Source: an uncultured bacterium (GTDB lineage Bacteria; UBP15; UBA6099; JAJRTR01). Taken from it: DNA of 49,903 bases. Of this stretch, positions 1-49,903 are shown one piece after another. A model generated the notes under the pieces. That model had not been told where the DNA came from, did no database searches, and worked only from the letters and a program-made list of their open reading frames with translations. The number at the start of each line of letters is the position of its first letter. Positions within the stretch are counted from its first letter, which is position 1. The DNA is taken from contig CAZQSL010000009.1 in the NCBI GenBank assembly GCA_964595945.1, positions 1-49,903 on the forward strand. Reading direction: 5' to 3'. The translations under genes were made by a program, and so were the position numbers.

Positions 1-1
1 G

Positions 2-1909
2 ACCATTCCGTTTTTCATCGGCCTTCACTCCGGTCTGGCATACGGCATTTTCTTTGATACGCCGTGGAAATCGTTTTTCGATCTCGGAGTGGCTGACAAA
101 GGCAGTTATGTATTTGGTGCAGAGGGCGGCGATATGAATTACTACATTGTCGCAGGCCCTGAAATGACCGACATCGTCACGCGATATTGCGATCTCACTG
201 GGCGCATGACAATGCCCCCACTCTGGACGCTTGGTTATCACCAGTCGCGCTGGAGCTACAAGACAGAGGAGAAAGTCCGCAAGCTCGCCGCGAGATTTCG
301 CGAGTATGATATCCCGCTCGACTGTATTCATCTCGATATCCACTATATGGATCAGTATAAAGTCTTTACGTGGGACCCAGAGCGTTTTCCCGCGCCGAAA
401 CAACTTGCCGACGATCTTCGCGCCGATGGCGTGCGTCTCGTTCCTATCCTTGACCCGGGCATCAAGACCGATCCTTCTTACGACGTTTTCCGTGAATGTA
501 TTGAAAATGATTATTTCATGCGACGCACCAATGGCAAAATCTTCTGGGGCATAGTGTGGCCAGGCAAGACGTTTTTCCCTGATTTTGCCCGTAAGGAAGT
601 CCGTGACTGGTGGGCCGGACACATCGCCGAATTCATGAAATACAACCAGGGCGGTCTGTGGCTCGACATGAATGACCCGTCGATCAATATCAAACCCCAT
701 CTCTACAAGATTTCCACTGATGATGTCGTGCAGGAAGAACCCGAAGGTGCGGTCCCTCACCTCAAGCTCCACAACGTCTATGGACATCTCGAAAATATCG
801 CCACCCATGAAGGCATGCTCCGCGCGCGCCCCGACGAACGCCCGTACATCGTGACGCGTTCGGCATACGCTGGCATCCAGAAATGGTCGACCATCTGGAC
901 TGGCGACAACTCTTCCACCTGGGAATGCCTTCAGGTCAGTATAGCCGAAATATGCAGTCTCGGTCTTTCCGGCGTTTCTTTTGTCGGTGCCGACATCGGC
1001 GGATTCACGCGCAACTGCACGCCTGAACTTTATGCCCGGTGGATACAGCTTGGCTGTTTCTATCCCTTCACGCGTACTCACACGATGTTGTGCAGCCGTC
1101 AGCAGCAGCCGTGGTCATTTGGCGCCAGGGTAACCGATATCGCCCGCGAATACATCAAACTTCGCTACCGGCTTATTCCCTACATTTACAATTCGTTCTA
1201 TGAAAGCACGCAATCCGGATTGCCTGTCATGCGTCCGCTTGTCCTCGAATGGCAGCATGACGACAAATGCGCTGTGCTCGAAGACCAGTTCCTCTTCGGG
1301 CCCTCTTTTATGATCGCACCCGTAGTAGTCAAAGGGCAGCGGGAAAAAGATGTCTATTTCCCTGCTGGCGAATGGATCGATTTCCGCACTGGAGAACGCA
1401 TTGCCGGACCGACAACCCGAAAAGTCGAAGCGCCACTTGACTTCATGCCCATATATGTCCGCTCCGGTCACATCATACCCATGTGGCCCGTAATGAAACA
1501 CACTGGCGAAAAAACGCCTGATCCGCTCATCCTCAACATCTACGCAGGAGCGCCAGCCTCGCTCGAACTTTACGAGGATGACGGCATTACATATCCTGTC
1601 GGGGGGCAAGCATCACTTACCGCCTTCACATACGAAGAAAACGCCGATGGTTTTGAATTTGCCGCAGGACCACGCGAAGCCGCTGGCGACAGAATCTACA
1701 GCCCCGCACGTAACAATATCAAGATCGTCATCAAAGGCGCCAAAATACCAACGTCGATCAAGATGGGAGCAAAAGCTGTCAAGAAAGCCCTCGCACCCGC
1801 CACTCAGGACAATCCCCTCGACGGCTGGCACTTTGATATATCTTCAGCAACTCTTACAATCGGCGCACCTGACAACGCGGCTGGTTTCAGGATAACGGTT
1901 GCCTACTGA
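2..1909 (+). CDS. Glycoside hydrolase family 31 alpha-glucosidase, 5'-truncated at the window edge
   Basis: The reading frame is open from nt 2. Motifs WTLGYHQSRWSY, DxIHLDIHYMD, FTWD and the nucleophile region GGLWLDMNDPS are typical of GH31. Confidence 0.85.
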   Translation, partial: TIPFFIGLHSGLAYGIFFDTPWKSFFDLGVADKGSYVFGAEGGDMNYYIVAGPEMTDIVTRYCDLTGRMTMPPLWTLGYHQSRWSYKTEEKVRKLAARFREYDIPLDCIHLDIHYMDQYKVFTWDPERFPAPKQLADDLRADGVRLVPILDPGIKTDPSYDVFRECIENDYFMRRTNGKIFWGIVWPGKTFFPDFARKEVRDWWAGHIAEFMKYNQGGLWLDMNDPSINIKPHLYKISTDDVVQEEPEGAVPHLKLHNVYGHLENIATHEGMLRARPDERPYIVTRSAYAGIQKWSTIWTGDNSSTWECLQVSIAEICSLGLSGVSFVGADIGGFTRNCTPELYARWIQLGCFYPFTRTHTMLCSRQQQPWSFGARVTDIAREYIKLRYRLIPYIYNSFYESTQSGLPVMRPLVLEWQHDDKCAVLEDQFLFGPSFMIAPVVVKGQREKDVYFPAGEWIDFRTGERIAGPTTRKVEAPLDFMPIYVRSGHIIPMWPVMKHTGEKTPDPLILNIYAGAPASLELYEDDGITYPVGGQASLTAFTYEENADGFEFAAGPREAAGDRIYSPARNNIKIVIKGAKIPTSIKMGAKAVKKALAPATQDNPLDGWHFDISSATLTIGAPDNAAGFRITVAY

Positions 1910-2038
1910 CAACAATGATATGAGTTCGGGGGACGCCTCGTTATTTGGCGTCCCTTTCCCTTATTCATCATCCAATTGCCGTCGGAGGCAGTCGATCGTT
2001 TATCACCATAAGGCCAAAATGATGGGAGACTTGTCTGG

Positions 2039-2899
2039 ATGAAATTAACGAAAAAACACATCCGTTCACTTGCCCTCGCAATACTTGTCATCGCCCTCGG
2101 CATACCATCATCAGCGGCGTCGAAACCGCCTGTCCCGACACTGCGTCCCAATACCGCCGTCATGCTCGTGGCCCACAGAGGCGTCAAGATGTACACGCCT
2201 GAAAATACCCTGCCAGCCATTCAGAAAGCAATTGATCTCGGATACAGCTATGTCGAACTCGATGTGCGATACTCCTCGGATGGCATTCCATATATCCTTC
2301 ACGACCCTAATCTGATGCGCACCACGGGACGCATGGCCAATGCCACCGGATTGACGATGGAACAACTGAAGAAATATGATGCCGGAGCAACATTCGCAAA
2401 AGAATTCAAGGGTACGCGTATACCGACCCTCGAAGAAGCGCTCCAGGTCATGCATGGCAAAATCAAGCTCTATCTTGACCAGAAAGAACTGCCGAACCGG
2501 GCGCTGATCGATCTGCTCTCCAGGTATGATTTTTATCCTGACAACATCGTGATCGTAGGCAGTGGCGAGTTTCAGCATGGATTCCTCGCACTCGAACCCG
2601 ATGCACCAGCAATGCCGGGGTTGTCTCGAACCGAAGATATCGAAACGGTACTCGCGAGGTTTCCCTCAGCGGTAGCATTCAATACGGATTGCGCCGACGT
2701 AACCCCTGAAATGGTCGATGCCGCCCACTCGCGTGGTGTAATGGTGTTTTCCAACGCCCTCGAAATCAGGGACCCGGAACAAGTACGCTCATGCCTTGCT
2801 AACGCAATCGATTCCGGAGTCGATGCTATCCAGTTCGACCGCTATGACATCGCACGGTCACTTGTCGACGAAATCATACTACACTCAACAAACCGGTAA
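2039..2899 (+). CDS. Glycerophosphodiester phosphodiesterase (GDPD family), secreted or lipoprotein-like
   Basis: N-terminal signal-like hydrophobic segment. GDPD motifs VAHRG, ENT, ELDV, and DG-PYILHD. RBS GGGAG lies upstream of the ATG. Confidence 0.85.
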   Translation: MKLTKKHIRSLALAILVIALGIPSSAASKPPVPTLRPNTAVMLVAHRGVKMYTPENTLPAIQKAIDLGYSYVELDVRYSSDGIPYILHDPNLMRTTGRMANATGLTMEQLKKYDAGATFAKEFKGTRIPTLEEALQVMHGKIKLYLDQKELPNRALIDLLSRYDFYPDNIVIVGSGEFQHGFLALEPDAPAMPGLSRTEDIETVLARFPSAVAFNTDCADVTPEMVDAAHSRGVMVFSNALEIRDPEQVRSCLANAIDSGVDAIQFDRYDIARSLVDEIILHSTNR

Positions 2900-3219
2900 T
2901 GATGTCTCTTAACCATTTTAGCTTATTGTGAAACAATATTGCATCTTGTTGCTTGTCGCACGTTTTTCGTTTTGCTTGCCAAATTGCATACTTCGTGTAT
3001 TGTCCTTTTCAAGCGTCAGGATTTCGGACAAATATCCAGAGCACTATGCTATCACCCCGAATTCTGCAATGGTATTCGGGAGCAGTACAATGTTCGCCAC
3101 TCATGTTGTCATGGCAGAATGATGTGTCGGAACTAATGATTTCTGCGCGGCATTTCAAATTGTCGGGGCAGTTACGCATCCGGTTTTGTGACGAACAGGT
3201 ATGGATATCTACGCTTGAT

Positions 3220-6200
3220 CTACGTGAGACGTGCTTCAGCGAAAGACATGTATTTCAAAAATTCGTCGATAAGCATGTCGGACGGCAGTCCACGGTGGGT
3301 GACTCTGGTACGATCCTGCATGTGATCCACTTCGAGCATTACGTTGGCTGGATATCCAGTGGATGAAAACCGCACACGTGAATCGTCGTCAGCAAACAGG
3401 ATATCCGTGTATTCGAGTTTGGGCATTGTTCTGATTTTGTTGATCCCGAAACTCACGGCGCGTGCCGAAATCTTCTGGCACTTGAACAGGCGCAGGAGCT
3501 GGGGGGGGAGTTCTCCGTAACGGTCACGCATTTCCGTGGCGATATCGTCTACATAGTCGTCATTTGTGCAAGCGGTGATGCGTTTGTAAAATGCCGTGCG
3601 GCGCGGAAGGTCTTCGATATAGTCGTCAGGGATATAAGCATCGGCGGCAAAGTCGATTTCGGCATTTTCCCTGATCCTAACGGGTTCGCCCTTGAACTGG
3701 CTGACTGTCTCGGCAAGCATCTGGCAATATAGATGAAATCCGACTTCAGCGATACAGCCGTGCTGTTCGGCTCCGAGTATGTTGCCGGCGCCCCGGATTT
3801 CGAGGTCTTTCATGGCGAGTTTGTAGCCCGAGCCGAGATCGGCGAAGTCTCTGATCGCAAAGAGCCGTTTCCGGGCTTTTTCAGTCAGTGATTCCATTGG
3901 GGCATGGAAAAAATAAGCGTATGCCTGGCGATATGAGCGGCCTACTCTTCCCCTGAGCTGGTAGAGCTGCGAAAGTCCGAAGTTTTCGGCATTGTTGACG
4001 ACAAGCGTGTTGACATTGGGTATGTCAATGCCATTTTCGATGATGGTGGTGCTGATGAGTATGTCGTAGTGATGCTCGGTGAAGTCGATCATTACCCTTT
4101 CAATTTCAGTTTCGGGCATTTGGCCGTGGCAAATAGCGATGCGGGCATGAGGGAATGTATTGAATAGAAAAATCCTGATATTTTCGAGTGACGCGATGTC
4201 ATTGTGGACAAAAAAAACTTGGCCTCTTCGAGACAATTCACGTTCGATGGCAAGATAAAGGGTGTGCGTATTCCATGCTTCGACGAAAGTGCGTACAGAG
4301 CGCCGGTCTTCCGGAGGTGTTTCGATCAGGCTCATGTCCCTGATGCCGGCCATTGCCATATTGAGTGTGCGCGGGATGGGAGTAGCCGTCAGAGTCAGCA
4401 CGTCGATATTGGTTTTCAGCATCTTCATAGCTTCCTTGTGTTTGACGCCGAATCGTTGTTCTTCGTCGACGATCAGCAACCCGAGCTGCTTGAAAACCAC
4501 ATCTTTCGACAGCAGCCGGTGCGTGCCGACAATGATGTCGAGATCGCCTGACGCGAGACGTTTGAGCGTGACGTTTTGCTCCTTGCGCGACCTGAATCTC
4601 GACACTACATCCACCGTGACCGGAAATCGGGCGAGACGTTCGGAAAAAGTCCTGTAGTGTTGGTGAGCAAGTACAGTTGTCGGGCATAGAATAGCGATCT
4701 GCTTATGGTCGAGCGCTGCCTTGAAGGCTGCACGTATCGCAACCTCTGTCTTGCCATATCCGACATCGCCGAAGACAAGTCTGTCCATCGGCTTCTCGCC
4801 TTCCATATCCGACTCGACATCGCGTATGGCATGGAGTTGATCCTCTGTTTCAGTGTACTGAAAGGAATCATAGAGTTCCTGCAGGAATACATTGCCGGAG
4901 GAAAACTGGAAGCCCCTGGCTTCGGCGCGTTCCTGATAGAGCAGGAGGAGTTTCGATGCGAGTTCTTCCACCTTTTTGCGAACACGCTGTTTGACACGGT
5001 TCCACTGTCCGGAGTGGAGGGGATATATGCGAGGCAGCGTACCTTCGCCACCGATGTATTTTTCTATGCGGTTCATCTGGTCGACAGGTACGAGCAGTGC
5101 ATCGCCGCGCCCGTATTTGATCTGGAAAAAATCCTTTTCGCAACCGTCAGCCGAATGCCGGCGGACAATGCCTTCATAGATGCCAACCCCATGGTCGGCA
5201 TGTACGACATACTCCCCCTGTGAGATATCTTCAGGCACGAGGATCGGCGCGCGATCCCGGCGGTCGCCAGCCGGTTTCCTGCGTTCGGGGGGACGGCTGA
5301 ACATCTCGGAGTCGGTGTATATCGCAAGCGGAATGTCACTGATGCTCACGCCACCTGTCATGTCGCCTTCAAATGATCTCACTCCGAAGATTTCCTGCTC
5401 TTCGAGAAAGCTGTCGAGCCGTTTGCGATATCGCGAGATGACGACGACTTCGCCTTTTGCGCAATCCGCACGCAGCTTTTCTGCAATTGCGTCGAGGCTC
5501 AGCGGCAGTGGAGGCAGCATGCTGGCCGGCAGGGAAACGGATTCGTCGGCATCATCCGGATTGTCGTGACTTATGAATGAGACTGTACGTACGGTTGTGT
5601 CCGGTGCTTCCGAGTAAATCATTTCCATGATTTTGTCTGGAGAAGGGAACTCGTTTTTCTGTAGCCATTCGAGCGTTTCGTTGCGGGATTTCACGAATTC
5701 ACCGGCACAGTATTCTGGGTCGACAGCTATCAGTGTTTTGAATATACCCGACGAAAGGATTGTGCTGTCAGCGCCGAACATTTGTGGATAGAGAATGCCG
5801 CCGTCAAACGATATCCCCTGCTCGGCAAGTGTACGGTGATCGTCCCGTAGCACTGACATGTCGCCTGCCGGCGCGCCCGAAACCGCCTCGAAGCATGGTG
5901 CGATGGTGATGTCCTTGACACGCCGGCTCGAACGTTGCGATTCGGGATCGAACACCCTCATTTCGTCGATGAGATTACCCGCGAATTCGACACGAACCGG
6001 GAAACTTGCCTGCGCCGGAAAAACATCTATCACGCCACCACGCACACAGAAGGAGCCTTCGTCTTCGACCGTCTTCAGACGCTGGTAGCCTGCGGCGGCA
6101 AGATGATCGATGAACTGCTTGACCGTGACGGGCGCATGCTCGTGAAACCGCCGGGCCACTTCAAGATAATCGGTGCGTGACATCGTGCGGCGCGCGACTG

Positions 6201-6597
6201 CGCCGGGTGTGGCAAGCACGAGCGGTATGGGAACTGCCGGTTGCCACGAATATACGGCAGACAAAGCGGACAGTCTGCGGCGACGGCGATCACGCATCGC
6301 CGGTGGCAGGTCTGATTCGTACAGATCGTAGTCAGGGAAGTTGAATATTTCGATTTTCGAACCAAGATTTTCGAGTCCAACAAGCCAGTTGAGCTCACGT
6401 TCGAAAAGTGCCACTCGATCATCGTCATGCAGCACAACTATGAGCGGCTCATGAGTTTCGAGCGCATACGCGAGCGTCATGAGATGGAGTGCAAGTCCCT
6501 GAACCCGATAGAATTTCAGCGGAATCTGCGAGCCTGTGGCGGTGAAGACCGCGTCGCTGAGACCCTGGCTATTTTTGATGATATCGATGAGAGGCAT
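3220..6597 (-). CDS. mfd: Transcription-repair coupling factor Mfd
   Basis: UvrB-homology N-domain, CarD-like domain, DEAD/helicase motifs (GDVGYGKTEVA, DEEQRFG, LTATPIPRT) and the TRCF C-domain. The ATG at 6597 fits the Mfd N-terminal alignment better than the upstream GTG at 6648. Confidence 0.88.
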   Translation of the reverse strand: MPLIDIIKNSQGLSDAVFTATGSQIPLKFYRVQGLALHLMTLAYALETHEPLIVVLHDDDRVALFERELNWLVGLENLGSKIEIFNFPDYDLYESDLPPAMRDRRRRRLSALSAVYSWQPAVPIPLVLATPGAVARRTMSRTDYLEVARRFHEHAPVTVKQFIDHLAAAGYQRLKTVEDEGSFCVRGGVIDVFPAQASFPVRVEFAGNLIDEMRVFDPESQRSSRRVKDITIAPCFEAVSGAPAGDMSVLRDDHRTLAEQGISFDGGILYPQMFGADSTILSSGIFKTLIAVDPEYCAGEFVKSRNETLEWLQKNEFPSPDKIMEMIYSEAPDTTVRTVSFISHDNPDDADESVSLPASMLPPLPLSLDAIAEKLRADCAKGEVVVISRYRKRLDSFLEEQEIFGVRSFEGDMTGGVSISDIPLAIYTDSEMFSRPPERRKPAGDRRDRAPILVPEDISQGEYVVHADHGVGIYEGIVRRHSADGCEKDFFQIKYGRGDALLVPVDQMNRIEKYIGGEGTLPRIYPLHSGQWNRVKQRVRKKVEELASKLLLLYQERAEARGFQFSSGNVFLQELYDSFQYTETEDQLHAIRDVESDMEGEKPMDRLVFGDVGYGKTEVAIRAAFKAALDHKQIAILCPTTVLAHQHYRTFSERLARFPVTVDVVSRFRSRKEQNVTLKRLASGDLDIIVGTHRLLSKDVVFKQLGLLIVDEEQRFGVKHKEAMKMLKTNIDVLTLTATPIPRTLNMAMAGIRDMSLIETPPEDRRSVRTFVEAWNTHTLYLAIERELSRRGQVFFVHNDIASLENIRIFLFNTFPHARIAICHGQMPETEIERVMIDFTEHHYDILISTTIIENGIDIPNVNTLVVNNAENFGLSQLYQLRGRVGRSYRQAYAYFFHAPMESLTEKARKRLFAIRDFADLGSGYKLAMKDLEIRGAGNILGAEQHGCIAEVGFHLYCQMLAETVSQFKGEPVRIRENAEIDFAADAYIPDDYIEDLPRRTAFYKRITACTNDDYVDDIATEMRDRYGELPPQLLRLFKCQKISARAVSFGINKIRTMPKLEYTDILFADDDSRVRFSSTGYPANVMLEVDHMQDRTRVTHRGLPSDMLIDEFLKYMSFAEARLT

Positions 6598-6987
6598 TGC
6601 AGTATCTCGGAGTCTTGCAGAAAGAACACCCGCCGCGAGTGGCGGCACTCATTCTGAGAAATTGAATTTGCCGTCCTATTGCGCGCGGCACTCTGTGAGA
6701 CCGGGCAACTGTTCTATCCGAACGGTGATTTTTCGGCGCATGGCCGAAGTGACAATTGTAGTTTGCATCAAGACTTTATCGCACGAAAGCGAGAGTTTTT
6801 CAACTGTTTGGTGTTATCTGCCACATTGGCATCACAAGGAAAAGCCATTGCTGGCAATCCAGCTCCGATGTATTCCCGCTTGTAGGTCGTACCGCAACTG
6901 TCGTATGCCTGTGGAGTTTTCGACCGAGACGCAAATGGCCGGGTTGTAACCCCGGCCATCAAATGTCATTTGATCATGTTACAAGCT

Positions 6988-8649
6988 TCATGCGACAGGC
7001 GGGACTTTGAGATCGCCGAAGCATGATGCGTCGAAGTCGGGGAACAGCCGGTTGCGAGCCATGCAGTCGCCGAGGAATATCCACTCGTTTTCGGGGACGG
7101 TGCGGCCTTCGCCGTAGTCACGTGCCATCTGGCAGAGACGTTTGAAATCGGAGAAGTGCTGGCCGACTCGGCGCTCGGCATGATCGCGCGTACTCCAGTT
7201 GGTAATCATGAATTTCCAGTCGGAGGCAGTGAGGACGAGGAATTCGCGGCATGCCTGCTGGATGATTTTTCTCAGTTCGGCATCGGCGTTTGTCCAGAAG
7301 TCGCGGCAGAGATAGCGTATTTCGCGTTCGGCCTCGTACTCGCGGTCGAGTACCCATGCGACTTCTTCGTTGATCCATGTGGAGGAGTCGTAGTTGGCGC
7401 CCCATGATGATTCGGGCAGGTAGACATCGCCACGCGTGGGCATGCGTTCGAGGTATTCCGAGCATGTTTCACTGCGGATTTCGGGATCGCTGTTTACCCA
7501 TTTGATGAGGTGGTAGATGAATTCGGGACCTTCGAACCACCAGTGGCCGTAGAGTTCGGTGTCATAGGCGGTCATAGCCATTGCGGCGGTGCCTGTCTGC
7601 TCGAAATGGGTTTTGAGGCTGCTTGCAATCAGCGATTTATAGTGGCCGGCGTGTTCGAGGAGTTTTCGATTGAATGCGTCATCGGGGTGATAGTATTCCT
7701 TGTAGGCCATGTCGGCCTTGTTGTGCGTGATCTTCCAGTAGCGGTGACGGCCTTCGGAATGACGTTTGTGGAAGTCGAGGTAAACGCCATCGCCCGGGTA
7801 TCCGATTTCGTGGCGCCAGACCTGAAGTGAGAGGGGGACATCGCGAGCGAGGACCGCTACATCGTTTCCGGCTTGCTGAGCGCCCTTTGCGTTGTATGCG
7901 AAAAACGGATCTTTCAGAAAATTGTATGGATAGGCTTTCATGAGCTGATGATTGTCGACGACGAAGTATTTTATGCCGGCTTCGCCGAGAAACTCTTCGA
8001 CGCCTTTTCGCGAATAGGGGATTTCTCCCTTGTGCCTGCCGACTGGGGGGCCCCATTTGCATGCGGGGCGGTATCCGCATTCGGGAAGCCAGATGCCGTT
8101 GGGCTTGCGTCCGAAGTGGATGTTGTGGGCGTGCGATGCGATTGCGACCTGAGCCTGAATGGATGTGTCTTCTGCGCAGGCGGGGAAATATGCGTGGGTT
8201 GCGCCGCATGTCATGATTTCGATCTGTCCGGCGTCCTGAAGTTTGCGGAATGATTCGATGATGTCTTTTTTGTGGACTTCGACGAAACGGCGTTCGGTTT
8301 CGGCGTAGAATCCTGCCCAGCGTTCGGCGAGATACTTCAGGTGGAGTTCGCCACGCGATTCGAATTCCTTCGCGTCGCGTTCGGCAGCCATAACTTTTTC
8401 GCGGCAGTATGTGATGAAGTGCTCTTTGAAGTGGTCGAGCTTGAGCTGTTCGACGAGCACCGGCGACATTGTGAAAGTGATGCCGGGCCGGATGCCTTCG
8501 TTGACGAGGCGCGACATGACATCGAGAAGCGGGATATAAGTTTCCGCCGCAGCTTCGTGCAGCCACTCCTCTTCGAGGCTCTCGTGATACATTACCCAGG
8601 GCAGGTGCGTATGCAGTACGAGCAGGTAGCTTCCATAAAAGTTGGCCAA
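6988..8649 (-). CDS. Glycoside hydrolase family 57 (alpha-1,4-glucan branching enzyme-like, DUF1957 C-terminal)
   Basis: N-terminal LVLHTHLPWV motif and GH57 architecture. TTG start preceded by GGGGAG RBS. Confidence 0.82.
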   Translation of the reverse strand: MANFYGSYLLVLHTHLPWVMYHESLEEEWLHEAAAETYIPLLDVMSRLVNEGIRPGITFTMSPVLVEQLKLDHFKEHFITYCREKVMAAERDAKEFESRGELHLKYLAERWAGFYAETERRFVEVHKKDIIESFRKLQDAGQIEIMTCGATHAYFPACAEDTSIQAQVAIASHAHNIHFGRKPNGIWLPECGYRPACKWGPPVGRHKGEIPYSRKGVEEFLGEAGIKYFVVDNHQLMKAYPYNFLKDPFFAYNAKGAQQAGNDVAVLARDVPLSLQVWRHEIGYPGDGVYLDFHKRHSEGRHRYWKITHNKADMAYKEYYHPDDAFNRKLLEHAGHYKSLIASSLKTHFEQTGTAAMAMTAYDTELYGHWWFEGPEFIYHLIKWVNSDPEIRSETCSEYLERMPTRGDVYLPESSWGANYDSSTWINEEVAWVLDREYEAEREIRYLCRDFWTNADAELRKIIQQACREFLVLTASDWKFMITNWSTRDHAERRVGQHFSDFKRLCQMARDYGEGRTVPENEWIFLGDCMARNRLFPDFDASCFGDLKVPPVA

Positions 8650-8808
8650 GGCTGTTTCTCCCCAATAGTTTTATTGTCTGACTGATTATACCCCACTATT
8701 GCCGCAAGTGTAACATTTGATTGCGATATCACGCGCAGGGCTGTAAATTTTTACATGGCGTATTACAATATAGTTTATATTGTGCAATGCACAGAAGGGG
8801 TTATTCAA

Positions 8809-10824
8809 ATGGATGGTATTTTTAAGGTAGCGTCACCGTTCGAACCAACAGGCGACCAGCCGGAAGCGATTGCGGGAGTTGTCGAAAGTGTCCGAGCCGG
8901 TAACAAGTTCACAACGCTCATCGGTGTCACAGGCTCGGGCAAAACCTACACGATGGCGAAGGTCATCGAACAGCTTCAGCGCCCCGCGCTCATCATCGCT
9001 CACAACAAAACTCTTGCCGCGCAACTCTGCAACGAATACAAAGAGTTCTTTCCGTCCAATCTCGTCGAATTTTTCGTGAGTTATTACGACTACTACCAGC
9101 CCGAAGCCTACATCCCTTACACCAACACATATATCGAAAAAGACGCGACGGTCAATCAGGAACTTGACCGCCTGCGCCACTCGGCCACGCAGGCAGTGCT
9201 GCTGCGCCGCGATGTTGTCGTTGTCGCAAGCGTATCTTCCATCTATGGGCTCGGTTCGCCCGATGACTACGAAAGTGTTTGTCTCAAACTCGATCGCGGC
9301 ATGGAAATCGATCGCGACGAACTCCTCCTGCGCCTCGCCGCCATGCAGTACAACCGCACCGAAGGCCCCCTCGAATGCGGCTTCTTCCGTGTCAGGGGCG
9401 GCACTCTCGAAATCATGCCCTCCGATCGCGTAACCGCTCTTCGCATCGACTTCTTCGGCGACGAAATCGAACGAATCCAGCAAACCGACCCCGCCACCGC
9501 CAACTCCATCGCCGTCTATGATTCCATCATGATTTTTCCCGCAACACACTATGTCCTGATGCCCGACCGCATGGCCGACATCGCGGAAAATATCGACGAA
9601 GAACTCCAGGACCGTTACACCGAACTCATGAACCTCGGGAAGGAAATGGAAGCCAAACGCCTGCTCGAACGCGTGCGCCGCGATGTCGAACTCATCCGCG
9701 AAATGGGGTTTTGCCCCGGAGTCGAAAATTACTCACGCCACTTCGACAATCGTTCCGCAGGCGAAGCCCCCTACACACTCATCGACTACTTTCCCGACGA
9801 CCTCGTCGTCATCATCGACGAATCCCATGTCAGCATCCCGCAGATACGCGCCATGTTCAACGGCGACCATTCACGCAAAAGCAGCCTCGTCGATTTCGGT
9901 TTCCGGCTCCCGTCAGCCTACGACAACCGGCCGCTCTCATTCGACGAATTTATCGACCGCGCTCCGCAGATCATTTTCGTCAGCGCCACACCCGGTCCTT
10001 ACGAATACGCTAACAGCCAGCGTATCGTAGAACAGATCATCCGTCCCACCGGCCTGCTCGACCCGCTCGTCGAAATCAGGCCCATCAAGGGCCAGATGGC
10101 CTCACTGTTAGGAGAAATCAATGCCGTCACCTCCCAAGGCGAACGTGTCCTCGTCACCACACTCACTAAAAAAATGGCCGAAGAACTCACTGAATACCTG
10201 CTCGAAAAAGGCGTGAAGGCCCGCTATATGCACTCCGACATCGAAACGCTCGACCGCATCCAGATCATCTACGACCTGCGCCGCGGCGCCTTCGACGTGC
10301 TCGTAGGCATCAATCTTCTGCGTGAAGGACTCGACATCCCCGAAGTCTCGCTCGTCGCTATCCTCGACGCCGACAAGGAAGGATTTCTGCGCTCCGCGAC
10401 CACGATGATCCAGACAATGGGCCGAGCCGCCCGGAATCTCAATGGCCGCGTCATCCTCTTTGCTGATCGAATCACAAACTCGATGAAAATAGCACTCGAT
10501 GAAACCTCACGACGACGCAGTATCCAGTCCGAACACAACCAGCTCTACGACATCACTCCACGCACTATAATCAAATCCGTACAGGAACGATTCGAAACGT
10601 CCACCTACCGTACAGTCGACAAATACTCCACCGCCGCTGCCGCCGAAGCCGATGTTGCTGTCAGCGGGATTGCCGAAACTTCACTCAAGGTCGCCGAACT
10701 CGAACGCCGTATGTGGGATGCTTCAAACAAACTTGATTTTGAAACCGCCGCTGCCATCCGAGACCAGATCGTGAAACTTTCCGGCGAACCTGCAAAAAAA
10801 CAAACGGGCAGAAACAAAGGATAG
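8809..10824 (+). CDS. uvrB: Excinuclease ABC subunit B
   Basis: TGDQPEAI, Walker A GVTGSGKT, helicase motifs and C-terminal UVR domain. AAGGGG RBS before the ATG at 8809. The ORF-track start at 8755 is an upstream in-frame extension. Confidence 0.9.
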   Translation: MDGIFKVASPFEPTGDQPEAIAGVVESVRAGNKFTTLIGVTGSGKTYTMAKVIEQLQRPALIIAHNKTLAAQLCNEYKEFFPSNLVEFFVSYYDYYQPEAYIPYTNTYIEKDATVNQELDRLRHSATQAVLLRRDVVVVASVSSIYGLGSPDDYESVCLKLDRGMEIDRDELLLRLAAMQYNRTEGPLECGFFRVRGGTLEIMPSDRVTALRIDFFGDEIERIQQTDPATANSIAVYDSIMIFPATHYVLMPDRMADIAENIDEELQDRYTELMNLGKEMEAKRLLERVRRDVELIREMGFCPGVENYSRHFDNRSAGEAPYTLIDYFPDDLVVIIDESHVSIPQIRAMFNGDHSRKSSLVDFGFRLPSAYDNRPLSFDEFIDRAPQIIFVSATPGPYEYANSQRIVEQIIRPTGLLDPLVEIRPIKGQMASLLGEINAVTSQGERVLVTTLTKKMAEELTEYLLEKGVKARYMHSDIETLDRIQIIYDLRRGAFDVLVGINLLREGLDIPEVSLVAILDADKEGFLRSATTMIQTMGRAARNLNGRVILFADRITNSMKIALDETSRRRSIQSEHNQLYDITPRTIIKSVQERFETSTYRTVDKYSTAAAAEADVAVSGIAETSLKVAELERRMWDASNKLDFETAAAIRDQIVKLSGEPAKKQTGRNKG

Positions 10825-11232
10825 GGACAAAATGTGGAATAGGTGGGCGATTGGATTGTTCCTTTGCTCGTGATCCGCTTTTTACGCAGTTATCTCACAA
10901 TCTATCCGTGCTCCCCCCCGGGCTTTGTACAATGCTGCTTTGGTCATCATCATTTATACACAACGCTATGAGTAATTGCGCATGTTATGGCATGATAAGT
11001 AGTCTTACAGGTGTAATACTACTTGTTTATGCGAAAAAAACATATTGCGTTGCGTATAGACATGCGTCTGTATCATCGTTGATCGCGCTACTGCCCGATT
11101 GCGTCGAAATATATACGTGCGGAAATTCTCTCAAGTAGCGTTCCCTGACAAGATCGCGGATACTGTCAGGCCGGTATACCCATGAGTTCTCCCGCGTGAT
11201 ATGATTAACCAATACTGAACTGGAGAACGGTC

Positions 11233-12279
11233 ATGACTGCCAATATGTGGAAAACCACGCGCGTTGCAATTGTCTTTCTGTGTATAATCCTGCCATTGAC
11301 TGCAGTAGCAATTGCTGAAGAGAGCTATCCATCGTATGACGAAATGACGCAAGAGACACTCGCGCTCGCTACGCGCTATCCGAGATACGCAACCATTTCG
11401 CGATACGGCACAAGTGTCGAGGGCCGGACTCTATACGCAGTGCGCATCGCGATGCCGGATGGCAAAAAACGCCCGGAAGCTTTCGTAGCGTCAACGATTC
11501 ACGGCAACGAGTGGATTGCGAACAGAATGGCGATGGCAGTCGCCGAGCGCCTTCTTTCGGGCATTGAAACTGATCCGTGGATTACTTCACTGATGGGCAA
11601 AACCGACATCTGGGTGCTGCCTTGCCTCAACCCCGACGGCTATGTCGCGACCGAACTTGAACGCGGCAAACTCGCACCCACTCGCAAGACGCGGCACAAT
11701 GCGCATGGTGTTGATCTCAACCGAAATTTCCCTCTGCCCGGCCCGCGCTCGATGAACATTGAAATGGCTGGCTCCACCGATCCGGACAGTGACTACTTCA
11801 TGGGCAATGAGCCTTACTCCGAACCCGAAACGCAGGCAATCCGCGATTTCGTAGCGGCCCACAGGTTTTATGCATCCATCGATATTCACAGCAACTGGGG
11901 AACGGTGTTCCCGGCTCGATGTCCCGACATGACATGCCAACGGCTTTACAAAGAAATGTTCAAACCTGCGCTCGCTCATCAGAAACGCATCTATGCACTC
12001 GGCATGGCTCCCGCGATGGATTCATTCACCGGTGAAATGGAAGATGCCATGTACTACGATTTCGGGATTCTCTCCGCCTGCTGGGAAGTCTCATTCCTCG
12101 CCGACGGCAAGGCCGATTTCGCCGCCACCAATGACTGGTTCAACCAGCTCAATCCCATTGCTATCACGCCATGGATCGACAATGACCGCGATTCCATAAT
12201 CCTTGCTATCGAAAAGGCGCTCGATCTTACAAAAGGCGAACCTGTTGGAATAGAACATCGCAAGTGGAAAGGCAAATAG
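11233..12279 (+). CDS. M14 zinc carboxypeptidase, secreted
   Basis: Signal peptide. Zn-binding HGNEW motif, NPDG, and DIHSN motifs of the peptidase M14 family. Confidence 0.8.
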   Translation: MTANMWKTTRVAIVFLCIILPLTAVAIAEESYPSYDEMTQETLALATRYPRYATISRYGTSVEGRTLYAVRIAMPDGKKRPEAFVASTIHGNEWIANRMAMAVAERLLSGIETDPWITSLMGKTDIWVLPCLNPDGYVATELERGKLAPTRKTRHNAHGVDLNRNFPLPGPRSMNIEMAGSTDPDSDYFMGNEPYSEPETQAIRDFVAAHRFYASIDIHSNWGTVFPARCPDMTCQRLYKEMFKPALAHQKRIYALGMAPAMDSFTGEMEDAMYYDFGILSACWEVSFLADGKADFAATNDWFNQLNPIAITPWIDNDRDSIILAIEKALDLTKGEPVGIEHRKWKGK

Positions 12280-12298
12280 CCACAGCAGTGATCTGTGG
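12280..12298. terminator. Small hairpin (6-bp stem CCACAG/CTGTGG) in the 26-bp gap between convergent genes
   Basis: Inverted repeat seen directly. No clear U-tract, so only a weak terminator candidate. Confidence 0.25.
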
Positions 12299-12305
12299 TC
12301 CTGGG

Positions 12306-13277
12306 TTAAATACTTAGCAGCTGTTTTTTTCCATGAGTCGAACGCCATTCGCCGGGCGGCATACCGCAAAATGATTTAAATGCTTTGCTTAAGCTCGCCT
12401 CCGAGTCGTATCCTGTGACCATGGCGATTTCCTTAGTAGCGATTCCCGTGTTTTCGAGATATTCAGCAGCGATGTTCATACGAAGGTTTTTGAGATAGCA
12501 CATGGGTGACATGCCGACCATGCTGCTGAATCTCGCAGCGAATGGAGAACGGGACATGCCGACGCATTCCGCCAGTTCTTCAACGGTCCACGCATGGGCA
12601 GGCCTGCCGTGAAGCGCTGCAAGAGCGGAGGCTATCCGGGTATCCTTAAGTGCGCCAAGCCAGCTCGCTGCTTCCTTTTCATTGGCGGAATCGAGCCATG
12701 TCCGCAGCACGTGTACGAAAAGTATTTCGGCCGCGCGCGCAAACACGAGCTTTGCCCCCGGCAGTTTCAGGCTGGACTCTTCGATGACAAAGGCAAGTAT
12801 CATATCCAATGTCTCGGGGGTTTCATTGAGTTTACATGTCAGCGTCATTACCGTGGGGAGCAGTGGCAATATGAGTTTTTCGCGCCCCGGACTGCATCTG
12901 AAAGATCCGGAGAGCATGTCGGTTTCCATTATTTCAGAGGTTCGGTTGTCATATACGCAGTAGGCCTGTCCCCGCGTCATCACGATCATTTCTCCCCTGT
13001 TAAGCATGCGTTCCTGCGATTCCGAAGCGAGTTTAATGCTACAGCCGCCACGCACTATGTAGTAGAAATGAATCATGTTGTCGGGCGGCATTTCAAGCGT
13101 CCACGGAGAGGACTGGCGCGTTCGCGCGAAATTATGGCCCTGAAGTCCCATGAAATGAAGTACGTCCGCAAGTACATCGGGCCTCTCTTCAGAAGGATTG
13201 GTGTTATGAATTAAAATTTCCATGTTGGGACTCCCGGACAAGTATTCAGGACTGTTGAGCATTGTTATGGTATCCAT
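12306..13277 (-). CDS. AraC family transcriptional regulator (N-terminal cupin-like sensor, C-terminal HTH)
   Basis: C-terminal AraC-type HTH (TVEELAECVGMSRSPFAARF...SKAFK). Transcribed divergently from the PLP-enzyme operon. Confidence 0.8.
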   Translation of the reverse strand: MDTITMLNSPEYLSGSPNMEILIHNTNPSEERPDVLADVLHFMGLQGHNFARTRQSSPWTLEMPPDNMIHFYYIVRGGCSIKLASESQERMLNRGEMIVMTRGQAYCVYDNRTSEIMETDMLSGSFRCSPGREKLILPLLPTVMTLTCKLNETPETLDMILAFVIEESSLKLPGAKLVFARAAEILFVHVLRTWLDSANEKEAASWLGALKDTRIASALAALHGRPAHAWTVEELAECVGMSRSPFAARFSSMVGMSPMCYLKNLRMNIAAEYLENTGIATKEIAMVTGYDSEASLSKAFKSFCGMPPGEWRSTHGKKQLLSI

Positions 13278-13445
13278 CTTACTATATTGTTGTTTTCAGG
13301 ACAAATGCAATTGCTTAAGTTTGCAGGACATCATTCTCGGGCGGTTAAAAATAGCGGGAATAGCGTCCATAGTTGGAATAATTGCGGATTCTGCAATTGT
13401 CTCAAATTCATCTATCGAAAATATCCATCTCGGGAGGCGCGAAAT

Positions 13446-14888
13446 ATGAAGACCATACCGGAAAAAGGTTTATGCAAAAATGATGTTCTCGGCGATCTTG
13501 AGTCATTCAGGGTAAAAGACCTTGACTGGCGTAGCGGGAAGGTATTCGGGTTCATTTACGATGTGGACGAAGAGCTGCGCGAGGTGGTCAAGGAATCATA
13601 CATGATGTACCTCGTGGAGAACGGGCTGGACCCCACGAGTTATCCGAGCATATTGAGGATGGAAAACGAGATAGTGGCAATGGTCGGCGGCGATCTCCTG
13701 CGGGGAGGCGACAAAGTAGTCGGGAATGTCACGTCAGGGGGCACGGAAAGCATCATGATGACAGTGCTTGCGGCCCGCAACCGCGCCCGGGCGCTGCACC
13801 CGGAAATTACTGCACCGGAAATCGTGATGCCATTCACCGCGCATGCGGCTTTTTACAAGGCGTCTCACTATCTCGGAGTCAAGATTGTGACAGTGCCGGT
13901 CAAGGATGATTCTTTCGAGGCGGACCCGGCCGCTATGCGTGAGGCGGTGAATGACAATACGATCCTGATCGTATGCTCCGCGCCCGGATATGCTCATGGT
14001 GTAATTGATCCGGTCAGAGAAATAGCGGCCATCGCTGTCGATAAAAACATCCTTTGCCATGTGGATTGCTGCGTAGGCGGTATACACCTTTCAATCATGC
14101 GCAGAATGGGTGAGCCGGTGCAGGATTTTGATTTTTCGGTGCCTGGCGTCACAAGCATCAGCGTAGACATGCACAAGTATGGCTATTCGGCGAAAAACTG
14201 CTCTCTGATCCTGTATCGCAGCCGTGACGTGCGGCGCTACCAGATTTTTGCATGCGCCAAGTGGCCTGGTTATACGATTGTCAATCCTGTCGCGAGCAGC
14301 AGCAGGACGGGCGGTCCGTTTGCCGCAGCGTGGGCAGTGCTGAATTTTCTCGGCGTCGATGGATACACGCGCATTGTCAGCGATGTAATGAAGGCCACCC
14401 GTCTCGTCATCGACGGCATCAACCGTATCCCAGGCCTGAAGATAAACGGAAATCCGCAGATGTGCATGTTCTCATTTATCTCCGAAGACCCGAAACTGAA
14501 CGTTTACCGCATCGCCGATGAAATGAAAATCAGAGGCTGGTACATTCAGCCCCAATTTGCACGAGGCAATTCACGATCGAGCATACATATTTCATTCACA
14601 TATATCAACGTCAGTCAGGCCGCAGATATGCTACGCGATCTCAAAGCGTCCGTCGAAACCATCCGCAGCCAGCCGGAAATGAAAATGGCCGACTTTTCAG
14701 CACTGGCATCCAGTCTTCAAGGGCTGGACGAGGAAGGGCTGCTTGACATGCTCGAAATGATCGGCGCAAGCGGCGGAAATATGCCCGACAGGATGGAGCC
14801 TGTAAACAGACTTCTTGAATCCCTGCCGGATGACCTTGAGGAATTTATTATTTCCTCGTTTTTCAACACGATGCAGAAAGCGCAATGA
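13446..14888 (+). CDS. PLP-dependent group II decarboxylase-fold enzyme, sphingosine-1-phosphate lyase-like
   Basis: TSGGTESI motif. PLP-lysine motif SVDMHKYGYSAKNCSLILYRS matches the SPL SADTHKYG-like signature. GGGAGG RBS before the ATG at 13446. The ORF-track start at 13287 is an upstream extension. Confidence 0.75.
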   Translation: MKTIPEKGLCKNDVLGDLESFRVKDLDWRSGKVFGFIYDVDEELREVVKESYMMYLVENGLDPTSYPSILRMENEIVAMVGGDLLRGGDKVVGNVTSGGTESIMMTVLAARNRARALHPEITAPEIVMPFTAHAAFYKASHYLGVKIVTVPVKDDSFEADPAAMREAVNDNTILIVCSAPGYAHGVIDPVREIAAIAVDKNILCHVDCCVGGIHLSIMRRMGEPVQDFDFSVPGVTSISVDMHKYGYSAKNCSLILYRSRDVRRYQIFACAKWPGYTIVNPVASSSRTGGPFAAAWAVLNFLGVDGYTRIVSDVMKATRLVIDGINRIPGLKINGNPQMCMFSFISEDPKLNVYRIADEMKIRGWYIQPQFARGNSRSSIHISFTYINVSQAADMLRDLKASVETIRSQPEMKMADFSALASSLQGLDEEGLLDMLEMIGASGGNMPDRMEPVNRLLESLPDDLEEFIISSFFNTMQKAQ

Positions 14889-14919
14889 CGGCATATACAC
14901 TTGAAAAGGGGAGAGGGGC

Positions 14920-15963
14920 ATGGCTGAAGAACGAACACTTTATCCTAATTGGCAATCGCTTTGCGAATCCGGCTACTTCAGGCAGCTACCTGACGGCAGG
15001 CTCGAACTCATTGCGCCCGACGTCGACGGAATTATTGATTTCCACACGCATCTGGGGTGGACTGTCCTGCTCGCAAAAAAAGTCGACCTGCTGAAAAGAC
15101 ACCCTGAAACACTGCATGATTTCAATCGCAAACTGAAGGTGGACCTCAGCGTTTACTCGGGTGTCAACTTCTACAACGAGCGCCCCAAATGGGGTAGCGA
15201 AGACTATGTGCCCGCTGCAATTTCTCCATTCACCAATGGCATTCACCATACGCACACGGTACCTAATATCGTCTGGGACATGGATCCACTGAAGATACGG
15301 AAATCCGTGATACTGTCGCTCGACATCAAACTCGGACCGATCCTTTCAGACAACAATTACAGATTCGGCGAAGCGATCAGAAAAGGCGCGCCTGACAGAC
15401 TTGTATTCTTCTGCACAGTACATCCCAGACACCCGCGCCGCGAAAAAGTCATCGAAGACTCCCTTGCGATGGGAGCTATGGGCATGAAAATCCACCCTGA
15501 GATGCTGCTCATGTCGATGCAGGCGCCTGAGATGATAAGCCTCTTGAAACTCTGGAACAAAATCTCGGGCGGGAAACCGGTACTGTTCCACAGCGGATTC
15601 AACGGCTTCGAGCCCAAAAAGGCTCGCGAACACGCCGCCATTGAAACCTATCACTCCGCAGTCGCAGCACTCGAAGGAGGCATCGCCGTACTCGGACACT
15701 CCGCCATGAATCAGTATCGCACAGCCATTGAAATATGCGAAAAATATCCTCACTGCCACCTCGAACTCAGCGGACAGCCCAAGTCACACCTTCGGGAAAT
15801 GCTCGACCGGCTTGGCCCGGATCGCCTGCTGTACGGATCCGACTGGCCCGTATATCCACAGGCCATCCCCATCACAAAAATACTTATGGCAACAGAAGAC
15901 TGTCGTGAATACCGCAAAAAACTCCTTTACGACAATGCCGCAAAACTGCTCTCGCTCACATAA
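14920..15963 (+). CDS. Amidohydrolase-2 family metal-dependent hydrolase (TIM barrel)
   Basis: DFHTHLGW start-of-barrel motif and C-terminal LYGSDWP motif. Strong RBS AAAGGGGAGAGGGG. Confidence 0.75.
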   Translation: MAEERTLYPNWQSLCESGYFRQLPDGRLELIAPDVDGIIDFHTHLGWTVLLAKKVDLLKRHPETLHDFNRKLKVDLSVYSGVNFYNERPKWGSEDYVPAAISPFTNGIHHTHTVPNIVWDMDPLKIRKSVILSLDIKLGPILSDNNYRFGEAIRKGAPDRLVFFCTVHPRHPRREKVIEDSLAMGAMGMKIHPEMLLMSMQAPEMISLLKLWNKISGGKPVLFHSGFNGFEPKKAREHAAIETYHSAVAALEGGIAVLGHSAMNQYRTAIEICEKYPHCHLELSGQPKSHLREMLDRLGPDRLLYGSDWPVYPQAIPITKILMATEDCREYRKKLLYDNAAKLLSLT

Positions 15964-16023
15964 AATATCTTGCTCTCCCACATGGAAACACCTGCAATCT
16001 GAGGCAATATACATGGAGTCGCT

Positions 16024-16899
16024 ATGGACGTGAAATACCTGATATTCATTGGCCTTGCCATGCTGACCCCTGCCATCGAAAACATTGGTCTGGGACTGCA
16101 AAAACTGGCCATAGATAAAATTCCGGCAGCAAATGGCCGCCTGAAAAAATCAGGTTGGACATTCGTGTGGATACTTGGCTTTGCACTGACGATTGTCGTC
16201 GCACTACTGATCTTCAAGACAATGTCACTTGGCAACGCATCAACAGTCGGCGCCTTCAGCGGATTCGGGCTGATCGTTCTTGCTCTGTTCTCACGATTTG
16301 TGCTGAAAGAAAAAATCCTTCCTCGTGAATTGATCGGGATTCTCATCATAATGTCAGGCACATCACTGATCGGGTATTTCAGTCACGGTCACCAGAATAC
16401 ATCGGTTGATTATGACAGTGAGAAACTCCTCATATTCATCCTTTGCCAAGCCTGCCTAATTGGTGCGGGATTTGCCGTGACCGTCAAGGCGCCTCGTCTT
16501 GCCGGAGTAATTCTGGGTATTATTGCGGGGAGCATAGCCGGATTATCGGTCACCACGCAGAAAATACTGTCGCACACATTTCTCGGGCTTTTCCGAGATC
16601 CGCTCCACGCCGACTATGCAGCAATCGCTCTGACTCCAGTCACATGGATTATGGTGCTGTACGGAATCGGAGGAGTCGTTTTGCTGCAATTCGCATATAA
16701 AAAAGGAAAAGCAGTGCAAGTAGTCCCTTCCCGCGCGACCGGTGCAATCCTGACACCCCTCATTGCGGGAGTCGCCTTGCTCAATGAATCAGTGCCGCCA
16801 CTCAGCCTTCTCGGCACATTGGTGATAATTGCCGGCATCATAGTTACCACCACAGCCAATCCAGCCAAAGCAGAGCATCATGGTGTCTCTATGAAATGA
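16024..16899 (+). CDS. Polytopic membrane protein, DMT superfamily (EamA/NIPA-like)
   Basis: About 9-10 hydrophobic helices. Duplicated EamA-like halves. Lies in the same operon as the PLP enzyme and amidohydrolase. Confidence 0.55.
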   Translation: MDVKYLIFIGLAMLTPAIENIGLGLQKLAIDKIPAANGRLKKSGWTFVWILGFALTIVVALLIFKTMSLGNASTVGAFSGFGLIVLALFSRFVLKEKILPRELIGILIIMSGTSLIGYFSHGHQNTSVDYDSEKLLIFILCQACLIGAGFAVTVKAPRLAGVILGIIAGSIAGLSVTTQKILSHTFLGLFRDPLHADYAAIALTPVTWIMVLYGIGGVVLLQFAYKKGKAVQVVPSRATGAILTPLIAGVALLNESVPPLSLLGTLVIIAGIIVTTTANPAKAEHHGVSMK

Positions 16900-16953
16900 T
16901 ACCGATGAGCGTTCATCGAAGTAACATGTATGGATATACGGTGAGGGTAAGAA

Positions 16954-19900
16954 TCATTCAGACGATACAAGCCATGTCTGGAAATGGTCGGGGTGAGTGA
17001 AATCCATGAAGAGCGAGACTTGCCGTTCGAGTTCAGGGAATAGTGCCGTTGCCTGTTCGATGTCGTTTTCTCGGGCGGCGATTTCGACGGCTGAGGCCGA
17101 GGCCCGAAGCTGTCTTGCGGCAACAATGGCGGCGTCGCCGTTGATTTTGTGCGAAACGGCCCTGATCGTATCGAAGTCTTTGGCTTCGATTCCCTGTATG
17201 ATGAGTTCGACATAGCCATCGATGCGCGAGCGAACACGTTCGACAAACTCGGAAGCATATTCCATGTCGTCATCATAGATAGTCTTGAATTCAGCGCGGT
17301 CGATGACATCGGCTCCTGGGGCCTGGTTTTCGCAGGATGGATGTGTGTTCTTTGGCTTGTTATCGTGTAGATGAATGGCGGAATGCATATTGCCGGACTC
17401 CATTGGAGTCTGTTTGATATATCGTTTGATCATGTTGGTCAGACTGTCAGGCAGGACAGGTTTGATGAGGTACTCGTCCATGCCCGATGCGAGCCCGCGA
17501 GCGCGGTCATCGGAGAAAGCGTAAGCGGAAAGGCCCACGATAGGTGTATGGCGACCGGTGGTGGTTTCCCAGTTGCGAATGCTTTGAGTCGCTTCGAAAC
17601 CATCGACGACCGGCATCTGGCAATCCATAAGTATGAGATCGTAACTGCCAGACATTGCCTTTTCGATCGCGATTGCGCCATTGTGCGCAATATCGCAGTC
17701 GGTTATACCGATGCGGTCGAGCATTTCCGTGATGACCATTTGATTGGTTTGATTGTCCTCGACGATGAGCAGGCGAGGGGAGCCATTGGCGAGAGTGAAC
17801 GATTCGAAGGAATCATCTTTGGAAGAATCGTTCATTATGCTGGCGGCAATTTCGAGGTTGACGGTAAACGAGAAAACCGCTCCGCCGTAGTCATTGTTTC
17901 CGGCACTGATCGAGCCGCCCATAGCTTCGACGATTTCGCGTGAGATGGAGAGGCCGAGGCCAGTGCCGCCGTTACTGTCGTGTAGTTGTGCGAATGGCTG
18001 GAAGAGTCCCTCGATGAGGTTATCGGGTATCCCGATGCCGGTGTCACTGACAGTGAAAGTCACGGGCGCATGCGAGTCGCCCGTGTCCTCGATCGCACAT
18101 GTGACGCTGATCGTTCCCCGTGAGGTGAATTTGATGGAATTGCCTACGAAGTTGACGAGCACCTGTCTGAGGCGCAGTCTGTCGGATTTTACACAAATGT
18201 ATTTGGAACCATGGAAAGTGGTTTTCAATACGAGTCCCTTTTCCTTTGCCTTGTGAGCCAGGAGACTGTCGATGTCAGTGAGGATTTCGTAGAGATTGAA
18301 AGTCTCGTTTGCGAGGGTGATGGCGCCGGCTTCGATGCGTGAAAAATCGAGGATGTCGGTAATGAGGCTCATCAGATGATCGGAGGCGGAAACGATGCTG
18401 TCAGTATACGATGCTGCTTTTTGTGGCAGTCCGAGGTCATTGAGCAGACGTCCGAATCCAACTATGGCGTTAAGCGGGGTGCGAAGCTCGTGGCTGATTT
18501 TTGACAGAAATACACTTTTGGCCCTGTTTGCGGATTCGGCTTTTTCCTTTTGGGTGATCAGTTCCGATTCGAGTTTCTTGAGACGGGTGATGTCGATTTG
18601 TGTGCCAGCCATACGGATTGGTTTGCCGTCGGGGTCGCGTTCGATGATTTTCCCACGGTTGAGCACCCATGAATATGATCCGTCGCAACTTTTCAGACGA
18701 TATTCTATTTCATACTTGCCGCTGACGCCTGTTATATAGTGTCTGAGTGTTTCAGCGACGTGCAGTTCGTCATCCGGATGGAGGAGTTCCTTCCAGACTG
18801 TGAGGGCAGAAATGCAGGGGTATGGCTCATAGCCGAGCATTGTCGCCCAACGGTCGTTGAGAGTTATTTCATCGGCGGGGATATTCCAGTCCCATATGCC
18901 GATGTCAGCGCCGAAGATCGCCATTTCAAGCCTTTCGCGGCTCTCCTGAAGCTGTTTTTCTGCAAGTTTTCTCTGTGTGATGTCTTCTGCGATGCCGGCA
19001 GTTCTGAGATTTTCGCCTTCCGTGCCAGCGACGACCCATGACTTGGTGCGTACCCATTTGATGGCTCCGCTTGGTGTGAAGATGCGGAACTCCTGATCGA
19101 AGACACCATTGTTTCTGAAGTCGTTATAATAAATCGTTTTCATCTTTTCGCGATCTTCTTCGACAATATAGTTGCCAAAAAGGGCCGGATTGTCATATAG
19201 TTCGTCGCGGGGGCGTTCCCATATCTGTTCATAGATTGGGCTGATATAGAGGACTTTATCGTTTGATCGAAGCCAGAAAATCTCGTTGACATTTTCTGCG
19301 ATCTGGCGGAATCTGTTTTCGCTTTCGCGAAAAGCGTCTTCCGCGAGTTTTCTGTCGTTGATATTTCTTTTGACCCCCTGAAATCCGATGTGTTTTCCGT
19401 TGGCGTCGAAAATAGGTTTTGTGATCACCTCCACCCAGCATAGGGAGCCATCCTTGCATGCGTGCTGGATCGTGAATTCACCGATTTGGCATTCCTCATA
19501 AACATCGATCGAGGCGAGCCTTGATTGTACTTCTTCGACTGCTTCCGGCGTGATGAATGCAAACAGGTTTTTCCCTATGAGATCATCGACTGTATATCCT
19601 GTCATCGCCTCTTCGGATTTGTTGACATAAGTAAAGTTGAGATCTCTGTCCATTTGCCAGACGACATCGATGATGTTTTCCGTGATGAAGCGGTATTTCG
19701 ATTCGCTTTCGAGTAATTGTTTCTCAGCGATTTTTCGCGAAGTGATATCTCTGATAATCGAGAGTGCTCCTATGTATTTTCCATCGCTGTCGAGGAGGGG
19801 AGTGAGATTGATTTCAGTCGGAAAAACAGTACCGTCCGCCTTGATGTGATCGATTTCCCTTACGACAGATACGGCATGCTCCCTTGCGGTCTGGTAGATT

Positions 19901-20835
19901 TCCGCTATTGCCGCCACACCTTCGGCAGTGACGAATTGTGAATAGTGAAGGCGTGTGACGTCAGTGCCCGGAGGGATGCCGCAGATTTTGTAAGCGACTG
20001 GCGAAGCGAACCTGATGAGGCCGTCCGGAGCTATCAGCACTATGGCATCGGGGGCGGCGTTGATGAGTGTCTGCGAGAGGATTTCAGCGTCTTTGCGTGC
20101 CGCATCAGCGTCGATAATGTCAGATATGTCCTGGATCGCGACAATAATCCCCCTGTTGACTTCGCGGCCCAATAGACATCCGGACATGAGGGCGGTGAAA
20201 ATCCTGCCATCCTTTGCCATAAATTCGATCTGTTTTTCTGAAATCACACCGGTTGTCTTCAATTCGTCGAGAAAAATAATGCGATTCTTTATGTCGAGAT
20301 ACATTTCCTGCGCTTTCGCCCTGGTAAGGTCCTCGGGGAGTTTCAGCAGGAGTCTGGCTTTTTTATTGGCAAATAAAATATGGCCGTCGAAATCCGTAAT
20401 TAAAATGGATACCGGGGCGAATTCCGCTATGATTTTGAATTTATCCCGGGAGACATCCTTGAAGGCACTGGTGTAGTGCGCTTCGTAAGACCTGTCTCGC
20501 ATTGTCACGGTGCACAGTCCGTCATCGGAAGGGATTGCGGTGCATTCGATCACGATCTGTTCGGCGAAAATGGTCTTTTCGATAATATCGCTCTGAGGGG
20601 TATTGGTCGAAAAAGCCGCATTTATCAGTTCCTCGACATTATCCACAATCGAGTCATGGAGCACGGTGTTGAGAGGCTTGTTCAGGCTGTCCGGGGGGAT
20701 TTGGAAGATGAAGCCATCTCTGGGGTTGTGACAAAACAGCAGTATACTCCCGGAGTCGACAATCAGCACCATATCCCTGATACCGTTCATCAGGGATGTC
20801 ATGATGGATTTTCCGTAATCTGTAATTGGACCCAT
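16954..20835 (-). CDS. Hybrid sensor histidine kinase with multiple PAS/PAC domains, HisKA, HATPase_c, receiver and C-terminal HPt domains
   Basis: At least five PAS-like repeats. H-box SHELRTPLN. HATPase G-boxes (DTGIGI, GGTGLGL). REC with LLIVEDN...D. HPt helix-bundle tail. Confidence 0.85.
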   Translation of the reverse strand: MGPITDYGKSIMTSLMNGIRDMVLIVDSGSILLFCHNPRDGFIFQIPPDSLNKPLNTVLHDSIVDNVEELINAAFSTNTPQSDIIEKTIFAEQIVIECTAIPSDDGLCTVTMRDRSYEAHYTSAFKDVSRDKFKIIAEFAPVSILITDFDGHILFANKKARLLLKLPEDLTRAKAQEMYLDIKNRIIFLDELKTTGVISEKQIEFMAKDGRIFTALMSGCLLGREVNRGIIVAIQDISDIIDADAARKDAEILSQTLINAAPDAIVLIAPDGLIRFASPVAYKICGIPPGTDVTRLHYSQFVTAEGVAAIAEIYQTAREHAVSVVREIDHIKADGTVFPTEINLTPLLDSDGKYIGALSIIRDITSRKIAEKQLLESESKYRFITENIIDVVWQMDRDLNFTYVNKSEEAMTGYTVDDLIGKNLFAFITPEAVEEVQSRLASIDVYEECQIGEFTIQHACKDGSLCWVEVITKPIFDANGKHIGFQGVKRNINDRKLAEDAFRESENRFRQIAENVNEIFWLRSNDKVLYISPIYEQIWERPRDELYDNPALFGNYIVEEDREKMKTIYYNDFRNNGVFDQEFRIFTPSGAIKWVRTKSWVVAGTEGENLRTAGIAEDITQRKLAEKQLQESRERLEMAIFGADIGIWDWNIPADEITLNDRWATMLGYEPYPCISALTVWKELLHPDDELHVAETLRHYITGVSGKYEIEYRLKSCDGSYSWVLNRGKIIERDPDGKPIRMAGTQIDITRLKKLESELITQKEKAESANRAKSVFLSKISHELRTPLNAIVGFGRLLNDLGLPQKAASYTDSIVSASDHLMSLITDILDFSRIEAGAITLANETFNLYEILTDIDSLLAHKAKEKGLVLKTTFHGSKYICVKSDRLRLRQVLVNFVGNSIKFTSRGTISVTCAIEDTGDSHAPVTFTVSDTGIGIPDNLIEGLFQPFAQLHDSNGGTGLGLSISREIVEAMGGSISAGNNDYGGAVFSFTVNLEIAASIMNDSSKDDSFESFTLANGSPRLLIVEDNQTNQMVITEMLDRIGITDCDIAHNGAIAIEKAMSGSYDLILMDCQMPVVDGFEATQSIRNWETTTGRHTPIVGLSAYAFSDDRARGLASGMDEYLIKPVLPDSLTNMIKRYIKQTPMESGNMHSAIHLHDNKPKNTHPSCENQAPGADVIDRAEFKTIYDDDMEYASEFVERVRSRIDGYVELIIQGIEAKDFDTIRAVSHKINGDAAIVAARQLRASASAVEIAARENDIEQATALFPELERQVSLFMDFTHPDHFQTWLVSSE

Positions 20836-20968
20836 AAGTGTTTTGTACCATTATTCACAAATGTCTTATATGGATTTTCCCCCATTTCTAACAATACAAA
20901 CAAATTTGGGCTCCAAATGTTTCTGGATAACGGTTGGGGCACGTGAATTCCCGACCTGATTCTTACAA

Positions 20969-20997
20969 TTGACCGCGAAGGGGAAATCAGGGATAAT
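20969..20997 (+). promoter_or_regulatory. Candidate sigma70 promoter of the BMC operon (TTGACC-17 nt-GATAAT)
   Basis: Seen in sequence, about 35 nt upstream of the eutN ATG. Spacing is exactly 17 nt. Confidence 0.4.
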
Positions 20998-21031
20998 AAG
21001 CAGATACATTTTATGGTGGGAGTGACGGCAC

Positions 21032-21319
21032 ATGGTACTCGGACGCGTCATAGGCACAGTAGTTGCAACACAAAAGAGTGATTCGCTAACGGGCAGAAAG
21101 CTGATGATGGTGCGCACACTCGATGTCGATCTCAAGCCGACGGAGGAGTATTTCGTTGCTGTGGATGCCGTGGGCTGCGGCAATGATGAAGTTGTGCTCT
21201 GCTCGAAGGGAAGCTCGGCGCGCCAGACTCCCCAGACAAAGAATACTCCCTCGGACATGGTTATTCTCGGCATCGTCGATTACGTTGATATCGATGGGCA
21301 GCAGATTTTCAAAAAGTGA
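21032..21319 (+). CDS. eutN: BMC vertex (pentamer) protein, EutN/CcmL/PduN family
   Basis: MVLGRVIGTVVATQK N-terminus and family length. GGGAG RBS. Confidence 0.9.
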   Translation: MVLGRVIGTVVATQKSDSLTGRKLMMVRTLDVDLKPTEEYFVAVDAVGCGNDEVVLCSKGSSARQTPQTKNTPSDMVILGIVDYVDIDGQQIFKK

Positions 21320-21422
21320 GTGCTGCCGCACAGTTTTCCATTCATGGTATGGCGGGATGGTGTTTTTTCAGTGTACATAATTATGGAATTAAAAAACATA
21401 TAAGGTTTATATGGAGGGTAAA

Positions 21423-21725
21423 ATGGAAAGCCGAATAGCACTTGGACTCATCGAAACCCGCGGACTCGTCGCCGCTATCGAAGCTGCTGACGCAATGGTC
21501 AAGGCAGCCAATGTCACTCTCGTCGGGAAAGAATACATCGGCGGAGGCTATGTCACCATCCTCATCAGAGGCGATGTAGGCGCTGTCAAGGCAGCCACGG
21601 ACGCAGGGGCTGCGGCAGTCGAAAAAATCGGTGAACTCGTCTCCGTACACGTCATTCCCAGACCGCACACCGATGTCGAACTTATCATACCCACCAAAGG
21701 CGTCGCTCCGAAAGCTACTAAATAA
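21423..21725 (+). CDS. eutM: BMC-H hexameric shell protein (EutM/PduA type)
   Basis: [27 protein letters not shown] canonical BMC domain. The upstream in-frame ATG GAGGG at 21411 more likely acts as the RBS. Confidence 0.9.
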
Positions 21726-21772
21726 GACTCCGGCGTTTCGGCTGACAATAGCGTTTCGCAATCATTCTTCGC

Positions 21773-21812
21773 GACGCACCGCGCCGTCTGCACACCGGCG
21801 GCGCGGTGCGTC
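21773..21812 (+). promoter_or_regulatory. Perfect 14-bp GC-rich inverted repeat (GACGCACCGCGCCG / CGGCGCGGTGCGTC, 12-nt loop) between the shell gene and eutB
   Basis: Seen directly. No downstream U-tract, so an intra-operon mRNA processing/stability or attenuator element is more likely than a terminator. Confidence 0.45.
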
Positions 21813-21826
21813 ATACGGGAGTTCTG

Positions 21827-23200
21827 ATGAAGCTTTCCACCACGATCAGAGGCCATTCTTATTCTTTCACCTCAGTTAAGGATGTCCTCGCAAAAGCTAA
21901 TGAGGAAAAATCCGGCGATACCCTCGCGAAGGTCGGCGCATTGTCCGATCTGGAGCGCATCGCCGCCAAACACGTACTTAGCGAACTCACTCTCGAAGAC
22001 CTTCGCAATAATCCCGTCGTACCCTATGAGGAAGACGAAGTGACGCGCGTCATCGACGACCAGGTCAACGAGACTATCTATGCTGACATCAAAAACTGGT
22101 CAGTCGGCGAGCTGCGCGAGTATATCCTCAAACCCACGACCACTAATCACCACATCCGCCGCATTTCCAACGGCCTGACATCCGAAATGGTTGCCGGGTG
22201 CGCGAAGCTTATGGGCGCTATGGACCTGATACTCGGCGCACAAAAGATCGAAGTGGTCGTTCACGCAAACAACACGATAGGACTTCCCGGCACACTTGGT
22301 TCGCGCCTCCAGCCCAATCATCCCACCGATGACATTGACGGCATACTTGCTTCGGCAAAGGAGGGGCTGGCCTACGGCTGCGGCGATGCGGTCATTGGCG
22401 TAAACCCTTGCATCGATTCACCCAAGAAGGTCACCGAAATCCTCAAGGCGCTCGAAGAAGTCCGCCTGAAGTGGGACATACCGACGCAGTTGTGCGTACT
22501 CGCTCACGTCACCACACAAATGGAAGCCATCAAACTCGGCGCGCCCACCGGCCTCACATTCCAGTCGCTCGCCGGCAGCGAAGCCGCCTGCAAGGCGTTC
22601 GGCATAAATGTCGCGATGCTCGACGAGGCATACGAACTTTCTAAAAAATACAACAATGCCGCCGGTCCCAATGTCATGTACTTCGAGACAGGGCAGGGGT
22701 CCGAACTATCCTCTAACGGACATCACGGCGCCGACCAGACAACACTCGAAGCCCGCTGCTACGGCCTCGCGAAACGCTATAGTCCTTTCATGGTCAATTC
22801 CGTCGTAGGATTCATCGGCCCAGAATATCTCTTCAATGGACGGCAGGTGATACGCGCCGGACTCGAAGATCATTTCATGGGCAAGCTCACCGGCATTTCG
22901 ATGGGCCTCGACTCCTGCTACACCAATCACATGGACACCGATCAATCCGACATAGAAAACCTCGCCGTGCTGCTGACCATGGCTGGCATCAATTTCTTCA
23001 TGTGCGTGCCGATGGGCGATGACATCATGCTCAACTACCAGCTCACATCGTTCCATGACATCGCCGCGCTACGTGAAATCTGTGGCAAACGTCCCGCGCC
23101 GGAATTCGAACAGTGGCTCGAAAAAATTGGTCTCATGGAAAACGGCCGCCTCACAAAGCTCGCGGGCGACGCATCTTTTTTTGACGGGGAGGCCCGATGA
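21827..23200 (+). CDS. eutB: Ethanolamine ammonia-lyase large subunit
   Basis: Full-length EutB similarity (MKLSTTIRG...). GGGAG RBS. The ORF-track GTG at 21806 is an upstream extension. Confidence 0.92.
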   Translation: MKLSTTIRGHSYSFTSVKDVLAKANEEKSGDTLAKVGALSDLERIAAKHVLSELTLEDLRNNPVVPYEEDEVTRVIDDQVNETIYADIKNWSVGELREYILKPTTTNHHIRRISNGLTSEMVAGCAKLMGAMDLILGAQKIEVVVHANNTIGLPGTLGSRLQPNHPTDDIDGILASAKEGLAYGCGDAVIGVNPCIDSPKKVTEILKALEEVRLKWDIPTQLCVLAHVTTQMEAIKLGAPTGLTFQSLAGSEAACKAFGINVAMLDEAYELSKKYNNAAGPNVMYFETGQGSELSSNGHHGADQTTLEARCYGLAKRYSPFMVNSVVGFIGPEYLFNGRQVIRAGLEDHFMGKLTGISMGLDSCYTNHMDTDQSDIENLAVLLTMAGINFFMCVPMGDDIMLNYQLTSFHDIAALREICGKRPAPEFEQWLEKIGLMENGRLTKLAGDASFFDGEAR

Positions 23201-24048
23201 GCCAGTCGGACGATCTCAGGAAACTCATAGCGGAAGTTGTCCGCGACGTGCTCGAAGAAACAGGGGCAACAGCTCAGGCCGAACCTGCCACAACATACGG
23301 CGCTGACGGTGACGATCTGCGGAACCGTGTGCTCATGCCATGTGAAAAGCAGCGCGCGGCTCTTGAAAAAATGCGCCAGTCAACCCCCGCCCGTATCGGC
23401 GTCTGGCGCGCGGGAGCACGCTATAAAACCGAATCCTACCTCAAGGCGCGAGCCGATCATGCCGTCGCACGTGATGCTGTCCTCATATCGCTCGATAAGG
23501 CGAAAATCGAACAGCTCGGCATCCTGTATGTCGATTCGGCCGCCGCTAACAAAACGGAATTTCTCATCAATCCCTCGCTTGGCCGCCGACTGTCCGATGT
23601 GTCCGCCGAATCCGTAAAGGCGAATTGCCCGTCGGAAACTGACGTTCAGATCGTCATCTGCGATGGCCTTTCATCGGCTGCCATCGAACTCAACATTGCT
23701 TCGTTCCTTCCGGCACTTATGAATAACCTTCAGGGCAAGGGCCTCAAACTCGGCAAACCAATCTATGTGAATAACGGACGCGTTGCCGTGCAGGATCAGA
23801 TCGGCGATATCCTTCGCCCACGTATCGCACTCAGCATCGTCGGCGAACGCCCCGGACTCGTGACTGCCGAATCGATGGGCTGTTACATTACTTACAATCC
23901 ATCATCCGAACGCGTCGAAGCCGAGCGCACCATGATTTCCAATATCCACAAAGGTGGACTGCATCCGCAGAAAGCAGCTGTGGAAATTGCAGAAAAGACA
24001 CGCAAAATTTTCGATCAGAAAGCCTCAGGAATGGGCTTCAAGGAGTAA
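23197..24048 (+). CDS. eutC: Ethanolamine ammonia-lyase small subunit with N-terminal amphipathic encapsulation-peptide-like helix
   Basis: ATGA overlap with eutB. VAVQDQIGDILRPRIALSIVGERPGL core. N-terminal DDLRKLIAEVVRDVLEE. Confidence 0.9.
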   Translation: MSQSDDLRKLIAEVVRDVLEETGATAQAEPATTYGADGDDLRNRVLMPCEKQRAALEKMRQSTPARIGVWRAGARYKTESYLKARADHAVARDAVLISLDKAKIEQLGILYVDSAAANKTEFLINPSLGRRLSDVSAESVKANCPSETDVQIVICDGLSSAAIELNIASFLPALMNNLQGKGLKLGKPIYVNNGRVAVQDQIGDILRPRIALSIVGERPGLVTAESMGCYITYNPSSERVEAERTMISNIHKGGLHPQKAAVEIAEKTRKIFDQKASGMGFKE

Positions 24049-24056
24049 TCACCAAG

Positions 24057-24710
24057 ATGCCTCTCGAACCAGTAAAACCAAAAGTCCTTGCCGCACGGAT
24101 TATTCCGCGCGTCAACGATTTCTATCATAAGCAACTTGATCTTCTGCCCGAAGAAGCGTGCATCGGCATGATTACGGCCACGTCCGACGATGCAACATAC
24201 GTATCGCTCGACCACGCGACTAAAGCCGCACAGGTGCGGGTCGTTTATGCCGAATCATTCTACGCTGGCGCGGGAGCGGCGTCCGGCCCACTGAGCGGCG
24301 AAGTCATCGGCATCATTTCAGGCACTGATCCGTCCGAGGTGAAAAGTGGCCTCGACGCGGCCATACAGTACCTTGAAGAAAGCGCGTGGTTCTACACCGG
24401 CGACGACGATGGACACCTCGTATTCTTTCCGCATGTCATTTCACGCGCTGGCGCATATCTGTCCGATCTCGCGCAGGTGCCTTTCGGCAGTCCTCTTTCA
24501 TATCTCATCGCGCCCCCTATCGAAGCCATGTACGCAATGGACCGTTCGCTCAAGGAAGCGGATGTGCAGATGCAGGTGTTCTGGGGTCCGCCGTCGCACA
24601 CCAACTTTGCTGGATGCCTGCTGACAGGTTCGCAAAGTGCGTGTCAGGAATCGGCAAAAGTGTTTTCAGATGCAATCATTGAAGTGGCAGCAAACCCGAT
24701 GCGATTCTGA
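24057..24710 (+). CDS. eutL: BMC-T tandem-domain shell protein EutL
   Basis: Length and sequence are typical of EutL. AGGAG RBS. Confidence 0.85.
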   Translation: MPLEPVKPKVLAARIIPRVNDFYHKQLDLLPEEACIGMITATSDDATYVSLDHATKAAQVRVVYAESFYAGAGAASGPLSGEVIGIISGTDPSEVKSGLDAAIQYLEESAWFYTGDDDGHLVFFPHVISRAGAYLSDLAQVPFGSPLSYLIAPPIEAMYAMDRSLKEADVQMQVFWGPPSHTNFAGCLLTGSQSACQESAKVFSDAIIEVAANPMRF

Positions 24711-24786
24711 TCTGTCGCAGACAAATGTATTTTTGGCCGGATTACCGAATCCCGGCGAAACAAAATAACGGTCAAGAGTGATCACA

Positions 24787-26229
24787 ATGGACAAAGACCT
24801 CGCAGGAATACAGGAAGCACGCGACAAGGTGGCGGCCGCGGTTGCCGCGCAAAAACTACTCGCCGAATTTTCCCAGGAGAAGATCGACCGAATTGTCGCC
24901 CGCATGTGTCAGGCAGGAGCACAGGCAGCCGAAAAGCTCGCGCGTATGGCTGTCGAAGAATCCGGCATGGGCAAAGTTGACGACAAAACCGCGAAAAACG
25001 AACTCGCCACCAGCGGGCTGTATGAATATATTAAGGATATGAAAACCGCAGGCATCGTCAGTGAAGACAAGACGCGAAAAATGTGGGAAGTGGCCGTACC
25101 GGTCGGCGTAGTCGCGGCGATCACGCCCACCACCAATCCAACGTCTACAACGATGCACAATGCGATAGTGGCGATGAAGGCCCGTTGCGCCTCGGTCATC
25201 AGCCCACATCCGCGCTCGAAGAACTGTTCTGCCGAAGCCATCGGCATACTGATGGCGGCGGCGCATTCAGCCGGCGCACCCGAAGGCTCGCTTAATTGTC
25301 TTACATCAGGCACGATGGGTGGCACGACTGAAATAATGAAGAACAGCGGCACGTCGGTCATCGTCGCCACCGGTGGTTCCGACATGGTTCGCGCGGCATA
25401 TTCATGCGGAAAACCGGCCTATGGCGTTGGCCCCGGCAATGTCCCCGCATTCATAGAACGAACCGCCGACATCGAAAAAGCGGTCCGCGATGTCCTGATT
25501 TCAAAATCATTCGATTATGGTGTGATATGCGCGTCCGAACAGGCCATTGTCACTGAAAGGCCAATTCGCGACAAGGTTATTGCGTCGCTTAAACGCAATG
25601 GAGCTTATGTGATGAACACCGATGAAATTGCTAAAATCAATAAAATCATACAGACTCCGGCAGGTGGCCTCAACGCTAAAATTGTCGGGCAGAGCGCCGA
25701 AAAGCTGGCTCAGATGGCAGGATTCAGCGTGCCGAAAAACACGCCCGCACTCGTCGGTGAAATCGACGGCGTTGGGAAAGCATATCCACTTTCCCGCGAA
25801 AAACTCGCCCCGATCCTCGCGCTCTATGTAGAAGACGGATGGGAAAGCGCGTGCGCGCGCTGCATGGAAATGCTCGAATATGGTGGTATTGGTCACACAC
25901 TCGGGCTCCATACGACGAACATTGACCTTGTCAAGGAATTCGCTCTCAAAAAACCTGTCGCACGTCTCATCGTAAATTCGCCGACAACACATGGCGCGGT
26001 TGGTCTTTCTACCGGACTTGCCCCGTCGTTTACACTCGGGTGCGGCGCGGTCGGCGGCACTATTACGACCGACAACATCACGCCCATGCACCTGATAAAT
26101 CTAAAACGTGTAGCGTTCGAACTGAAATCCTTCAACAAGCCCTCCGGCCCGGTCACTACTGATGATGGCGACCTCTCGGGCACAATCCGCAAAGTTGTTT
26201 CACGTCTCATGAAAGAGCAGGCAAAATGA
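24787..26229 (+). CDS. eutE: CoA-acylating acetaldehyde dehydrogenase EutE
   Basis: ALDH fold with catalytic Cys in GVICASEQ. The start could instead be the GTG at 24778. The C-terminal tail [29 protein letters not shown] resembles a linker plus encapsulation helix. Confidence 0.85.
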
Positions 26230-26990
26230 AGAGAGAAGTCCTGACTGAAATAAAACTTCGCGCCCTGAAAAAACAGGGCATTAATCAGGTGGCAATCACC
26301 GAAGGTACGCTTGTCACGCCATCAGCGCGCGACTTTGCCCGGCAGGCTGGCATAACTGTCACGGTCAACGAAGCATCTGTCGCCACGTCCGCGCCTTCGA
26401 AGACAGCCGGGAAATACACTCCGCCCGTAGCGCCAAAAGGCTCCTTCACTAACAGCTATACTGGCGAATCGCTCGATGCGAAACCCGAACATTTTACACA
26501 TCTGCAAGGCAATGTGCTTGTGCAGAAGAATCACCCGCGCATTGCATTCCGTGGCCAGATCGACAAAATTCAGGCCTACGTCGTCGAAGCTCAGATACTT
26601 GCGAAACAGGAGAAAATACCCGCTCTCGAATCAGACCTCGACGATGTGCTCAAGCTCCTGCGCGAGATTATGCGCGCCGAAGTACGCGACGTACCGCTTG
26701 CTGATGTTCCGGTTTTCGGTCTTACTGTCGAGCAACTCCGGGAGGCGTCACACAATCCAGCTAAATTTTTCAATACCGGCCATACGCTTGCCGATAAAAA
26801 TTCGAGCATGGCGGTCGCGCGTATCAACATCATGCGGACCATCGTCCGCGAGGCCGAAATCACCGCGCTTGACGCATTCGCGGGCGGTGTCACTCTCAAG
26901 CCCGAACGCAGTGATATTCTAACTGCCATGAACCGCCTTTCGAGCGCGTTTTACATCTTGATGTGCAAATATTCTGGAGGGTCGGAATGA
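26226..26990 (+). CDS. eutT: EutT-type ATP:cob(I)alamin adenosyltransferase
   Basis: ATGA overlap with eutE. N-terminal LTPSARDF motif and C-terminal ILTAMNRLSSAFYILM motif align to Salmonella EutT. Confidence 0.8.
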   Translation: MKREVLTEIKLRALKKQGINQVAITEGTLVTPSARDFARQAGITVTVNEASVATSAPSKTAGKYTPPVAPKGSFTNSYTGESLDAKPEHFTHLQGNVLVQKNHPRIAFRGQIDKIQAYVVEAQILAKQEKIPALESDLDDVLKLLREIMRAEVRDVPLADVPVFGLTVEQLREASHNPAKFFNTGHTLADKNSSMAVARINIMRTIVREAEITALDAFAGGVTLKPERSDILTAMNRLSSAFYILMCKYSGGSE

Positions 26991-27655
26991 GCGCACGCGA
27001 AGACCAGATCGCCGCGCGAATACTCGCGGAACTAAATAAGGATAAAACGCAGGCGGCGCCAGGCGCGCGATGCAAACTTGACCGCAAATCCATACCAGTC
27101 GGCATTTCCAACCGTCACCTGCACCTCTGCCGGGCCGATCTTGACGCGCTATTCGGTTCGGGGTATGAACTTTCGAAAAAGAATGACCTGTCGCAGAAAG
27201 GGGAATTCGCTTCGAACGAACTGGTCACGCTCACCGGCCCACGGGGCAGCATAGAAAAGGTTCGAGTGCTCGGCCCGCTTCGCCCGGAAACACAGATTGA
27301 AATTTCTCCGACTGATGCCCGCCGCCTCGGAGTGATGCCCCCAGTGCGTCTTTCCGGAGATACCAAAGGCACGCCTGGCCTCACTATCAAGGGGCCGGCT
27401 GGCGAAGTGAAAATGAATTCCGGGCTGATCATCGCCAAGCGTCATCTGCACGCCAATCCCGAACAGGCCAAAGTGCTCGGACTCCGCGATGGCGATGTCA
27501 TCAGCATAAGGGCGCTGACCGAACGGCCCACAATATTCGAAGGCGTGTCAGTCAGAGTGCGCCCGTCATTTGAAATCGAACTCCACATCGATGTGGACGA
27601 AGCCAACGCCGCGATGATAAATAACGGCGACTCAGTCGAAATTGTGAGGAAATAA
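26987..27655 (+). CDS. pduL: PduL-type phosphotransacylase (phosphate acetyl/propanoyl-transferase) with N-terminal encapsulation peptide
   Basis: ATGA overlap with eutT. GGAGG RBS. Duplicated PduL half-domains. Confidence 0.85.
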   Translation: MSAREDQIAARILAELNKDKTQAAPGARCKLDRKSIPVGISNRHLHLCRADLDALFGSGYELSKKNDLSQKGEFASNELVTLTGPRGSIEKVRVLGPLRPETQIEISPTDARRLGVMPPVRLSGDTKGTPGLTIKGPAGEVKMNSGLIIAKRHLHANPEQAKVLGLRDGDVISIRALTERPTIFEGVSVRVRPSFEIELHIDVDEANAAMINNGDSVEIVRK

Positions 27656-27957
27656 TGGCTAAATACAGATTCATAAAAACTCCGACCCGCAACACCATAG
27701 AAATCATCAAGCGCCGGCTCGTAAGCCGTGACCGTGCCGACGAACTCGACTGGACGGCAGTCGGCCTTGTGCAATGCAGTGTGGCCGACATCATCTACGC
27801 ATCCGATGTTGCCGAAAAAACTTCCGATATAATCGCGCTCGAACTCTCCGGCACATGCCCGCAGCACATCACCACTCTTGCGTTGTTCGGCGAAACGGCG
27901 GCGGTCGACGCGGCGCTCGAATCAGTCAAACGCGCTCTCGCCGAGACCGAATGCTGA
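27655..27957 (+). CDS. Circularly permuted BMC shell protein (EutS/PduU type)
   Basis: About 100 aa with a permuted BMC fold. TAATG overlap with pduL. Confidence 0.8.
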   Translation: MAKYRFIKTPTRNTIEIIKRRLVSRDRADELDWTAVGLVQCSVADIIYASDVAEKTSDIIALELSGTCPQHITTLALFGETAAVDAALESVKRALAETEC

Positions 27958-27995
27958 CACGGTGAAACATATATAAAGGATTAAGGTGGGAATCA

Positions 27996-29321
27996 TTGAA
28001 CCGCGATGAACTCGTAAAAATTGTCAGGGACGCTGGAATTGTTGGCTGCGGCGGCGCGGGGTTCCCAACGCACGTCAAGGTCAATGCCAGCGCCGAAGTG
28101 GTGATCGCTAACGGCGCATCGTGCGAACCGCTCCTGCATTCGGACATCCATCTACTCGAACACGAGGCCGGAGGCGTAGTGCGCGGACTGCGTTATGTGA
28201 TGGATGCCGTCGGCGCGAAACGCGGTGTCATTGCCATCAAAAAGAAACATCCAGAAGCCATTTCCGCGGTGGAGCGAGTACTCACAACCGGGATTGAAAT
28301 TTTTACGCTCGAAGATTTTTATCCCGCTGGCGATGAACAGGTTCTCGTATATGAAATCATGGGCAAAATTGTGCCTGAAGGGGGCATTCCGCTCAATGTC
28401 GGCGCGGTTGTGGACAACATCGAAACGCTGTTCAACATCACTCGCGCAGTCGATGGATTCCCCGTCACGCACAGGTGGCTGACGGTAGCGGGAGCAGTGA
28501 GGAAACCCCGCGTGATGCTCGCTCCCGTTGGTGCGCCACTTAGTGAAATACTCGCGCTCGCGGGCGGTGCCACTGTCACGAGTGCCGGCTATATCGAGGG
28601 CGGTCCGATGATGGGCAAAATCATTGACATCGAAACTGCCGTCGTCAAAAAGACCACCACCGGACTGCTTGTTTTTCCGGCTGATCATGTGATTTTTACA
28701 CGCCGCGAAATGTCAATCGAAGCGATCATCAGGCGCGGCATGTCTGCCTGCACGCAATGTACTTACTGTACGGACATGTGCCCGCGATACCTGATCGGCC
28801 ATCGACTGCGCCCCAATCTCACGATGCGCTCCGTCGCGTTCAGCCATTTCGATCCCGAAGGCCCGGCTTCCGATGCCCTTATTTGCTGTGAGTGTGGAGT
28901 CTGCGAAACGACTGCCTGCAATCTCGGCCTGTCGCCGATGCGCGTGAACATGATGCTGAAGAAAAGATATGCGGAAGAGGGCGTAAAATTCAAACGGACG
29001 GAAACGGCGCTCGAAGTCCATCCGTTCAGGTATGCACGGCTCACGCCGATCAAAAATATCATGCAGCGCGGCGACATGCTTGAATGGTACGGGCAGAAAT
29101 TATCAGATGTTACTGAGCTTTTCACGCAACGAGTGGAAGTGCCTCTTAGCCAGCACATAGGCGCTCCTTGTGAAGCTATCGTAGCTCCTGGAGCAAAGGT
29201 GAAGCTGTTCGAAATGATAGGCAAACCATCCGATGGAAAACTCGGCGCGCCGGTGCATTCACCGATAGACGGAACTGTAAAAGATATTACTGACGGAAGA
29301 ATAACAATTGAGGCGAAATGA
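27996..29321 (+). CDS. pduS: PduS-like cobalamin reductase (RnfC/NqrF-like flavin-NAD domain plus two 4Fe-4S clusters)
   Basis: N-terminal GIVGCGGAGFPTHVK motif. Cys clusters CTQCTYCTDMCP and CCECGVCETTAC. TTG start after AAGGTGGG RBS. Confidence 0.8.
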   Translation: MNRDELVKIVRDAGIVGCGGAGFPTHVKVNASAEVVIANGASCEPLLHSDIHLLEHEAGGVVRGLRYVMDAVGAKRGVIAIKKKHPEAISAVERVLTTGIEIFTLEDFYPAGDEQVLVYEIMGKIVPEGGIPLNVGAVVDNIETLFNITRAVDGFPVTHRWLTVAGAVRKPRVMLAPVGAPLSEILALAGGATVTSAGYIEGGPMMGKIIDIETAVVKKTTTGLLVFPADHVIFTRREMSIEAIIRRGMSACTQCTYCTDMCPRYLIGHRLRPNLTMRSVAFSHFDPEGPASDALICCECGVCETTACNLGLSPMRVNMMLKKRYAEEGVKFKRTETALEVHPFRYARLTPIKNIMQRGDMLEWYGQKLSDVTELFTQRVEVPLSQHIGAPCEAIVAPGAKVKLFEMIGKPSDGKLGAPVHSPIDGTVKDITDGRITIEAK

Positions 29322-29875
29322 TGCAGCGAACAATCGGAATGGTTGAATTTCTCAGCGTCGCTAAGGGCATCGAAGGTATCGACGTAATGCTCAAGGCGGC
29401 GGATGTGCAGCTACTTGCGGCAAAACCACTCTGTCCCGGCAAATACATGGTGATGGTAGGCGGCGACGCGGCAGAAGTGGACAGTTCCGTGCAGGCAGGC
29501 ATCAGACATGGCTCGCACTTCATCGTCGGTTACACCTGCATCAACAATGTCCATGAAATGGTGTTCCCTGCGATATGGGGCACTTCAAAATACGACTTGC
29601 GCGCGCTCGGTGTCGTAGAGACTTACAACGTCGTAACAGCAGTTCGCGCAGCCGACATCGCGGCGAAATCAGCCGACATCGAATTGATCGAGCTCCGGCT
29701 TTCGGTTGGCCTCGGCGGCAAGGCATTCATCACACTAACCGGATATGTAGACGCCGTACAGACAGCAGTGGATGCCGGGGCGGCGCTCGCCAACGCTACG
29801 GGCGAACTCGTCAGCAGCGTGGTTATCGCAGCTCCTCATCCTGATTTACACAGGGCGATCAGTACGCCCGTCTGA
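29318..29875 (+). CDS. pduT: BMC-T tandem shell protein, PduT-like
   Basis: 185 aa, two BMC domains. ATGA overlap with pduS. Confidence 0.8.
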   Translation: MMQRTIGMVEFLSVAKGIEGIDVMLKAADVQLLAAKPLCPGKYMVMVGGDAAEVDSSVQAGIRHGSHFIVGYTCINNVHEMVFPAIWGTSKYDLRALGVVETYNVVTAVRAADIAAKSADIELIELRLSVGLGGKAFITLTGYVDAVQTAVDAGAALANATGELVSSVVIAAPHPDLHRAISTPV

Positions 29876-30207
29876 TGAAAAATGACGACTCACACAGGTG
29901 CGATATGGGAAAACTTATTACGAAAAAAGAGATTGTAGAAGCAAACGCGAAACACTTTTCGGAACTCGAAGTGCCATGCGACGCCATCATCACCCCACTT
30001 GCGCAGGATGCCGCGAAACAATATGGCATCGAGATCGTAAAGTCGGGCGGCCCAAGCCGCGCGTGTGACGTACGCTCGCTTCAGGGCGGAGCGGTCGATG
30101 AGGCGGCCATCGAGAAAATCGCGCGCATGGCAATAAGCGACCTCGGTGATAAAGCCGACCTCGAAACGGTCATCCGCATTGTCGAAAAAGTCGTCAGGAA
30201 AATGTAG
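29875..30207 (+). CDS. Small BMC-operon protein homologous to the N-terminal domain of EutT (ITPLAQD motif) with an amphipathic C-terminal helix
   Basis: ATGA overlap with pduT; the start could instead be the ATG at 29905 after an AGGTG. Motif EVPCDAIITPLAQDAAKQYGIEIV parallels EutT QVAITEGTLVTPSARDFARQAGITVTV. The C-terminal DLETVIRIVEKVVRKM resembles the EutE tail [14 protein letters not shown]. Confidence 0.6.
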   Translation: MKNDDSHRCDMGKLITKKEIVEANAKHFSELEVPCDAIITPLAQDAAKQYGIEIVKSGGPSRACDVRSLQGGAVDEAAIEKIARMAISDLGDKADLETVIRIVEKVVRKM

Positions 30208-30309
30208 TTGCATGTCACAAATCTATCGACGGATCATGATCGTGTCATCGGATGACAAATGGACTACCCGTTTTTCCCGGGCGAAGTGTTCGGGGGCTTT
30301 GGGGTAATT

Positions 30310-30771
30310 TTATACGAAATAGTACCATTTGTTCATTGGGATTTCTTGTGGATGTATTTCATGGATCGTTCTGATAATTTGCTCCGAGTATTGAACTGCA
30401 ATGTCGGCATCTTCATCAAGCACTTTCATCACGACATCATTGTCGCCTGATGATCGATATCTGAAAAGCTTGGAGTGCATTTCCCCAAAATCCTGCTGGT
30501 ATCTTCCACTTTTCACAAGTTCACGGGGAACTGCTGATGCGACTTGCTGATGTTTCTTGAACATCGCGCCTTCCATTACAGCAAACAATGCACATACAGC
30601 ATAGAACGCAGCGTAGTAAGCCCGATTTGTCAGATCGAAGCCAGTCCTGACTTGCAGGCGATCATCGCGGTCAATTCGCAGGGCCGTCAGAAGATCACGC
30701 GCAAGGCATACTTCAAGATCGAGTTCACGAACGGCTCCATCATCAACTTTAGACCGGTTGGCGCTTACCAT
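30310..30771 (-). CDS. HEPN domain protein (solo, no MNT partner)
   Basis: RAYYAAFYAVCALFA helix. The C-terminal half matches the HEPN pattern. The ORF-track upstream start is a TTG; the ATG at 30771 is chosen. Confidence 0.55.
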   Translation of the reverse strand: MVSANRSKVDDGAVRELDLEVCLARDLLTALRIDRDDRLQVRTGFDLTNRAYYAAFYAVCALFAVMEGAMFKKHQQVASAVPRELVKSGRYQQDFGEMHSKLFRYRSSGDNDVVMKVLDEDADIAVQYSEQIIRTIHEIHPQEIPMNKWYYFV

Positions 30772-30838
30772 TACAAGCAGTTCGCAATTATTGCGACTGC
30801 CCAATGCGGCATATGGATTTCCACATGCCGCATTGGGC

Positions 30839-31699
30839 TTAAGGTGTAGGAAGGGTTCGTTTTTTGCGGGGATGTTTTTTGGAGGTTTCCCAGGGTCTTG
30901 TTAACATTCTGGCAATGGTGCCCAGGAAGAAGAGTATTCCGCCTGAAATAATGATATCGATGCCTGGATTTCGCACAACGCGCACCCAGGGTATCTGTTT
31001 TGCCGGAGCTTGTTTAGAGCCGGGTTTGAGGTGTGCGATGCCTGAGGTGTCGCGCCTCGAATTAAGCGAAAACAGGTAACCGCCAGAACGTACTGTCGTC
31101 TTGTATCCGATGGTGATATTCTTGCCGTTGAATGCTCCTCCGGCCAGTGTGAATGTGGCTTCGTCGACAGTCATGCCGGATTTAGGGTGCATATCATTTT
31201 TTATACCGGTGCATTTCATCGAGAAAGGTACTTTTTCGCTTTTGTATGTTATTCCGGGTTCTATATCGTATGCAACCTTGCATCCTGTCGACGAACTGAT
31301 GAGGTGGCCTGTAAGGATTGTGACGTAGGCGAGGTGCATCAATAAAACCGAAATCTTTGCGGCGATCTGACGATTGCCAGCCTTCTTTTTCATCATTGCC
31401 GTCAAGATGACAACGTCATTGATCAGACATGCTGTCAGATTGGCGCCAAGCGCTGCCGCGATGATGCACAATGCCGCGAGCCAGCCGCGGAGGAAGGCGC
31501 TTTCTGGAGTACCATACAGCATCCATTCAAAGAGTACCCGTTCGTTCATTTCGTTGATCTGTGGTATGAATTTCGGATAGACAAGCAGCAGCACGATCAT
31601 CCAAAAGGCTATCAGGAGAGAGAGCGCGCAAAAAAGATTGGTCGAACACAGTGTGTCCCACACGGTTTCGATAGCGCTTTTTTTCTTTTTGTCTGCCAT
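30839..31699 (-). CDS. Short ResB/CcsB-like cytochrome c biogenesis protein (system II)
   Basis: N-terminal WDTLCSTNLFCALSLLIAFWMIVLLLVYP resembles the ResB TM1. Conserved TM histidines (HLAYVTILTGH). C-terminal TM. The ATG at 31699 overlaps the ccsA end by 19 nt. Confidence 0.55.
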   Translation of the reverse strand: MADKKKKSAIETVWDTLCSTNLFCALSLLIAFWMIVLLLVYPKFIPQINEMNERVLFEWMLYGTPESAFLRGWLAALCIIAAALGANLTACLINDVVILTAMMKKKAGNRQIAAKISVLLMHLAYVTILTGHLISSSTGCKVAYDIEPGITYKSEKVPFSMKCTGIKNDMHPKSGMTVDEATFTLAGGAFNGKNITIGYKTTVRSGGYLFSLNSRRDTSGIAHLKPGSKQAPAKQIPWVRVVRNPGIDIIISGGILFFLGTIARMLTRPWETSKKHPRKKRTLPTP

Positions 31700-31716
31700 G
31701 CTTCTGATGACCGCCG

Positions 31717-32322
31717 TCAAAATGACATCATATATCCAAGATAAGCTGGTGTTACGATGAATTCGTAGTAGACAGTCCACAAAACAATGATCGAAAACCC
31801 GGCGGTGCCGAGCGCTGCCATCGTTTTTTCAGGCATTTTCACACTACCTGGCACGTGAAGAATGCTTGCATAGAAAATCCACACTACCGCGCTGAACACA
31901 TGACTCGATCCCCATACCCACAGATCACCCCACCCTCCGGTCAATGCCCATGCTGCTCCGAATGCCTGGCTTGCCGAATAGATCACAAAGCCGGCAAGCG
32001 CTGTTTTGTATATCATGCCGGTTGGCTTGCAACCGTCCGGAGATCCCTTGCGGGGATTTGCGAGATGTGATATCGAAAGACTGAAAAGGTATGCAAACAC
32101 GGCATAGGACAGTGATACGAGGTAGCCGAACATAACGGAATTGAAGCTGAACGCAAATGCCATTTCCGGCTGCAAACTGGTGTTTCCCGATGCAGTCAAT
32201 CTGAAAAGGGAAAAGAACAGAATGATTGCAAGAGATATTGCGGCAGGTGTTTTTGTCTGATTTCTATCCACGGCCAGGACGAGTACAATCGCGAGAAAAA
32301 AAGCCCGCGACAGAGAATTCAT
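31717..32322 (-). CDS. ccsA: CcsA/ResC-like cytochrome c-type biogenesis protein (WWD domain)
   Basis: Trp-rich segment WALTGGWGDLWVWGSS followed by the conserved ILH histidine. Confidence 0.6.
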   Translation of the reverse strand: MNSLSRAFFLAIVLVLAVDRNQTKTPAAISLAIILFFSLFRLTASGNTSLQPEMAFAFSFNSVMFGYLVSLSYAVFAYLFSLSISHLANPRKGSPDGCKPTGMIYKTALAGFVIYSASQAFGAAWALTGGWGDLWVWGSSHVFSAVVWIFYASILHVPGSVKMPEKTMAALGTAGFSIIVLWTVYYEFIVTPAYLGYMMSF

Positions 32323-32334
32323 CAATTCATAGTC

Positions 32335-32592
32335 TCACGGGAAATTGCGAGTAATGGCCATTGTCGCAAACATAAGGGTGTCAAGCGCTATCCCGCCGGC
32401 AGCGAATGCGCGCGCGTGTCTGTTTGCCTCTTTGTGATCGGTCTTGATGAGGCAAATAAACAGGCCGCACCCGTACAGTGCAACCGCTGTCCACATGAGT
32501 GCATATATCAGAAGCGAATAGTCCACGCAATCACCTGTCCCGTGACATAGCAAATGAATTCTACCCAACTCGTTATGAATGGTCAAGCGCAA
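32335..32592 (-). pseudogene. Two-TM membrane ORF in the same frame as ccsA, separated only by a TGA: possible disrupted N-terminal part of ccsA, or a separate small gene
   Basis: Same reading frame. A single stop codon lies 4 codons before the ccsA start. Confidence 0.3.
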
Positions 32593-32607
32593 CGAATATT
32601 CGCTGTG

Positions 32608-33519
32608 TCATTTTTCAGCCGGGTTAAACTCATCCCACCCGAAAAACTCGATGTAGCGGCTCCAGACCCCCGTGCAGACCGGATCGAACCGGCACCGTGA
32701 GCATTGATCGCGTTTTTCACGGCCTTCGAGTACTGGCTGAGAATAGTTTGCCGAGCGGTCGTCCTTGATCGAATATATCTCCATTGTGCCGATATTGGAA
32801 AGGATGGGCATCGCCGTGCATAGCGGTGTATCATTGAGGGAAATTTTTGAGAGCACTTCAGCAGGTATAGGCTTGATCGCGGATACAATCTCCGTATATG
32901 GCACGAGCAGACGGCTGTTGTCGGCTCGTCCTATCGGCATCAGGGGATTCAGGATAATTGTGTTTATGGGAAAAGCGGACAACTGGTGGCAGTCTGTCGC
33001 AAGGCCATCGATGTTGGGTCTGCACACGACACGGCTCACGTGGAGCTCGAAGTGGTATTTTGAACGTAGCGCGCAAAGGTTGCTGAATCCCGCGAAAGCC
33101 TGTATGAAACCGCCAGGCGAGCGAGTGAGTCGGTCGTGGAGTTCAGGGCGCAGGCTGTGGAGTGAAATCACTATTTCAGTCACTCCCGCGCCTGTGATAC
33201 GTTCGGCGAGATCGCGATAGAACAGCATGCGGCCATTAGTGACAATACTGACGGAGTGGTAGCCAATTTGGCGGGCGAGCGTTATATATTCCGGGAGTTT
33301 CGGATTGAGAGTTGGTTCGCCTGATGTGAAGACGACCTTGCCAAGTCCGATATTCGCTGCGAGTATGGAGCGTACGTTTTCATCTGTCACGAATACCTGT
33401 CTCGCCGCTCTGCCTTCGCGGTCGCCTTCGCAGCAAAAGATGCAGTTGTTGTTGCATGCGGTTCCTATCGCGATGTGAAGGGTGCGAAGTGGATTGTAGT
33501 CTGTCAGTGAGTCGTTCAT
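32608..33519 (-). CDS. Radical SAM enzyme with C-terminal SPASM/twitch-like Cys cluster
   Basis: CNNNCIFC (CxxxCxxC) motif. GEPTLNP motif. C-terminal CSRCRFDPVC (Cx2Cx5C). GAGGG RBS before the ATG at 33519. Confidence 0.8.
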   Translation of the reverse strand: MNDSLTDYNPLRTLHIAIGTACNNNCIFCCEGDREGRAARQVFVTDENVRSILAANIGLGKVVFTSGEPTLNPKLPEYITLARQIGYHSVSIVTNGRMLFYRDLAERITGAGVTEIVISLHSLRPELHDRLTRSPGGFIQAFAGFSNLCALRSKYHFELHVSRVVCRPNIDGLATDCHQLSAFPINTIILNPLMPIGRADNSRLLVPYTEIVSAIKPIPAEVLSKISLNDTPLCTAMPILSNIGTMEIYSIKDDRSANYSQPVLEGREKRDQCSRCRFDPVCTGVWSRYIEFFGWDEFNPAEK

Positions 33520-33532
33520 ATGCGCAACGCCC

Positions 33533-34801
33533 TCATTCGTGCGGCCCATATTCCGTAATATCCCTGATGACGTCAAGGAGTTGAGCTTTGTTACTGGCGT
33601 GCGGGCAGTTGTCTGCGCCGGCAATGACGTTTCCAATGGTTATCACTGCCGATCTGTCAGTCTTGATGGGAGCGATCGCTCCGGGTGACCGTATGTCAGT
33701 AACGCAAATGTTGTAATCGTTTGCGTCGTGCGTGGAAATGCTGTCTCTCTCTGCCGTGACATTGTTGATGCCGAAACTGCTGATGAAATCCCGATACTCC
33801 GAAAGGCTTCCGGGAGAGGCTTCGAAAAAAAGTATTTTTGGTGTGGTACGCCGCCGTGCTTTGCAGGTATCCCAGTGAAGAATGAATGGATTATATCCGG
33901 CCGTTGTATCCTCCGGGGTCAATGCCCTGACAATACTGCCTCCCCTGGATATGATAAGAGCGCCATCGCTTATCGTCAGTTTGTCGCCTTCAGAAATCAT
34001 TTCGCGCAGACGGCCACTGTCTTTGAGCGACGAGAGGTCAGCGGAAGTCACTTTCCCATAACGGATCGCGCGGCCATCCGATTCGCCGTCAAAGCCCATT
34101 ATCGCGCCGTGTTTCCAGTACAGGAGCGGAGCGCGTTTCGCCTCGGCGAGTGAAAGAGCAAATTGAGGCGCCTCGTTGAGGATGGATTTTTCGACGCGAC
34201 GTGCGAGTTCCAGTGATGCTTCGCAATTAAAGGAGCATGGGCTGTGGAGCACATAGGGAAACGGCATAAATCTGTTGAGCCGCGAATCCGGTATGCCGAA
34301 TGTGGAAAAATGTGGGAAGAGCATGTGCGCTGTCTGGTGGATAAGGTCAGGGAGGGCCTGATACGCTTCGATGCAGCACTTGGGATAGCCGAGAAGTGCG
34401 CCGATGCGGCCAGTGGCTTCCCGCCGCTTTGCGCCTGAAGAGTTTTTTTCCACATCGTCCCATCTGGCGGCTTCTTCGGCGAGGGCCTTGTCACGGCTGA
34501 TAAACATCCACACCATTGCGTCGCGCGCGGAAGAGGGACCGGTGATCAGTCCGTTATTACCGAAAGAATACGATGATGAAGGCGACACGACATGCAGTCC
34601 GCCGGCTCTCATCATGCGGGATATGCTCCGGCAAGTCTGCATCGTGATGTTGGACAGCCGCCATACGGGTTTCAGGCCTTGTTCAAACAGGATGAATTCC
34701 GCTGGTTCGATAACCGGGCGTCCATTTTTTCCGGTACGTGTGGCGATTTCGAGGATTTCCCCAAGCGCAAGATTCATACTCGCGTCCATCCACACCGGCA
34801 T
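33533..34801 (-). CDS. Uncharacterised 422-aa protein with conserved Cys motifs (GYPKCC ... CSFNC), coupled to the radical SAM gene
   Basis: Long ORF on the operon strand. No family recognised with confidence. Confidence 0.6.
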   Translation of the reverse strand: MPVWMDASMNLALGEILEIATRTGKNGRPVIEPAEFILFEQGLKPVWRLSNITMQTCRSISRMMRAGGLHVVSPSSSYSFGNNGLITGPSSARDAMVWMFISRDKALAEEAARWDDVEKNSSGAKRREATGRIGALLGYPKCCIEAYQALPDLIHQTAHMLFPHFSTFGIPDSRLNRFMPFPYVLHSPCSFNCEASLELARRVEKSILNEAPQFALSLAEAKRAPLLYWKHGAIMGFDGESDGRAIRYGKVTSADLSSLKDSGRLREMISEGDKLTISDGALIISRGGSIVRALTPEDTTAGYNPFILHWDTCKARRRTTPKILFFEASPGSLSEYRDFISSFGINNVTAERDSISTHDANDYNICVTDIRSPGAIAPIKTDRSAVITIGNVIAGADNCPHASNKAQLLDVIRDITEYGPHE

Positions 34802-34843
34802 AGGCCATTGCCACGAGATACGTATGTCTTCGGCGTCATGTTA

Positions 34844-36157
34844 TTATACATGGAAGTCAAGTTTGAAGACTCTGATGTTTTCAAAGTGTGAGAGGATACT
34901 CCTGAGATTGACCATGATGGACGATTTTTCAGCGCGGTCGATGGATATTGTCAGGAGGGCGGTTTCAATGCGGTGGATGGCGTCACGATATTGCTGCTCG
35001 GTTTCCAACTGAAGTTCTTTCAGCCCGAGAGCGCTTGCGCGAAAGTCGGGGAATTCGACTGAGAAAGCCGATTCCTGCCCGCTACCGATCAAAACCGTTC
35101 GTTGATTGGTTTCGTAGAGGTGCTCGCTGCGGGAGAAAAATCTGTCGAAAATAGATTCGCCGAGTATCGTCATGACTTCGTCCATGGGAGAGATGTCATA
35201 GTTGATATAACGGCCTCCAGTGGCGGTGGCGATCTGGTCGAACGCGCCATGCGGCAGGCGTGAGAGTTGGGCGTATGTACTGACAGGGTAGAGGACAGCG
35301 CCGGATTCCCGGAGCCTGGCGGCAGCGAGGTCACGGGTTTCGCCATAGTCGTCGGTTGTGTCGGATGCAGTAAACAGTACGACGGCTTTTGCCGCTGAGT
35401 CACGCCAGGCGTGATCGGATGAAGACTCGATTATAGCGTTGAGCGCATTTTTCGACATGCCGGCGAAGTATAGTGTCTCTATGTCTTCGATGAATTGAGC
35501 GGCGTCACGGCGTGCTTCTCCGACCGGCTGCGAGTCGTACTCGTAGGTTTGGAGCAAGTAGCGGACATCGAGGCCATGTCCGCTGAGTGTCTTGTGGAGT
35601 ATGTGAAAATGACGGACGAATTCTGTAACATCTTTTTTCATTTGCCTGCTGCGGTCTATTATGAAAAGCACATCGAGATCGCCGGATGCAGAGTCGGATT
35701 CCCGCTGAGGCATTATGCGTAATATTGGGGCGAGGAGCGGAACGGCTCTGTGTCGCGAAGTGACTGCGATAGCGTCGATACGGTCTGCGAGGGCGCGAAG
35801 TTCTTTTTTGATGGCATCCCTGCGCGAACTTGATATGGCAATGCCGTCGAGACTGTATTGCATACGGAGTATCAGATGGACAATCTCGTCGAGCGCCGAG
35901 TCGCGCACCGCGAAAATGTCGATGTCTTCATAGACGTTGCTCAGTACGTCTTCAGCCGCGTGAATCTCTTCGCGGAGTCCGGCGAGGTGCTCACGCCCGA
36001 GTTGCACTTCGATGGGCAAGCGGTCGCGCCGTCTGATATGGGGCAGCGGTTTTTCGGGACGGTCCGCACGCGTCCTTTTTCGTACCAATCTTTCGATGAT
36101 AGCGGGATTGACCACTATCGCCGGGAACTGGGTAGTTGTATGATTGCTTATCGGCAT
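34844..36157 (-). CDS. Cytoplasmic VWA-like domain protein (degenerate MIDAS DRSRQ)
   Basis: Long ORF with a VWA-like central segment (LFIIDRSRQM...LFTASDTTDD). Start ambiguous (ATG 36157 or GTG 36175). Confidence 0.5.
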   Translation of the reverse strand: MPISNHTTTQFPAIVVNPAIIERLVRKRTRADRPEKPLPHIRRRDRLPIEVQLGREHLAGLREEIHAAEDVLSNVYEDIDIFAVRDSALDEIVHLILRMQYSLDGIAISSSRRDAIKKELRALADRIDAIAVTSRHRAVPLLAPILRIMPQRESDSASGDLDVLFIIDRSRQMKKDVTEFVRHFHILHKTLSGHGLDVRYLLQTYEYDSQPVGEARRDAAQFIEDIETLYFAGMSKNALNAIIESSSDHAWRDSAAKAVVLFTASDTTDDYGETRDLAAARLRESGAVLYPVSTYAQLSRLPHGAFDQIATATGGRYINYDISPMDEVMTILGESIFDRFFSRSEHLYETNQRTVLIGSGQESAFSVEFPDFRASALGLKELQLETEQQYRDAIHRIETALLTISIDRAEKSSIMVNLRSILSHFENIRVFKLDFHV

Positions 36158-36279
36158 TCTGCTGAGTGCATCCACGGTTTGTTTTCTCGGTCGGTGTTGC
36201 CGGCTTATAATATGGAGCCGCTATTTATGTATTATATCATTTTACAATGCCTGATGCTCTTAATCAATGCAGTGTTGTT

Positions 36280-37389
36280 CTAAAGTGAAATCCTCCATGT
36301 GACAAACTGAAAAAAAACATATAGCTGCATGGCAAATGAAATGACGATGAGTGTAATGCCACTCCAGTTGCCGCCTTTGAGTGAAGCCAGTCCCATATAG
36401 ATCGGGAATGCCACAAGGACATATCTCGGCACACCATACAGCTTGGTCGCGCTCATGCTCACGAGGACAGTCGACAAGGCATATATGCCGGCTCCGCTTC
36501 CGAAGCCGGTCCACGCGACGACTGAAAGCACTATTGCCATGAGCGACACCGACACGTCGAATCTCGTCAAAAAATTCTGAGGCATGGTTATCTCGTAAGC
36601 CAGGGAGAAAAGGGGGGATGTCAGTCCGTGTCCCCAGTGTTTCTGAGCGGAAAAATATGCGGACGGATCGCCGGTCAGATGATATAGATATGCAAAATAT
36701 ATGAGGATGCCGGCTGGTACTGCCGCCAGCCAGAAAAAATCTGTCCTTGTCGATCGGAAATTCCATTTTCTGGCAGCAAGATACATCACGGCGAGTGCGG
36801 GCAGTAGCAGTACTCCTGACAGGCGGCAAGCCGATGCCGCCATCGCGCAAAGCGATGCTTTGGCTGTGCTGCCTTTCAGCATCGCTCTGTAGGAAAACAT
36901 TGCGAGCATTGTGAAAAGAGATTCGCTGTAGACTGCTGAAAAAATGAACGCTGTTGGAAACGCAGTCATAAATCCTACTGCGATGAGGGCCTTGTCATCT
37001 CCGTATCCGTGCAGCCTGACTATGTCGTGCAGCAAAAGCATCGATATCAGAAAACATATATTCGACACTATCAGTCCGGCGGACAGCAAGTTGCCCGTGA
37101 GTTTCGATATGGCCGCAATGGCGAGTGGGTAGAGTGGAAAAATAGTCACATTGGACTGTGAATCACCGCGATACGAATACCCCTCGCGTACAACCTGTGT
37201 GAACCATAATGCGTCCCAGCGGCGCCATGGTTCGAAAAATCTGTTTTCGATCTGTGTATAGCCATGCCACATCGCTGACTCCGCCGGAGGTCCGGAAGGA
37301 TGGTGGTCAGCGATCCACACGGCAAACCCAAAAATCACAACACGGGTCACTACGAAAGCTGTCAGGATGATTTTTAGACTGCGGGACAT
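36280..37389 (-). CDS. GT-C fold membrane glycosyltransferase, PIG-V/Gpi18-like mannosyltransferase family (DUF2029-like)
   Basis: WDALWFTQVVREGY motif and about 9 TM helices. The ATG overlaps the pilC stop (TAATG). Confidence 0.7.
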   Translation of the reverse strand: MSRSLKIILTAFVVTRVVIFGFAVWIADHHPSGPPAESAMWHGYTQIENRFFEPWRRWDALWFTQVVREGYSYRGDSQSNVTIFPLYPLAIAAISKLTGNLLSAGLIVSNICFLISMLLLHDIVRLHGYGDDKALIAVGFMTAFPTAFIFSAVYSESLFTMLAMFSYRAMLKGSTAKASLCAMAASACRLSGVLLLPALAVMYLAARKWNFRSTRTDFFWLAAVPAGILIYFAYLYHLTGDPSAYFSAQKHWGHGLTSPLFSLAYEITMPQNFLTRFDVSVSLMAIVLSVVAWTGFGSGAGIYALSTVLVSMSATKLYGVPRYVLVAFPIYMGLASLKGGNWSGITLIVISFAMQLYVFFQFVTWRISL

Positions 37390-38609
37390 TATTTTGGAGC
37401 CATGACAATGTTGAAGATCGGCAGATACATGGCGATCGCGATGAATCCGACAACGAGGGCGACAAAGATCGTCACGAGAGGCTCAATGTAGAGAAGCAGG
37501 CGTTTCGTGTAATATTCGATTTCCTTTTCGAGCGCCCCCGAACAGGTGCCGAGCAGGTCGGCCAGCCGGCCACTGTGCTCTCCCGCTGAGATCATATAGA
37601 CGACAAGTGGCGGGAAATACTGGGACAGTCTGAGTGCGGATGACATGTTGCCGCCTGTTTCTACGGTTTCGATCATCTTGTCGACGTCCAGTTCGATGAG
37701 ATGGTTGTCAAGCACTCCTTTTGCAGTGTCGAGGGCTGACAGCAGTGGTACGCCGCAATATATCATCGAACTCATCGTCCTTGTGAATCTCGAAACAAGG
37801 ATTCTCTTGTACAGTTGAGCGTAGATTGGTATTTTCAGATAAAGCCTGTTGGTTATGAGTTTGCCCTGTGCGGTGTATTTCAGAAAATACACGATCGCAA
37901 AAATACCCAAGACTATAGCTATGTCGAATTGCCATTCATGCGCGATAAAATTGCTTGTGTTTACCATTATCTGAGTGATTTTCGGGAGTTGGAACGACGA
38001 TCCCGGGCCACCTTGGGATTCGTAAAACTTAGAAATCTTCGGGATGGCGAAAACCATCAGGAATGCTACCGCAAAAGCCGCGATGGTAAGAACTATTTTG
38101 GGATAGATGAAAGCGCCTTTGAGCGAACGTCTGAGATCGTGGTCCTTTTCCATGTAAGTGCTGAGCCTGATGAGGACTTCGGCGAGGTTTCCCGCGGATT
38201 CGCCCGAACGTATCATGCTGATGAAATAGTGCTCGAAGACCTTCGGGTGTTTTTCGAAGGCTGATGACAGCGACATGCCGTGCTCGACATCTTCACGTAT
38301 TTTTTTGATGACTTTTTTCAGGGTAAAATTGCCGGTCTGCTCTTCAAGCGCGGCGAGTGCGTCGACTGCCGGGAGCCCGGCGTCGATAACTACGCTGAGC
38401 AGCTTTGCGAAAACTACTTTGTCCTCATTTGTGATACGTTGCGGGAGCAGTGGCGCATCTTCGGAAACTTCTGTCTGTTCCGTTACGGCGAGCACTACAT
38501 AGCCGAGTTTCTGCAGTCTGAAATAAACGGATTGCTCCGTGGCTCCATAGAGACTGCCACGATAGTTGCGGCCATGCGAATCTTTTGCGACGAAGGTGAA
38601 ATGAGGCAT
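37389..38609 (-). CDS. pilC: Type IV pilus assembly platform protein PilC (GspF family)
   Basis: Two GspF domains. N-terminal MPHFTFVAKDSHG. The ORF-track start at 38978 is an Arg-rich upstream extension that would overlap pilB. Confidence 0.85.
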   Translation of the reverse strand: MPHFTFVAKDSHGRNYRGSLYGATEQSVYFRLQKLGYVVLAVTEQTEVSEDAPLLPQRITNEDKVVFAKLLSVVIDAGLPAVDALAALEEQTGNFTLKKVIKKIREDVEHGMSLSSAFEKHPKVFEHYFISMIRSGESAGNLAEVLIRLSTYMEKDHDLRRSLKGAFIYPKIVLTIAAFAVAFLMVFAIPKISKFYESQGGPGSSFQLPKITQIMVNTSNFIAHEWQFDIAIVLGIFAIVYFLKYTAQGKLITNRLYLKIPIYAQLYKRILVSRFTRTMSSMIYCGVPLLSALDTAKGVLDNHLIELDVDKMIETVETGGNMSSALRLSQYFPPLVVYMISAGEHSGRLADLLGTCSGALEKEIEYYTKRLLLYIEPLVTIFVALVVGFIAIAMYLPIFNIVMAPK

Positions 38610-38644
38610 GTCGATGAAGTGGCGGAAAAGGCCGCCATGCGGCA

Positions 38645-40348
38645 TCAGTCGATGTTGATGAAGACCGCTCTTCGCACCTCCTCTATTGTCGTGACGCCTT
38701 CGACGACTTTTCTGAACGCCGAATGCCGCAGGGTGCTCATGCCTTCTTCGACCGCCGCGTGACGGATGTGCGAGGCGTTTTCGCCACGCAGTATCATCTG
38801 CTGCACAGTGCCGGTAACGGCCATGACTTCGAATATTCCGATACGTCCGTGATAGCCCGTAAATCCGCAATATTTGCATCCGGCACCCTTGTATATGACT
38901 ACTTTGCCGGTTTTTTCGCTTCGCACGCCGAATTCCTTGAAGAGTTCCTGCACGTCCATCTTGTGTGGTTCTTTGCAATACGGGCAGATGACTCTCACGA
39001 GCCTCTGCGCGATGACGCCAATGACAGAGGCGGAGATAAGATATTCCTTGATACCCATTTCCTGGAGTCTCGAAATCGCGCCGGGGGCATTGGATGTGTG
39101 AAGCGTGCTGAATACAAGGTGGCCGGTCAGCGATGACTGGGTGGCTATCATGGATGTTTCCGAATCTCGGATTTCACCTATCATTATGATATTGGGGTCT
39201 TGCCTGAGGATGCTGCGCAGGCCGGTGGCGAAAGTCGCGCCGGTTGCAGTGTTGACCTGCGACTGGTTGATGCCGGGGAGTTTGTATTCGACAGGGTCTT
39301 CGATGGTCACGATGTTGGCGGCAGTTTTATTGAGACGATTGAGCACCGAGTACAGGGTAGTAGTTTTGCCGCATCCGGTCGGCCCCGTGACAAGTACCAT
39401 GCCGTAAGGTTTTTCGATAAGTTCCTTCACGATGCGCAAGTCATGGGAGTTGAATCCGAGACGCTCTATGTCGATGAGCATCGTATCCTTGCTGAGCAGT
39501 CTCATGACGACTTTTTCGCCGTTGATCGTGAGGTAGGTGGCGACACGGATATCGTACTCGCGCCCGGCTTTGCGGATGGCCATGTGGCCGTCCTGTGGAG
39601 CGCGTTTTTCGGTGATGTCCATATTGGCGAGTATTTTCACCCTCGAAACGATGGAAGCTTCGATATGGCGCGGTATCTGCATGACATCGCGCAATACTCC
39701 GTCAACCCTGTAGCGGACGCGTAGCTGTGATTCCTGTGGTTCGAGATGGATGTCAGACGCGCGCTCGTTTATAGCGCCTTCGATGATATCGACCACGAGC
39801 CTTACAACAGGCGGATTGTCGACCGTGTCGACGATGTCGTCGATGACCAGTTCCCCGCTTTTGAGCGGGATGTGATCTTCGACGTGCATGTCGATGATCG
39901 TCTGTTTTGTGCGGTTAGTAGTGCTGAAGAAATGATTGATGGCAAGGCTGATTTCGCGCTCCGTGGCAAAATGGATTCTCACCCTGTATCCGGTTGTCAG
40001 TTCTATTTCGTCGATGACGGTAAGATTGGTTGGCGGATACATGGCAATACTGATCTGGTCCGTATCGAGTTTGAATGGAAAAACATTGTACTGCCGCAGA
40101 AGTTCTTCTGGAAGAAGGTTGGGTATCTGTGGCTCGATGTTTTCCTCTTTGAGCTCGATGCGTTCGATGCCGAGCTGCTCGCCAAGTACGTCGACATAGG
40201 TTTCCTGCGTGATCATCCCGAGGTCGATCAGAGCGCGCCCGAGCGCGGTCGCCCCCGTACTCCTCGTCTGGCGGCGTGCCTTTGCAAGCTGTTCTTCTGT
40301 AATTTCAGTCTTTGTCTTCAGTATTTCAACAAAGCGCGCGCGTCCCAT
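38645..40348 (-). CDS. pilB: Type IV pilus/T2SS assembly ATPase PilB (GspE family) with MshEN-like N-terminal domain
   Basis: GSPII_E N-domain. Walker A LVTGPTGCGKTTT. Tetracysteine motif CPYCK...CKYCGFTGY. GGAAGGGG RBS. Confidence 0.9.
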   Translation of the reverse strand: MGRARFVEILKTKTEITEEQLAKARRQTRSTGATALGRALIDLGMITQETYVDVLGEQLGIERIELKEENIEPQIPNLLPEELLRQYNVFPFKLDTDQISIAMYPPTNLTVIDEIELTTGYRVRIHFATEREISLAINHFFSTTNRTKQTIIDMHVEDHIPLKSGELVIDDIVDTVDNPPVVRLVVDIIEGAINERASDIHLEPQESQLRVRYRVDGVLRDVMQIPRHIEASIVSRVKILANMDITEKRAPQDGHMAIRKAGREYDIRVATYLTINGEKVVMRLLSKDTMLIDIERLGFNSHDLRIVKELIEKPYGMVLVTGPTGCGKTTTLYSVLNRLNKTAANIVTIEDPVEYKLPGINQSQVNTATGATFATGLRSILRQDPNIIMIGEIRDSETSMIATQSSLTGHLVFSTLHTSNAPGAISRLQEMGIKEYLISASVIGVIAQRLVRVICPYCKEPHKMDVQELFKEFGVRSEKTGKVVIYKGAGCKYCGFTGYHGRIGIFEVMAVTGTVQQMILRGENASHIRHAAVEEGMSTLRHSAFRKVVEGVTTIEEVRRAVFINID

Positions 40349-40603
40349 AGGACGTCCCCTTCCGCAGCATGACAGGCCAAAAGGCAGCCTTAGCTGTTCT
40401 TCTTGATCAACTTTATAATACTATCCACAAGTTTTCAAACAATTTTTCAGTATTTTTTCCTGTCTATAGAAAACCGACGGATGCCATTCATTGTTTCAAG
40501 TCAGTATGGACATTGTCCGCGCCAGTGCCGGTCAGGCCAAAAACGGCACTGAAGTCCGATCTTATGTCAAGCGCCCCAAGCGAGACGATGGAAATGGTAG
40601 CGA

Positions 40604-42034
40604 TCATTCTTCATCTTCATCGAAATCATCTTCAGGTGGGAGGGAACCGTCCTTTTTCATATCGAAGAGTCCATATTTTTTCATCTTGTTGTGAAGGCTT
40701 TTTCGGGAAATCTTCAGATTCTCGGCAGTTTTCTTCCGGCTCCAGTCAGTATGATCAAGAGCGTTGATGATGATCTGGCGTTCCGCGACAGCAGCGATGC
40801 TGTCGACTATTTCGAGCAGGGATCCCTCGGAAGGCATTTCAGTATCGGAGTCCGCCGGACGCAGGATGTTAGGTGGCAGGCAGTCGTTGGAGACAACATC
40901 GCCAGTTGAGAGCAGTACGGCGCGTTCGATGGTGTTTTCGAGTTCGCGCACATTGCCGGGCCACTGGTATGTGAGGAAAGCGCTGTAGACACTTTGGGAA
41001 ATGCCTCTGACAGAACGATTGTATTTCTTGTTGGATTTTTCGATAAAGTGCTCGACAAGAGGCATGATATCGCCCTTGCGGTTACGCAGTGCCGGCATGA
41101 ATACCGGCATGACGTTGAGCCTGAAGTAAAGGTCTTCCCGAAAGAGCTTTTCCCTGACTGCAACAGACAAATCCTTGTTGGTCGCGGCGATGATGCGGAT
41201 GTCGACCTTGATAGTCTGGTTGCCGCCGACGCGTTCGATTTCGCGCTCTTCGAGCACACGGAGTATTTTAGCCTGCATCGCGAGAGTCATGTCTCCGATT
41301 TCATCCAAAAAGATCGTGCCGCCCGAAGCTTGCTCGAATTTGCCGATCTTGCGTCCTACGGCGCCGGTGAAGGCGCCTTTTTCATAGCCGAAGAGTTCGC
41401 TTTCGAGGAGGTTTTCGGGGATAGCCGCGCAATTGACTTTTATAAAAGGCCCGTCTTTGCGGTTACTGTTGTGCTGAATGAGACTTGCAATGACCTCCTT
41501 GCCGGTGCCGCTTTCGCCATATATGATGACAGTGATATCGCTGTTCATAACCTTTGTAACGAGGGTGAAAACGTCCTGCATTTCAGTGCTTTGCCCAATG
41601 ACTTCCTTGAAATGATGTTTTTCACGGAGCTTGTCTTTCAGTTGTGATATTTCGTCTTCCAGTTTGCGTTTTTCGAGAGCGCGTTTGACCACCACTCTCA
41701 TTTCATTGAGATCGAACGGTTTGTTGAAATAGTCGTAAGCGCCGATACGCATGGCATCGAGAGCAACTTCGCGAGAACCGTAGGCGGTCATCATAATGAC
41801 CGGGATATCTGGGCGAAGGCGTGAAATTTCTTCGAGCGCCCTGATGCCGTCCATCTTCGGCATTCGCATGTCGAGCAGCACGCAGGCGAATTCACTGCTT
41901 TTAACCTTGTCGACAGCTTCTTCCCCATTTTCCACCGTTGTTATGGAGTAGCCCTGCGTCGAGAGAGCCTCCGTGAGAAACATACGCATGTTGGGTTCGT
42001 CGTCTGCGACAAGGATGTTGTACGTATCAGTCAT
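40604..42034 (-). CDS. Sigma-54-dependent NtrC-family response regulator (REC-AAA+-HTH), PilR-like
   Basis: REC domain. GESGTGKE Walker A, GAFTGA and ESELFGYEKGAFTGA motifs. C-terminal Fis-type HTH. Acidic tail. Confidence 0.9.
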   Translation of the reverse strand: MTDTYNILVADDEPNMRMFLTEALSTQGYSITTVENGEEAVDKVKSSEFACVLLDMRMPKMDGIRALEEISRLRPDIPVIMMTAYGSREVALDAMRIGAYDYFNKPFDLNEMRVVVKRALEKRKLEDEISQLKDKLREKHHFKEVIGQSTEMQDVFTLVTKVMNSDITVIIYGESGTGKEVIASLIQHNSNRKDGPFIKVNCAAIPENLLESELFGYEKGAFTGAVGRKIGKFEQASGGTIFLDEIGDMTLAMQAKILRVLEEREIERVGGNQTIKVDIRIIAATNKDLSVAVREKLFREDLYFRLNVMPVFMPALRNRKGDIMPLVEHFIEKSNKKYNRSVRGISQSVYSAFLTYQWPGNVRELENTIERAVLLSTGDVVSNDCLPPNILRPADSDTEMPSEGSLLEIVDSIAAVAERQIIINALDHTDWSRKKTAENLKISRKSLHNKMKKYGLFDMKKDGSLPPEDDFDEDEE

Positions 42035-42037
42035 GTT

Positions 42038-43549
42038 TCAAATATCTCCTGGCAATTCGTTTTTGTCCCTGACGGGTAGTGTCACGGAAAACACAGTCAG
42101 CACTCCCGGATCGCTTGTGACGGATATGCGTCCGCCCTGTGTTTCGATATTCTGCTTGGTGATGGCGAGGCCAAACCCCGCGCCGGTGTCTTTAGTGGTA
42201 AAAGCCGGGGTGAAAATGCGCGAGATGTTATCAGGTTTGATGCCGGGGCCAGAGTCGGTCACCGTGATGACGACAGAGCCCTTGTCACTGGCGCCGGAGT
42301 GAGGAGGGGTGAAATGTGACGCAACGCGTATTTCTCCGGAATAGTCGAGGGCCTGGGCGGCGTTGACGATGAGGTTGAGGATCGCTTGCATCAAGTTCTC
42401 CTCCTGGGTCAGGATGGCAGGCATATCAGGCTCGATATCTTCCATGATGGTGATATTTCTGTTTTTCATCTCGAAGCGTGCGAGACGCAGGATTTCGTTC
42501 ATAATCTCGTTGGCCGGTATCATGCGCCACTCTGATGCTGACGGCTGGATAAATCTGATCAGTCTGTCAAGCACATTGGATACCCGTTCGATGTCCCCCA
42601 TCATGATTTCCGAATAGTTGGCCAGTTGCAGATTTGACGCTGACTTGGTCCTCATATTTTCCACCGTCCGGCGGATTTCATTCAGCGGGGTCTGCACTTC
42701 GAGTCCGATATTGGTTGCAAGGCTGCCGAGCGATGTCAATCTGTCCACCACACGCATTCTTTCCTGTATGCGGCGCATGTGTGCGGCGTCGTCGAATGAT
42801 ACGATCAGGCCGATCAGGGTATTGTCGTGGTCGCGAAGAAAGGATGTGGAAATCGACACTGGCAGAGATTCTGCCATCACGTCGGTTTTGAGCCGCACTT
42901 CACGGCAAACGAAAGTCTTGCGTTCGTTGATAATGGCGCTCACCGTGTGGTGGAAATCCCTGTTGATGGGAATGTCGGGGATCAGATGCGAAAGTGGTTT
43001 GCCGATGTAATCGGCCGACTGGATGCCGAGAATGACTTCTGCGTCGCTGCTCATGGAAGTGATGATAGCGCCTTCGTCGATCGTCAGCACACCGCCCGAT
43101 ATGGTCTGGATGAGATATTGATTCATGGTGGTGATCATACTGTTGAATGCCTTGCCGACCATAGCGAGTTCGCCTTCACCCGCGAGCGGTATAGTGCGGG
43201 CGAGATCGCCGCTCGCGACGCTCGCGGTGCCGATCGTGATGCTGCGGAGCGGAGCCGTGATCGCAACCGAAAGAGCAAGGCCCGCTGTCATGGCAATCGC
43301 GCCTCCGAGCACTATCACTACGGTCGTGTGGCCTATCGTTTCCTGCACGTTCTGGCGGAATTCATTCATCGTGGAAGGAACACGCCTCTGAACGAGTTCA
43401 CGGTTGCCAATGTCTATCATGACAAGTCCGAGACCAAGCACTAGCAGCGTAGTCAGCACCGGGATAGCGATCATCAGGCGCAACCTGAAACTTTCCTTGA
43501 TTTGCAGTTGAGTATCGCTGTCGTTGTCAATCCTGTTGCGATCGTTCAT
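42038..43549 (-). CDS. Sensor histidine kinase (TM-HAMP-PAS-HisKA-HATPase), PilS/NtrB-like partner
   Basis: Stop lies 4 nt from the regulator start. H-box and G-boxes (DSGPGI, GAGFGL). Confidence 0.85.
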   Translation of the reverse strand: MNDRNRIDNDSDTQLQIKESFRLRLMIAIPVLTTLLVLGLGLVMIDIGNRELVQRRVPSTMNEFRQNVQETIGHTTVVIVLGGAIAMTAGLALSVAITAPLRSITIGTASVASGDLARTIPLAGEGELAMVGKAFNSMITTMNQYLIQTISGGVLTIDEGAIITSMSSDAEVILGIQSADYIGKPLSHLIPDIPINRDFHHTVSAIINERKTFVCREVRLKTDVMAESLPVSISTSFLRDHDNTLIGLIVSFDDAAHMRRIQERMRVVDRLTSLGSLATNIGLEVQTPLNEIRRTVENMRTKSASNLQLANYSEIMMGDIERVSNVLDRLIRFIQPSASEWRMIPANEIMNEILRLARFEMKNRNITIMEDIEPDMPAILTQEENLMQAILNLIVNAAQALDYSGEIRVASHFTPPHSGASDKGSVVITVTDSGPGIKPDNISRIFTPAFTTKDTGAGFGLAITKQNIETQGGRISVTSDPGVLTVFSVTLPVRDKNELPGDI

Positions 43550-43579
43550 ATATCTCCTGCCGCATGGATGCTCCGCGGC

Positions 43580-43978
43580 TTATCGTACCTTTAGGTTTCG
43601 CTTGACTTTGTCGAGCAGAATGTTCGGCGCAAACGGTTTGGACATAAAGTCGTTGGCGCCGAGCGTAAGCGCCTTCTGGATGTCACTTTTTTCCGATCGT
43701 GACGTGAGCATCATGATCGGGACAGTCTTGGTGCGTTTGTCATTGCGAAGCTTTGCGATCACCTCAAACCCGTCAGCGCCAGGCATCATTATATCGAGGA
43801 TCACAAGTTGCGGAGGTTTTTTACATGCCCGCTCTACGGCCTCGATGCCGTTTCGCGCACAATCCACGTCAAAACCCGCATGCTTGAGGCGCGCTTCGAG
43901 TATCGTAAGCATGTTTTCCTCATCGTCAACGATGAGTATCCGCTTTTTCAACAACATGGGCATTCGGTCATCCGGCAT
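43580..43978 (-). CDS. Single-domain CheY-like response regulator
   Basis: ILIVDDEENM...D...MPGADG...K receiver motifs. The start may be M6 or M8. Confidence 0.75.
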   Translation of the reverse strand: MPDDRMPMLLKKRILIVDDEENMLTILEARLKHAGFDVDCARNGIEAVERACKKPPQLVILDIMMPGADGFEVIAKLRNDKRTKTVPIMMLTSRSEKSDIQKALTLGANDFMSKPFAPNILLDKVKRNLKVR

Positions 43979-44016
43979 CGCATAGCGATGCTCTTAGGCC
44001 ATCACCACCCCGAAGT

Positions 44017-44032
44017 GTGTAAGTTCTTACAC
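44017..44032. promoter_or_regulatory. 16-bp perfect palindrome GTGTAAGTTCTTACAC in divergent promoter region
   Basis: Seen directly. Candidate operator. Confidence 0.35.
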
Positions 44033-44327
44033 TTTCATCGTAATAATACAGCCTTTTCTACCATTTTTCAAACAATCCAATACTCCGGCCAACCAATTTT
44101 TCAGCTTTGACCGGCAGGGCGATCTATATCCTTTTATATAGTGTCCGAAACGCGGTCATCTTTTTTGTTACACACCCCGATATAGTCAAACTATTTTCCA
44201 TGTCGCGAACACGTTATCCCCACGGCTGTCTAATTATCCAAAAGAGTTTTTTCGCATCAACCGTAACCTCTTTGTCAGATTTCACATATTGACGATGAAC
44301 GGGTAATAAATTCAGGAGGATCGATCT

Positions 44328-46574
44328 GTGAGACAGACAATCATTGGGCTAATAATTGTTTTGGCGGCAATAATTGCTCCGGCTGGAGCGCATGCCGCAG
44401 GGTTTATCGTACCGCTCCCCACCACTGATCCTGCTCCTGCTCCAAACCGGGTGAAATTCGACATCAGTTATCAGCACATCGCCGTTTCGATCACAGAGGC
44501 GGCGGCGCGCACAACCATCGAGCAGACAATCGTCAACCGAACGCTCCGGCCGGTAGAAGGATGGTATGTCTTTCCAGTCCCCGAGGGCGCGGCCGTCAGC
44601 AAATTTTCCCTTTTCGTCAACGATATGGAAATTGCCGGTGAAATCCTTGATCGTGATAAGGCCAGGAGTATCTATGAAGATATCGTGCGCCGCGCACAGG
44701 ATCCCGCACTGCTCGAGTTGGCCGGCAAAGGCATTTTTCGCGCACGCATATTTCCCATCGAAGCCGGGGGCTCCCGCAAAATCAAGCTTTCCTATGTTTC
44801 CACTCTCCCATCCACAGGCGGAGCATGGCACTACAACTGCCCCATCAAGTCTCCTCAGTACTCAGGCGGAGTTACTGAAACTGCCATCACGGTCAACCTG
44901 TCGTCAAAATTCCCCCTTCGCAATATCTACTCTCCCTCTCATATCATTCGCACAAGCCGGTCCGGCAAAAACTCCGCAACCATCTCGGTCACGGAAAAAG
45001 ACAATATGCCATCTGCCGATTTCGATCTGTTTTTCGACACGAGCCGCGAAGGCATGGGCCTCTCACTCCTGACATATTTCCCGCGCCGCGAAGACGGCTA
45101 CTTCATGTTACTCGCATCTCCAGGCCTGCGCGAAGACCCTGACACGATCACACCCAAAGATATTGTATTTGTCTTCGACCGCACGGGCAGCATGAGCGGC
45201 AGCAAAATGGAACAGGCAAGAAACGCTCTCGTCTACTGCCTCCGTTCACTCAACAAAAACGACAGATTCAACGTCATAACCTTCAATGAATCCCCCTCAC
45301 CCATATTCAATCAACTACGTATCGCGTCATCGTCAAACATCAGAGAAGCCGTCGAAGAAGTCTCGGACATGCAGGCCGCGGGTGGCACCAACATCAATGA
45401 CGCCCTCACCAGCGCATACAAAATGCTCGATCCGCAAAACAGGCGTCCCTCATATATCATATTTCTCACGGACGGACTCCCCACCGCCGGCATTACCAGC
45501 ATCGCCGACATCATATCCAATGTCACAAAAGCTGCCCGCAAAGTCAACGCAAGAATATTCACGTTCGGCGTAGGGTACGACGTCAACACGCTGCTCCTCG
45601 ATACCCTCACGGAACGCGTCGGCGGGTATGGCGCTTATGTCCGCCCGGAAGAAGATATCGAAGTGAAAGTCAGCGATCTGTTCCGCATGGTCAACAACCC
45701 TGTCCTGACCGGGCCGGAAATCGACTTCGGCGGACTCGCCCCTTACGACATCACTCCCGCAAAGTATCCTGACATCTACAGCGGCACCAACCTCATCATC
45801 ACGGGCCGGCTCAAACACAACATCCCTTCGACAATCATCATCGAAGGTGCCGAGACAGGCCACCAGCGCAAGTATCTGTACACCTATGCGCCCGAAGACT
45901 CCAGCGGCCAGTCGGACTTCATCCCCACCATCTGGGCCGCGCGGCGCATCGGCACTCTCATCAAGGAGATTCAGATCAACGGATCGAACACCGAGCTTGT
46001 CGAAGAAATCGTCCGCCTCAGCAAACGATATGGCATAGTCACCGAATACACATCGTTCCTCGCTCGCGAAGATGTCCGAATCGATACATACTCCATTCAG
46101 CAGATGACTGCAAGCGCGGACCGGACCATGAATGAAGCACAAAAGGAAAAATCTGGCAAGGCCTCGGTCAGCAGAAGCATCGCCAACAACGCAATGCAAA
46201 TGGCCGACAACACAGCCGCCATCGGCAAGGGCTATGGTGCCAGCCCAGACTCAGCGCAGCCATCTTCAGCTCCTGTGAAACCCGATGCTCATCCCGTCCC
46301 CGCATCACTTGTCATGGCCGGAGCCCGTGCTTTCAAGCATGCGGACAATCGCTGGATAGACACCAATGTCGATGCCTCCACCAGGATCATCGAAATCAAA
46401 TCCTTCAGTGACGCCATGTTGGAACTCATCACAAAACTACCCGAACTCCGCGAATGCGCAGCAATAGGCGACGACGTAACCATCCTTGTCATCCCCGGAT
46501 ACGCCGTCAGATTCCACGGCGCCGGCGCGACGAAACTCAACGGTGAAATATCCGATAGCCTTCAGTTGAAATGA
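44328..46574 (+). CDS. Secreted VIT domain plus von Willebrand factor A domain protein
   Basis: Signal peptide. VIT N-domain. VWA MIDAS DRTGSMSG. GTG start after AGGAGGA RBS. Confidence 0.8.
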   Translation: MRQTIIGLIIVLAAIIAPAGAHAAGFIVPLPTTDPAPAPNRVKFDISYQHIAVSITEAAARTTIEQTIVNRTLRPVEGWYVFPVPEGAAVSKFSLFVNDMEIAGEILDRDKARSIYEDIVRRAQDPALLELAGKGIFRARIFPIEAGGSRKIKLSYVSTLPSTGGAWHYNCPIKSPQYSGGVTETAITVNLSSKFPLRNIYSPSHIIRTSRSGKNSATISVTEKDNMPSADFDLFFDTSREGMGLSLLTYFPRREDGYFMLLASPGLREDPDTITPKDIVFVFDRTGSMSGSKMEQARNALVYCLRSLNKNDRFNVITFNESPSPIFNQLRIASSSNIREAVEEVSDMQAAGGTNINDALTSAYKMLDPQNRRPSYIIFLTDGLPTAGITSIADIISNVTKAARKVNARIFTFGVGYDVNTLLLDTLTERVGGYGAYVRPEEDIEVKVSDLFRMVNNPVLTGPEIDFGGLAPYDITPAKYPDIYSGTNLIITGRLKHNIPSTIIIEGAETGHQRKYLYTYAPEDSSGQSDFIPTIWAARRIGTLIKEIQINGSNTELVEEIVRLSKRYGIVTEYTSFLAREDVRIDTYSIQQMTASADRTMNEAQKEKSGKASVSRSIANNAMQMADNTAAIGKGYGASPDSAQPSSAPVKPDAHPVPASLVMAGARAFKHADNRWIDTNVDASTRIIEIKSFSDAMLELITKLPELRECAAIGDDVTILVIPGYAVRFHGAGATKLNGEISDSLQLK

Positions 46575-46700
46575 TCCTGACTGGGAGTATCCCTCGCGGA
46601 ACGAGTGAATATGTTGTACCGATTAGCATCCATTGAAGTACCATGAGTAGCGCGGCGGCGGGGTTCGTTATACCACGCCCAACATCAGAAACAAACGGCT

Positions 46701-46741
46701 GGTGTGATCCCCGTATTGCGGGGATCACACCAGAGATTTTT
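46701..46741 (+). terminator. Rho-independent terminator candidate (13-bp GC stem GGTGTGATCCCCG/CGGGGATCACACC, 5-nt loop, then AGAGATTTTT)
   Basis: Seen directly, downstream of the VIT-VWA gene in a convergent intergenic region. Confidence 0.5.
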
Positions 46742-46904
46742 CGCTTATACTTATTCCTTCCAAATTGTTACAGCAACAATGCGTATGAGTCCAAATGTGA
46801 GAAGAATGGCTTCGCTTAAGTTATTCGCAAAAGCTACGGGGAATTAAACAAAAGGATAGTGCCGGTGTGGAAGCCAAACACGGCAATTTCGTACAGTCAC
46901 GGGA

Positions 46905-47486
46905 TCAATCTCTGCGATTAAGCAAACCTGACGACAGCATGGAGTACATGATGTCGACGATCTGCTCTTTTTTCACCTTGCGTGGATTTTTGAAGTGTCG
47001 ACGGCTGAGTGTATCGAGTAATCCTACGATCGATACTGCGGCAAGGTGAAAGTCTATCTGCTTGATGTATCCCCTTCTGTATCCGTCGTCGAGCATGTCG
47101 GCCATGAAAAGCACGAATCTCTCTCGCACGGTTTCGATTTCTCCGAGGGTCTTGGGGTCGATGCCGTTTGACAACTCATTAGTAATGATTCGCGCAAGGT
47201 CTCCATACCTGAGGTATAGAGTGACACTCTCTTCGATTAAGACGCGGAAATGTTGCATGAATGGCAAATCAGAATCGAGGGCCGCACCCAATTTTGCGAT
47301 GATGCGTTCGAGCCCGTCGGTGACAGCCGCCGAAAAGAGCTCTGATTTGCTCGGATAGTAGAGATAAAGGGTGCCCTTGCCCACACCCGCGCGCCGTGCT
47401 ATTTCCTCGACGCGGGCCTGATGAAAACCCTGTTTCGAGAATTCTACAACAGCCGCGCGCAATATCTTGTCATTATGTTTTTTCAT
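46905..47486 (-). CDS. TetR family transcriptional regulator
   Basis: N-terminal TetR HTH (ILRAAVVEFSKQGFHQARVEEIARRAGVGKGTLYLYY). Confidence 0.85.
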   Translation of the reverse strand: MKKHNDKILRAAVVEFSKQGFHQARVEEIARRAGVGKGTLYLYYPSKSELFSAAVTDGLERIIAKLGAALDSDLPFMQHFRVLIEESVTLYLRYGDLARIITNELSNGIDPKTLGEIETVRERFVLFMADMLDDGYRRGYIKQIDFHLAAVSIVGLLDTLSRRHFKNPRKVKKEQIVDIMYSMLSSGLLNRRD

Positions 47487-47507
47487 GTGTTTTGTGTTTC
47501 AGGCAAC

Positions 47508-49112
47508 TTACTGGAGTTCCCTGTTCATGGCCCAGAACAATTTTTTGTTGTTTTTATATAGCTTTTTGAAAATGCCGAAGCCTCTGTCGTATATCGTGCG
47601 GTATTCGGCGCGAGGGATGTATGTGTTTCTGACCGGGACAAAATCACGGGCTTTTCCAAAAGAGGGAATAACGCCAAGCCCGACGCCACAAATCACGGCT
47701 GCGCCAACAGCGCCAGCGTCCTGGGGATTGTCGATTGTTTCGATTGTCCTACCGGTGACATCCGCCATGATCTGGCACCACACATCGGATTTTGCGCCAC
47801 CGCCGACAAAACGGACCGTTTCCCTGCGGGGTATCTTCTTTTCGATAGATTCGAGCATCCATCTTTTGTGATATGCAACGCCTTCGAGCACAGCGCGTAT
47901 CAACATCCTCTTGCCGGTTTTTAGTCCCACATTGAAAAACATGGCTCGCGCGAATGGATCTTCGGCCGGTGCGCGGTTTCCATGCAACCAGGGGGTGAAT
48001 ATCACTCCGCCCGCGCCGGGTGGCGTTTCTTCCACTACCTGATTGAGCAATGGATACAGAGAGCCAGGGTCTTCGATGTCGCCTCCGTGGGTCTTGAGGT
48101 ATACACCGATATCATCGAGTGCAAGATGGTCGCGCACCCATTGCAGGCATACCCCCGATGTTTCCTGTTCGGCGACATAGTTGTATCTGTCTGGCATAAC
48201 ACCGAGTATCGAAGCGATAAGGCAAGTAATATCCACCATGCGCTTGTCGACATTCGACACCACCCAGCCCGAAGTGCCGACATATATATGAGTGTCATAA
48301 AGGTTGGTGCAGCCGGCTCCGATGCAGATTGACGAAACATCGCCGCCGCCGCCGAATACAGGAGTGCCAGCCTTGAGGCCAAGTTCTGCGGCAGCCTTTT
48401 CACTGAGTCCCCCGACGGGGTCTGTCGATTGCACGATCGGCGGCAGGTGGTCGATATTCACATCGAACATCCTGCACATGCTTTTGCTCCACCCGAGATG
48501 CCCAGGCCGAGTGTCATACAGAAAGGTGATATTTGCCGAGTCCGGTGTCATGCAAAACTCACCGGTGCAGCGTAATAGCAGATATTCCTTTACATCGAGC
48601 CACTTGTGCATCTTTGTGAAAAGCTCAGGCTCGTTACGCCGCATCCAGTGATACTTCCACAAAGGGTCTTTTGCGGTTGCCGCCATACCGCCGGTAATAT
48701 AAAGAGACTTCAGCAACTTGCGCGCATTCATGTTCGCGATACGGATAGGGCCGTGATGAAGGTAATCGGAGATTTCCCTGGTCGAGCGTCCGTCCATGTA
48801 ACTCATCGGATTACGCAAAGCGCGTCCCTCTCTGTCGACGGCGATAAACCCCTGCATCTGGCAGCAGAAGGATACTCCACGGATAGCGGAAGGATCGGTT
48901 TTCACTCTGTCGAGTATCGTTGCCGTTGAGGCACACATGGCATTCCACCAGTCGTCAACGCACTGTTCGGCCCCCCCCCCGGGGATCATGTGAAGAGGAT
49001 ATCCGGCCTGCGCCGTGTCAATGATCTCGATGTGATCCGTAATGCTGTAGAGACACGTCTTGCATCCGGTAGTGCCTATGTCATAAGCGAGGATATACGA
49101 GGCATCGTTCAT
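47508..49112 (-). CDS. FGGY family carbohydrate kinase (xylulokinase/glycerol kinase-like)
   Basis: N-terminal YILAYDIGTTGCK motif. C-terminal GGGAKSDVWCQIMADV motif. The ORF-track start at 49181 is an upstream extension. Confidence 0.85.
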   Translation of the reverse strand: MNDASYILAYDIGTTGCKTCLYSITDHIEIIDTAQAGYPLHMIPGGGAEQCVDDWWNAMCASTATILDRVKTDPSAIRGVSFCCQMQGFIAVDREGRALRNPMSYMDGRSTREISDYLHHGPIRIANMNARKLLKSLYITGGMAATAKDPLWKYHWMRRNEPELFTKMHKWLDVKEYLLLRCTGEFCMTPDSANITFLYDTRPGHLGWSKSMCRMFDVNIDHLPPIVQSTDPVGGLSEKAAAELGLKAGTPVFGGGGDVSSICIGAGCTNLYDTHIYVGTSGWVVSNVDKRMVDITCLIASILGVMPDRYNYVAEQETSGVCLQWVRDHLALDDIGVYLKTHGGDIEDPGSLYPLLNQVVEETPPGAGGVIFTPWLHGNRAPAEDPFARAMFFNVGLKTGKRMLIRAVLEGVAYHKRWMLESIEKKIPRRETVRFVGGGAKSDVWCQIMADVTGRTIETIDNPQDAGAVGAAVICGVGLGVIPSFGKARDFVPVRNTYIPRAEYRTIYDRGFGIFKKLYKNNKKLFWAMNRELQ

Positions 49113-49203
49113 CTCTGAGCCTTTCGCCGCAATTTGTGTGCAAGAGTGAAGCAGCCGTCCCGGGCGCGCCTGTAGCCACACCCGGAACGACAGTTTATAT
49201 CAT

Positions 49204-49626
49204 TCAGCCTTCGATTTCTTCGCGCACTATTTCGATGACAGCACGCAGCCTGATGGCGTCTGGTTTCGCGCCTTCTATAGCGAGTTCCCCCGACATATAG
49301 GCAGCAGTGGCGTCCTTGTCGCCGATGAGTATGGCGGCTGTGTTTTTCCCTGTCGCCTTCAGCGTCACATCCGCGCCATCGGTCGAGCCAGTGCCTGTCG
49401 AAAACTTGCCGTCATCGACGACGAGCCAGATTGCTTCCGCCCCGTCTGTGGGTGTAATCTGAAACTTTCGCGACCAGCCTTCCACCTCATCCTGAATGTC
49501 ATCCGATTCGTTACTAATGGCACAAAAGAGCCCCATGAATTCGGGGAGATCGGCGACTTCAAATTCTCCCTCTTCGATTTTTTCAGCCATTTTTTTCCTG
49601 AGTTCTGCGTCTGCCATTGCCGGCAT
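49204..49626 (-). CDS. SCP2 sterol-carrier-like domain protein
   Basis: LKATGKNTAAILIGDKDATAAYMSGELAIEG is typical of SCP2. Confidence 0.7.
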   Translation of the reverse strand: MPAMADAELRKKMAEKIEEGEFEVADLPEFMGLFCAISNESDDIQDEVEGWSRKFQITPTDGAEAIWLVVDDGKFSTGTGSTDGADVTLKATGKNTAAILIGDKDATAAYMSGELAIEGAKPDAIRLRAVIEIVREEIEG

Positions 49627-49644
49627 CTCCTTTCGGTTTTGAGA

Positions 49645-49903
49645 TCAGGCGGTTTCGATGTTCGCAAACACGCGGTCGAATCCAGCCAGTGCTTTATCGA
49701 TAACGTCATCCGTATCTGCCATGCTTGTGTAGAGACGGCTGCCGGCAAGCGTGACAATGCCTTCAGCCATAAACGCGGCGCCCATTTCTTCCATCATGTG
49801 TTTTCTCGGCTTTGCCTCTTCGAGCGCATGGGGGTCCATAATGTCAAGGAGCTGCTGAGTGATAGTCGAACCGCCGGACACGACGCGTCGGTAGCGGATA
49901 TTG
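49645..49903 (-). CDS. hemL: Class-III aminotransferase, C-terminal fragment, glutamate-1-semialdehyde 2,1-aminomutase-like (gene runs off the window edge)
   Basis: The frame stays open to the window end. The C-terminus HMMEEMGAAFMAEGIVTLAGSRLYTSMADTDDVIDKALAGFDRVF aligns to the HemL tail. Confidence 0.55.
   Translation of the reverse strand, partial: NIRYRRVVSGGSTITQQLLDIMDPHALEEAKPRKHMMEEMGAAFMAEGIVTLAGSRLYTSMADTDDVIDKALAGFDRVFANIETA

Follow-up and report, generated by a model that had tools for sequence, protein, structure and literature searches.

Among the described regulators of eut genes, the EutW/EutV pair of Enterococcus, Listeria and Clostridium combines EutW, a soluble cytoplasmic kinase, with an ANTAR regulator. 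ArcB and BarA, which are phosphorelay kinases, have cognate regulators (ArcA and UvrY) that are encoded elsewhere on the chromosome; ArcB carries one PAS module, and two-component kinases have no DNA-binding domain. In Pseudomonas aeruginosa, EatR, a sigma-54 enhancer-binding protein encoded divergently from eutBC, senses acetaldehyde (PMC5821096). Axen et al. 2014 (PMC4207490) reported EutA for every EUT type, as well as regulators and kinases with a PocR domain in PDU1D and EUT2D loci and PduS in EUT2B and EUT2D loci.

The locus compared here with these systems lies in a window of 49.9 kb, the whole stretch of DNA that was analysed, from an uncultured bacterium. It consists of a kinase gene at positions 16954-20835 of the minus strand (ATG start, 1293 aa, monocistronic in the ORF list) and, transcribed in the opposite direction, a EUT2-like microcompartment operon of 12 genes at 21032-30207 of the plus strand, recognised with Pfam and NCBIfam. 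Adjacency in a single signalling-rich genome is all that links the kinase with the operon. We somewhat favour the view that the protein is a lineage-specific orphan phosphorelay kinase of an ordinary kind, one of the many orphan PAS kinases found in genomes rich in signalling genes, and not dedicated to the eut operon.

The product is a soluble unorthodox hybrid histidine kinase with six PAS modules followed by HisKA, HATPase_c, REC and HPt domains (Pfam); every domain that the earlier note had listed for this 1293-aa protein (multiple PAS, HisKA, HATPase, REC and HPt) was reproduced from the ORF list and Pfam. The tandem PAS array covers 18583-20808 on the minus strand (residues about 10-751; Pfam scans of thirds of the sensor region), with modules at about residues 20-115, 141-239, 262-365, 380-490, about 530-620 and 657-745. 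A D-I-T-x-R-K-like linker closes each of them, near residues 115, 239, 366, 494, 621 and 751, as read from the motif positions. The remaining domains are encoded on the same strand by the segments 18325-18519 (HisKA dimerisation and phospho-acceptor domain, residues 773-837; PF00512, 8.9e-18), 17851-18183 (HATPase_c catalytic domain, residues 885-995; PF02518, 3.1e-25), 17425-17769 (receiver domain, Response_reg, residues 1023-1137; PF00072, 4.6e-22) and 17017-17244 (HPt domain, residues 1198-1273; PF01627, 27.2 bits against a cut-off of 24.6). All three phospho-acceptor residues are intact: H782 in SKISHELRTPLN, within the H-box SHELRTPLN, D1071 in LILMDCQMP and H1229 in VSHKINGDAA.

This HisKA-HATPase-REC-HPt phosphorelay module, with its three phospho-acceptors, is the same as in ArcB, BarA, TorS and EvgS. 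The best NCBIfam matches of the kinase are TorS, ArcB and BarA, with 323-332 bits over residues about 740-1260, which falls far short of the cut-offs for ortholog status (676.5 for TorS, 838 for ArcB and 890 for BarA). Unlike kinases of this type, the protein lacks a membrane anchor and a periplasmic domain; no transmembrane segment was found in it (maximum Kyte-Doolittle 19-residue mean 1.37), and six cytoplasmic PAS modules stand in place of the single one of ArcB. The architecture is ordinary. Its most divergent stretch comprises PAS1-2 (residues 1-250), where few database matches begin before residue 129, a PDB sequence search returned chance-level matches only, and the AlphaFold2 model of the N-terminal 250 residues is unusable (pLDDT 37). 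Pfam detected no B12-binding domain in the kinase and no PocR domain (PF10114; E<=0.01 for the full protein, E<=1 for three sensor segments).

The kinase gene begins 196 bp from eutN on the opposite strand, as the earlier note had stated, and the divergent intergenic region between the two occupies 20836-21031 (41% G+C). No clear Shine-Dalgarno sequence precedes the kinase start codon, and translation could instead begin at M12, which would lengthen the spacer to about 230 bp. A shared spacer this short and AT-rich could allow co-regulation, an observation that runs counter to an orphan kinase. Direct adjacency and divergence across 196 bp also speak for a tentative reading, which we place on the unlikely side, in which the kinase would be a dedicated sensor of the eut operon, a PAS module sensing ethanolamine, acetaldehyde, B12 or redox state. 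In that case the phosphorelay would end on an unlinked DNA-binding response regulator activating a promoter in the shared spacer, and this would amount to a fourth form of eut regulation. Imperfect short repeats are present in the spacer, as is a palindrome, ATTTGG-GCT-CCAAAT (about 20903-20917), but the repeats are weak, which counts against this reading. Moreover, the kinase has no DNA-binding domain, and therefore the divergent arrangement by itself implies no mechanism.

It is most likely that the eut operon is transcribed from a sigma-70-type candidate promoter of its own, with a short unstructured leader. This candidate, TTGACC-17-GATAAT at 20969-20997 of the plus strand, matches 10 of 12 consensus positions. 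The earlier note had called it a good promoter; the site is where it was placed, and the significance of the match is only marginal (P = 0.048 for at least one site of at least 10/12 on the same strand of the spacer, under a first-order Markov model of the spacer). A scan of 5.5 kb returned nine 10/12 sites, this one included, against 6.0 +/- 2.5 expected, and by our reading of the site positions four of the remaining eight immediately precede gene starts. A Shine-Dalgarno-like sequence, GGTGGGAG, at 21015-21022 of the plus strand precedes the eutN ATG by 9 nt, as read from the letters. A leader of about 27 nt is implied, which is unstructured (folding z 0.37), and an Rfam riboswitch search of the whole window gave no match at the gathering score; within 20500-21900 nothing relevant appeared at E<=10, neither a cobalamin riboswitch nor EutX-type control. 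The absence of a riboswitch-length leader and of a B12 riboswitch, claimed earlier, is thus borne out. One Rfam hit, flpD at 21784-21818, was set aside as below threshold (24 bits against 40). Attenuator or ANTAR-type structures were sought in the leader and in the spacer between eutN and the BMC-H gene, and these regions fold no better than shuffled sequence. With up to two mismatches to the consensus allowed, a pattern search found no -24/-12 sigma-54 promoter in the spacer. The sequence GGCACG-N4-TTCC (about 20938-20951) was rejected as such a promoter, because the invariant G at -12 is missing and the search at this tolerance did not report it; the closest sigma-54 match of the whole window (21052-21067) falls within the eutN coding sequence, in codons for a conserved motif.

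Like the gene for EutW, the kinase gene stands at the edge of a EUT2-like locus. EutW being soluble and cytoplasmic, ethanolamine sensing in the cytoplasm by the kinase would have a precedent, and the cytoplasmic location, as intracellular-metabolite sensing requires, is a point in favour of a sensor that serves the operon. The likeness to EutW, however, is confined to the DHp and CA core: when an EutW profile built from 22 sequences was aligned to the kinase with hhalign, profile columns 254-471 corresponded to kinase residues 740-991, whereas the EutW sensor (columns 1-253) had no counterpart. The H-box also differs, HHRVKNNLQ in EutW against SHELRTPLN of the HisKA type here, and EutW has neither the REC nor the HPt domain that the kinase possesses. 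EutW works with an ANTAR regulator, whereas none is encoded at the kinase, and on folding neither the leader nor the spacer between eutN and BMC-H shows a terminator-type structure. The EatR system shares with this locus a signalling gene divergent from eut genes, but EatR binds DNA and acts at a -24/-12 promoter, while the kinase has no DNA-binding or AAA+ domain; the P. aeruginosa locus, moreover, has no microcompartment, which the operon here encodes. PocR-domain systems are non-EutVW regulators at microcompartment loci, and the operon has PduS in common with EUT2B and EUT2D loci, but PF10114 was not detected in the kinase. The lack of likeness to the EutW sensor and of a PocR domain counts against a kinase dedicated to eut control.

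The operon opens with eutN (start 21032, plus strand; Pfam EutN_CcmL, 3e-31), encoding EutN (BMC-P), followed by genes for BMC-H, EutB and EutC, then for an EutL-type BMC-T, an acetylating aldehyde dehydrogenase (609 bits to TIGR02518, just under the 620-bit cut-off), an EutT/PduO-like adenosyltransferase and the phosphotransacylase PduL. Genes 9-11 encode a small weak-BMC protein, a PduS-like flavoprotein and a PduT-like tandem BMC, and the twelfth a 110-aa protein with an EutQ-N-terminal-like segment. In having EutB with EutC, BMC-H, BMC-P and BMC-T proteins, an acylating aldehyde dehydrogenase and a PduL-type phosphotransacylase, it contains what defines a EUT2 locus, with the exception of the EutA reactivase. 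The shell set (EutL-type, BMC-H, BMC-P), EutBC, PduL, the adenosyltransferase, PduS and PduT are all shared with EUT2-type loci; unlike these, the operon starts with eutN and has neither EutVW nor EutA, the latter found in 72 of the 82 loci compared. None of EutA, EutH/Eat, EutG, EutJ and EutP was found in the operon (Pfam and NCBIfam; tblastn for EutA), and in the window EutA was recovered neither by tblastn (best E 0.28) nor by Pfam scans of the submitted ORFs. The closest EutC relatives (the nearest 51% identical) belong to eutBC pairs that lack eutA. The locus is of value mainly as an example, from an under-sampled lineage, of a EUT2-like operon that lacks both EutA and EutVW and has no known regulator in its vicinity.

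The search for known eut regulators covered the 49.9-kb window. By tblastn, neither EutV nor EutW is encoded there, the EutV query matching only receiver domains of unrelated proteins and revealing no ANTAR domain. The earlier statement that known eut regulators are absent thus stands for the 49.9 kb as regards EutR, EutV, EutW, PocR, a riboswitch and sigma-54 control, and does not extend to the whole genome. The only AraC-type protein of the window, encoded at 12306-13277, was considered as an EutR or PocR counterpart and rejected: it has no EutR match, its closest NCBIfam relative is RclR (109 bits against a cut-off of 400), and its gene lies 8 kb away, divergent from an operon of its own. 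A sigma-54 regulator (40604-42034) is paired with its own kinase, and the only DNA-binding response regulator of the window belongs to a PilS/PilR-like cluster 10 kb past the operon end. No response regulator gene lies beside the kinase. No other plausible regulator is found within about 8 kb of the eut operon, an observation that also runs counter to an orphan kinase.

A window without EutR, EutV, EutW, a PocR domain, an EatR-type arrangement or a riboswitch speaks for the kinase as sensor of the operon; that the sole DNA-binding response regulator is so distant counts against it. Microcompartment operons are normally induced by their substrate, which likewise counts against an orphan kinase. 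BMC loci usually carry their own regulator, and Axen et al. 2014 (PMC4207490) found two-component systems at 87% of EUT2 loci; a signalling gene standing at the edge of the locus therefore agrees with the usual picture. In its fullest form, which we consider doubtful, the proposal is that the six-PAS kinase senses for a reduced EUT operon lacking EutA and EutVW, in a lineage described as deep-branching, poorly sampled and diderm, and passes the signal through a His-Asp-His-Asp relay to a distal DNA-binding regulator, a fourth mechanism unrelated to EutR, EutVW and EatR. If the kinase did control the operon, a phosphorelay would be added to the three known means of eut control (EatR, EutR, and EutVW with its riboswitch sRNA), and this would show how microcompartment loci gain new regulators after transfer into distant lineages.

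Comparison with other genomes lends this proposal no support. No ortholog of the kinase was found in about 15 billion public proteins. An indexed search of 5.8 billion clusters gave, as best non-self matches, proteins 23-41% identical over partial lengths, and when 1.84 billion representatives were searched exhaustively with the sensor region (phmmer), all matches were of repeat level and in multiple stretches (26-39% identity), none collinear from residue 1. The 90% cluster of the kinase is a singleton, which leaves dedication to the operon with no conservation to lean on; the missing orthologs are, for their part, no evidence against the kinase-operon link. None of the three best-covered homologs inspected (P0011, P0054 and P0006) has microcompartment genes nearby, which weighs against a dedicated sensor; their contexts are chemotaxis, PAS-kinase or unrelated genes. 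In the nearest genomes by UvrB (64-68% identity), the three gene contexts inspected are not syntenic. A genome scan for EutB gave loci 64-69% identical among the matches listed, and no locus compared shares the eutN-first order together with a kinase. By these EutB matches and the 51% of the nearest EutC, the operon, like the kinase, is without close relatives.

The comparison set comprised 82 more distant EUT loci, each surveyed to about 10 kb from eutB or as far as the contig reached. EutV and EutW occur together in 31 of them, while a PAS or hybrid kinase adjoins none (HK_PAS tblastn, no match at E<=1e-4), a further point against the kinase as a eut sensor. With HK_core as tblastn query, only two loci matched: L042, where the match is KdpD-like and adjoins Trk genes, and L034, in which BMC-H, eutA and eutB are directly preceded by genes for a HAMP kinase and an OmpR-type regulator. 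The latter indicates that EUT loci can recruit other two-component systems, which favours recruitment here as well. In many EUT loci without EutVW, the surroundings of eutB contain neither a kinase gene nor a receiver or ANTAR gene, and in five of these EutVW-less loci the genes just upstream are not regulators. The want of a local regulator is thus not unusual.

On its other side the kinase gene faces an AraC-controlled operon (13287-16899) for a PLP-decarboxylase, an amidohydrolase and an EamA transporter, which converges on its 3' end. It is very improbable that the kinase belongs with this operon or coordinates both flanking operons as one amine-metabolism island. The 3' ends of the kinase and EamA genes are 55 bp apart, and the decarboxylase is MfnA/GAD-like (NCBIfam) and is therefore predicted to make an amine. 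G+C is uniform (about 0.47-0.56) across the region, in keeping with such an island, but this profile is uninformative as to an island boundary that would join the kinase with the eut operon. Against it, an AraC-type regulator encoded divergently already serves the decarboxylase operon, the convergent arrangement implies no shared transcription, and comparative evidence of any kind is lacking. Beyond the kinase 3' end there is a terminator-like hairpin (16919-16902, minus strand).

For the orphan kinase that we favour, one or more PAS modules would sense a cue inside the cell, for instance a small ligand or the redox or energy state. The phosphoryl group would then pass from H782 to D1071 and H1229, and the HPt domain would probably hand it to a response regulator whose gene lies at another site in the genome. 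Whatever makes the eut operon inducible would be encoded outside the window, and the position of the kinase next to the operon would reflect the neighbourhood of one genome rather than a dedicated regulatory pairing. The window is rich in signalling genes, with two kinases and three receiver-domain proteins among about 45 genes, so a chance adjacency is not rare; for one of two flanking genes we put it at about 9%.

The kinase gene facing the microcompartment operon is real: the ORF listing contains it at 16954-20835 on the minus strand, encoding 1293 aa, and its 5' end lies opposite eutN, 196 bp apart (20836-21031), as the earlier note had claimed. The domain content proposed there was borne out by Pfam, which recognized PAS families, HisKA (residues 773-837), HATPase_c (885-995), Response_reg (1023-1137) and Hpt (1198-1273); all three phospho-acceptor residues, H782, D1071 and H1229, are present. 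Scanned in thirds with Pfam, the sensor region consists of six PAS modules, each closed by a D-I-T-x-R-K-like linker (near residues 115, 239, 366, 494, 621 and 751). No membrane helix was detected in the protein (19-residue Kyte-Doolittle mean at most 1.37), and since no stretch is hydrophobic enough for one, the kinase is cytoplasmic. The gene is monocistronic; at its 3' end it converges on a gene of the EamA family, from which a terminator-like hairpin separates it.

The divergent operon (21032-30207, plus strand) encodes, in order, EutN, a BMC-H shell protein, EutB, EutC, an EutL-type BMC-T shell protein, an acetylating aldehyde dehydrogenase (TIGR02518 at 609 bits, slightly under the 620-bit cut-off), an EutT/PduO-like adenosyltransferase, PduL, a small protein with a weak BMC-domain match, a PduS-like flavoprotein, a PduT-like tandem BMC protein and a 110-aa protein with an EutQ-N-terminal-like segment (29875-30207). 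Judged by the Axen et al. 2014 criteria (PMC4207490), the locus is EUT2-like. The operon contains no EutA reactivase, transporter, EutG, EutJ or EutP, and tblastn with EutA of a related locus found no EutA anywhere in the window. The nearest EutC relatives (46-51% identity; L082, L090 and L091) also belong to eutBC pairs lacking eutA, and these lyases may be part of a reactivase-independent clade. The segment 'I/V-TP-x-A-x-D-x-A-x-Q-x-GI' occurs both in the 110-aa ORF and at the N-terminal end of the EutT-like adenosyltransferase (26226-26370). The C-terminus of TIGR02536 matches this segment too, and the 110-aa ORF in addition matches the EutQ N-terminus. The segment may serve in targeting or encapsulation.

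The sigma-70-like promoter proposed for the operon, TTGACC-17-GATAAT at 20969-20997, is present, although the significance of the match is only marginal, its chance being about 0.05 for a spacer of that length and composition. Nine sigma-70-like 10/12 sites were observed in 5.5 kb versus six expected, this one among them. The promoter call is nevertheless plausible, because by our own reading four of the eight other 10/12 sites in the window closely precede gene starts. The implied eutN leader of about 27 nt is unstructured on folding, and a Shine-Dalgarno-like GGTGGGAG stands 9 nt upstream of the eutN ATG. The reported absence of a riboswitch holds: the whole window gave no Rfam match at gathering score, and nothing relevant appeared around the spacer at E<=10. 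No sigma-54 -24/-12 site was found in the spacer at up to two mismatches. The top match to this consensus in the window, AGGCACAGTAGTTGCA (one mismatch, 21052-21067, plus strand), lies within eutN, where codons 7-12 encode the conserved G-T-V-V-A motif, and is most likely a coding coincidence. The spacer also contains a small palindrome and short, imperfect repeats, whose weight depends on comparison with relatives.

The characterised eut regulatory systems are EutR, EutVW and EatR (PMC5821096). The claim that known eut regulators are absent stands for the 49.9-kb window (tblastn, NCBIfam); tblastn queries with EutV and the C-terminal part of EutW from a related locus found neither protein. 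The sole AraC-type protein in the window (12306-13277) was ruled out as EutR or PocR by NCBIfam. This Cupin_6 and HTH_18 protein is divergent from its own operon, which encodes an MfnA/GAD-like PLP decarboxylase, an amidohydrolase and the EamA transporter (whole region 12306-16899) and converges on the kinase 3' end. Whether by coincidence or not, an amine-forming operon thus lies close to a microcompartment that degrades an amine. A sigma-54 response regulator (40604-42034) has a HAMP-PAS kinase as its partner; together with a lone receiver protein they adjoin type II secretion/type IV pilus E and F genes (37389-43978, minus strand). This cluster looks PilS/PilR-like and probably has no connection with the eut locus.

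Searches for relatives of the kinase returned no orthologs among 5.8 billion indexed clusters, where the best non-self matches were partial (23-41% identity). Its 90% cluster is a singleton. With residues 1-770 as query, an exhaustive phmmer search of 1.84 billion representatives yielded nothing beyond repeat-level matches to giant multi-PAS proteins (26-39% identity), none collinear from the N-terminus. The kinase is new and lineage-specific; its kind is very common. By sequence comparison the operon appears similarly isolated, with top identities of 69% for EutB among the matches listed and 51% for EutC. UvrB has about ten relatives at 64-68% identity before a fall to 58%, and the four window proteins looked up, the kinase and UvrB included, are singletons at 90% identity, which points to a poorly sampled source lineage. 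None of three UvrB-relative contexts inspected showed synteny with the window; two carry TonB/ExbBD or TamB genes, diderm features suggesting that the lineage is diderm.

The earlier note proposed that the kinase may control the operon through its HPt domain and a distal response regulator, with conserved synteny in relatives as the check; public sequences neither support nor refute this. Histidine kinases have no DNA-binding domain, and therefore the divergent arrangement implies no action on the spacer, unlike that of LysR- or AraC-type regulators. A profile of 22 EutW sequences aligns to the kinase over the DHp and CA core only, with no match between the sensor parts and with H-boxes of different types. 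Of the best-covered kinase homologs, the three inspected have neighbourhoods that concern chemotaxis or are unrelated, and a receiver gene follows two of them, but not this kinase. No paper connecting hybrid histidine kinases with ethanolamine microcompartments emerged from a full-text literature search.

Among 82 more distant EUT loci, eutA lies upstream of eutB in 72, EutV and EutW occur in 31, and a PAS-rich or hybrid kinase in none. In L034, an Anaerolineae locus, genes for an OmpR-type response regulator and for a HAMP-HisKA kinase (1479-3956) directly precede BMC-H, eutA and eutB on the same strand, a possible alternative two-component regulator of the microcompartment. It is the only adjacent system of this type in about 50 compared loci without EutVW; the kinase match at L042 is KdpD-like, beside Trk genes, and in actinobacterial eutN-first loci a permease precedes, with no regulator. 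Two kinases occur among about 45 window genes, and one would be either of an operon's two flanking genes by chance in roughly 9% of cases (a rough estimate). Judging from these rough adjacency and locus numbers, control of the operon by the kinase seems rather unlikely, and we lean slightly towards an unrelated orphan kinase. The locus is mildly interesting as an EUT2-like operon without EutA or EutVW in an under-sampled lineage. At its far end, genes for a HEPN-domain protein (164 aa) and a 313-aa protein (30310-31780, minus strand) converge on the operon; the latter has no Pfam or NCBIfam match, and neither matches PADLOC.

Follow-up and report, generated by a model that had tools for sequence, protein, structure and literature searches.

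EutA, EutB and EutC are treated as the signature enzymes of ethanolamine-utilisation (EUT) bacterial microcompartments (BMCs), protein-shelled organelles that degrade ethanolamine. The EUT2 class of these is defined by a pfam06130 phosphotransacylase (PTAC), PduL (Sutter et al. 2021, Supplementary Data 2, PMC8217296); in two of its subtypes, EUT2B (147 loci) and EUT2D (28 loci), PduS/T homologs come as a pair and an alcohol dehydrogenase is missing (Sutter et al. 2021, PMC8217296). The BMC-Hp tree of the same study places GrpU-like proteins in EUT2D main loci, and EUT2D is reported there from Clostridia and Negativicutes only.

The window, a single contig of 49,903 nucleotides, carries at 21032-30207 twelve real and intact same-strand ORFs that span this interval exactly, without frameshifts or internal stops. 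A preliminary description had presented them as a compact 12-gene ethanolamine BMC operon, and ORF calls together with Pfam and NCBIfam assignments bear this out. Known here from its genes alone, the operon is very probably a compact EUT2-class ethanolamine-utilisation BMC, with EUT2D and EUT2B as the nearest catalogued subtypes, nearness being judged from gene content and order. The genes, their boundaries and a candidate promoter are as follows.

16954-20835, strand opposite to the operon: PAS hybrid histidine kinase, bounding the operon upstream
20969..20997, + strand: sigma-70-like promoter candidate TTGACC-17-GATAAT, called by consensus match (10/12, best in the region), ~35 nt upstream of eutN
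21032..21319, + strand: eutN, BMC-P pentamer vertex protein, 95 aa (PF03319, EutN_CcmL, 3e-31)
21411..21725, + strand: eutM, sole BMC-H hexamer, 'basal' type, 104 aa (PF00936, 1.5e-30; EutM model, 130 bits)
21806..23200, + strand: eutB, ethanolamine ammonia-lyase large subunit (PF06751, 5.8e-209)
23197..24048, + strand: eutC, ethanolamine ammonia-lyase small subunit (PF05985, 1.5e-79)
24057..24710, + strand: eutL, permuted tandem-domain BMC-T, BMC-Tsp (TIGR04502, 308 bits, cut-off 300)
24778..26229, + strand: eutE, CoA-acylating acetaldehyde dehydrogenase, type I (TIGR02518, 609 bits, cut-off 620)
26226..26990, + strand: eutT, ATP:cob(I)alamin adenosyltransferase (EutT model, 2.3e-32; TIGR02536 C-terminal motif)
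26963..27655, + strand: pduL, pfam06130 phosphotransacylase (PF06130, 2.4e-72; NF011652, 253 bits, cut-off 209)
27655..27957, + strand: grpU-like permuted BMC-H, 100 aa (GrpU structures PDB 4OLP, 1.8e-18, and 4OLO, 1.2e-17)
27996..29321, + strand: pduS-like flavo-iron-sulfur oxidoreductase, TTG start (Complex1_51K, SLBB, Fer4_17, RnfC_N)
29318..29875, + strand: pduT, tandem-domain BMC-T (PF00936 twice, 3.7e-40; eut_PduT, 126 bits)
29875..30207, + strand: EutQ N-terminal-domain-only gene, 110 aa, no cupin domain (EutQ model positions 1-99 of 233, E=2.9e-5)
30310-30804, strand opposite to the operon: HEPN protein, bounding the operon downstream

The claim that nearly every junction overlaps was overstated: six of the 11 do so, by 1-4 nt (one TAATG, one TGATG and four ATGA, a count that takes in the likely pduL start, the ATG at 26987 that overlaps the eutT stop), and the remaining five are gaps of 8-91 nt. 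G+C is 0.54-0.555 in the operon and 0.49-0.53 in its immediate flanks.

Profile searches against Pfam and NCBIfam, with the GrpU structures, assigned the proteins to families and upheld the calls already made for EutBC, EutN, one BMC-H, EutL, PduT, EutE, EutT, PduL and PduS. The predicted enzyme core (EutBC, EutE, PduL, EutT, PduS) is intact. From its likely true start, an ATG at 21827 downstream of a GGGAG ribosome-binding site, EutB is 60% identical to E. coli EutB, and EutC begins with an encapsulation-peptide-like helix, LRKLIAEVVRDVLEE, that aligns with the targeting peptide of E. coli EutC. In EutE the catalytic CASEQ is present and the C-terminus is extended by an encapsulation-peptide-like stretch (15 residues); motif inspection found nothing like the E. 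coli N-terminal peptide on it. Aldehyde dehydrogenases of EUT2 loci are 48-54% identical to it, those of EUT3-like loci 41-46%, and E. coli EutE 27.5%. EutT, aligned with the E. coli protein, lacks the HX11CCX2C metal motif and has a single Cys; its N-terminal ~50 residues contain the TPxARD motif of the EutQ N-terminus. PduL is extended at its N-terminus and has two RHxH motifs; PduS has GCGGAGFPT and two 4Fe-4S motifs.

A full shell set (P, H, Tsp, Ts, Hp) is also encoded: the EutN pentamer, the basal hexamer EutM, EutL, PduT and, as permuted hexamer, a GrpU-type protein. EutN and EutM are 41% and 73% identical to their E. coli counterparts, EutM retaining the KAAN and PRPH interface motifs, and PduT has the pore cysteine motif C39-P-G-K-Y. 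The permuted protein at 27655-27957, previously read as EutS/PduU-like, is GrpU-type: its BMC domain match is weak, it matches GrpU (4OLP, E=1.8e-18), carries the Fe-S pore motif G-T-C-P-Q-H (as defined for GrpU-type proteins by Ferlez 2019), and has no match to E. coli EutS.

The twelfth gene, left unnamed when the other 11 were named, is by weak similarity (E about 1e-5 to 1e-8) a putative cupin-less EutQ remnant, not a shell protein. Its product aligns collinearly with the first ~100 residues of five EutQ proteins and stops where their cupin domain starts; the reported absence of EutQ therefore holds for the cupin/kinase domain alone. The gene follows pduS-pduT, the position of EutQ in related loci. 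EutQ of the Desulfocucumis MAG locus L009 matched the contig through its N-terminal 47 residues only, no significant full-length homologue of the 110-aa protein was found among 1.84 billion representatives, and its structure model is poor (pLDDT 64). Residues 1-99 of Salmonella EutQ, with which it has N-terminal homology in common, are enough for BMC targeting and link shell to cargo peptides (PMC12487888). On that model the short protein, which has no acetate-kinase cupin domain, probably acts as a bridge from the shell (EutL/EutM) to the encapsulation peptides of the cargo. By description, SPU6 BMC loci likewise encode small EutQ N-terminal homologues, EutQ-like proteins of ~130 aa (Sutter 2021, Supplementary Data 2).

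The preliminary description took the mixture of EUT and PDU parts as the mark of an unclassified locus, a view that does not hold, PduL being what defines EUT2 and a PduS/T pair without alcohol dehydrogenase being the EUT2B/EUT2D pattern (PMC8217296). Like EUT2D loci, the operon has a PduL-type PTAC, the PduS/PduT pair, no alcohol dehydrogenase, EutL, a type I aldehyde dehydrogenase with C-terminal peptide, and EutQ directly 3' of PduT. In the Desulfosporosinus orientis locus L088 the order is S-P-W-V-Eat-A-B-C-M-L-E-M-T/PduL-hyp-N-S-T-Q, with which the core eutB-C-L-E-T-pduL-...-pduS-pduT-eutQ is collinear; L009 (EutJ-GrpU-EutN-PduS-PduT-EutQ) shares the GrpU-like permuted hexamer. The EUT2D label, probable for L088, was given to both here from gene content. 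Unlike EUT2D loci, the operon lacks eutA, eutJ, eutS, eutP, eutVW and the Eat permease, has one BMC-H where they have two or three, places eutN-eutM at its 5' end and reduces EutQ to the N-terminal domain; protein identities to them are only 37-66%, and its host is apparently neither a clostridial nor a negativicute one.

EUT2B loci (e.g. L002, L003, L006, L062, L075, L087; Symbiobacteriia L085/L086) share PduL, the PduS/PduT pair, the lack of alcohol dehydrogenase and a similar order, eutB-C-L-(M)-E-(M)-T-pduL-...-eutN-pduS-pduT, and we count their wide phylum distribution as a further likeness; they differ in having eutA, eutS, eutP, eutH, full eutQ and often the eut_hyp flavoprotein, and no GrpU-type protein. 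The layout does depart, as had been said, from the canonical Salmonella/E. coli EUT1 and Enterococcus/Listeria EUT2A. The EUT1 operon (L082) has EutBC, EutL, EutM, EutN, EutT and the EutC N-terminal targeting peptide in common with it, and the same chemistry as far as acetyl-CoA, but uses a Pta-type EutD and a type II EutE with N-terminal peptide (27.5% identity), adds EutG, EutJ, EutA, EutH, EutP, full EutQ, EutS, EutK and EutR, and has neither PduS/T nor GrpU.

Judged by its predicted parts, the locus is thus a reduced variant of a known EUT2 kind, every component type already occurring in EUT2B/EUT2D. The novelty that survives is the lack of eutA, the cupin-less EutQ, eutN-eutM at the front, and a gene order found in none of the 88 comparison loci. 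We searched by tblastn across the whole 49.9-kb contig, 21 kb upstream and 19.7 kb downstream of the operon. Queries from E. coli and from Firmicutes/Chloroflexi for EutA, H, G, J, D, P, S, R, W, Eat, the eut_hyp flavoprotein and BMC-Tdp had no match on it, and those for EutK and EutV matched only the eutM/pduT BMC domains and receiver domains of unrelated response regulators. The absences first noted for the operon and its flanks (EutA, alcohol dehydrogenase/EutG, EutH, EutJ, EutP, EutK, EutR/EutVW) consequently extend to the contig.

A compartment of this make-up might work as follows. Ethanolamine would probably enter via EutL and be converted by EutBC with adenosylcobalamin to acetaldehyde and ammonia; EutE would yield acetyl-CoA and NADH, and PduL acetyl-phosphate, CoA being recycled inside the shell. 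PduS plus EutT would return cobalamin to its reduced, adenosylated form within the lumen. With no alcohol dehydrogenase in the set, PduS probably re-oxidises NADH and hands the electrons to Fe-S clusters in the pores of PduT and/or GrpU, a relay hypothesised in PMC6325248, or else NAD(H) is exchanged across the shell. Lyase reactivation (normally by EutA), ethanolamine uptake and regulation would have to come from other parts of the genome, unless they are dispensable.

How a reduced EUT2 locus came to stand here admits several explanations. It is possible, though we hold it only tentatively, that the operon was acquired recently from a Firmicute (a Peptococcaceae or Negativicutes-like EUT2D donor) rather than being a lineage-specific invention: the nearest EutB, PduT and GrpU matches and the nearest synteny lie in Bacillota loci, BMC loci are often transferred (Sutter et al. 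2021, PMC8217296), and operon G+C exceeds that of the flanks. The G+C difference is small, however, a Pfam scan of flanking ORFs of at least 150 aa found no integrase or mobile-element genes, and identities to candidate donors are low (PduT at most 52%, EutE at most 55%, EutL at most 60%), so that any transfer would be ancient.

That the operon represents a distinct, self-sufficient minimal EUT subtype, its lyase working without EutA, its NADH re-oxidised solely via PduS to PduT/GrpU and EutQ-N replacing EutQ, seems to us rather unlikely; if true, the locus would merit its own subtype label. Two Fe-S pore proteins and PduS are present, the gene order recurs in none of the 88 loci, protein divergence is high, eutA, eutG, eutH, eutJ, eutP, eutS and regulators are missing over the reach searched, and Acinetobacter baumannii offers a precedent for an EutA-independent lyase (PMC9426561). 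Loci without eutA are rare: 71 of 80 related genome loci have it, and it is missing from three with enough flank to judge (L030, L041, L047), only the last of which has BMC genes nearby. Against this, the differences amount to losses and rearrangements with no new parts, BMC loci often come split or with satellite loci (Sutter 2021, PMC8217296), and, one contig of the genome being at hand, the missing eutA, permease, alcohol dehydrogenase and regulator genes may lie elsewhere. A decaying or dependent EUT2D/2B remnant, stripped of eutA, eutJ, extra eutM copies and the eutQ cupin half and either non-functional alone or a module supplying another BMC, the role suggested by Sutter et al. for the catalogued fragmentary locus EUT2K (PMC8217296), is improbable: several genes are indeed missing relative to L088 and L009 and EutQ is cut exactly at a domain boundary, but none of the 12 ORFs is disrupted, the motifs for catalysis and cofactors have been kept, translational coupling is tight, shell set and EutE/PduL core are complete, unlike EUT2K, and EutQ has lost the kinase half alone, keeping the half sufficient for BMC targeting (PMC12487888).

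The reduced EUT2 locus belongs to a host that looks like a deep lineage apart from Clostridia and Negativicutes, in keeping with the earlier suggestion of a poorly sampled one. At 90% identity each of the six proteins looked up is a singleton, and outside hits reach no more than 69% for EutB, 60% for EutL and 55% for EutE. UvrB of the contig is at most 68% identical to some ten metagenome proteins, then 58% to all else, Firmicutes included; its nearer relatives have TonB/ExbBD.

Twelve ORFs, all on the plus strand and spanning 21032-30207, were found by an ORF scan of the window and assigned to families with Pfam and NCBIfam; with family E-values as low as 1e-209, they cannot be chance reading frames.

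Gene 1: 21032-21319, plus strand, EutN (BMC-P)
Gene 2: 21411-21725, plus strand, EutM (BMC-H)
Gene 3: 21806-23200, plus strand, EutB (5.8e-209), likely start ATG at 21827
Gene 4: 23197-24048, plus strand, EutC (1.5e-79)
Gene 5: 24057-24710, plus strand, EutL (TIGR04502, 308 bits)
Gene 6: 24778-26229, plus strand, acylating acetaldehyde dehydrogenase (eutE) of TIGR02518 type (609 bits)
Gene 7: 26226-26990, plus strand, EutT
Gene 8: 26963-27655, plus strand, PduL (PF06130, 2.4e-72), likely start ATG at 26987
Gene 9: 27655-27957, plus strand, 100 aa, weak BMC domain, predicted GrpU type
Gene 10: 27996-29321, plus strand, PduS type (Complex1_51K, SLBB, Fer4_17, RnfC_N)
Gene 11: 29318-29875, plus strand, PduT, two BMC domains
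Gene 12: 29875-30207, plus strand, 110 aa, no Pfam match, EutQ N-terminal-like

The order is N-M-B-C-L-E-T-pduL-grpU-pduS-pduT-eutQ(N). Nearly every junction had been said to overlap in the preliminary description; overlap is confined to six of the eleven, including that of the pduS stop codon with the pduT start, and the remaining five are gapped by 8, 38, 67, 80 and 91 nt. A consensus match to a sigma-70-like site (20969-20997), about 35 nt upstream of eutN, is a candidate promoter, and opposite-strand genes border the operon, on one side that of a PAS hybrid histidine kinase (16954-20835) and on the other that of a HEPN protein (30310-30804). An Rfam search of the whole window returned no riboswitch and no other RNA family, so that control of the B12 riboswitch/EutX type or ANTAR type is not supported. 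A G+C-rich hairpin near 30275-30296, 3' of gene 12, was rejected as a terminator, being no stabler than shuffled sequence (z = -0.25).

The shell set comprises one pentamer, one hexamer, EutL, PduT and a GrpU-type protein. The hexamer, EutM, is of the "basal" type, with KAAN and PRPH motifs. PduT shows all the marks of its family—tandem BMC domains, an adjoining pduS gene and, at residue 39, the pore cysteine motif CPGKY (family motif C-P/S/A-G-K/R/S-Y/F). Core enzyme motifs are likewise in place: the catalytic CASEQ of EutE, two RHxH motifs in PduL, and GCGGAGFPT with two Cys clusters in PduS. The N-terminal helix of EutC aligns with the targeting peptide of E. coli EutC; EutE is without an E. 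coli-type N-terminal peptide and has a C-terminal extension of about 35 residues that includes an amphipathic stretch. Judged from sequence, these parts make up a complete metabolosome. The HX11CCX2C motif of E. coli EutT is missing from the window EutT, which in this respect presumably resembles the metal-independent Firmicute class of EutT reportedly described by Costa and Escalante-Semerena.

The operon had been put forward as a possible new mixture of EUT and PDU components. The features on which that suggestion was based, EutBC together with PduL and PduS/PduT and no alcohol dehydrogenase, are however the catalogued hallmarks of the EUT2B and EUT2D subtypes (Sutter 2021, PMC8217296), and so do not define a new hybrid. 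EutB and EutC lie beside shell genes that include an EutL-type BMC-Tsp. The phosphotransacylase is the pfam06130 PTAC, PduL, in place of the housekeeping pfam01515 Pta/EutD (E. coli EutD finds no match), and it is this enzyme that sets EUT2 apart from EUT1 (Sutter 2021 Supplementary Data 2, PMC8217296). EutE is a type I aldehyde dehydrogenase with a C-terminal extension like an encapsulation peptide, though its TIGR02518 score of 609 bits falls just below the 620 cut-off; this enzyme type (IPR013357/TIGR02518) with a C-terminal encapsulation peptide is typical of EUT2 (Sutter 2021, PMC8217296). The PduS/PduT pair is present and no alcohol dehydrogenase is found within the window (EutG has no match), as in EUT2B and EUT2D. 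From the EutA/B/C signature set of EUT2, EutB and EutC are present and EutA is missing from the window, a single contig of the genome.

Gene 9 bears on the subtype. Described at first as a permuted EutS/PduU-like shell protein, it proves to be GrpU-like instead: it matches both solved GrpU structures (4OLP, 1.8e-18; 4OLO, 1.2e-17) and carries GTCPQH, fitting the GrpU pore motif G-X-C-P-Q-N/H at a putative Fe-S site (Ferlez et al. 2019, PMC6325248), while neither E. coli EutS nor one Firmicute EutS, used as tblastn queries against the window, matches it. We therefore assign it as a predicted permuted hexamer of GrpU type, with putative Fe-S binding. In the BMC-Hp tree of Sutter 2021 (PMC8217296), "grpU-like1" (Hp_sage) proteins of 96-104 aa belong to EUT2D main loci, and gene 9 places a grpU-like BMC-Hp in the main locus here also.

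Synteny agrees with a EUT2B/EUT2D-like reading, as far as can be predicted from gene order. The Desulfosporosinus orientis locus (L088) runs eutS-P-W-V-eat-A-B-C-M-L-E-M-T/pduL-hyp-N-pduS-pduT-eutQ, and that of a Desulfocucumis MAG (L009) B-C-A-L-M-T-J-grpU-N-pduS-pduT-eutQ-E; L009 is the only one among the loci listed to share a grpU-like gene with the window. By gene content and synteny, then, the operon is real, apparently intact and very probably that of a EUT2-class ethanolamine microcompartment, closest to EUT2D/EUT2B: no new kind of system, but a known one in reduced and rearranged form, from a lineage of which little has been sampled.

Other classes are excluded. EUT3, which is marked by a BMC-Tdp shell protein and by an aldehyde dehydrogenase/EutB clade of its own (Sutter 2021, PMC8217296), was rejected on finding no match in the window to the CsoS1D-like BMC-Tdp of the EUT3-like locus L083, and on identities: those of EutE are 41-46% to EUT3-like loci versus 48-54% to EUT2 loci, and those of EutC 30-35% versus 36-47%. 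Against EUT1, tblastn gives no match for EutD, EutR, EutG or EutJ and reaches EutK through generic BMC domains only, and EutE, devoid of the N-terminal peptide, is 27.5% identical to its E. coli counterpart. The PDU signature enzyme, the B12-dependent diol dehydratase PduCDE, is not found in the operon or in flanking ORFs of at least 150 aa; here the signature enzyme is EutBC.

So far as gene order is concerned, the impression of an unusual layout holds. A genome scan with EutB recovered at least 80 loci, the matches listed being 64-69% identical; the order seen in the window occurs in none of the 80 listed, nor in any of eight further loci obtained via EutL or EutE relatives. EutL homologues reach 60% identity at most; those whose contexts were examined lie in EUT3-like (L083) or in eutA-bearing EUT2 loci (L085-L088). 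EutE is a poor probe for sister loci because its closest homologue (55%), a stand-alone aldehyde dehydrogenase at 10001-11572 of an ENA metagenome contig (L081), has non-BMC neighbours (a TonB-dependent receptor, PorV and a Por secretion tail); similarity to EUT2-type aldehyde dehydrogenases thus does not imply a BMC context. The scan also turned up five Oscillospiraceae/Faecousia MAG loci (L037, L044, L057, L071, L077) in which eutC-eutL-eutM-eutT precede eutB, a separation and reversal of the lyase subunit genes that is unusual for EUT loci. Two EutB paralogues occur in L003, L004, L067, L020, L054 and L083. Identity of the second to the query is 56-62%, and where the locus is of Chloroflexi type this additional EutB adjoins EutN and EutH and has no adjacent EutC.

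Genes missing from the contig were sought by tblastn against the 49.9-kb window with E. coli EutA, H, G, J, D, P, Q, S, K and R, and with proteins from related loci (four EutA, EutJ, S, P, W, V, H, the Eat permease, the eut_hyp flavoprotein and the CsoS1D-like BMC-Tdp). None of the five EutA proteins (E. coli, L009, L027, L083, L085) had a match there, nor did EutH, G, J, D, P, S, R, W, Eat, eut_hyp or BMC-Tdp; EutK matched only the BMC domains of eutM and pduT, and EutV only receiver domains of unrelated response regulators. A Pfam scan of flanking ORFs of at least 150 aa found none of the missing Eut families, no alcohol dehydrogenase family and no diol dehydratase. The absences listed in the preliminary description, eutA, eutG and eutH just outside the operon among them, accordingly stand over the 21 kb before and the 19.7 kb after the operon, with the exception of EutQ, which is partly represented by gene 12. 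BMC loci are often split or accompanied by satellite loci (Sutter 2021, PMC8217296), and eutA, a permease, an alcohol dehydrogenase and a regulator, though absent from the contig, may lie elsewhere in the genome.

Of the 80 genome loci listed from the EutB scan, 71 carry eutA. Six of the other nine run into the end of their contig; L030 (which has no BMC genes), L041 and L047 alone lack eutA despite available flank. L047, from an uncultured Firmicutes MAG of the Hadza gut (9941-12232 and 16584-21335), has eutBC with no eutA in the 10 kb to its left or right; adjoining it on the opposite strand is a BMC cluster (PduL, AldDH, two EutM, EutQ, PduT). L047 is the only other apparently BMC-associated eutA-less locus among the 80; its EutQ, of 361 aa, has a long proline-rich insert. 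A reactivase-free lyase has a precedent, since EutBC of A. baumannii functions without EutA, though outside a compartment (PMC9426561).

Gene 12, left unnamed at first, is a weak EutQ N-terminal match at a syntenic EutQ position. It aligns with positions 1-99 of the 233 in the EutQ model (E=2.9e-5), is collinear with five EutQ proteins over their N-terminal half, stopping where their cupin domain starts, and directly follows pduS-pduT, as does full-length EutQ in L009, L016, L027 and L088. The cupin domain is the C-terminal, acetate-kinase part of full-length EutQ; Pfam finds none in gene 12, and tblastn no cupin-half EutQ match in the window. EutQ can thus be called absent as regards its cupin domain and not as regards its N-terminal region. 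With the cupin lacking and the N-terminal match weak though collinear, gene 12 is at most a domain-level relative of EutQ and not a full EutQ. No solved-structure relative was found, the single-sequence AlphaFold model is poor (pLDDT 64), and phmmer against 1.84 billion representatives gave two weak partial matches and no significant full-length homologue. Among the loci listed, gene 12 has a match only in L047, inside the EutQ ORF.

Work on Salmonella EutQ has shown that shell and cargo do not associate without residues 1-99, and that these residues are enough to target a protein to the BMC; the shell is bound by helices H1/H2 and the EutC/EutE peptides by H3/H4, and the cupin half does not bind (PMC12487888). 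By analogy, gene 12 would probably tether cargo peptides to EutL/EutM. A EutQ without a cupin provides comparative-genomic support for the N-terminal domain as the assembly-relevant half of the protein. A motif of about 45 residues (…ItxxxI…v…iiTPxArDxAxxxGI…), corresponding to the region of Salmonella EutQ that binds the shell (H1/H2), recurs in four places: the EutQ N-terminus, gene 12 (29905-30045), the EutT N-terminus, in the window (26226-26400) and in E. coli alike, and eut_hyp, where it forms the C-terminus of the TIGR02536 flavoprotein model. In the tblastn search of the window EutQ matches gene 12 through its N-terminal region and also, weakly and over 29 residues (E=0.17), the copy of the motif that begins eutT. 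The TPxARD-type motif may be a general shell-docking module and may tether EutT to the shell.

How the compartment might work can be sketched on the model of the known EUT pathway. With adenosylcobalamin as cofactor, EutBC would convert ethanolamine to acetaldehyde and ammonia, EutE would yield acetyl-CoA and NADH, PduL would yield acetyl-phosphate and recycle CoA, and PduS with EutT would regenerate adenosylcobalamin. As no alcohol dehydrogenase is present, NAD+ would most plausibly be recycled by electron transfer from PduS to pore clusters of PduT and/or GrpU, or by exchange across the shell; an electron relay from PduS to pore clusters has been hypothesised for GRM compartments (PMC6325248). 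It seems rather unlikely that the operon encodes a minimal self-contained organelle, its lyase working without EutA, its electrons leaving via PduS to two different Fe-S shell pores, PduT and GrpU, with no alcohol dehydrogenase, and a stand-alone EutQ N-terminal domain serving as linker. Should the genome truly be without eutA and an alcohol dehydrogenase, it would offer a natural test case both for the upkeep of encapsulated B12 enzyme activity and for NADH recycling in PduS/PduT/GrpU-bearing BMCs.

Divergence is high throughout. All six window proteins looked up at 90% identity are singletons, searches of 5.8 billion proteins returned no close relatives of window proteins, and the best outside identities are 69% for EutB (among the matches listed), 60% for EutL, 55% for EutE, 52% for PduT and 44% for PduS. 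UvrB is 64-68% identical to about ten metagenome or MAG proteins, then 58% to those of Firmicutes and others; synteny around UvrB in the nearest relatives is not conserved with the window, and their contigs encode TonB/ExbBD and flagellin. The host belongs to a deep lineage that is barely sampled. EUT2D has been reported from Clostridia or Negativicutes (Sutter 2021, PMC8217296), and with this operon the range of EUT2D-like loci comes to include such a lineage. The main value of the analysis is corrective, EutBC with PduL and PduS/PduT and no alcohol dehydrogenase being a catalogued design; the operon, which packs 12 genes into 9.2 kb and encodes a pentamer, a hexamer and three specialised shell proteins, is also a compact candidate for heterologous expression of a EUT compartment.

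The operon has a single regulator-like neighbour, the divergent hybrid histidine kinase (16954-20835, minus strand; 1293 aa), which has several PAS domains and HisKA/HATPase, receiver and Hpt domains; it is not EutW-like, as EutW used as tblastn query has no match. Just upstream of this kinase (12306-16899) an AraC/cupin regulator (minus strand) diverges from genes for a PLP-dependent group II decarboxylase (13287-14888), an amidohydrolase_2 (14920-15963) and an EamA transporter (16024-16899). It is wholly speculative whether the decarboxylase could supply an amine substrate, for example by converting serine to ethanolamine. Some 18 kb away from the operon is a gene (2039-2899) for a glycerophosphodiester phosphodiesterase (GDPD), a family whose enzymes can free ethanolamine from glycerophosphoethanolamine. 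Directly downstream of the operon and convergent with it (30310-31780, minus strand) are the HEPN protein (30310-30804, 164 aa, a weak match at the Pfam cut-off) and a 313-aa ORF without a Pfam family, which may be a toxin-antitoxin or defence pair.

Follow-up and report, generated by a model that had tools for sequence, protein, structure and literature searches.

Gene content of the operon

The window, i.e. the whole stretch of DNA analysed here (49.9 kb; 49,903 nt), is an entire public contig of a metagenome-assembled genome. Pfam and NCBIfam profiles identify a 12-gene operon for an ethanolamine-degrading microcompartment on the + strand at positions 21032-30207, confirming the gene content assigned to this segment in the preliminary description. 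The genes are listed in operon order in Table 1. The operon is tight, with genes overlapping by 1 to 4 nt, and few self-contained EUT designs among the loci surveyed are as compact. Apart from BMC-H (84%), none of its proteins exceeds 69% identity to a sampled homologue. A promoter candidate precedes the first gene; it constitutes weak evidence, as such sites are no more frequent in the region than in shuffled sequences.

Table 1. Features of the ethanolamine microcompartment operon, in map order.
Feature	Position	Strand	Evidence
Sigma-70-like promoter candidate, TTGACC-17-GATAAT	20969..20997	+	~35 nt upstream of first gene; 10/12 consensus positions
EutN: BMC-P vertex protein, EutN/CcmL family	21032..21319	+	PF03319, E = 3e-31
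BMC-H hexamer shell protein, EutM-like	21411..21725	+	PF00936, E = 1.5e-30; NCBIfam EutM 130 bits
EutB, ethanolamine ammonia-lyase large subunit	21806..23200	+	PF06751, 695 bits, full length
EutC, ethanolamine ammonia-lyase small subunit	23197..24048	+	PF05985, 267 bits, residues 55-282
EutL, BMC-T, permuted tandem type	24057..24710	+	TIGR04502 308 bits (cut-off 300)
Acylating acetaldehyde dehydrogenase, EutE function, Firmicutes EUT2 type	24778..26229	+	TIGR02518 609 bits (cut-off 620); PF00171
EutT-like ATP:cob(I)alamin adenosyltransferase	26226..26990	+	PF01923; NF011595 (EutT) 112 bits vs PduO_Nterm 32 bits
PduL-type phosphotransacylase, recycles CoA	26963..27655	+	PF06130 243 bits; NF011652 253 bits (cut-off 209)
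GrpU-like permuted BMC-H, Fe-S pore motif	27655..27957	+	Best PDB matches GrpU 4OLP, 4OLO, E = 1.8e-18
PduS / MNdh, NADH-oxidising FMN + 2x[4Fe-4S] protein	27996..29321	+	PF01512, PF10531, PF13534, C-terminal PF13375
PduT / BMC-T^SE tandem shell protein	29318..29875	+	Two BMC domains; best PDB matches PduT-type trimers 3NWG, 3PAC, 3N79
110-aa EutQ-N-like protein: EutQ N-terminal module without cupin domain	29875..30207	+	NCBIfam EutQ positions 1-99, E = 3e-5; C-terminus of TIGR02536

Shell proteins and enzymes

BMC-H, BMC-P, the EutL-type BMC-T and the GrpU-like BMC-Hp make up the full EUT2B/EUT2D shell set. PduT carries a pore motif of the CP(G/S)K type (CPGK, residues 39-42). The GrpU-like protein has G-T-C-P-Q-H at residues 66-71, fitting the definition of the GrpU Fe-S pore motif, G-X-C-P-Q-N/H (PMC6325248); this second Fe-S-pore shell protein, encoded directly upstream of PduS, went unmentioned in the preliminary description.

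The EutB start is probably at 21827, since the database gene model has 457 aa. The protein is 100% identical to P0001, the next best match among 5.8 billion proteins searched being 69% identical. EutC begins with an amphipathic helix resembling an encapsulation peptide (EP), at residues 6-20 (DLRKLIAEVVRDVLE), which has the highest hydrophobic moment of the protein. EP-like helices are also found at the C-terminus of EutE (residues 465-479) and at the N-terminus of PduL (residues 12-26), and the 110-aa protein, which is matched by the EutQ profile at 8.6e-11, ends in an amphipathic helix at residues 96-110 (LETVIRIVEKVVRKM). The likely start of PduL is the ATG at 26987, overlapping the EutT stop codon. 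PduS contains the motifs GCGGAGF (residues 17-23), CxxCxxCxxxC (252-262) and CxxCxxCxxxxC (297-308); its best PDB matches are RnfC chains, it is about 40-43% identical to homologues in related loci, and its gene adjoins that of PduT with a 4-nt overlap.

PduS and PduT are thus present as previously described, whereas the third member of the proposed cobalamin maintenance set, EutT, needs qualifying. EutT is still the best-scoring family for this protein, but the score lies under the NCBIfam equivalog cut-off (112 versus 226 bits). Identity to E. coli EutT amounts to 35%, and the protein carries an N-terminal "EutQ-N" module of about 45 aa. It has a single Cys and lacks the HX11CCX2C metal motif that the E. 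coli protein possesses. This is compatible with the EutT class of Firmicutes that is metal-free (Costa & Escalante-Semerena 2018).

Genes missing from the window

The preliminary description held that the operon lacks both an alcohol dehydrogenase and EutA, and three types of search bear this out. When every large ORF in the window was compared with Pfam, neither PF06277 (EutA) nor any alcohol dehydrogenase family was matched. Searches of the window by tblastn with E. coli EutA, EutG, EutH, EutJ, EutQ, EutP and EutD gave no match at 1e-5, in the case of EutD while a PduL-type phosphotransacylase (PTAC) is present. Finally, EutA and EutG homologues of related loci (75 and 43 sequences) were turned into profile HMMs; on 693 six-frame segments of the window, these returned best E values of 2.9 (EutA) and 0.75 (EutG), which represent noise. 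Also missing from the window are EutH, EutJ, EutP, the EutQ cupin domain and the EutV/W regulators. As neither an ethanolamine transporter nor a known eut regulator is found there, genes located elsewhere may be required for the locus to work. Because the window is the whole contig, absence from the operon does not extend to absence from the genome.

Such a list of missing genes, together with the orphan character of the lineage (the closest EutB is only 69% identical), might suggest that accessory genes were lost and that what is left of the operon is decaying or non-functional. We consider this very improbable: 12/12 ORFs are full length relative to the profiles, catalytic and cofactor motifs as well as targeting helices are conserved, and the overlaps typical of translational coupling are retained. 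With a gap of 8 nt between EutC and EutL, and BMC-H placed just before EutB, neither a pseudogene nor a deletion scar would fit in.

Comparison with EUT2B and EUT2D loci

The operon shares with the EUT2B and EUT2D types (Sutter et al. 2021, PMC8217296) EutBC, EutL, a pfam00171 aldehyde dehydrogenase, a PduL-type PTAC, an EutT-type adenosyltransferase, BMC-H, BMC-P, a GrpU-like BMC-Hp, the PduS/PduT pair and the lack of an alcohol dehydrogenase. It differs from them in having no EutA (part of the EutABC signature set) within the 49.9-kb contig, no EutJ, EutP, EutH or EutV/W two-component regulator, and only the N-terminal module of EutQ. The gene order is also different, with EutN and BMC-H placed first. 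No alcohol dehydrogenase is encoded in the window, which sets the locus apart from the canonical metabolosome core (AldDh + PTAC + AlcDh).

Probable NAD+ recycling through PduS and PduT

The preliminary description had proposed that NADH from EutE might be reoxidised by way of PduS flavin chemistry. This part of the proposal is supported: the NADH is likely to be reoxidised through the flavin and Fe-S chemistry of PduS together with PduT, a mechanism that has already been published. A 2024 study showed that PduS (renamed MNdh) passes electrons from NADH through the Fe-S pore of PduT, regenerating NAD+; regeneration was demonstrated in vitro for a C. botulinum homologue, and 361 BMC loci with PduS/T but without alcohol dehydrogenase were counted (PNAS, PMC11626177). 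In the catalogue of BMC loci (PMC8217296 Supplementary Data 2), a PduS/PduT pair combined with lack of alcohol dehydrogenase is what characterises EUT2B (147 loci) and EUT2D (28 loci). As in the MNdh/BMC-T^SE module (PMC11626177), the PduS homologue comprises Complex1_51K, SLBB, Fer4_17 and C-terminal RnfC_N domains, and is accompanied by an adjoining PduT with CPGK and by an aldehyde dehydrogenase, with no alcohol dehydrogenase. The putative module of the window differs in that a GrpU-like Fe-S shell protein is encoded just ahead of PduS. Among 51 related loci, EutG is missing in 7/8 of those bearing PduS as against 7/43 of those without it (Fisher p = 2e-4, not corrected for phylogeny). The alternative way of maintaining cofactors that the preliminary description pointed to is genuine, yet a catalogue of 2021 already lists it and experiments published in 2024 demonstrated it; the locus contributes no more than a further, very divergent, case of PduS/PduT NAD+ recycling in an ethanolamine BMC.

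Absence of the EutA reactivase

The lack of EutA is the unusual part of the locus, although it has precedents and cannot be judged from one 50-kb contig. EutA is present in 50/51 well-covered related BMC loci and in 13/13 of the PduS/PduT-bearing EUT loci examined (L002, L003, L006, L009, L016, L027, L049, L062, L075, L085, L086, L092 and L093), and its loss may therefore be costly. In the model of the preliminary description, no reactivase is needed, since PduS, PduT and EutT together could convert inactivated cob(II)alamin back to AdoCbl and so do the job of EutA. The three genes are intact here and EutA is absent; the literature credits PduS homologues with in vitro reduction of both cob(III)alamin and cob(II)alamin, and EutT with adenosylation of cob(I)alamin. 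Yet, the retention of EutA in every one of the 13 loci indicates that the trio does not make it dispensable in general. In addition, EutA exchanges the damaged cofactor while this is bound to the enzyme (PMC5821096), and such ATP-dependent removal precedes any step by PduS or EutT, which act later on free cobalamin. The 2024 study sees little space for cobalamin in the structure of PduS, and argues that the part played by PduS in B12 metabolism is indirect at most (PMC11626177). Replacement of EutA by these proteins is thus unsupported, and we regard it as improbable.

Precedents for EutA-less lyases exist. The Acinetobacter baumannii (A. baumannii) enzyme works without EutA, as established experimentally (PMC9426561), and the whole genome of Pelobacter carbinolicus (P. 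carbinolicus) contains eutBC without eutA (PMC3543383), as does the window. However, these two lyases are unencapsulated, with neither shell genes nor a targeting peptide on EutC, whereas the window encodes both the EutC peptide and a full shell. A further precedent is a clade of eutBC from gut Clostridia (L030, L041, L047, L090, L091, L094 and L095), whose EutC has an N-terminal amphipathic peptide and in which no eutA lies adjacent to eutBC; in L047, L090, L091, L094 and L095, the 10 kb to the left and right of eutBC are free of EutA as far as the contig extends, L030 and L041 being on shorter contigs. There, eutBC forms a two-gene module apart from shell genes, in contrast to the window, where it is embedded in the shell and enzyme operon. 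At a distance of 5 kb from eutBC, L047, L090 and L091 have a BMC locus that carries PduS/PduT and in which no alcohol dehydrogenase is visible. Grouping of the window EutBC with the EutA-less clade is not robust, bootstrap values being 3/100 for EutB, 59/100 for EutC and 42/100 for the concatenated proteins, so a sister relationship is unsupported. Two loci with eutBC outside a BMC context (L088 and L089) are also devoid of EutA.

The missing functions could instead be encoded in a satellite locus on another contig, with EutA, possibly an alcohol dehydrogenase, EutH and regulators, in which case the operon would be one part of a split ordinary EUT2B/D locus. The window covers just one contig of a metagenome-assembled genome, BMC loci are commonly split or accompanied by satellites, and the transporter and regulator absent from the operon must come from elsewhere. 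Against such an arrangement, eutA lies inside the eut locus in 50 of the 51 well-covered relatives, usually adjoining eutB or eutC, the catalogued "EUT modules" hold EutA, EutB and EutC together, and the EutC-EutL and BMC-H-EutB junctions are tight and free of scars. We consider a satellite eutA quite conceivable, though short of probable.

Proposed working of the metabolosome

Altogether, these data make it probable that the locus specifies a streamlined ethanolamine metabolosome of the EUT2B/EUT2D type, with NAD+ recycling by electron export, no alcohol dehydrogenase, and an EutA that is missing yet not replaced by PduS, PduT and EutT. In the scheme suggested by the observed gene content, motifs and absences, EutBC, targeted by the N-terminal peptide of EutC, would generate acetaldehyde, and EutE, with its C-terminal peptide, would convert acetaldehyde to acetyl-CoA and NADH; CoA would be regenerated by PduL. 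By analogy with published work on homologues, the FMN of PduS would oxidise NADH, and the electrons would leave the shell by way of the two [4Fe-4S] clusters of PduS and then the [4Fe-4S] cluster of the PduT pore; the GrpU-like protein may provide a second Fe-S pore. With NAD+ regenerated by PduS rather than by an alcohol dehydrogenase, all ethanolamine carbon would go to acetyl-CoA and acetyl-phosphate, with no ethanol. Free cob(I)alamin would be re-adenosylated by EutT, and PduS may assist in its reduction.

As for the lyase, we infer that it tolerates the damaged cofactor or slowly exchanges it by itself, like the Acinetobacter enzyme, an explanation favoured over a eutA on another contig. 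The fuller proposition, that the genome truly lacks eutA and the encapsulated ethanolamine ammonia-lyase runs without any reactivase, is a tentative one whose chances we rate as rather low; the EP-bearing, EutA-less eutBC clade of gut Clostridia may likewise be reactivase-free. If this were true, lyases inside microcompartments would have evolved to resist suicide inactivation, or to exchange the cofactor spontaneously, and comparison with EutA-dependent relatives (65-69% identical) could pinpoint what determines the resistance of a B12 radical enzyme to inactivation. Moreover, should an encapsulated B12-dependent lyase be able to do without EutA, engineered ethanolamine microcompartments would need a shorter minimal list of parts.

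Gene content of the eut operon

The eut operon comprises 12 closely spaced ORFs, several of which overlap by 1-4 nt, and its limits are exactly those proposed in the preliminary description. Gene identities were assigned with Pfam and NCBIfam and are listed in the table below. A candidate promoter-like site, tentatively identified, lies about 35 nt 5' of the first gene; an Rfam search of the window returned neither an AdoCbl riboswitch nor any other RNA family. Also missing from the operon are EutH/Eat transporters, EutJ, EutP, and EutV/W or EutR regulators. The hybrid PAS histidine kinase (1293 aa) encoded divergently upstream might act as its sensor. GC content is 54-56% over the operon (21000-30000) versus 47-51% in the immediate flanks, a contrast that, like the HEPN-domain gene directly downstream, is compatible with horizontal acquisition. 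Farther upstream, the glycerophosphodiester phosphodiesterase could release ethanolamine from glycerophosphoethanolamine; this gene and the decarboxylase-containing cluster are possible amine sources or routes.

Features of the eut operon and of its surroundings in the window
Feature	Position	Strand	Evidence or remarks
Glycerophosphodiester phosphodiesterase	2039-2899	+	
UvrB	8755-10824	+	
Cluster: AraC regulator, PLP-dependent group II decarboxylase, amidohydrolase, EamA transporter	12306-16899		
Hybrid PAS histidine kinase	16954-20835	-	
eut operon	21032-30207	+	
EutN/BMC-P	gene 1	+	Pfam/NCBIfam
BMC-H, EutM-like	gene 2	+	Pfam/NCBIfam
EutB	gene 3	+	Pfam/NCBIfam
EutC	gene 4	+	Pfam/NCBIfam
EutL	gene 5	+	Pfam/NCBIfam
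Acylating acetaldehyde dehydrogenase, Firmicutes TIGR02518 type	gene 6	+	609 bits
EutT-like cobalamin adenosyltransferase	gene 7	+	Pfam/NCBIfam
N-terminal module of EutT	26226-26365	+	~45-aa module shared with gene 12
PduL-type phosphotransacylase	gene 8	+	Pfam/NCBIfam
Permuted BMC-H, GrpU-like	gene 9, 27655-27957	+	Pfam/NCBIfam; pore motif GTCPQH
PduS	gene 10	+	Complex1_51K, SLBB, Fer4_17, C-terminal RnfC_N
PduT	gene 11	+	Pfam/NCBIfam
110-aa protein	gene 12, 29875-30207	+	N-terminus matches EutQ N-terminal module
HEPN-domain gene	30310-30804	-	

EutA and alcohol dehydrogenase are missing from the contig

The absence of an alcohol dehydrogenase and of the reactivase EutA, noted earlier for the operon from the sequence alone, was confirmed by three approaches. 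No ORF in the 49.9-kb window matched EutA (PF06277) or alcohol dehydrogenase families in Pfam, and tblastn of the window with E. coli EutA, EutG, EutH, EutJ, EutQ, EutP and EutD gave nothing at 1e-5. Related loci then supplied 75 EutA and 43 EutG homologues for custom profile HMMs; when these were run on all 693 segments of the six-frame translation of the window, their best E-values (2.9 and 0.75, respectively) were noise. Relatives have EutA either 5' of EutB or between EutC and EutL. Both junctions are intact and tight in the window, and thus hold no EutA pseudogene or scar. These absences apply to the 49,903-nt contig, all of which the window covers, and within it they are real.

Probable NAD+ recycling through PduS and PduT

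Loci without an alcohol dehydrogenase are well documented. EutG is encoded only by EUT2A (Axen et al. 2014), and a PduS/PduT pair without alcohol dehydrogenase has been described for both EUT2B (147 loci) and EUT2D (28 loci) (Sutter et al., PMC8217296). A 2024 PNAS paper, in which the pair is renamed MNdh and BMC-T^SE, puts the number of BMC loci that have PduS/T but no alcohol dehydrogenase at 361 (PMC11626177). Our own survey matches this catalogued pattern: among the 80 loci retrieved with the window EutB, 51 had enough flank, and EutG was absent in 7 of the 8 that carry PduS versus 7 of the 43 that do not (Fisher p = 2e-4, uncorrected for phylogeny).

The window proteins retain the corresponding motifs. 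In PduS, residues 17-23 form the glycine-rich NADH/FMN motif GCGGAGF, and both tetracysteine motifs are kept; in PduT, whose best PDB matches are PduT-type trimers, the pore motif CPGK, which ligates the [4Fe-4S] cluster, stands at residues 39-42. Directly 5' of this pair, the permuted BMC-H carries at residues 66-71 the GrpU pore motif, defined as G-X-C-P-Q-N/H (PMC6325248), and its best PDB matches are both GrpU structures. The operon thus has two genes for shell proteins with Fe-S pores, one on each side of that for the NADH dehydrogenase. Amphipathic helices of the encapsulation-peptide (EP) type occur at the N-termini of EutC and PduL and at the C-terminus of EutE. Altogether, the suggested reoxidation of NADH by PduS flavin chemistry appears to be right, but it had already been described (PMC11626177): the layout is a known design, not a new one.

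The adenosyltransferase is far closer to EutT than to PduO, yet its score falls under the EutT equivalog cut-off, and the HX11CCX2C metal motif of E. coli EutT is absent from it. The module at its N-terminus (ITPLAxDxAxxxGI) also matches the N-terminus of EutQ and the C-terminus of TIGR02536; related loci carry it on EutT, on EutQ and on small proteins beside EutN. The 110-aa protein corresponds to EutQ minus the cupin domain and ends in a strongly amphipathic helix.

The missing EutA is not explained by PduS, PduT and EutT

Of 51 well-covered relatives with a BMC, 50 have EutA. It is also kept in all 13 inspectable EUT loci bearing PduS/PduT (L002, L003, L006, L009, L016, L027, L049, L062, L075, L085, L086, L092 and L093 in our set of related loci), so that the PduS-PduT-EutT trio does not, as a rule, remove the need for the reactivase. 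Moreover, the steps differ: EutA strips damaged cofactor from the enzyme (PMC5821096), and PduS and EutT work on free cobalamin, after that step. Hence, while the NAD+-recycling half of the preliminary reading stands, its other half, B12 maintenance by the trio in place of EutA, is unsupported.

The missing EutA may reflect either an encapsulated lyase that works independently of a reactivase or a eutA gene on another contig of the genome. As physical linkage between eutA and eutBC is nearly invariable, we lean slightly towards a true absence of eutA from the genome. Lyases without EutA have precedents. A. baumannii EutBC sustains growth of Salmonella lacking EutA (PMC9426561), and P. carbinolicus grows on ethanolamine with a genome devoid of eutA (PMC3543383). 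Our comparisons also yielded a well-populated clade of Clostridia eutBC without EutA (L030, L041, L047, L090/L091, L094, L095; bootstrap 100/100), several members coming from gut samples, whose EutC has an EP-like N-terminus. The 10 kb to each side of these genes hold no eutA, as far as the contigs extend (L030 and L041 lie on shorter ones), and in L047, L090 and L091 a PduS/PduT-bearing BMC locus is found 5 kb from eutBC. Two further loci (L088, L089) have a non-BMC module, a sigma-54 activator with eutBC, likewise without eutA. The Clostridia genes form two-gene modules, often adjoined by a DUF3887 gene or a patatin-like phospholipase.

Relationships of the locus

In an initial NJ tree the window lyase grouped with the Clostridia clade (bootstrap 71/100). 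Once the alignment had been improved and further clade members added, support dropped to 3/100 (EutB), 59/100 (EutC) and 42/100 (concatenation), and the grouping was rejected. The nearest EutB is at most 69% identical (genome contig scan and 5.8 billion proteins) and the nearest EutC at most 51% (5.8 billion proteins); a metagenome scan with EutT gave a single match (39%). The most fitting description of the window lyase is an orphan long branch. UvrB has relatives 64-68% identical at best, and named Firmicutes at 58%, among the 5.8 billion proteins, identities that place the contig in a deep, poorly sampled lineage.

Two peculiarities were seen in related loci. Two EutB paralogues occur in tandem in L003, L004, L085 and L086 and separately in L020 and L054, the second copy being 57-64% identical to the window EutB; gene calls, available for L085 and L086, show one EutC after the tandem. 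L092 (Ignavibacteriales MAG, GCA_050260105.1) has EutA, a glycyl-radical enzyme with its activase, a CsoS1D-like protein, EutBC and PduS/PduT in a single gene string, which looks like a GRM/EUT hybrid microcompartment.

Assignment of the window locus to EUT3 (Sutter et al. 2021) was rejected, as both the BMC-T^dp shell protein and the distinct aldehyde dehydrogenase of that type are absent. The locus resembles EUT2B/D as a compact metabolosome but is divergent, EutA being the one membership feature that it lacks. In conclusion, it is a compact, divergent EUT2B/D-like metabolosome minus EutA, and the absence of the reactivase is its unusual part.

Follow-up and report, generated by a model that had tools for sequence, protein, structure and literature searches.

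Stem-loops that lie between the genes of an operon and act as 3' stabilisers of the mRNA segment before them are known from selective RNA processing and stabilisation (SRPS), of which the intercistronic hairpins of Rhodobacter puf and the REP element of E. coli malE-malF are older examples. In the SRPS study, 28 of the 33 stem-loops at intergenic processing sites lacked a U-run and the genes downstream of them were still transcribed; in these operons for heteromultimeric complexes the stem-loops come at the 3' ends of the genes with the most abundant transcripts, and the transcript ratio correlates with stem-loop free energy (PMC4423207). The known RNA mechanism specific to eut loci is EutV/ANTAR antitermination (PMC5821096, PMC3369931), whose target consists of two tandem small hairpins with hexanucleotide loops that carry A1 and G4, the second hairpin overlapping the 5' arm of a terminator (PMC3369931). 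Microcompartments need many more shell hexamers than enzymes, wrong ratios lead to aberrant or empty shells, and the way in which the shell:enzyme ratio is naturally set is poorly documented for metabolosomes. A literature search found no description of hairpins after shell genes in metabolosome operons, GRM (glycyl radical) loci included.

The hairpin described here lies in such an operon, within a window (the whole stretch of DNA that was analysed, 49,903 nucleotides long) from an organism of a deep lineage: its UvrB is 64-68% identical to the nearest sequences and 58% identical to that of named Bacillota. The parts of the operon that surround the hairpin are the following.

21032..21319, + strand: eutN, coding for the BMC-P vertex protein (PF03319, 108 bits), the first gene of the operon
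21411..21725, + strand: the BMC-H shell gene (PF00936, 105 bits), the only canonical single-domain hexamer gene of the operon
21726..21772, + strand: the 5' part of the spacer, unstructured, with two GCGTTTCG copies and an A/U-richer single-stranded stretch
21773..21812, + strand: the hairpin, located by an inverted-repeat search and RNA folding
21813..21829, + strand: the eutB translation initiation region, with an AUA linker, the Shine-Dalgarno GGGAG at 21817-21821 and the ATG at 21827-21829
21827..23200, + strand: eutB, coding for the large subunit of ethanolamine ammonia-lyase (PF06751, 695 bits), the first of ten tightly packed genes

The Pfam assignments agree with the preliminary description, which had placed the hairpin after eutN and BMC-H and before eutB. 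The BMC-H protein is 72-83% identical to EutM/PduA-like BMC-H proteins. Its true start is probably the ATG at 21423 rather than the first ATG at 21411; a consensus Shine-Dalgarno, GGAGGG at 21413-21418, lies ahead of the ATG at 21423 and is a stronger ribosome-binding site than the GGGAG of eutB. After eutB, Pfam identifies EutC, an EutL-like protein, an aldehyde dehydrogenase, a PduO-type adenosyltransferase and PduL, and then a tail that comprises a weak BMC protein, a PduS/RnfC-like protein, BMC-T and a small EutQ-like protein, ending at 30207. All ten genes from eutB to 30207 are co-oriented, with spacers of 0-67 nt and no hairpin stronger than -13.8 kcal/mol. Because the succession of a PduS-like gene and BMC-T in the tail is common to the window and to GRM-type loci, the microcompartment locus (16954-30207) is a mosaic, in which an EUT core (eutB, eutC, eutL-like, aldehyde dehydrogenase, PduO-type adenosyltransferase and PduL) is joined to a GRM-like tail (PduS/RnfC-like, BMC-T and the small EutQ-like protein). 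The eut transcription unit likely ends past its final gene at 30274-30316, where a hairpin of modest stability (about -20 kcal/mol in a 60-nt context) precedes the U-rich tail CTTTGGGGTAATTTTAT.

A few other features of the window deserve mention. A divergent hybrid PAS histidine kinase of 1293 aa with receiver and Hpt domains adjoins the microcompartment locus, and the window also codes for type IV pilus proteins and sigma-54 regulators. In the transcript of the - strand, 30799-30838 forms a further perfect 14-bp hairpin that lacks a T-run (arms GCCCAATGCGGCAT / ATGCCGCATTGGGC, 12-nt loop). It starts immediately past the stop (30839) of a gene that codes for 313 aa and matches no family, and a HEPN-domain gene comes after it, so that the genome has at least one more U-less stem-loop between genes.

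The preliminary description had reported a perfect 14-bp repeat at 21773-21786 / 21799-21812 lying directly upstream of the eutB ribosome-binding site. These coordinates are exact, with arms of 14 nt (GACGCACCGCGCCG / CGGCGCGGTGCGTC) that are 100% complementary and separated by 12 nt, and the placement is equally right, the stem ending at 21812 just ahead of the Shine-Dalgarno at 21817-21821. RNA folding adds two further pairs, giving a 16-bp stem made entirely of Watson-Crick pairs (21773-21788 / 21797-21812) closed by an 8-nt loop, UGCACACC. The stem-loop folds with -35.2 kcal/mol (z = -6.38), a value that none of 200 dinucleotide shuffles matched, and it accounts for 73% of the ensemble. 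The arms are 86% G+C, against 52% for the whole window. Perfect inverted repeats with arms of 12 nt or more and loops of 3-20 nt number only three in the roughly 50-kb window, all of them at or between gene ends. In 40 dinucleotide shuffles of the window their mean number was 0.03, and arms of 14 nt or more never occurred. Since shuffled windows are nearly devoid of repeats of this kind, the hairpin repeat is far beyond what chance would produce. The spacer of 101 nt that separates BMC-H from eutB, in which the hairpin stands 47 nt from the BMC-H stop and 14 nt from the eutB start, is also the sole structured spacer of the operon (z -7.0 versus -1.2 to +0.7 elsewhere) and has a G+C content of 63% versus 36-45% in the other operon spacers, whose best hairpins range from -1.7 to -13.8 kcal/mol.

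In the bacteria in which intrinsic termination has been tested, it is known to need a U-tract. No T-run lies 3' of the stem on either strand, the tail being ATACGGGAGTTCTG on the plus strand and GCGAAGAATG on the minus strand; the 8 nt after the stem, ATACGGGA, hold a single T, and a terminator scan of 20700-22200 returned 0 terminator-like sites. Elsewhere in the window, a perfect 15-bp hairpin at 46699-46733, located 125 nt past the stop of a VIT/VWA gene (44328-46574), is followed by AGATTTTTC with its T5 run. By its sequence it is a canonical intrinsic terminator, which indicates that the organism uses U-tract terminators. The same identity was considered for 21773-21812 and rejected: the stem is of the kind that such a terminator has, but the T-run is absent and ten co-oriented genes follow that have no promoter-like site ahead of them. 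The consensus scans identified one candidate sigma-70-like promoter in 20700-22200, at 20969-20997, and no sigma-70-like or sigma-54-like promoter in 21726-21826, between the BMC-H stop and eutB. As eutB has no promoter-like site of its own past the hairpin, it depends on read-through along with the nine genes behind it, and this, together with the missing U-tract, means that the hairpin must be transcribed through and stays inside the mRNA. An early judgement from the letters of the sequence, that the hairpin was unlikely to be a full terminator, therefore stands, on the strength of the lack of a U-tract, the U-tract terminator at 46699-46733 and the lack of a eutB promoter-like site.

A weaker form of termination has to be weighed at this point. 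The hairpin could be a partial transcription attenuator, in which a stable structure makes a fraction of the polymerases pause or terminate even without a U-tract, so that less of eutB and the later genes is transcribed. The stem is far more stable than typical terminators, and at the boundary of shell and enzyme genes an attenuator would have the same stoichiometric outcome as a stabiliser; there is documented precedent, in other operons, for subunit ratios set by internal terminators (PMC9045158). We nevertheless regard attenuation as decidedly unlikely, given the single T past the stem, the negative consensus scan, the contrast with the T5 of the terminator at 46699-46733, and the lack of an antiterminator partner, of an ANTAR domain and of A1/G4 hexaloops.

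The last of these points concerns the mechanism known from other eut loci. We enumerated all 6-nt loops closed by stems of at least 3 bp in 21700-21830 and found none with both A1 and G4, and tblastn with EutV, EutW and EutA from another eut locus (L127) recovered receiver domains only, with no ANTAR, EutW or EutA in the window. EutV/ANTAR antitermination was rejected on these two grounds. No Rfam family, the AdoCbl riboswitch included, matched the window at gathering thresholds. Below threshold, E-value mode over 20700-21900 gave a single minus-strand match to flpD, of 24.1 bits where the cutoff is 40 bits, which we dismiss as a chance match to a GC hairpin.

The remainder of the spacer is plain by comparison with the stem. 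The 47 nt upstream of it (21726-21772) have no structure (z +0.62). Two copies of GCGTTTCG had been said to precede the hairpin, and they are real (21733-21740 and 21751-21758), but they are weak evidence of anything: the octamer is over-represented across the window, with 11 copies versus 3.9 expected and 0 of 100 shuffles reaching 11. Because the word is so common, the region is unstructured and the second copy is unable to form the hairpin of the first, we rejected these repeats as a protein- or RNA-binding motif. The octamer is also found at, for example, 5673, 10242 and 34133, and the word bias is possibly tied to codon usage. Just 5' of the stem lies an A/U-richer single-stranded stretch, AAUCAUUCUU at 21760-21769, which is a conceivable entry site for an endonuclease.

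On the other side of the stem, the eutB initiation region begins 1 nt past its end, and the proximity of the two raises the prospect that the hairpin serves eutB rather than the shell genes. If the mRNA were cut 5' of the stem, for example in AAUCAUUCUU, the stem would be left as a protective structure at the 5' terminus of the message for eutB and the genes after it, and it might in addition, or instead, tune eutB translation by partial occlusion of the Shine-Dalgarno. The geometry suits such a role, as the stem stops 4 nt short of the Shine-Dalgarno and 14 nt short of the ATG, the A/U-richer single-stranded stretch is in the right place, and an extension helix that joins 21764-21771 with 21816-21822 is predicted to pair the core bases of the Shine-Dalgarno (p > 0.9). 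However, this helix is worth only about -4 kcal/mol (-39.3 versus -35.2) and would be easily opened by a ribosome, and the Shine-Dalgarno itself lies outside the main stem; strong sequestration of the eutB ribosome-binding site is considered unlikely because the extension helix is too weak for it. Furthermore, no relative has a conserved structure 5' of eutB, and the recurrent association described below is with the 3' ends of BMC-H genes, whatever gene lies downstream. We therefore consider an element acting on the 5' side of eutB to be quite unlikely.

A palindrome may also act as DNA. A 14-bp palindrome with a 12-bp centre could be bound by a dimeric regulator, serving as an operator or a roadblock within the operon, and its perfect dyad symmetry is what such a site would show; the large hybrid sensor kinase beside the operon could be seen in the same light, although no DNA-binding partner for it was identified. 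A search of the 49.9-kb window that allowed up to three mismatches recovered no second copy or half-site of the hairpin, the operon leader included, and there is no nearby promoter to regulate. Arms of 14-16 bp and 86% G+C moreover look like those of an RNA hairpin and not like an operator. A DNA-level site is in our estimation highly improbable.

The history of the junction bears on a further reading, in which the hairpin has no function. The window EutB is a singleton: besides one identical short Logan contig, which has an identical spacer, a search of 5.8 billion proteins gives 69% identity for the next relative. The PduS-like protein likewise has no relative above 49% identity. BMC-H is not next to eutB in any of 80 related genome loci or in the P0002, P0003 and P0005 loci, and no shell gene at all adjoins eutB in these 80 loci or in the loci of the top EutB matches, the latter having the usual order eutS-eutP-eutV-eutW-eutA-eutB. 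None of these relatives has a junction orthologous to BMC-H/eutB. In most of the 80 related loci an eutA-sized gene is directly upstream of eutB. The five loci that hold the closest BMC-H homologues (76-83% identity) are the most informative, as in these BMC-H is followed by an unstructured spacer of 18-33 nt, an ORF of 484-493 codons, which is the size of eutA, and then eutB. The 101-nt spacer of the window thus occupies the place of eutA, and its hairpin is regarded as an acquisition specific to this lineage. Several of the closest EutB relatives have, as a separate peculiarity, a tandem pair of eutB paralogues before a single eutC, with about 62-69% identity to the window EutB, at these positions.

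L006, 3001-5736: tandem eutB paralogues
L007, 1216-3946: tandem eutB paralogues
L127, 3645-6396: tandem eutB paralogues
L128, 4455-7206: tandem eutB paralogues

The missing eutA gives the non-functional reading its main footing. Since the window has no eutA where its relatives carry an eutA-sized ORF, the spacer marks a point of rearrangement, and the hairpin could be a neutral or selfish palindrome, either a scar or a REP/MITE-like insertion at that place, which is tolerated as it does not terminate transcription and whose effects on expression would be incidental. A perfect stem with no G-U pairs that is far richer in GC than its surroundings is what one sees in young palindromes or in those that exist at the level of DNA. 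Some Oscillospiraceae eut loci do contain strong T-less hairpins, but these are REP-like intergenic palindromes present in multiple copies.

L045, 2914-6251: 4 copies of a palindrome of about 35 nt
L055, 93-6326: 6 copies of a ATAAACGATCATTTAT-like motif
L066, 1539-1564 and 2780-2805: an identical 26-nt palindrome, twice, plus a 154-nt repeat, twice

The occurrence of such elements in eut loci speaks for the neutral reading, but their copy number sets them apart from the hairpin in question: L045 and L055 each have several copies of their element within 7 kb, whereas the hairpin is a single copy in a 50-kb window even at up to three mismatches. A metagenome scan for the arm core of 12+12 nt retrieved 45 loci; as these have unrelated loops and flanks and lie on contigs of 57-75% GC, we take them to be coincidences. 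The closest BMC-H homologues are followed by unstructured spacers, and the Bacillota-type EUT loci have no excess of hairpins after BMC-H, so the trait is lineage-specific and could be neutral. On balance we regard a neutral or selfish origin as unlikely.

In the approximately 80 Bacillota-type EUT relatives, strong hairpins are not a feature of the sequence after BMC-H, which fares no better in this respect than the sequence after other genes, so the pattern does not hold for EUT loci at large. The best hairpin within 110 nt past BMC-H has a median of -10.7 kcal/mol in these loci and reaches -20 kcal/mol or below in 7 of 59. The PduS-like protein of the window led to a second group of relatives, the GRM-type (glycyl radical) loci with a PduS-like gene followed by BMC-T at their tail. 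In four of these loci all eight BMC-H genes are followed by a long spacer (57-269 nt) and a strong hairpin.

L134, 4975-5078 and 8720-8776: spacers after BMC-H
L136, 3652-3744 and 7488-7756: spacers after BMC-H
L138, 4700-4857 and 8705-8811: spacers after BMC-H
L140, 4929-4990 and 8645-8831: spacers after BMC-H

The hairpins in these spacers are GC-rich and often perfect; within 60 nt their free energies range from -22 to -47 kcal/mol, with z from -2.5 to -5.8. Seven of the eight have no T-run, the exception being the hairpin between BMC-H and Fe-ADH in L136, which has a T-rich tail. Their sequences are mutually unrelated, the downstream gene is either PTAC or Fe-ADH, and the BMC-H proteins before them (90-97 aa) are 73-76% identical to that of the window. 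Two other loci, L139 and L141, do not have the feature. In the four GRM loci hairpins also recur behind the gene for the glycyl radical enzyme and behind BMC-T, in the latter case sometimes with a T-rich tail. Across six loci, a hairpin of -20 kcal/mol or below is present at 8 of 11 junctions after BMC-H versus 14 of 86 other junctions (Fisher p = 2e-4), a test that overstates independence because the GRM loci are homologous operons. Restricting the comparison to spacers of 25 nt or more leaves 8 of 10 versus 14 of 40 (p = 0.013), two of the compared loci being GC-rich with hairpins in most of their long spacers. Even with these caveats, the association is with the 3' end of BMC-H and not with a particular downstream gene. 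No comparable tendency is seen 5' of eutB, which in the approximately 80 relatives is preceded by another gene, mostly eutA-sized.

We tentatively favour, with a confidence that falls somewhat short of even, the hypothesis that the hairpin is an SRPS-type 3' stabilising stem-loop for the shell-gene segment made up of eutN and BMC-H. Several properties lead us to this reading: the exceptional structure, the missing U-tract, the lack of a promoter-like site before eutB, the position after BMC-H with its consensus Shine-Dalgarno, the SRPS precedent, the recurrence in GRM loci and the want of a comparable tendency 5' of eutB. Against it, 47 nt separate the hairpin from the BMC-H stop but only 14 nt from the eutB start, whereas most of the GRM hairpins are near the stop codon, and the Bacillota-type EUT loci do not share the pattern. 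The structural and positional traits of SRPS elements, as given by PMC4423207, are nonetheless seen in this one, which is a stable U-less stem-loop, intergenic within a polycistronic operon and 3' of the gene for a highly required subunit.

Hypothetically, the mechanism would involve the following steps. The eut operon would be transcribed as a single polycistronic mRNA, in which the hairpin forms an intercistronic stem-loop at the 3' end of the segment coding for eutN and BMC-H. RNA polymerase would pass the hairpin, the U-tract being absent, and an endonuclease would then cut the long mRNA in single-stranded RNA near the hairpin. Once the message is cut, a stem of -35 kcal/mol would block 3'-to-5' exonucleases, and the eutN-BMC-H fragment would outlive the remainder of the mRNA that codes for the enzymes. 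We infer both the processing and the difference in stability from the structure and its setting. The outcome would be more shell protein than enzyme from one promoter, with eutN co-stabilised along with BMC-H; that the hairpin raises the shell:enzyme ratio in this manner is plausible. A second and minor effect may be a mild damping of eutB translation, exerted by the stem at 4 nt from the Shine-Dalgarno together with the weak extension helix.

A broader proposal is that strong stem-loops after BMC-H, in most cases U-less, recur in metabolosome operons as a design feature that has not yet been described and that would set the shell:cargo transcript ratio post-transcriptionally. We consider this possible, but the balance of probability is clearly against it. 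If it were correct, the window hairpin would have been acquired independently, at a junction made by the loss of eutA, which would speak for selection rather than inheritance. Furthermore, if the hairpins of the window and of the GRM loci are indeed 3' stabilisers, they would offer a simple and portable part for tuning shell to cargo in engineered compartments, and post-BMC-H hairpins would be worth annotating in BMC loci. Taken alone, the window presents an ordinary type of operon fine-tuning with a putative function.

Compared with known systems, the hairpin is closest to the SRPS stem-loops, such as those of the cip-cel cellulosome operon of Clostridium cellulolyticum (PMC4423207). Both are U-less intercistronic stem-loops in operons for a multisubunit assembly, the downstream genes being transcribed, and both come directly after the gene whose product is expected in the highest copy number. 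However, the stem of the window is much stronger (-35 kcal/mol, versus an average of about -23 kcal/mol near 3' processing sites; PMC4423207) and stands nearer to the ribosome-binding site of the next gene than to the upstream stop codon.

The GRM loci L134, L136, L138 and L140 share with the window a GC-rich, near-perfect stem-loop in an unusually long spacer after BMC-H, as well as the tail of a PduS-like gene and BMC-T. They differ in that they are built around a glycyl radical enzyme and not EutBC, and in their hairpins, which are unrelated in sequence, often tandem and mostly nearer to the stop codon, with a function that is likewise putative.

The remaining systems resemble the hairpin in fewer respects. 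Intrinsic (Rho-independent) terminators are also GC-rich stem-loops downstream of a gene, but the window hairpin has no U-tract, and behind it come ten co-oriented genes with no promoter-like site. The EutV/ANTAR-controlled terminators of Firmicute eut loci (PMC5821096, PMC3369931) are RNA hairpins in an eut-locus spacer upstream of the position of eutA/eutB, as is the hairpin described here; its spacer, however, has neither the dual A1/G4 hexaloop motif nor a U-tract, and the window codes for no ANTAR regulator or EutW. REP/BIME palindromes, finally, are GC-rich palindromes of about 40 nt that reside in the intergenic spacers of operons and can also stabilise upstream mRNA, whereas the window hairpin is a single copy in 50 kb, with no related copies in the metagenome scan.

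Follow-up and report, generated by a model that had tools for sequence, protein, structure and literature searches.

A small protein encoded next to pduT in an EUT2-type ethanolamine operon, a homolog of the EutQ N-terminal region and candidate shell-cargo linker

The stretch of DNA that we analyzed (49,903 nucleotides from an uncultured bacterium, hereafter the window) contains an ethanolamine BMC operon that ends with a gene for a small protein without an enzyme domain. What is this protein, and what might it do in the compartment? The initial annotation, made from the sequence alone, described it as an orphan that could not be assigned to a named family, with a core paralleling the N-terminus of the operon's own EutT and a tail resembling the extreme C-terminus of EutE, and proposed that it is a BMC accessory factor. 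In the present study, we compared the protein with known families and with its counterparts in other loci, and then considered its possible role.

The small-protein gene closes a compact operon of 12 co-directional genes on the forward strand. The operon begins with the genes for EutN (21032-21319) and EutM (21411-21725), the latter being the major shell hexamer, followed by those for EutB (21806-23200), EutC (23197-24048; the EutC domain begins only at amino acid residue 55), the shell pseudohexamer EutL (24057-24710), and EutE (24778-26229), an acetylating aldehyde dehydrogenase with a C-terminal extension. Then come the genes for EutT (26226-26990), a PduL-type phosphotransacylase (beginning at 26963 or 26987 and ending at 27655), a 100-aa protein with a weak BMC match (27655-27957), the PduS/RnfC-like flavoprotein PduS (27996-29321), and the tandem BMC shell protein PduT (29318-29875), which lies directly upstream of the small-protein gene. 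The PduL-type transacylase, the C-terminally extended aldehyde dehydrogenase, and the PduS/PduT pair mark the locus as one of the EUT2 kind (for the criteria of this locus type, see PMC4207490 and PMC8217296), although an unusually compact one. No gene for EutA, EutH, EutJ, EutP, a cupin-type EutQ, or a TIGR02536-like protein was found in the whole 49.9-kb window, and no Rfam family or riboswitch was found there.

As the initial annotation stated, the gene is the last of the operon. The open reading frame at 29875-30207 on the forward strand, from ATG to TAG, has exactly 110 codons and a stop codon, and the next gene, encoding a HEPN-domain protein (30310-30804), runs in the opposite direction. 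The two convergent genes are separated by only about 100 nt of non-coding sequence, in which there is no cupin remnant, and no terminator-like site was detected 3' of the small-protein gene. The ATG overlaps the stop codon of pduT as TGATG, which suggests translational coupling. The base composition by codon position agrees with that of the operon, and an antisense ORF of 107 aa overlaps the gene. The real start may be Met11 (ATG at 29905, with AGGTG 4 nt upstream), as the E. coli and Salmonella EutQ sequences and the small-protein family described below all align from this residue. The likely true coding sequence would then be 29905-30207 (forward strand), with a 100-aa product beginning with MGKLITKK. 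Unless otherwise stated, we number the residues from the first ATG.

Judged by sequence comparison, the closest whole-length homolog of the small protein is residues 1-99 of EutQ, rather than EutT. The NCBIfam EutQ model (PRK15457) matched aa 11-108 at profile positions 1-99 of 233 (E = 2.9e-5, 23.9 bits); the curated whole-protein cut-off for EutQ (NCBIfam NF012001) is 193 bits, far above this score. In Smith-Waterman alignment with residues 1-105 of E. coli EutQ (sequence taken from MG1655), the z-score was 8.7, and the alignment ran end to end from Met11, with MGKLIT facing MKKLIT of EutQ at the start and EKVVRK facing EKVMKE at the last helix. When a profile of the six members of the family was compared with E. 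coli EutQ by hhalign, the probability was 91.9% and the E-value 7e-7 over EutQ 1-99. In addition, an HMM built from the homologs in five other loci, excluding the window protein, was searched against the 368 ORFs of the window and E. coli EutQ. It found the small ORF (E = 1e-8, aa 13-109), the N-terminus of EutT (E = 2e-8, shared module only), and E. coli EutQ 1-99 (E = 1.5e-6, end to end); beyond those three, nothing in this set was below E = 0.04.

The relationship is a distant one. The small protein has no more than about 25-30% identity to residues 1-99 of EutQ. Smith-Waterman alignment with shuffles, hmmsearch, and hhalign all found the similarity, but composition-adjusted BLASTP did not. 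The C-terminal half alone had a marginal likeness to EutQ (p about 0.014) and to the homolog in locus L006 (p about 0.08), and the register of the third and fourth helices (H3/H4) in MAFFT and hhalign differed from that in the pairwise alignment. The cupin domain of EutQ (residues 100-229) is absent. A Pfam search of the small protein gave no domain above threshold, neither a cupin (PF06249) nor a Cob_adeno_trans (PF01923) domain, and the initial annotation was thus right that the catalytic region of EutT is lacking. Its statement that the protein could be given no named family did not hold, as EutQ 1-99 matches over the whole length.

To map single residues, we used a Salmonella EutQ sequence that was checked against E. 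coli EutQ and against the five residue identities given in PMC12487888. With this sequence, the two peptide-binding residues L89 and V93 of EutQ correspond to I102 and V106 of the small protein, the hydrophobic kind being kept at both. R67 corresponds to K81, a conservative change, and the contact residues E64 and Q75 are replaced by Ala and Asp; when R67 is included, three of the five are not kept as such.

The small protein begins with the H1/H2 module, KLITKKEIVEANAKHFSELEVPCDAIITPLAQDAAKQYGIEIV (29908-30042, aa 12-56, forward strand as for the other parts), which was matched by the module HMM at aa 13-56 and aligns with EutQ 1-45. A Gly/Pro/Ser-rich linker follows (30043-30099, aa 57-75), with gaps and low conservation in the pairwise and profile alignments. 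No helix was predicted in the linker, which is the counterpart of the flexible region 42-61 of EutQ. Helix H3, DEAAIEKIARMAISDLG (30100-30153, aa 76-93), and helix H4, DLETVIRIVEKVVRKM (30160-30204, aa 96-110), which forms an encapsulation-peptide-like tail, are both predicted as helices by AlphaFold2 and align with H3 and H4 of EutQ; the protein chain stops after H4 at aa 110. Structure prediction had been proposed in the initial annotation as a check. AlphaFold2 without an alignment gave a moderate model (pLDDT 65.6, pTM 0.52) with helices at 7-15, 31-39, 66-83, and 86-93 (100-aa numbering from Met11), a non-helical stretch between the second and third helices, and low confidence at the extreme C-terminal end. 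These four helices and the non-helical stretch are the pattern described for EutQ 1-99, in which a long flexible region separates H2 and H3 (PMC12487888). A Foldseek search of the model against the PDB gave no match with E < 0.6. Two other resemblances were set aside: that of the module to L7Ae/YbxF in a PDB sequence search was weak (E about 0.1), and a Pfam match to Ribosomal_L11 (E = 0.014) was sub-threshold (16.2 bits, cut-off 21.4) and out of context.

The module of about 45 residues is common to the small protein, the N-terminus of EutQ, and every EutT of the EUT2 loci; TIGR02536-like proteins carry it C-terminally, and it is also present in part of the PduL proteins. In the operon's EutT it is N-terminal (26229-26366, forward strand, aa 2-47), and the parallel that the initial annotation had drawn with this part of EutT was confirmed: Smith-Waterman alignment with EutT 1-60 gave a z-score of 6.0 (one of 2000 shuffles reached the score), and both proteins matched C-terminal positions about 161-207 of TIGR02536 (E = 2e-5 for the small protein and 1e-6 for EutT). 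The similarity is confined to aa 1-49 of EutT, about 45 residues. Likewise, the match of the small protein to TIGR02536 covers positions 163-207 of 207 only, with 24.3 bits (cut-off 152.6); the profile search suggested in the initial annotation gave partial matches to EutQ 1-99 and to the TIGR02536 C-terminus, both below the family cut-offs.

The module was found in all of the 24 aligned EutT homologs. A scan of all ORFs of the collected EUT2 loci with the module HMM gave 85 hits at the N-terminus of EutT, 30 at the C-terminus of TIGR02536-like proteins, 13 at the C-terminus of PduL, and 6 at the N-terminus of small proteins; PduM of PDU microcompartments gave weak matches only (E between 0.002 and 0.01). 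On this distribution, the module is a portable element that a number of BMC proteins carry, in keeping with a role in docking. In Listeria, a complex of EutL and a TIGR02536 protein was predicted computationally in a proteome-wide complex prediction (PMC13181095). The further suggestion of the initial annotation, a cobalamin or adenosyltransferase partner, found nothing specific in its favor, the module being present also on EutQ, PduL, and TIGR02536-like proteins.

Relatives of the small protein were searched for by several routes. A word-indexed homolog search returned only the protein itself, and the hits of an exhaustive phmmer search over 1.84 billion representative proteins were limited to the query, P0003 (88 aa), and P0002. 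In P0003, which adjoins EutN, an encapsulation-peptide-like helix is followed by the module; P0002 is a 494-aa perfect tandem repeat and was judged to be an assembly artifact. Contig scans with a PduS query and with an alignment of the small protein and P0003 gave no matches, and PduT homologs led only to satellite shell genes without eut context in Acidobacteriota and Firmicutes. EutT homologs, at most about 41% identical, led to EUT2 loci, and a metagenome scan with the EutT alignment gave 80 more loci.

In five distinct other EUT2 loci, a protein of 92-106 aa with the same build is encoded directly downstream of pduT: at 14985-15284 in L006/L007, 16787-17107 in L015, 10626-10904 in L035, 15298-15588 in L048, and 15241-15537 in L023, the last recognized by eye. 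These are five of about 26 distinct pduT-bearing EUT2 loci, and the family is thus confined to a minority of the EUT2 loci sampled. The common build is the module, a Gly/Pro/Ser-rich linker, and one or two amphipathic helices, and all five homologs stop at the same place behind H4. The window protein likewise has this build within 90-110 aa, and its gene is directly downstream of pduT. Including it, all six family genes come straight after pduT at a distance of 0-40 nt, and none was found elsewhere in 85 loci; in L035, the preceding pduT copy is the one that does not adjoin pduS. The family genes belong to no Pfam or NCBIfam family. The label of orphan in the initial annotation is therefore apt as to close relatives, of which the search of representative proteins found none, but does not take in the distant family in five loci or the homology to EutQ 1-99. 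The public gene call of the homolog in L006 begins too late, giving 82 aa in place of 99 aa.

Most EUT2 loci have another protein with the same two elements. In 23 of the 28 other dereplicated loci, we found a protein in which an N-terminal encapsulation-peptide-like helix (for example MEKDLEFIVQEVLKRIK, MNYEKLIAEIVTRVIEKLE, and RSELVEEIVARVAAKLA) is combined with a C-terminal module, that is, in the reverse order, and four of the five homolog-bearing loci also encode a TIGR02536-like protein. The window is the only sampled locus with the small protein but without a reverse-order protein. As the window has neither a cupin-type EutQ nor a TIGR02536-like protein, the small protein is its sole protein joining the module and an encapsulation-peptide-like helix. 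The EutQ in these EUT2 loci is short, with one N-terminal helix and a cupin domain. This agrees with a published remark that the EutQ proteins of Enterococcus and Listeria lack the first three helices and that assembly there "may vary substantially" (PMC12487888). The window protein and its five relatives show that, in at least some loci of the EUT2 type, the part missing in Gram-positive EutQ is encoded by a small gene of its own.

For the tail, the proposed resemblance to the EutE C-terminus stood as a likeness of class and not as a specific relationship. In pairwise comparison, the z-score was 2.0 (p about 0.05). With a profile made from the C-terminal peptides of 32 EutE proteins of other EUT2 loci, the score of the tail was 4.3 bits, a value reached by 1.2% of shuffles (p 0.012); the window's own EutE tail scored only 2.6 bits with the same profile. 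The pattern 'DL..hI..VV+' nevertheless recurs in the tail (ADLETVIRIVEKVVRKM), at the C-terminus of EutE, and at the N-terminus of EutC (DDLRKLIAEVVRDVLEE). By its sequence, the tail thus fits an encapsulation-peptide-type amphipathic helix; in the alignments it corresponds to helix H4 of EutQ, an element that in Salmonella binds such peptides of the cargo instead of only being one itself (PMC12487888).

The function of the EutQ N-terminal region is known in Salmonella. EutQ 1-99 alone targets GFP to the BMC, and deletion of residues 9-99 leaves the shell and cargo separated (PMC12487888). The cupin domain is dispensable for assembly, as a deletion of residues 100-229, which leaves 1-99, permits BMC formation (PMC12487888). 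In this region, H1/H2 associate with the EutM/EutL shell, and H3/H4 bind residues 1-20 of EutC and residues 1-20 of EutE; L89A and V93A abolish encapsulation-peptide binding, and EutL is required for EutQ-mediated encapsulation (PMC12487888). In vitro, removal of EutQ 1-100 abolishes binding to EutM, and K53 and D57 of EutM are needed for EutQ binding (PMC4827028). In the EutM of the window, K53 and D57 are kept, and Q64 is replaced by Glu.

Taken with the homology described above, these reports make it probable that the small protein, a free-standing, cupin-less homolog of the EutQ N-terminal region, is a shell-cargo linker of the ethanolamine BMC; it would be the natural equivalent of the engineered, cupin-less EutQ. 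The H1/H2 module would dock on the shell, with EutM and EutL as candidate partners and the adjacent PduT as another possible one. The C-terminal amphipathic helices would pack against cargo helices, for which there are three candidate ligands: the encapsulation-peptide-like helices at the EutC N-terminus (DDLRKLIAEVVRDVLEET, 23209-23262), at the EutE C-terminus (26170-26226; both on the forward strand), and at the PduL N-terminus. A C-terminal encapsulation peptide is a known feature of EUT2-type aldehyde dehydrogenases (PMC8217296). In this way, the small protein would hold the enzyme core and the shell together as the compartment assembles. What the analysis shows is the homology, the layout, the constant position behind pduT, and the lack of a second protein of this kind in the window; that the protein binds shell and cargo and acts in assembly is inferred. 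As four of the five homolog-bearing loci have a TIGR02536-like protein, the main linker may be another protein and the small one an auxiliary. The role of BMC accessory factor offered in the initial annotation is in keeping with a module and a helical tail without a catalytic domain, and its "scaffold" comes close to the best-supported role.

The constant position of the gene could be read in another way. The protein might be an adaptor specific to PduT, with H1/H2 on PduT and not on EutM/EutL, and with a tail that recruits PduS and/or EutT at the PduT pore, where the machinery for cobalamin reduction and adenosylation would be held. Of the readings considered, this one comes nearest to the cobalamin/adenosyltransferase partner of the initial annotation. 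All six members follow pduT and none of the genes is elsewhere in the 85 loci; the gene in L035 follows a pduT copy away from pduS, which points to a link with PduT itself, and PduT resembles EutL, the shell protein that Salmonella EutQ needs (PMC12487888), in being a tandem-BMC trimer. A shared position can, however, be inherited synteny, and in EUT1 loci, which lack PduT, the corresponding module functions as part of EutQ. A copy of the module is already present on EutT, and no encapsulation-peptide-like helix was identified on PduS in the window. We therefore consider a PduT-specific adaptor rather unlikely. It is less probable still that the protein bridges nothing and is a passenger, either encapsulated or attached to the shell, or that it modulates assembly, for instance by competing for the shell sites of EutT and for encapsulation-peptide sites and so tuning the cargo stoichiometry. 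Two binding elements without an enzyme are a linker-like make-up, the engineered equivalent EutQ 1-99 supports BMC formation (PMC12487888), and the window contains no alternative linker candidate. Such a role would nevertheless suit the presence of the module on enzymes that need targeting only (at the EutT N-terminus and the PduL C-terminus) and the weak match of the tail to the encapsulation-peptide profile, and in four of the five homolog-bearing loci the TIGR02536-like protein could be the real linker.

That the gene is a decaying remnant, the 5' part of a full-length eutQ that has lost its cupin region, or else a spurious ORF, seems very improbable. The protein has no close relatives among the 1.84 billion representative proteins, its gene closes the operon and no terminator was detected behind it, and the antisense ORF of 107 aa overlaps it. 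Nevertheless, five other loci have independent stand-alone homologs of the same length that stop at the same place behind H4, the roughly 100 nt up to the HEPN gene hold no cupin remnant, the codon-position base composition agrees with that of the operon, and the TGATG overlap with pduT points to coupled translation.

The small protein is a concrete candidate for the linker of EUT2 compartments. A wider reading, which we hold to be possible but somewhat short of an even chance, is that Firmicute-type (EUT2) BMCs, whose EutQ lacks H1-H3, nevertheless use the linking mechanism of Salmonella split over several genes, with the portable H1/H2 docking module placed before or after an encapsulation-peptide-like helix. 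This split linker would then take the form of the pduT-adjacent small protein, the TIGR02536/PduM-type proteins, and the fusions with EutT and PduL, and the long enterobacterial EutQ would be a fusion of such a small protein with a short cupin EutQ. The linker function of the EutQ N-terminus was already known, and existing profiles already imply that EutT and TIGR02536 carry the module. In the searchable literature, we found no report of the stand-alone, cupin-less form as a recurrent pduT-adjacent family, of its permuted relationship to TIGR02536-like proteins, or of what the two imply for shell-cargo linking in EUT2 compartments. The module may serve as a sequence signature to predict shell-associated proteins of BMC loci, and the small protein is a candidate for a natural "minimal linker" of 100 residues in the engineering of synthetic compartments. 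Gene callers can cut genes of this family short, as seen in L006.

Among known systems, the proposed role, with one end on the shell and the other on the cargo, is the same as that of CcmN, CsoS2, and PduB(1-37) (comparison in PMC12487888); no sequence relationship between these and the small protein was detected, and the likeness is one of analogy only. The TIGR02536 proteins ('eut_hyp') share the module and likewise join it to an encapsulation-peptide-like amphipathic helix, but in the reversed order, with the helix N-terminal and the module C-terminal; they are also longer (95-330 aa), have an extra middle region, and are encoded between eutJ and eutN, whereas in the small protein the module is N-terminal. 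The N-terminal extension of EutT (metal-free EUT2 type, E. coli EutT) has the same H1/H2 module, followed in EutT by the PF01923 catalytic domain and in the small protein by the linker and H3/H4. The nearest known counterpart is EutQ 1-99 of the EUT1 loci of Salmonella and E. coli. The eutQ gene is between eutP and eutT, whereas the small-protein gene adjoins pduT in a locus of the EUT2 type. EutQ has a cupin (acetate kinase) domain and acts as a cupin-mediated dimer; the small protein has no cupin domain, hence no dimer of this kind, and no known dimerization element. The two nevertheless have the same colinear order of H1/H2 module, flexible linker, and H3/H4, and both are encoded in an ethanolamine BMC operon.

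The H1/H2 module, the N-terminal part of about 45 residues that we infer to be the shell-docking element of the small protein, was found at the N-terminus, ahead of the catalytic domain, of every EutT examined, namely the window EutT (aa 2-47, encoded at 26229-26366), 24 EUT2 homologues, 85 matches in the fetched comparison loci (designated L), and E. coli EutT (L001 8503-9306). This occurrence suggests that EutT and EutQ would share one element for docking to the shell. When the profile of the module (from A5, the six-member alignment of the small-protein family) was compared with known structures, a weak resemblance over 48 residues (E about 0.1) was observed to the L7Ae-like (YbxF) proteins 4lck_A and 3v7e_A, and the AF2 model of the small protein has short strands after H2. 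The weak L7Ae-like resemblance hints that the two helices of the module may not stand alone but belong to a small alpha/beta unit.

In the small-protein homologue of L006/L007, the public gene call begins only at 15036, so that its 82-aa product lacks helix H1; from the GTG at 14985 (14985-15284), the protein is 99 aa long and has the complete module. L024 has the L023 homologue in a frameshifted form. Directly 3' of the small-protein gene in L048 is a second EutB/EutC pair (15592-17872), in addition to the eutB/eutC already present upstream.

The eut operon of the window (21032-30207) is unusually minimal: EutA reactivase, EutH, EutJ, EutP, EutG, and the cupin EutQ were found nowhere in the whole 49.9-kb window, nor was a two-component EutV/W pair. 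No Rfam family was found anywhere in the window; thus, no cobalamin riboswitch was found there. A large PAS-rich hybrid histidine kinase, encoded divergently upstream of the operon (16954-20835, minus strand), may be its regulator. At the other end, a convergent HEPN-domain gene (30310-30804, minus strand) lies only about 100 nt from the stop of the small gene, and no terminator-like site was found in this interval.

Within the operon, EutM (21411-21725) has E in place of Q64. The PduL ORF is listed as 26963-27655, with a GTG start (26963) within eutT. Translation probably starts instead at an ATG at 26987, which overlaps the eutT stop codon (ATGA); the N-terminus would then resemble an encapsulation peptide (MSAREDQIAARILAELNK). 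The following 100-aa protein (27655-27957), to which no NCBIfam family was assigned, matches the BMC domain only weakly and in part (28.5 bits, aa 35-95). It may be a shell protein that has diverged or been permuted; in other EUT2 loci, the place of this gene is held by EutJ, TIGR02536, and EutN.

The module also occurs at the C-terminus of some PduL phosphotransacylases that have an N-terminal encapsulation-peptide-like helix (13 matches; L013 10752-11654, also L016, L027, L045, L070, and similar loci), and the PduM C-terminus matches it weakly (E 0.002-0.01). The TIGR02536-like proteins, encoded between eutJ and eutN (L006 12204-12797, L009 12306-13049, L008 11230-11517, and L003 156-422), vary in length between 88 and about 285 aa, but in all of them an encapsulation-peptide-like helix is N-terminal and the module C-terminal. 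The smallest consist of helix, linker, and module, and nothing more, a circular permutation of the small protein.

Follow-up and report, generated by a model that had tools for sequence, protein, structure and literature searches.

The HXS system is built around the radical SAM (rSAM) enzymes HxsB and HxsC, which mature the HxS-repeat effector HxsA and are accompanied by HxsD; after maturation the product undergoes export into the periplasm, a role for further host factors is suspected, and 99.7% of HXS systems are found in Pseudomonadota (Nat Commun 2026, PMC13128918). A module joining an rSAM enzyme to a DUF483 protein has already been noted in the Thermus phages Cumys and phiMa and in prophages (Viruses 2024, PMC11437467). 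To attach haem, CcsBA needs every one of its four conserved histidines (PMC6299221).

Genes resembling parts of these systems lie side by side in the window analysed here (the whole stretch of 49,903 nucleotides), where four co-oriented ORFs occupy the minus strand between 30839 and 34801 as the original prediction had described (Table 1). On balance we favour the view that they represent two unrelated modules placed head to tail on one strand, with an adjacency that is circumstantial. We find no support for a dedicated haem-modification operon, although sampling of this lineage is poor, and the only odd part of the locus is a CcsBA-like pair without periplasmic histidines.

Table 1. Features of the four-gene region, listed 5' to 3' on the minus strand
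Feature	Position	Strand	Basis
DUF483-family protein	33533..34801	-	Pfam DUF483 match
HxsC-like radical SAM enzyme	32608..33549	-	Pfam Radical_SAM and NCBIfam HxsC4/HxsC; start per P0004
Promoter-like site	32558..32586	-	Consensus scan
CcsA-like gene, 5' fragment	32335..32526	-	Same frame as 3' part; tblastn, HMM alignments
CcsA-like gene, 3' part	31717..32322	-	Pfam Cytochrom_C_asm, NCBIfam ccsB, canonical CcsA HMM
ResB-like membrane protein	30839..31699	-	Weak Pfam ResB, MAFFT alignment, hydropathy

The DUF483 protein and its radical SAM partner

The 422-aa protein, which the original prediction could not place, belongs to DUF483 (PF04467; 27.8 bits against a Pfam cut-off of 25). The two cysteine motifs first seen in it are present (GYPKCC, residues 138-143; CSFNC, residues 189-193) and fall within the conserved DUF483 domain (approximately residues 30-305), where G138, P140, C142, C143, C189 and C193 are invariant and the cysteines of GYPxCC and PCSxxC are invariant across the family. 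Beyond it lies an additional C-terminal domain (residues ~310-422), which likewise follows DUF483 in P0124, the closest relative (39% identity), whose neighbours are housekeeping genes.

The reported overlap with the rSAM gene also holds. It measures 17 nt if the enzyme begins at Met30 (33549), a start chosen after a 313-aa database entry that gives a protein of the same length, or 104 nt from an alternative TTG; the stop and start codons of this junction overlap. The enzyme matches Pfam Radical_SAM (68.7 bits) and carries both predicted cysteine motifs, CNNNCIFC (CX3CX2C; C32, C36, C39) and a C-terminal CSRCRFDPVC (CX2CX5C), while the proposed SPASM domain returns no Pfam match and is represented by a partial Cys motif only. 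C32, C36, C39, C244, C283, C286 and C292 are invariant in an alignment of 27 homologues, and an auxiliary Fe-S cluster might be bound by the last four. Judged by sequence scores, the best family is HxsC4/HxsC-like, with 218 bits on NCBIfam HxsC4 (NF038332; cut-off 500) and 65 bits on HxsC (TIGR03977; cut-off 268). A housekeeping enzyme of the HemW type, which would have told against the original prediction, is rejected on this assignment, and the haem-acting families are not close (AhbD 53 bits, NirJ ≤48 bits).

The pairing recurs in other genomes. An rSAM matching that of the window (E<1e-20, within 3 kb) is present at 31 of the 157 DUF483 loci fetched, in many of them in the same DUF483-then-rSAM order (for example L087, L119, L122 and L137). 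Both domains lie within one ORF in L084 and L090, and a DUF483-rSAM fusion (P0058) is confirmed by Pfam. These recurrent loci are multi-rSAM clusters with approximately seven rSAM ORFs each; 11 of them contain an A24-peptidase-like membrane protein and at least four contain HxS-repeat precursor-like ORFs. Homologues of the window rSAM at 35-50% identity adjoin HxsD and HxsB-like genes, and the clusters around P0006, P0009, P0010 and P0013, of multi-rSAM or HxsD type, contain no CcsA. This recurrence in His-Xaa-Ser-type clusters favours the fallback offered by the original prediction, a RiPP-like maturation pair that is adjacent by chance. The window has only the rSAM and DUF483 genes in common with these loci. 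It lacks HxsA, HxsB, HxsD and the A24 peptidase, and the 50-kb contig has no HxS-repeat precursor, so the pair is an orphan here and its substrate is either encoded elsewhere or different.

We read the pair as a two-component radical-SAM maturase in which SAM would be cleaved at the CX3CX2C cluster, and the enzyme, with the help of a further cluster held by the four invariant cysteines towards its C-terminus, would then modify a protein or peptide. The DUF483 partner, with its invariant four-cysteine site and PG1857/NleE-like core, may bind or present this substrate, or may hold a metal or Fe-S centre.

The CcsA-like and ResB-like genes

The 202-aa ORF first taken for a short CcsA corresponds to the C-terminal portion of a single CcsA-type frame interrupted by an in-frame TGA (32335-32337). 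The frame opens at a GTG with AGGTGA upstream, and its 5' piece (32338-32526) encodes two TM helices in the same frame as the 3' part, which from its ATG encodes 201 aa. Read through, the product is 269 aa, within the range of three annotated CcsA proteins (263-391 aa); tblastn to an annotated ccsA aligns residues 17-249 in one piece, and the HMM alignment spans the TGA, which lies inside a conserved ...P-x-x-N-x-Y-E loop. The 3' part scores 42.2 bits on Pfam Cytochrom_C_asm (above the Pfam threshold), 36.7 bits on NCBIfam ccsB (cut-off 187.6) and 35.5 bits on a canonical CcsA HMM (E 6e-11). All eight TM helices are intact with positive-inside topology, and both TM-His2 (H224 of the read-through product) and a Trp-rich motif of WWD type, WALTGGWGDLWVWGSSH, are retained. 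P-His1 and P-His2 are both absent by alignment, His inventory and topology, there being no His at residues 38-153 or beyond 224, and the WDPKE of the WWD motif is replaced by WGSSH. Folding around the TGA shows nothing SECIS-like above the chance level (z = -0.17), there is no Rfam match, and TGA is the ordinary stop in 21 of 36 genes.

The neighbouring protein is truly short for a ResB, as first proposed (286 aa; annotated examples 434-547 aa), but is weakly assignable to that family: Pfam ResB gives E=0.06, an HMM from three ResB sequences gives E of about 1, and hhalign matches the C-terminal helix only. Alignment with three annotated ResB proteins (MAFFT) superposes the TM3 His and a C-terminal 'VRNPG...G' helix. 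Hydropathy predicts a cytoplasmic N-terminus followed by TM1 to TM3, the last containing H122, then 118 periplasmic residues, TM4 and a basic tail, with all four helices intact and the positive-inside topology kept. The single-sequence AF2 model (pLDDT 46) is too low in confidence for use. A tblastn search against plasmids gives no match to the ResB-like protein, and sequence searches detect no close relatives of either protein, leaving both as singletons.

The two genes may be viewed as a highly diverged, miniaturised system II pair of CcsA/ResB type that handles haem, keeping the WWD Trp motif and the two TM histidines of the membrane haem site. With both P-His lost, the periplasmic domain of ResB largely gone and ccsA cut by the TGA, the standard cytochrome c synthetase role is impossible; most likely the pair would bind haem or pass it across the membrane without attachment, or has recently been inactivated. 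The presence of only one stop across ~555 codons points to selection until recently and is silent on function.

Linkage of the two pairs and alternative readings

The junctions across the four genes measure -17, 81 and 17 nt, a scan of the region finds no terminator-like site between them, and co-transcription of all four is quite possible. The 81-nt gap, which separates the rSAM stop from the CcsA-like GTG start, contains a promoter-like TTGACC-17-TAGAAT (10/12 consensus matches). This may be a separate transcription start for the CcsA/ResB pair, but is weak evidence because such sites are no more numerous in the region than in shuffled sequence. GC3 is slightly lower in the 3' part of ccsA (0.52) and the ResB-like gene (0.56) than in the rSAM (0.61) and DUF483 (0.60) genes.

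Across ~1.9 Mb around ~160 DUF483 loci and 4 rSAM loci there is no CcsA/ResB relative (E<1 with the CcsA-like and ResB-like proteins of the window; E<1e-3 with canonical CcsA/ResB HMMs). None lies beside the closest DUF483 relative, nor beside the closest rSAM relative (59% identity, judged on 32 aa, on a 1.3-kb contig). The sample is distant throughout (DUF483 relatives at ≤39%, and the sole rSAM relative above 50% on that short contig), so that a coupling specific to this lineage would escape such a test. The 50-kb contig encodes no CXXCH, CXXCK or CXnCH protein and no c-type cytochrome, including those with unusual motifs that the original prediction suggested seeking. Its main reading, dedicated CcsA/ResB proteins coupled to an rSAM enzyme for haem or cytochrome modification, was to be abandoned if ccsA/resB synteny proved not to be conserved, which is what we find; the missing P-His, broken ccsA and lack of a cytochrome tell against it as well.

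Joined in one operon, the genes could serve a new pathway for the maturation of haem, tetrapyrroles or periplasmic proteins, in which a ResB/CcsA-like membrane channel would deliver haem, or export a product, for a process dependent on the rSAM/DUF483 maturase, using non-canonical ligands such as H209 of the WWD loop or the Met residues beside both lost His positions. The shared strand, the short or overlapping junctions and the missing terminators agree with this; ORFs intact save for one TGA indicate long-term constraint on an unusual sequence, the loss of P-His with retention of the TM-His pair and WWD Trp resembles re-purposing rather than decay, and the HXS product reaches the periplasm with host factors suspected (PMC13128918). 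We nevertheless hold such an operon to be unlikely, given a linkage seen neither in the ~160 loci nor among the closest relatives, a promoter-like site between the modules, the stop in ccsA, a contig with neither cytochrome nor HxS-repeat substrate gene, and an rSAM distant from AhbD and NirJ. In Wolinella succinogenes the CX15CH and CXXCK motifs have CcsBA isoenzymes specialised for them, and the CcsA family match above the Pfam threshold, together with a TGA placed within a conserved loop so that a full-length product would be CcsA-shaped, would fit a synthetase dedicated to a cytochrome whose haem motif is non-standard; the TGA would then be decoded, as selenocysteine or by read-through, or be an error of assembly, and a further modification would come from the rSAM. 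This is very improbable: both P-His, each needed for haem attachment (PMC6299221), are gone, WDPKE has become WGSSH, the TGA has neither a SECIS-like structure above chance nor an Rfam match and is the ordinary stop of most genes, and neither a candidate cytochrome on the contig nor conserved synteny is seen.

Decay of the CcsA/ResB-like genes to a remnant with no current function, left beside an unrelated rSAM pair as system II is being, or has been, lost from the organism, we judge unlikely. The in-frame stop, the missing essential histidines and DPKE part of the WWD motif, the shrunken ResB, the singleton status of both sequences and the slightly lower GC3 are all as expected of a remnant, but there is just the one stop, the eight CcsA and four ResB helices keep their topology, and the Trp residues and both TM-His are conserved. 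Such deep divergence without further stops or frameshifts argues for prolonged selection, with inactivation very recent at most. Two unrelated, adjacent modules are the reading that we retain.

Comparison with known systems

In CcsBA/ResBC the two genes are adjacent, as here. The CcsA-like protein shares with CcsA (ResC, PF01578) the eight-TM layout, the WWD Trp residues and TM-His2, and differs in its lack of P-His1 and P-His2, its WGSSH and its in-frame TGA. The ResB-like protein shares with ResB (CcsB, Ccs1; PF05140) the four-TM layout, TM3 His and C-terminal helix motif, whereas its periplasmic segment is just 118 aa. Here ccsA precedes resB, whereas resB comes first in the three annotated pairs retrieved, and unlike system II the locus has no CcdA/ResA thiol-reduction genes or cytochrome nearby.

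The DUF483 core resembles in fold PG1857 (PDB 2GUK) and the cysteine methyltransferase NleE (PDB 4R29), at 9-17% sequence identity and over only ~110 of ~275 domain residues. HXS (TIGR03976-03979) as described comprises four genes, DUF483 not among them, and its HxsA, HxsB and HxsD are missing from the 50-kb window; the window rSAM scores best on the HxsC4/HxsC models, far below their cut-offs, and elsewhere HxS-repeat precursor-like ORFs stand beside DUF483/rSAM pairs. The Thermus phage module includes one more conserved gene, making three, and is discussed in the context of DNA modification (PMC11437467), whereas the window pair lies on a chromosome and has no phage genes in its vicinity; compared by description, the two share the same rSAM-DUF483 partnership, of which fusions are known.

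Gene layout around the four study genes

The window equals one whole NCBI MAG contig of 49,903 bp, and the four study genes form part of a long minus-strand gene run on it, after the VWA protein and before the HEPN gene (see table). The DUF483 and radical SAM (rSAM) genes overlap by 17 nt when the rSAM start is placed at Met30 of the listed ORF, as in the 313-aa protein-collection entry P0004. The CcsA-like gene most plausibly starts at a GTG at 32526 with AGGTGA ahead of it, and the ResB-like gene starts 17 nt past the CcsA-like stop. The genes are tightly spaced on the same strand with no terminator between them, so that all four may be co-transcribed. A sigma-70-like site falls in the rSAM-ccsA gap and is the best minus-strand site of the region, yet it constitutes weak evidence because such sites are not enriched there.

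A Pil/Gsp-type gene set (34844-43549, minus strand) lies directly upstream of the study genes in the same orientation; a search of the contig for a prepilin-type gene or type IV pilin substrate found none. The C-terminus of the VWA protein shows a weak match to the flagellin C-terminal region (NCBIfam flagellinolysin, E 1.7e-4). The HEPN gene, downstream of the ResB-like gene, is without an obvious nucleotidyltransferase partner and has the lowest GC3 among the contig genes (0.44, others about 0.60). An otherwise ordinary ethanolamine operon ends ~100 nt from it.

Coordinates of the study genes, of their neighbours on the contig and of features in fetched DUF483/rSAM loci (L-numbers)
Feature	Position	Strand	Remark
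DUF483 protein	33533-34801	minus	422 aa
HxsC-like rSAM	32608-33549	minus	start at Met30 of listed ORF
Sigma-70-like site	32558-32586	minus	TTGACC-17-TAGAAT, 10/12
In-frame TGA of CcsA-like gene	32335-32337	minus	
ResB-like gene	30839-31699	minus	286 aa
PilS/PilR-like regulators	42038-43549 and 40604-42034	minus	
GspE-type ATPase, GspF-type platform protein (GspE/PilB-like, GspF/PilC-like)	38645-40348 and 37389-38978	minus	
GT-C/PIG-V-like membrane protein	36280-37389	minus	
VWA protein	34844-36175	minus	
HEPN protein	30310-30804	minus	Pfam 22 bits, at threshold
VIT-VWA protein, 748 aa	44328-46574	plus	second VWA-domain protein of contig
Ethanolamine-utilisation microcompartment operon	21806-30207	plus	EutB, EutC, aldehyde dehydrogenase, PduL-like, RnfC-like, shell-type ORFs
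A24 membrane protein, ~380 aa, N-terminal Peptidase_A24	L119:15157-16320	plus	
A24 membrane protein, ~380 aa, N-terminal Peptidase_A24	L090:1078-2214	minus	9 further loci also
HxS-repeat precursor-like ORF	L109:3201-4643	plus	
HxS-repeat precursor-like ORF	L025:1803-2652	plus	
HxS-repeat precursor-like ORF	L050:3-365	minus	
HxS-repeat precursor-like ORF	L090:15588-15896	minus	

The DUF483 protein and its radical SAM partner

The 422-aa protein, which the original prediction could not place in a family, matches Pfam DUF483 (PF04467) just over threshold (27.8 bits vs a cut-off of 25), and an exhaustive HMMER search with it returned 767 cluster representatives at E<=1e-3. The conserved domain comprises residues ~30-305, and an AlphaFold model built for residues 21-310 is confident (pLDDT 88). 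The GYPKCC and CSFNC motifs had been described as conserved, and indeed G138, P140, C142, C143, C189 and C193 are the sole invariant residues across 23 diverse relatives. DUF483 domains occur solo or fused to GFO/IDH/MocA oxidoreductase, Trp-halogenase-like or rSAM domains, and relatives are found on 12 IMG/VR contigs; a BFVD fold search returned nothing better than weak matches to uncharacterised phage proteins. The nearest relative, P0124 (39% identity; L180:6010-8862, L181:1808-4660), is 950 aa long, with ~600 extra C-terminal residues that have no Pfam match and contain the Cys motifs CPYKKDATDC and GCSFC; NifS, NifU and Rrf2 Fe-S assembly genes lie a few genes away.

The partner enzyme matches Radical_SAM (PF04055) at 68.7 bits and has a CX3CX2C motif whose cysteines (C32, C36 and C39) are unchanged in 27 homologues. 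Four further cysteines, C244 and those of a CX2CX5C motif, are invariant in the same 27 sequences and would fit one auxiliary Fe-S cluster. The enzyme had been described as a SPASM protein, but it has no PF13186 match, and its C-terminal region, with the CX2CX5C motif and one invariant Cys upstream, could instead be a one-cluster 'twitch'-like domain. Among 40 NCBIfam matches HxsC4 (NF038332) ranks first by a wide margin (218 bits vs a cut-off of 500), followed by MoaA-type models and HxsC at ~65-71 bits (HxsC, TIGR03977, 64.9 bits vs 267.9), so that both Hxs scores lie below the curated cut-offs for membership. Scores for AhbD (53.1/500 bits vs cut-off), NirJ2 (48.3/500), AhbC (41.3/650) and NirJ1 (39.6/650) reject these identities. 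Assignment to a housekeeping HemW-type family was one of two outcomes named as fatal to the original prediction; the best family is HxsC4, and no HemW or HemN model appears among the best 25 of the 40 matches. Because of these family scores the enzyme is regarded as neither HemW-like nor a recognised haem enzyme. The defence and phage libraries PADLOC and PHROGs gave generic rSAM/viperin-level matches and no more.

Association of the two families was examined in two sets of 80 DUF483 loci, one drawn from GTDB genomes and the other from JGI metagenomes; a locus counted as paired when an rSAM that hit the window's enzyme at E<1e-20 lay within 3 kb of the DUF483 ORF. A DUF483 ORF could be detected in 157 loci, and 31 of these are paired, often directly adjacent in DUF483-then-rSAM order and sometimes as a single ORF; Pfam also confirmed P0058 as an rSAM-DUF483 fusion. 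Loci of this kind carry about seven rSAM ORFs each, and rSAM homologues at 35-50% identity lie in multi-rSAM clusters with HxsD and HxsB-like genes, without CcsA/ResB. A membrane protein with an A24-type prepilin peptidase domain (Peptidase_A24) is found in 11 of 35 analysed loci and could be what processes the leaders in such systems. At least four DUF483 multi-rSAM loci also contain His-Xaa-Ser repeat precursor-like ORFs with a common leader (MKKK..AFLSSEEGKISKKS.LELG) followed by long SHGSHGSHSSH... repeats, and two of the hosts (L025 and L050) are labelled in their records as Saccharibacteria and Elusimicrobiales MAGs. These clusters resemble expanded HXS-type systems from beyond Pseudomonadota; the one HXS system that has been characterised is anti-phage and nearly confined to that phylum (PMC13128918).

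Because of the locus pairing, the fusions and the HxS-repeat ORFs nearby, the DUF483/rSAM pair is read as a recurrent maturase module tied to expanded His-Xaa-Ser-type systems. The window's own pair is an orphan: searches there found no HxS-repeat ORF, HxsA-like precursor or leader motif, and no second rSAM, HxsD or A24 peptidase. While the partnership itself is shown by these loci, its chemistry and substrate are suggested by analogy with the maturases HxsB/HxsC and their effector HxsA. The DUF483 Cys4 protein would partner an HxsC-like rSAM carrying an auxiliary cluster, and the pair would act on a protein or peptide encoded elsewhere. The loci lend further weight to a regular partnership of DUF483 with HxsC-type rSAM enzymes. 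They place it in expanded His-Xaa-Ser-type clusters of Saccharibacteria and Elusimicrobiales MAGs (by record label), and it is also present in Myxococcota and DPANN-type archaeal MAG loci.

The CcsA-like and ResB-like genes

A 202-aa ORF matches PF01578 (Cytochrom_C_asm; 42.2 bits vs 29.9, profile positions 34-202 of 212), and an HMM built from three annotated CcsA sequences scores 35.5 bits (E 6e-11) on the CcsA-like protein, which at 36.7 bits does not reach the cut-off of the CcsB equivalog TIGR03144 (187.6). This gene had been taken for an unusually short CcsA; however, the 202-aa ORF shares its frame with an upstream 85-aa ORF and is split from it by a TGA alone. In tblastn against annotated ccsA genes residues 17-249 (read-through numbering, used throughout) are covered as one piece, and the HMM alignment spans the stop within a conserved loop (canonical ...P-x-x-N-M-Y-E, here ...F-P-stop-D-Y-E). 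Genome-wide TGA recoding is ruled out, as TGA is the stop codon of 21/36 contig genes. Selenocysteine is likewise unsupported: there is no SECIS-like signal, a hairpin ~27 nt 3' of the TGA folds like shuffled sequences (z = -0.17) with a U-rich loop lacking G, and a contig scan found no Rfam match and no tRNA gene, including tRNA-Sec. Given the shared frame, the through-alignment, the ordinary use of TGA and the lack of a recoding signal, the stop may be a real split of the gene, a nonsense mutation of recent date or an error of assembly. As assembled, the sequence lacks the uninterrupted ccsA frame needed for a functional synthetase.

The putative haem site is partly preserved. W193, W199, W203, W205 and W216 align with the canonical WWD tryptophans of three annotated CcsA proteins (WDPKE here reads WGSSH), and H224 occupies an invariant column of the CcsA alignment, so that TM-His2 is retained. 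P-His1 and P-His2 are both absent, the canonical 'WLAIHV' and 'LHSYA' positions reading 'SVMFGY' and 'LGYMMSF', and this loss is independent of alignment detail because residues 38-153 and those past 224 contain no His at all. In CcsBA haem attachment requires each of the four conserved His residues, with P-His1 and P-His2 flanking the WWD motif (PMC6299221), and the protein therefore lacks a trait that defines a working synthetase.

The neighbouring gene had been called a short ResB/CcsB. Its shortness holds (286 aa vs 434-547 in annotated proteins), but its family membership does not reach the Pfam score (PF05140, 12.6 bits vs a cut-off of 24.6, E=0.06). Neither a three-sequence ResB HMM (E about 1) nor hhalign against ResB (probability 1.5%) gave a significant match, tblastn against plasmids returned nothing even at E<=10, JGI metagenome contigs yielded no relative, and the single-sequence AF2 model is unusable (pLDDT 45.7, pTM 0.28). 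Hydropathy and the positive-inside rule indicate a ResB-type layout (N-in, three TM helices, a periplasmic segment of 118 aa and a C-terminal TM helix), the C-terminal 'VRNPG...G' helix aligns with annotated ResB proteins, and the gene adjoins a CcsA-type gene, another ResB-like trait. H122 in TM3 falls in an invariant column corresponding to TM-His1, in a ResB alignment of low confidence. In a collection of 15 billion proteins, the CcsA-like and the ResB-like protein each remain a singleton when clustered at 90% identity.

The CcsBA-type pair would thus keep both transmembrane histidines along with the tryptophans of the WWD motif, but no external ligands. Judged from these residues, it should be unable to serve as a standard cytochrome c synthetase because the external His ligands are absent; it may either bind or pass haem without attaching it, or have been recently inactivated. 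Retention of the membrane haem site with loss of both external His ligands is a combination not foreseen by standard system II models, and the pair could mark a haem-handling role other than cytochrome c synthesis.

One unit or two modules

Conservation of the four-gene arrangement, which the original prediction proposed as a check, was negative wherever it was applied (~160 DUF483 loci and 4 rSAM loci), although all comparators are distant and a lineage-specific coupling would escape detection. Across the ~1.9 Mb of sequence that surrounds 160 DUF483 genes and four rSAM homologues, neither the window's CcsA-like and ResB-like proteins (E<1) nor canonical CcsA/ResB HMMs (E<1e-3) found a match, and the gene families common to the window and the other loci are rSAM and DUF483 alone. 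The closest DUF483 relative has Fe-ADH/DHQS-like, DUF2400 and ferredoxin genes as neighbours besides NifS, NifU and Rrf2. The closest rSAM relative (59% identity) is followed by a gene with no hydrophobic character over its first 32 residues, and a 52-aa upstream fragment on the same contig has no detectable homology to the DUF483 C-terminus.

On balance we lean towards two modules, a two-component rSAM maturase and a diverged CcsBA-type haem-handling pair, which most likely are independent. A four-gene coupled pathway, with which the tight same-strand spacing is compatible, is quite unlikely; the proposed coupling of the rSAM to a haem-modification step found no support, as the CcsA/ResB linkage does not recur, and the literature searched holds no description of radical SAM chemistry linked to a haem-handling membrane complex. 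A more specific form of cooperation, distinctly improbable, would have the mini-ResB and P-His-less CcsA re-purposed as a CcsBA-type machine working with the co-transcribed DUF483/HxsC-like maturase, haem or another tetrapyrrole being bound by the two transmembrane histidines that remain, and the cofactor being handed on, or a product exported, via non-His ligands.

The interrupted frame and the missing P-His residues bear on two further readings. That the CcsA/ResB-like pair is a non-functional remnant is unlikely but deserves some weight; the ~555 open codons with one stop, and TM helices all kept, would argue against an old decay. The dedicated synthetase for a non-standard cytochrome first envisaged for this locus we consider very improbable, the pair having lost both external ligands and the contig offering no c-type cytochrome candidate.

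If the two modules are independent, as we favour, the value of the finding is modest and lies in two points, the DUF483 partnership and the P-His-less CcsBA-type pair. If the four genes cooperate, rSAM chemistry would be tied to a haem-handling membrane complex, and a re-purposed machine acting with the maturase would represent a maturation pathway, not described before, for a cofactor or for periplasmic proteins.

Whereas the HXS system has hxsA, hxsB and hxsD neighbours, the window's rSAM has none; with DUF483 it adds a new case of a module noted earlier in Thermus phages (PMC11437467) but not characterised. The three annotated CcsA/ResB pairs are arranged resB-ccsA, in contrast to the reversed ccsA-resB order of the window, and the P-His-less pair, a singleton that is interrupted and has a weakly supported ResB half, is an unusual variant of a known system.
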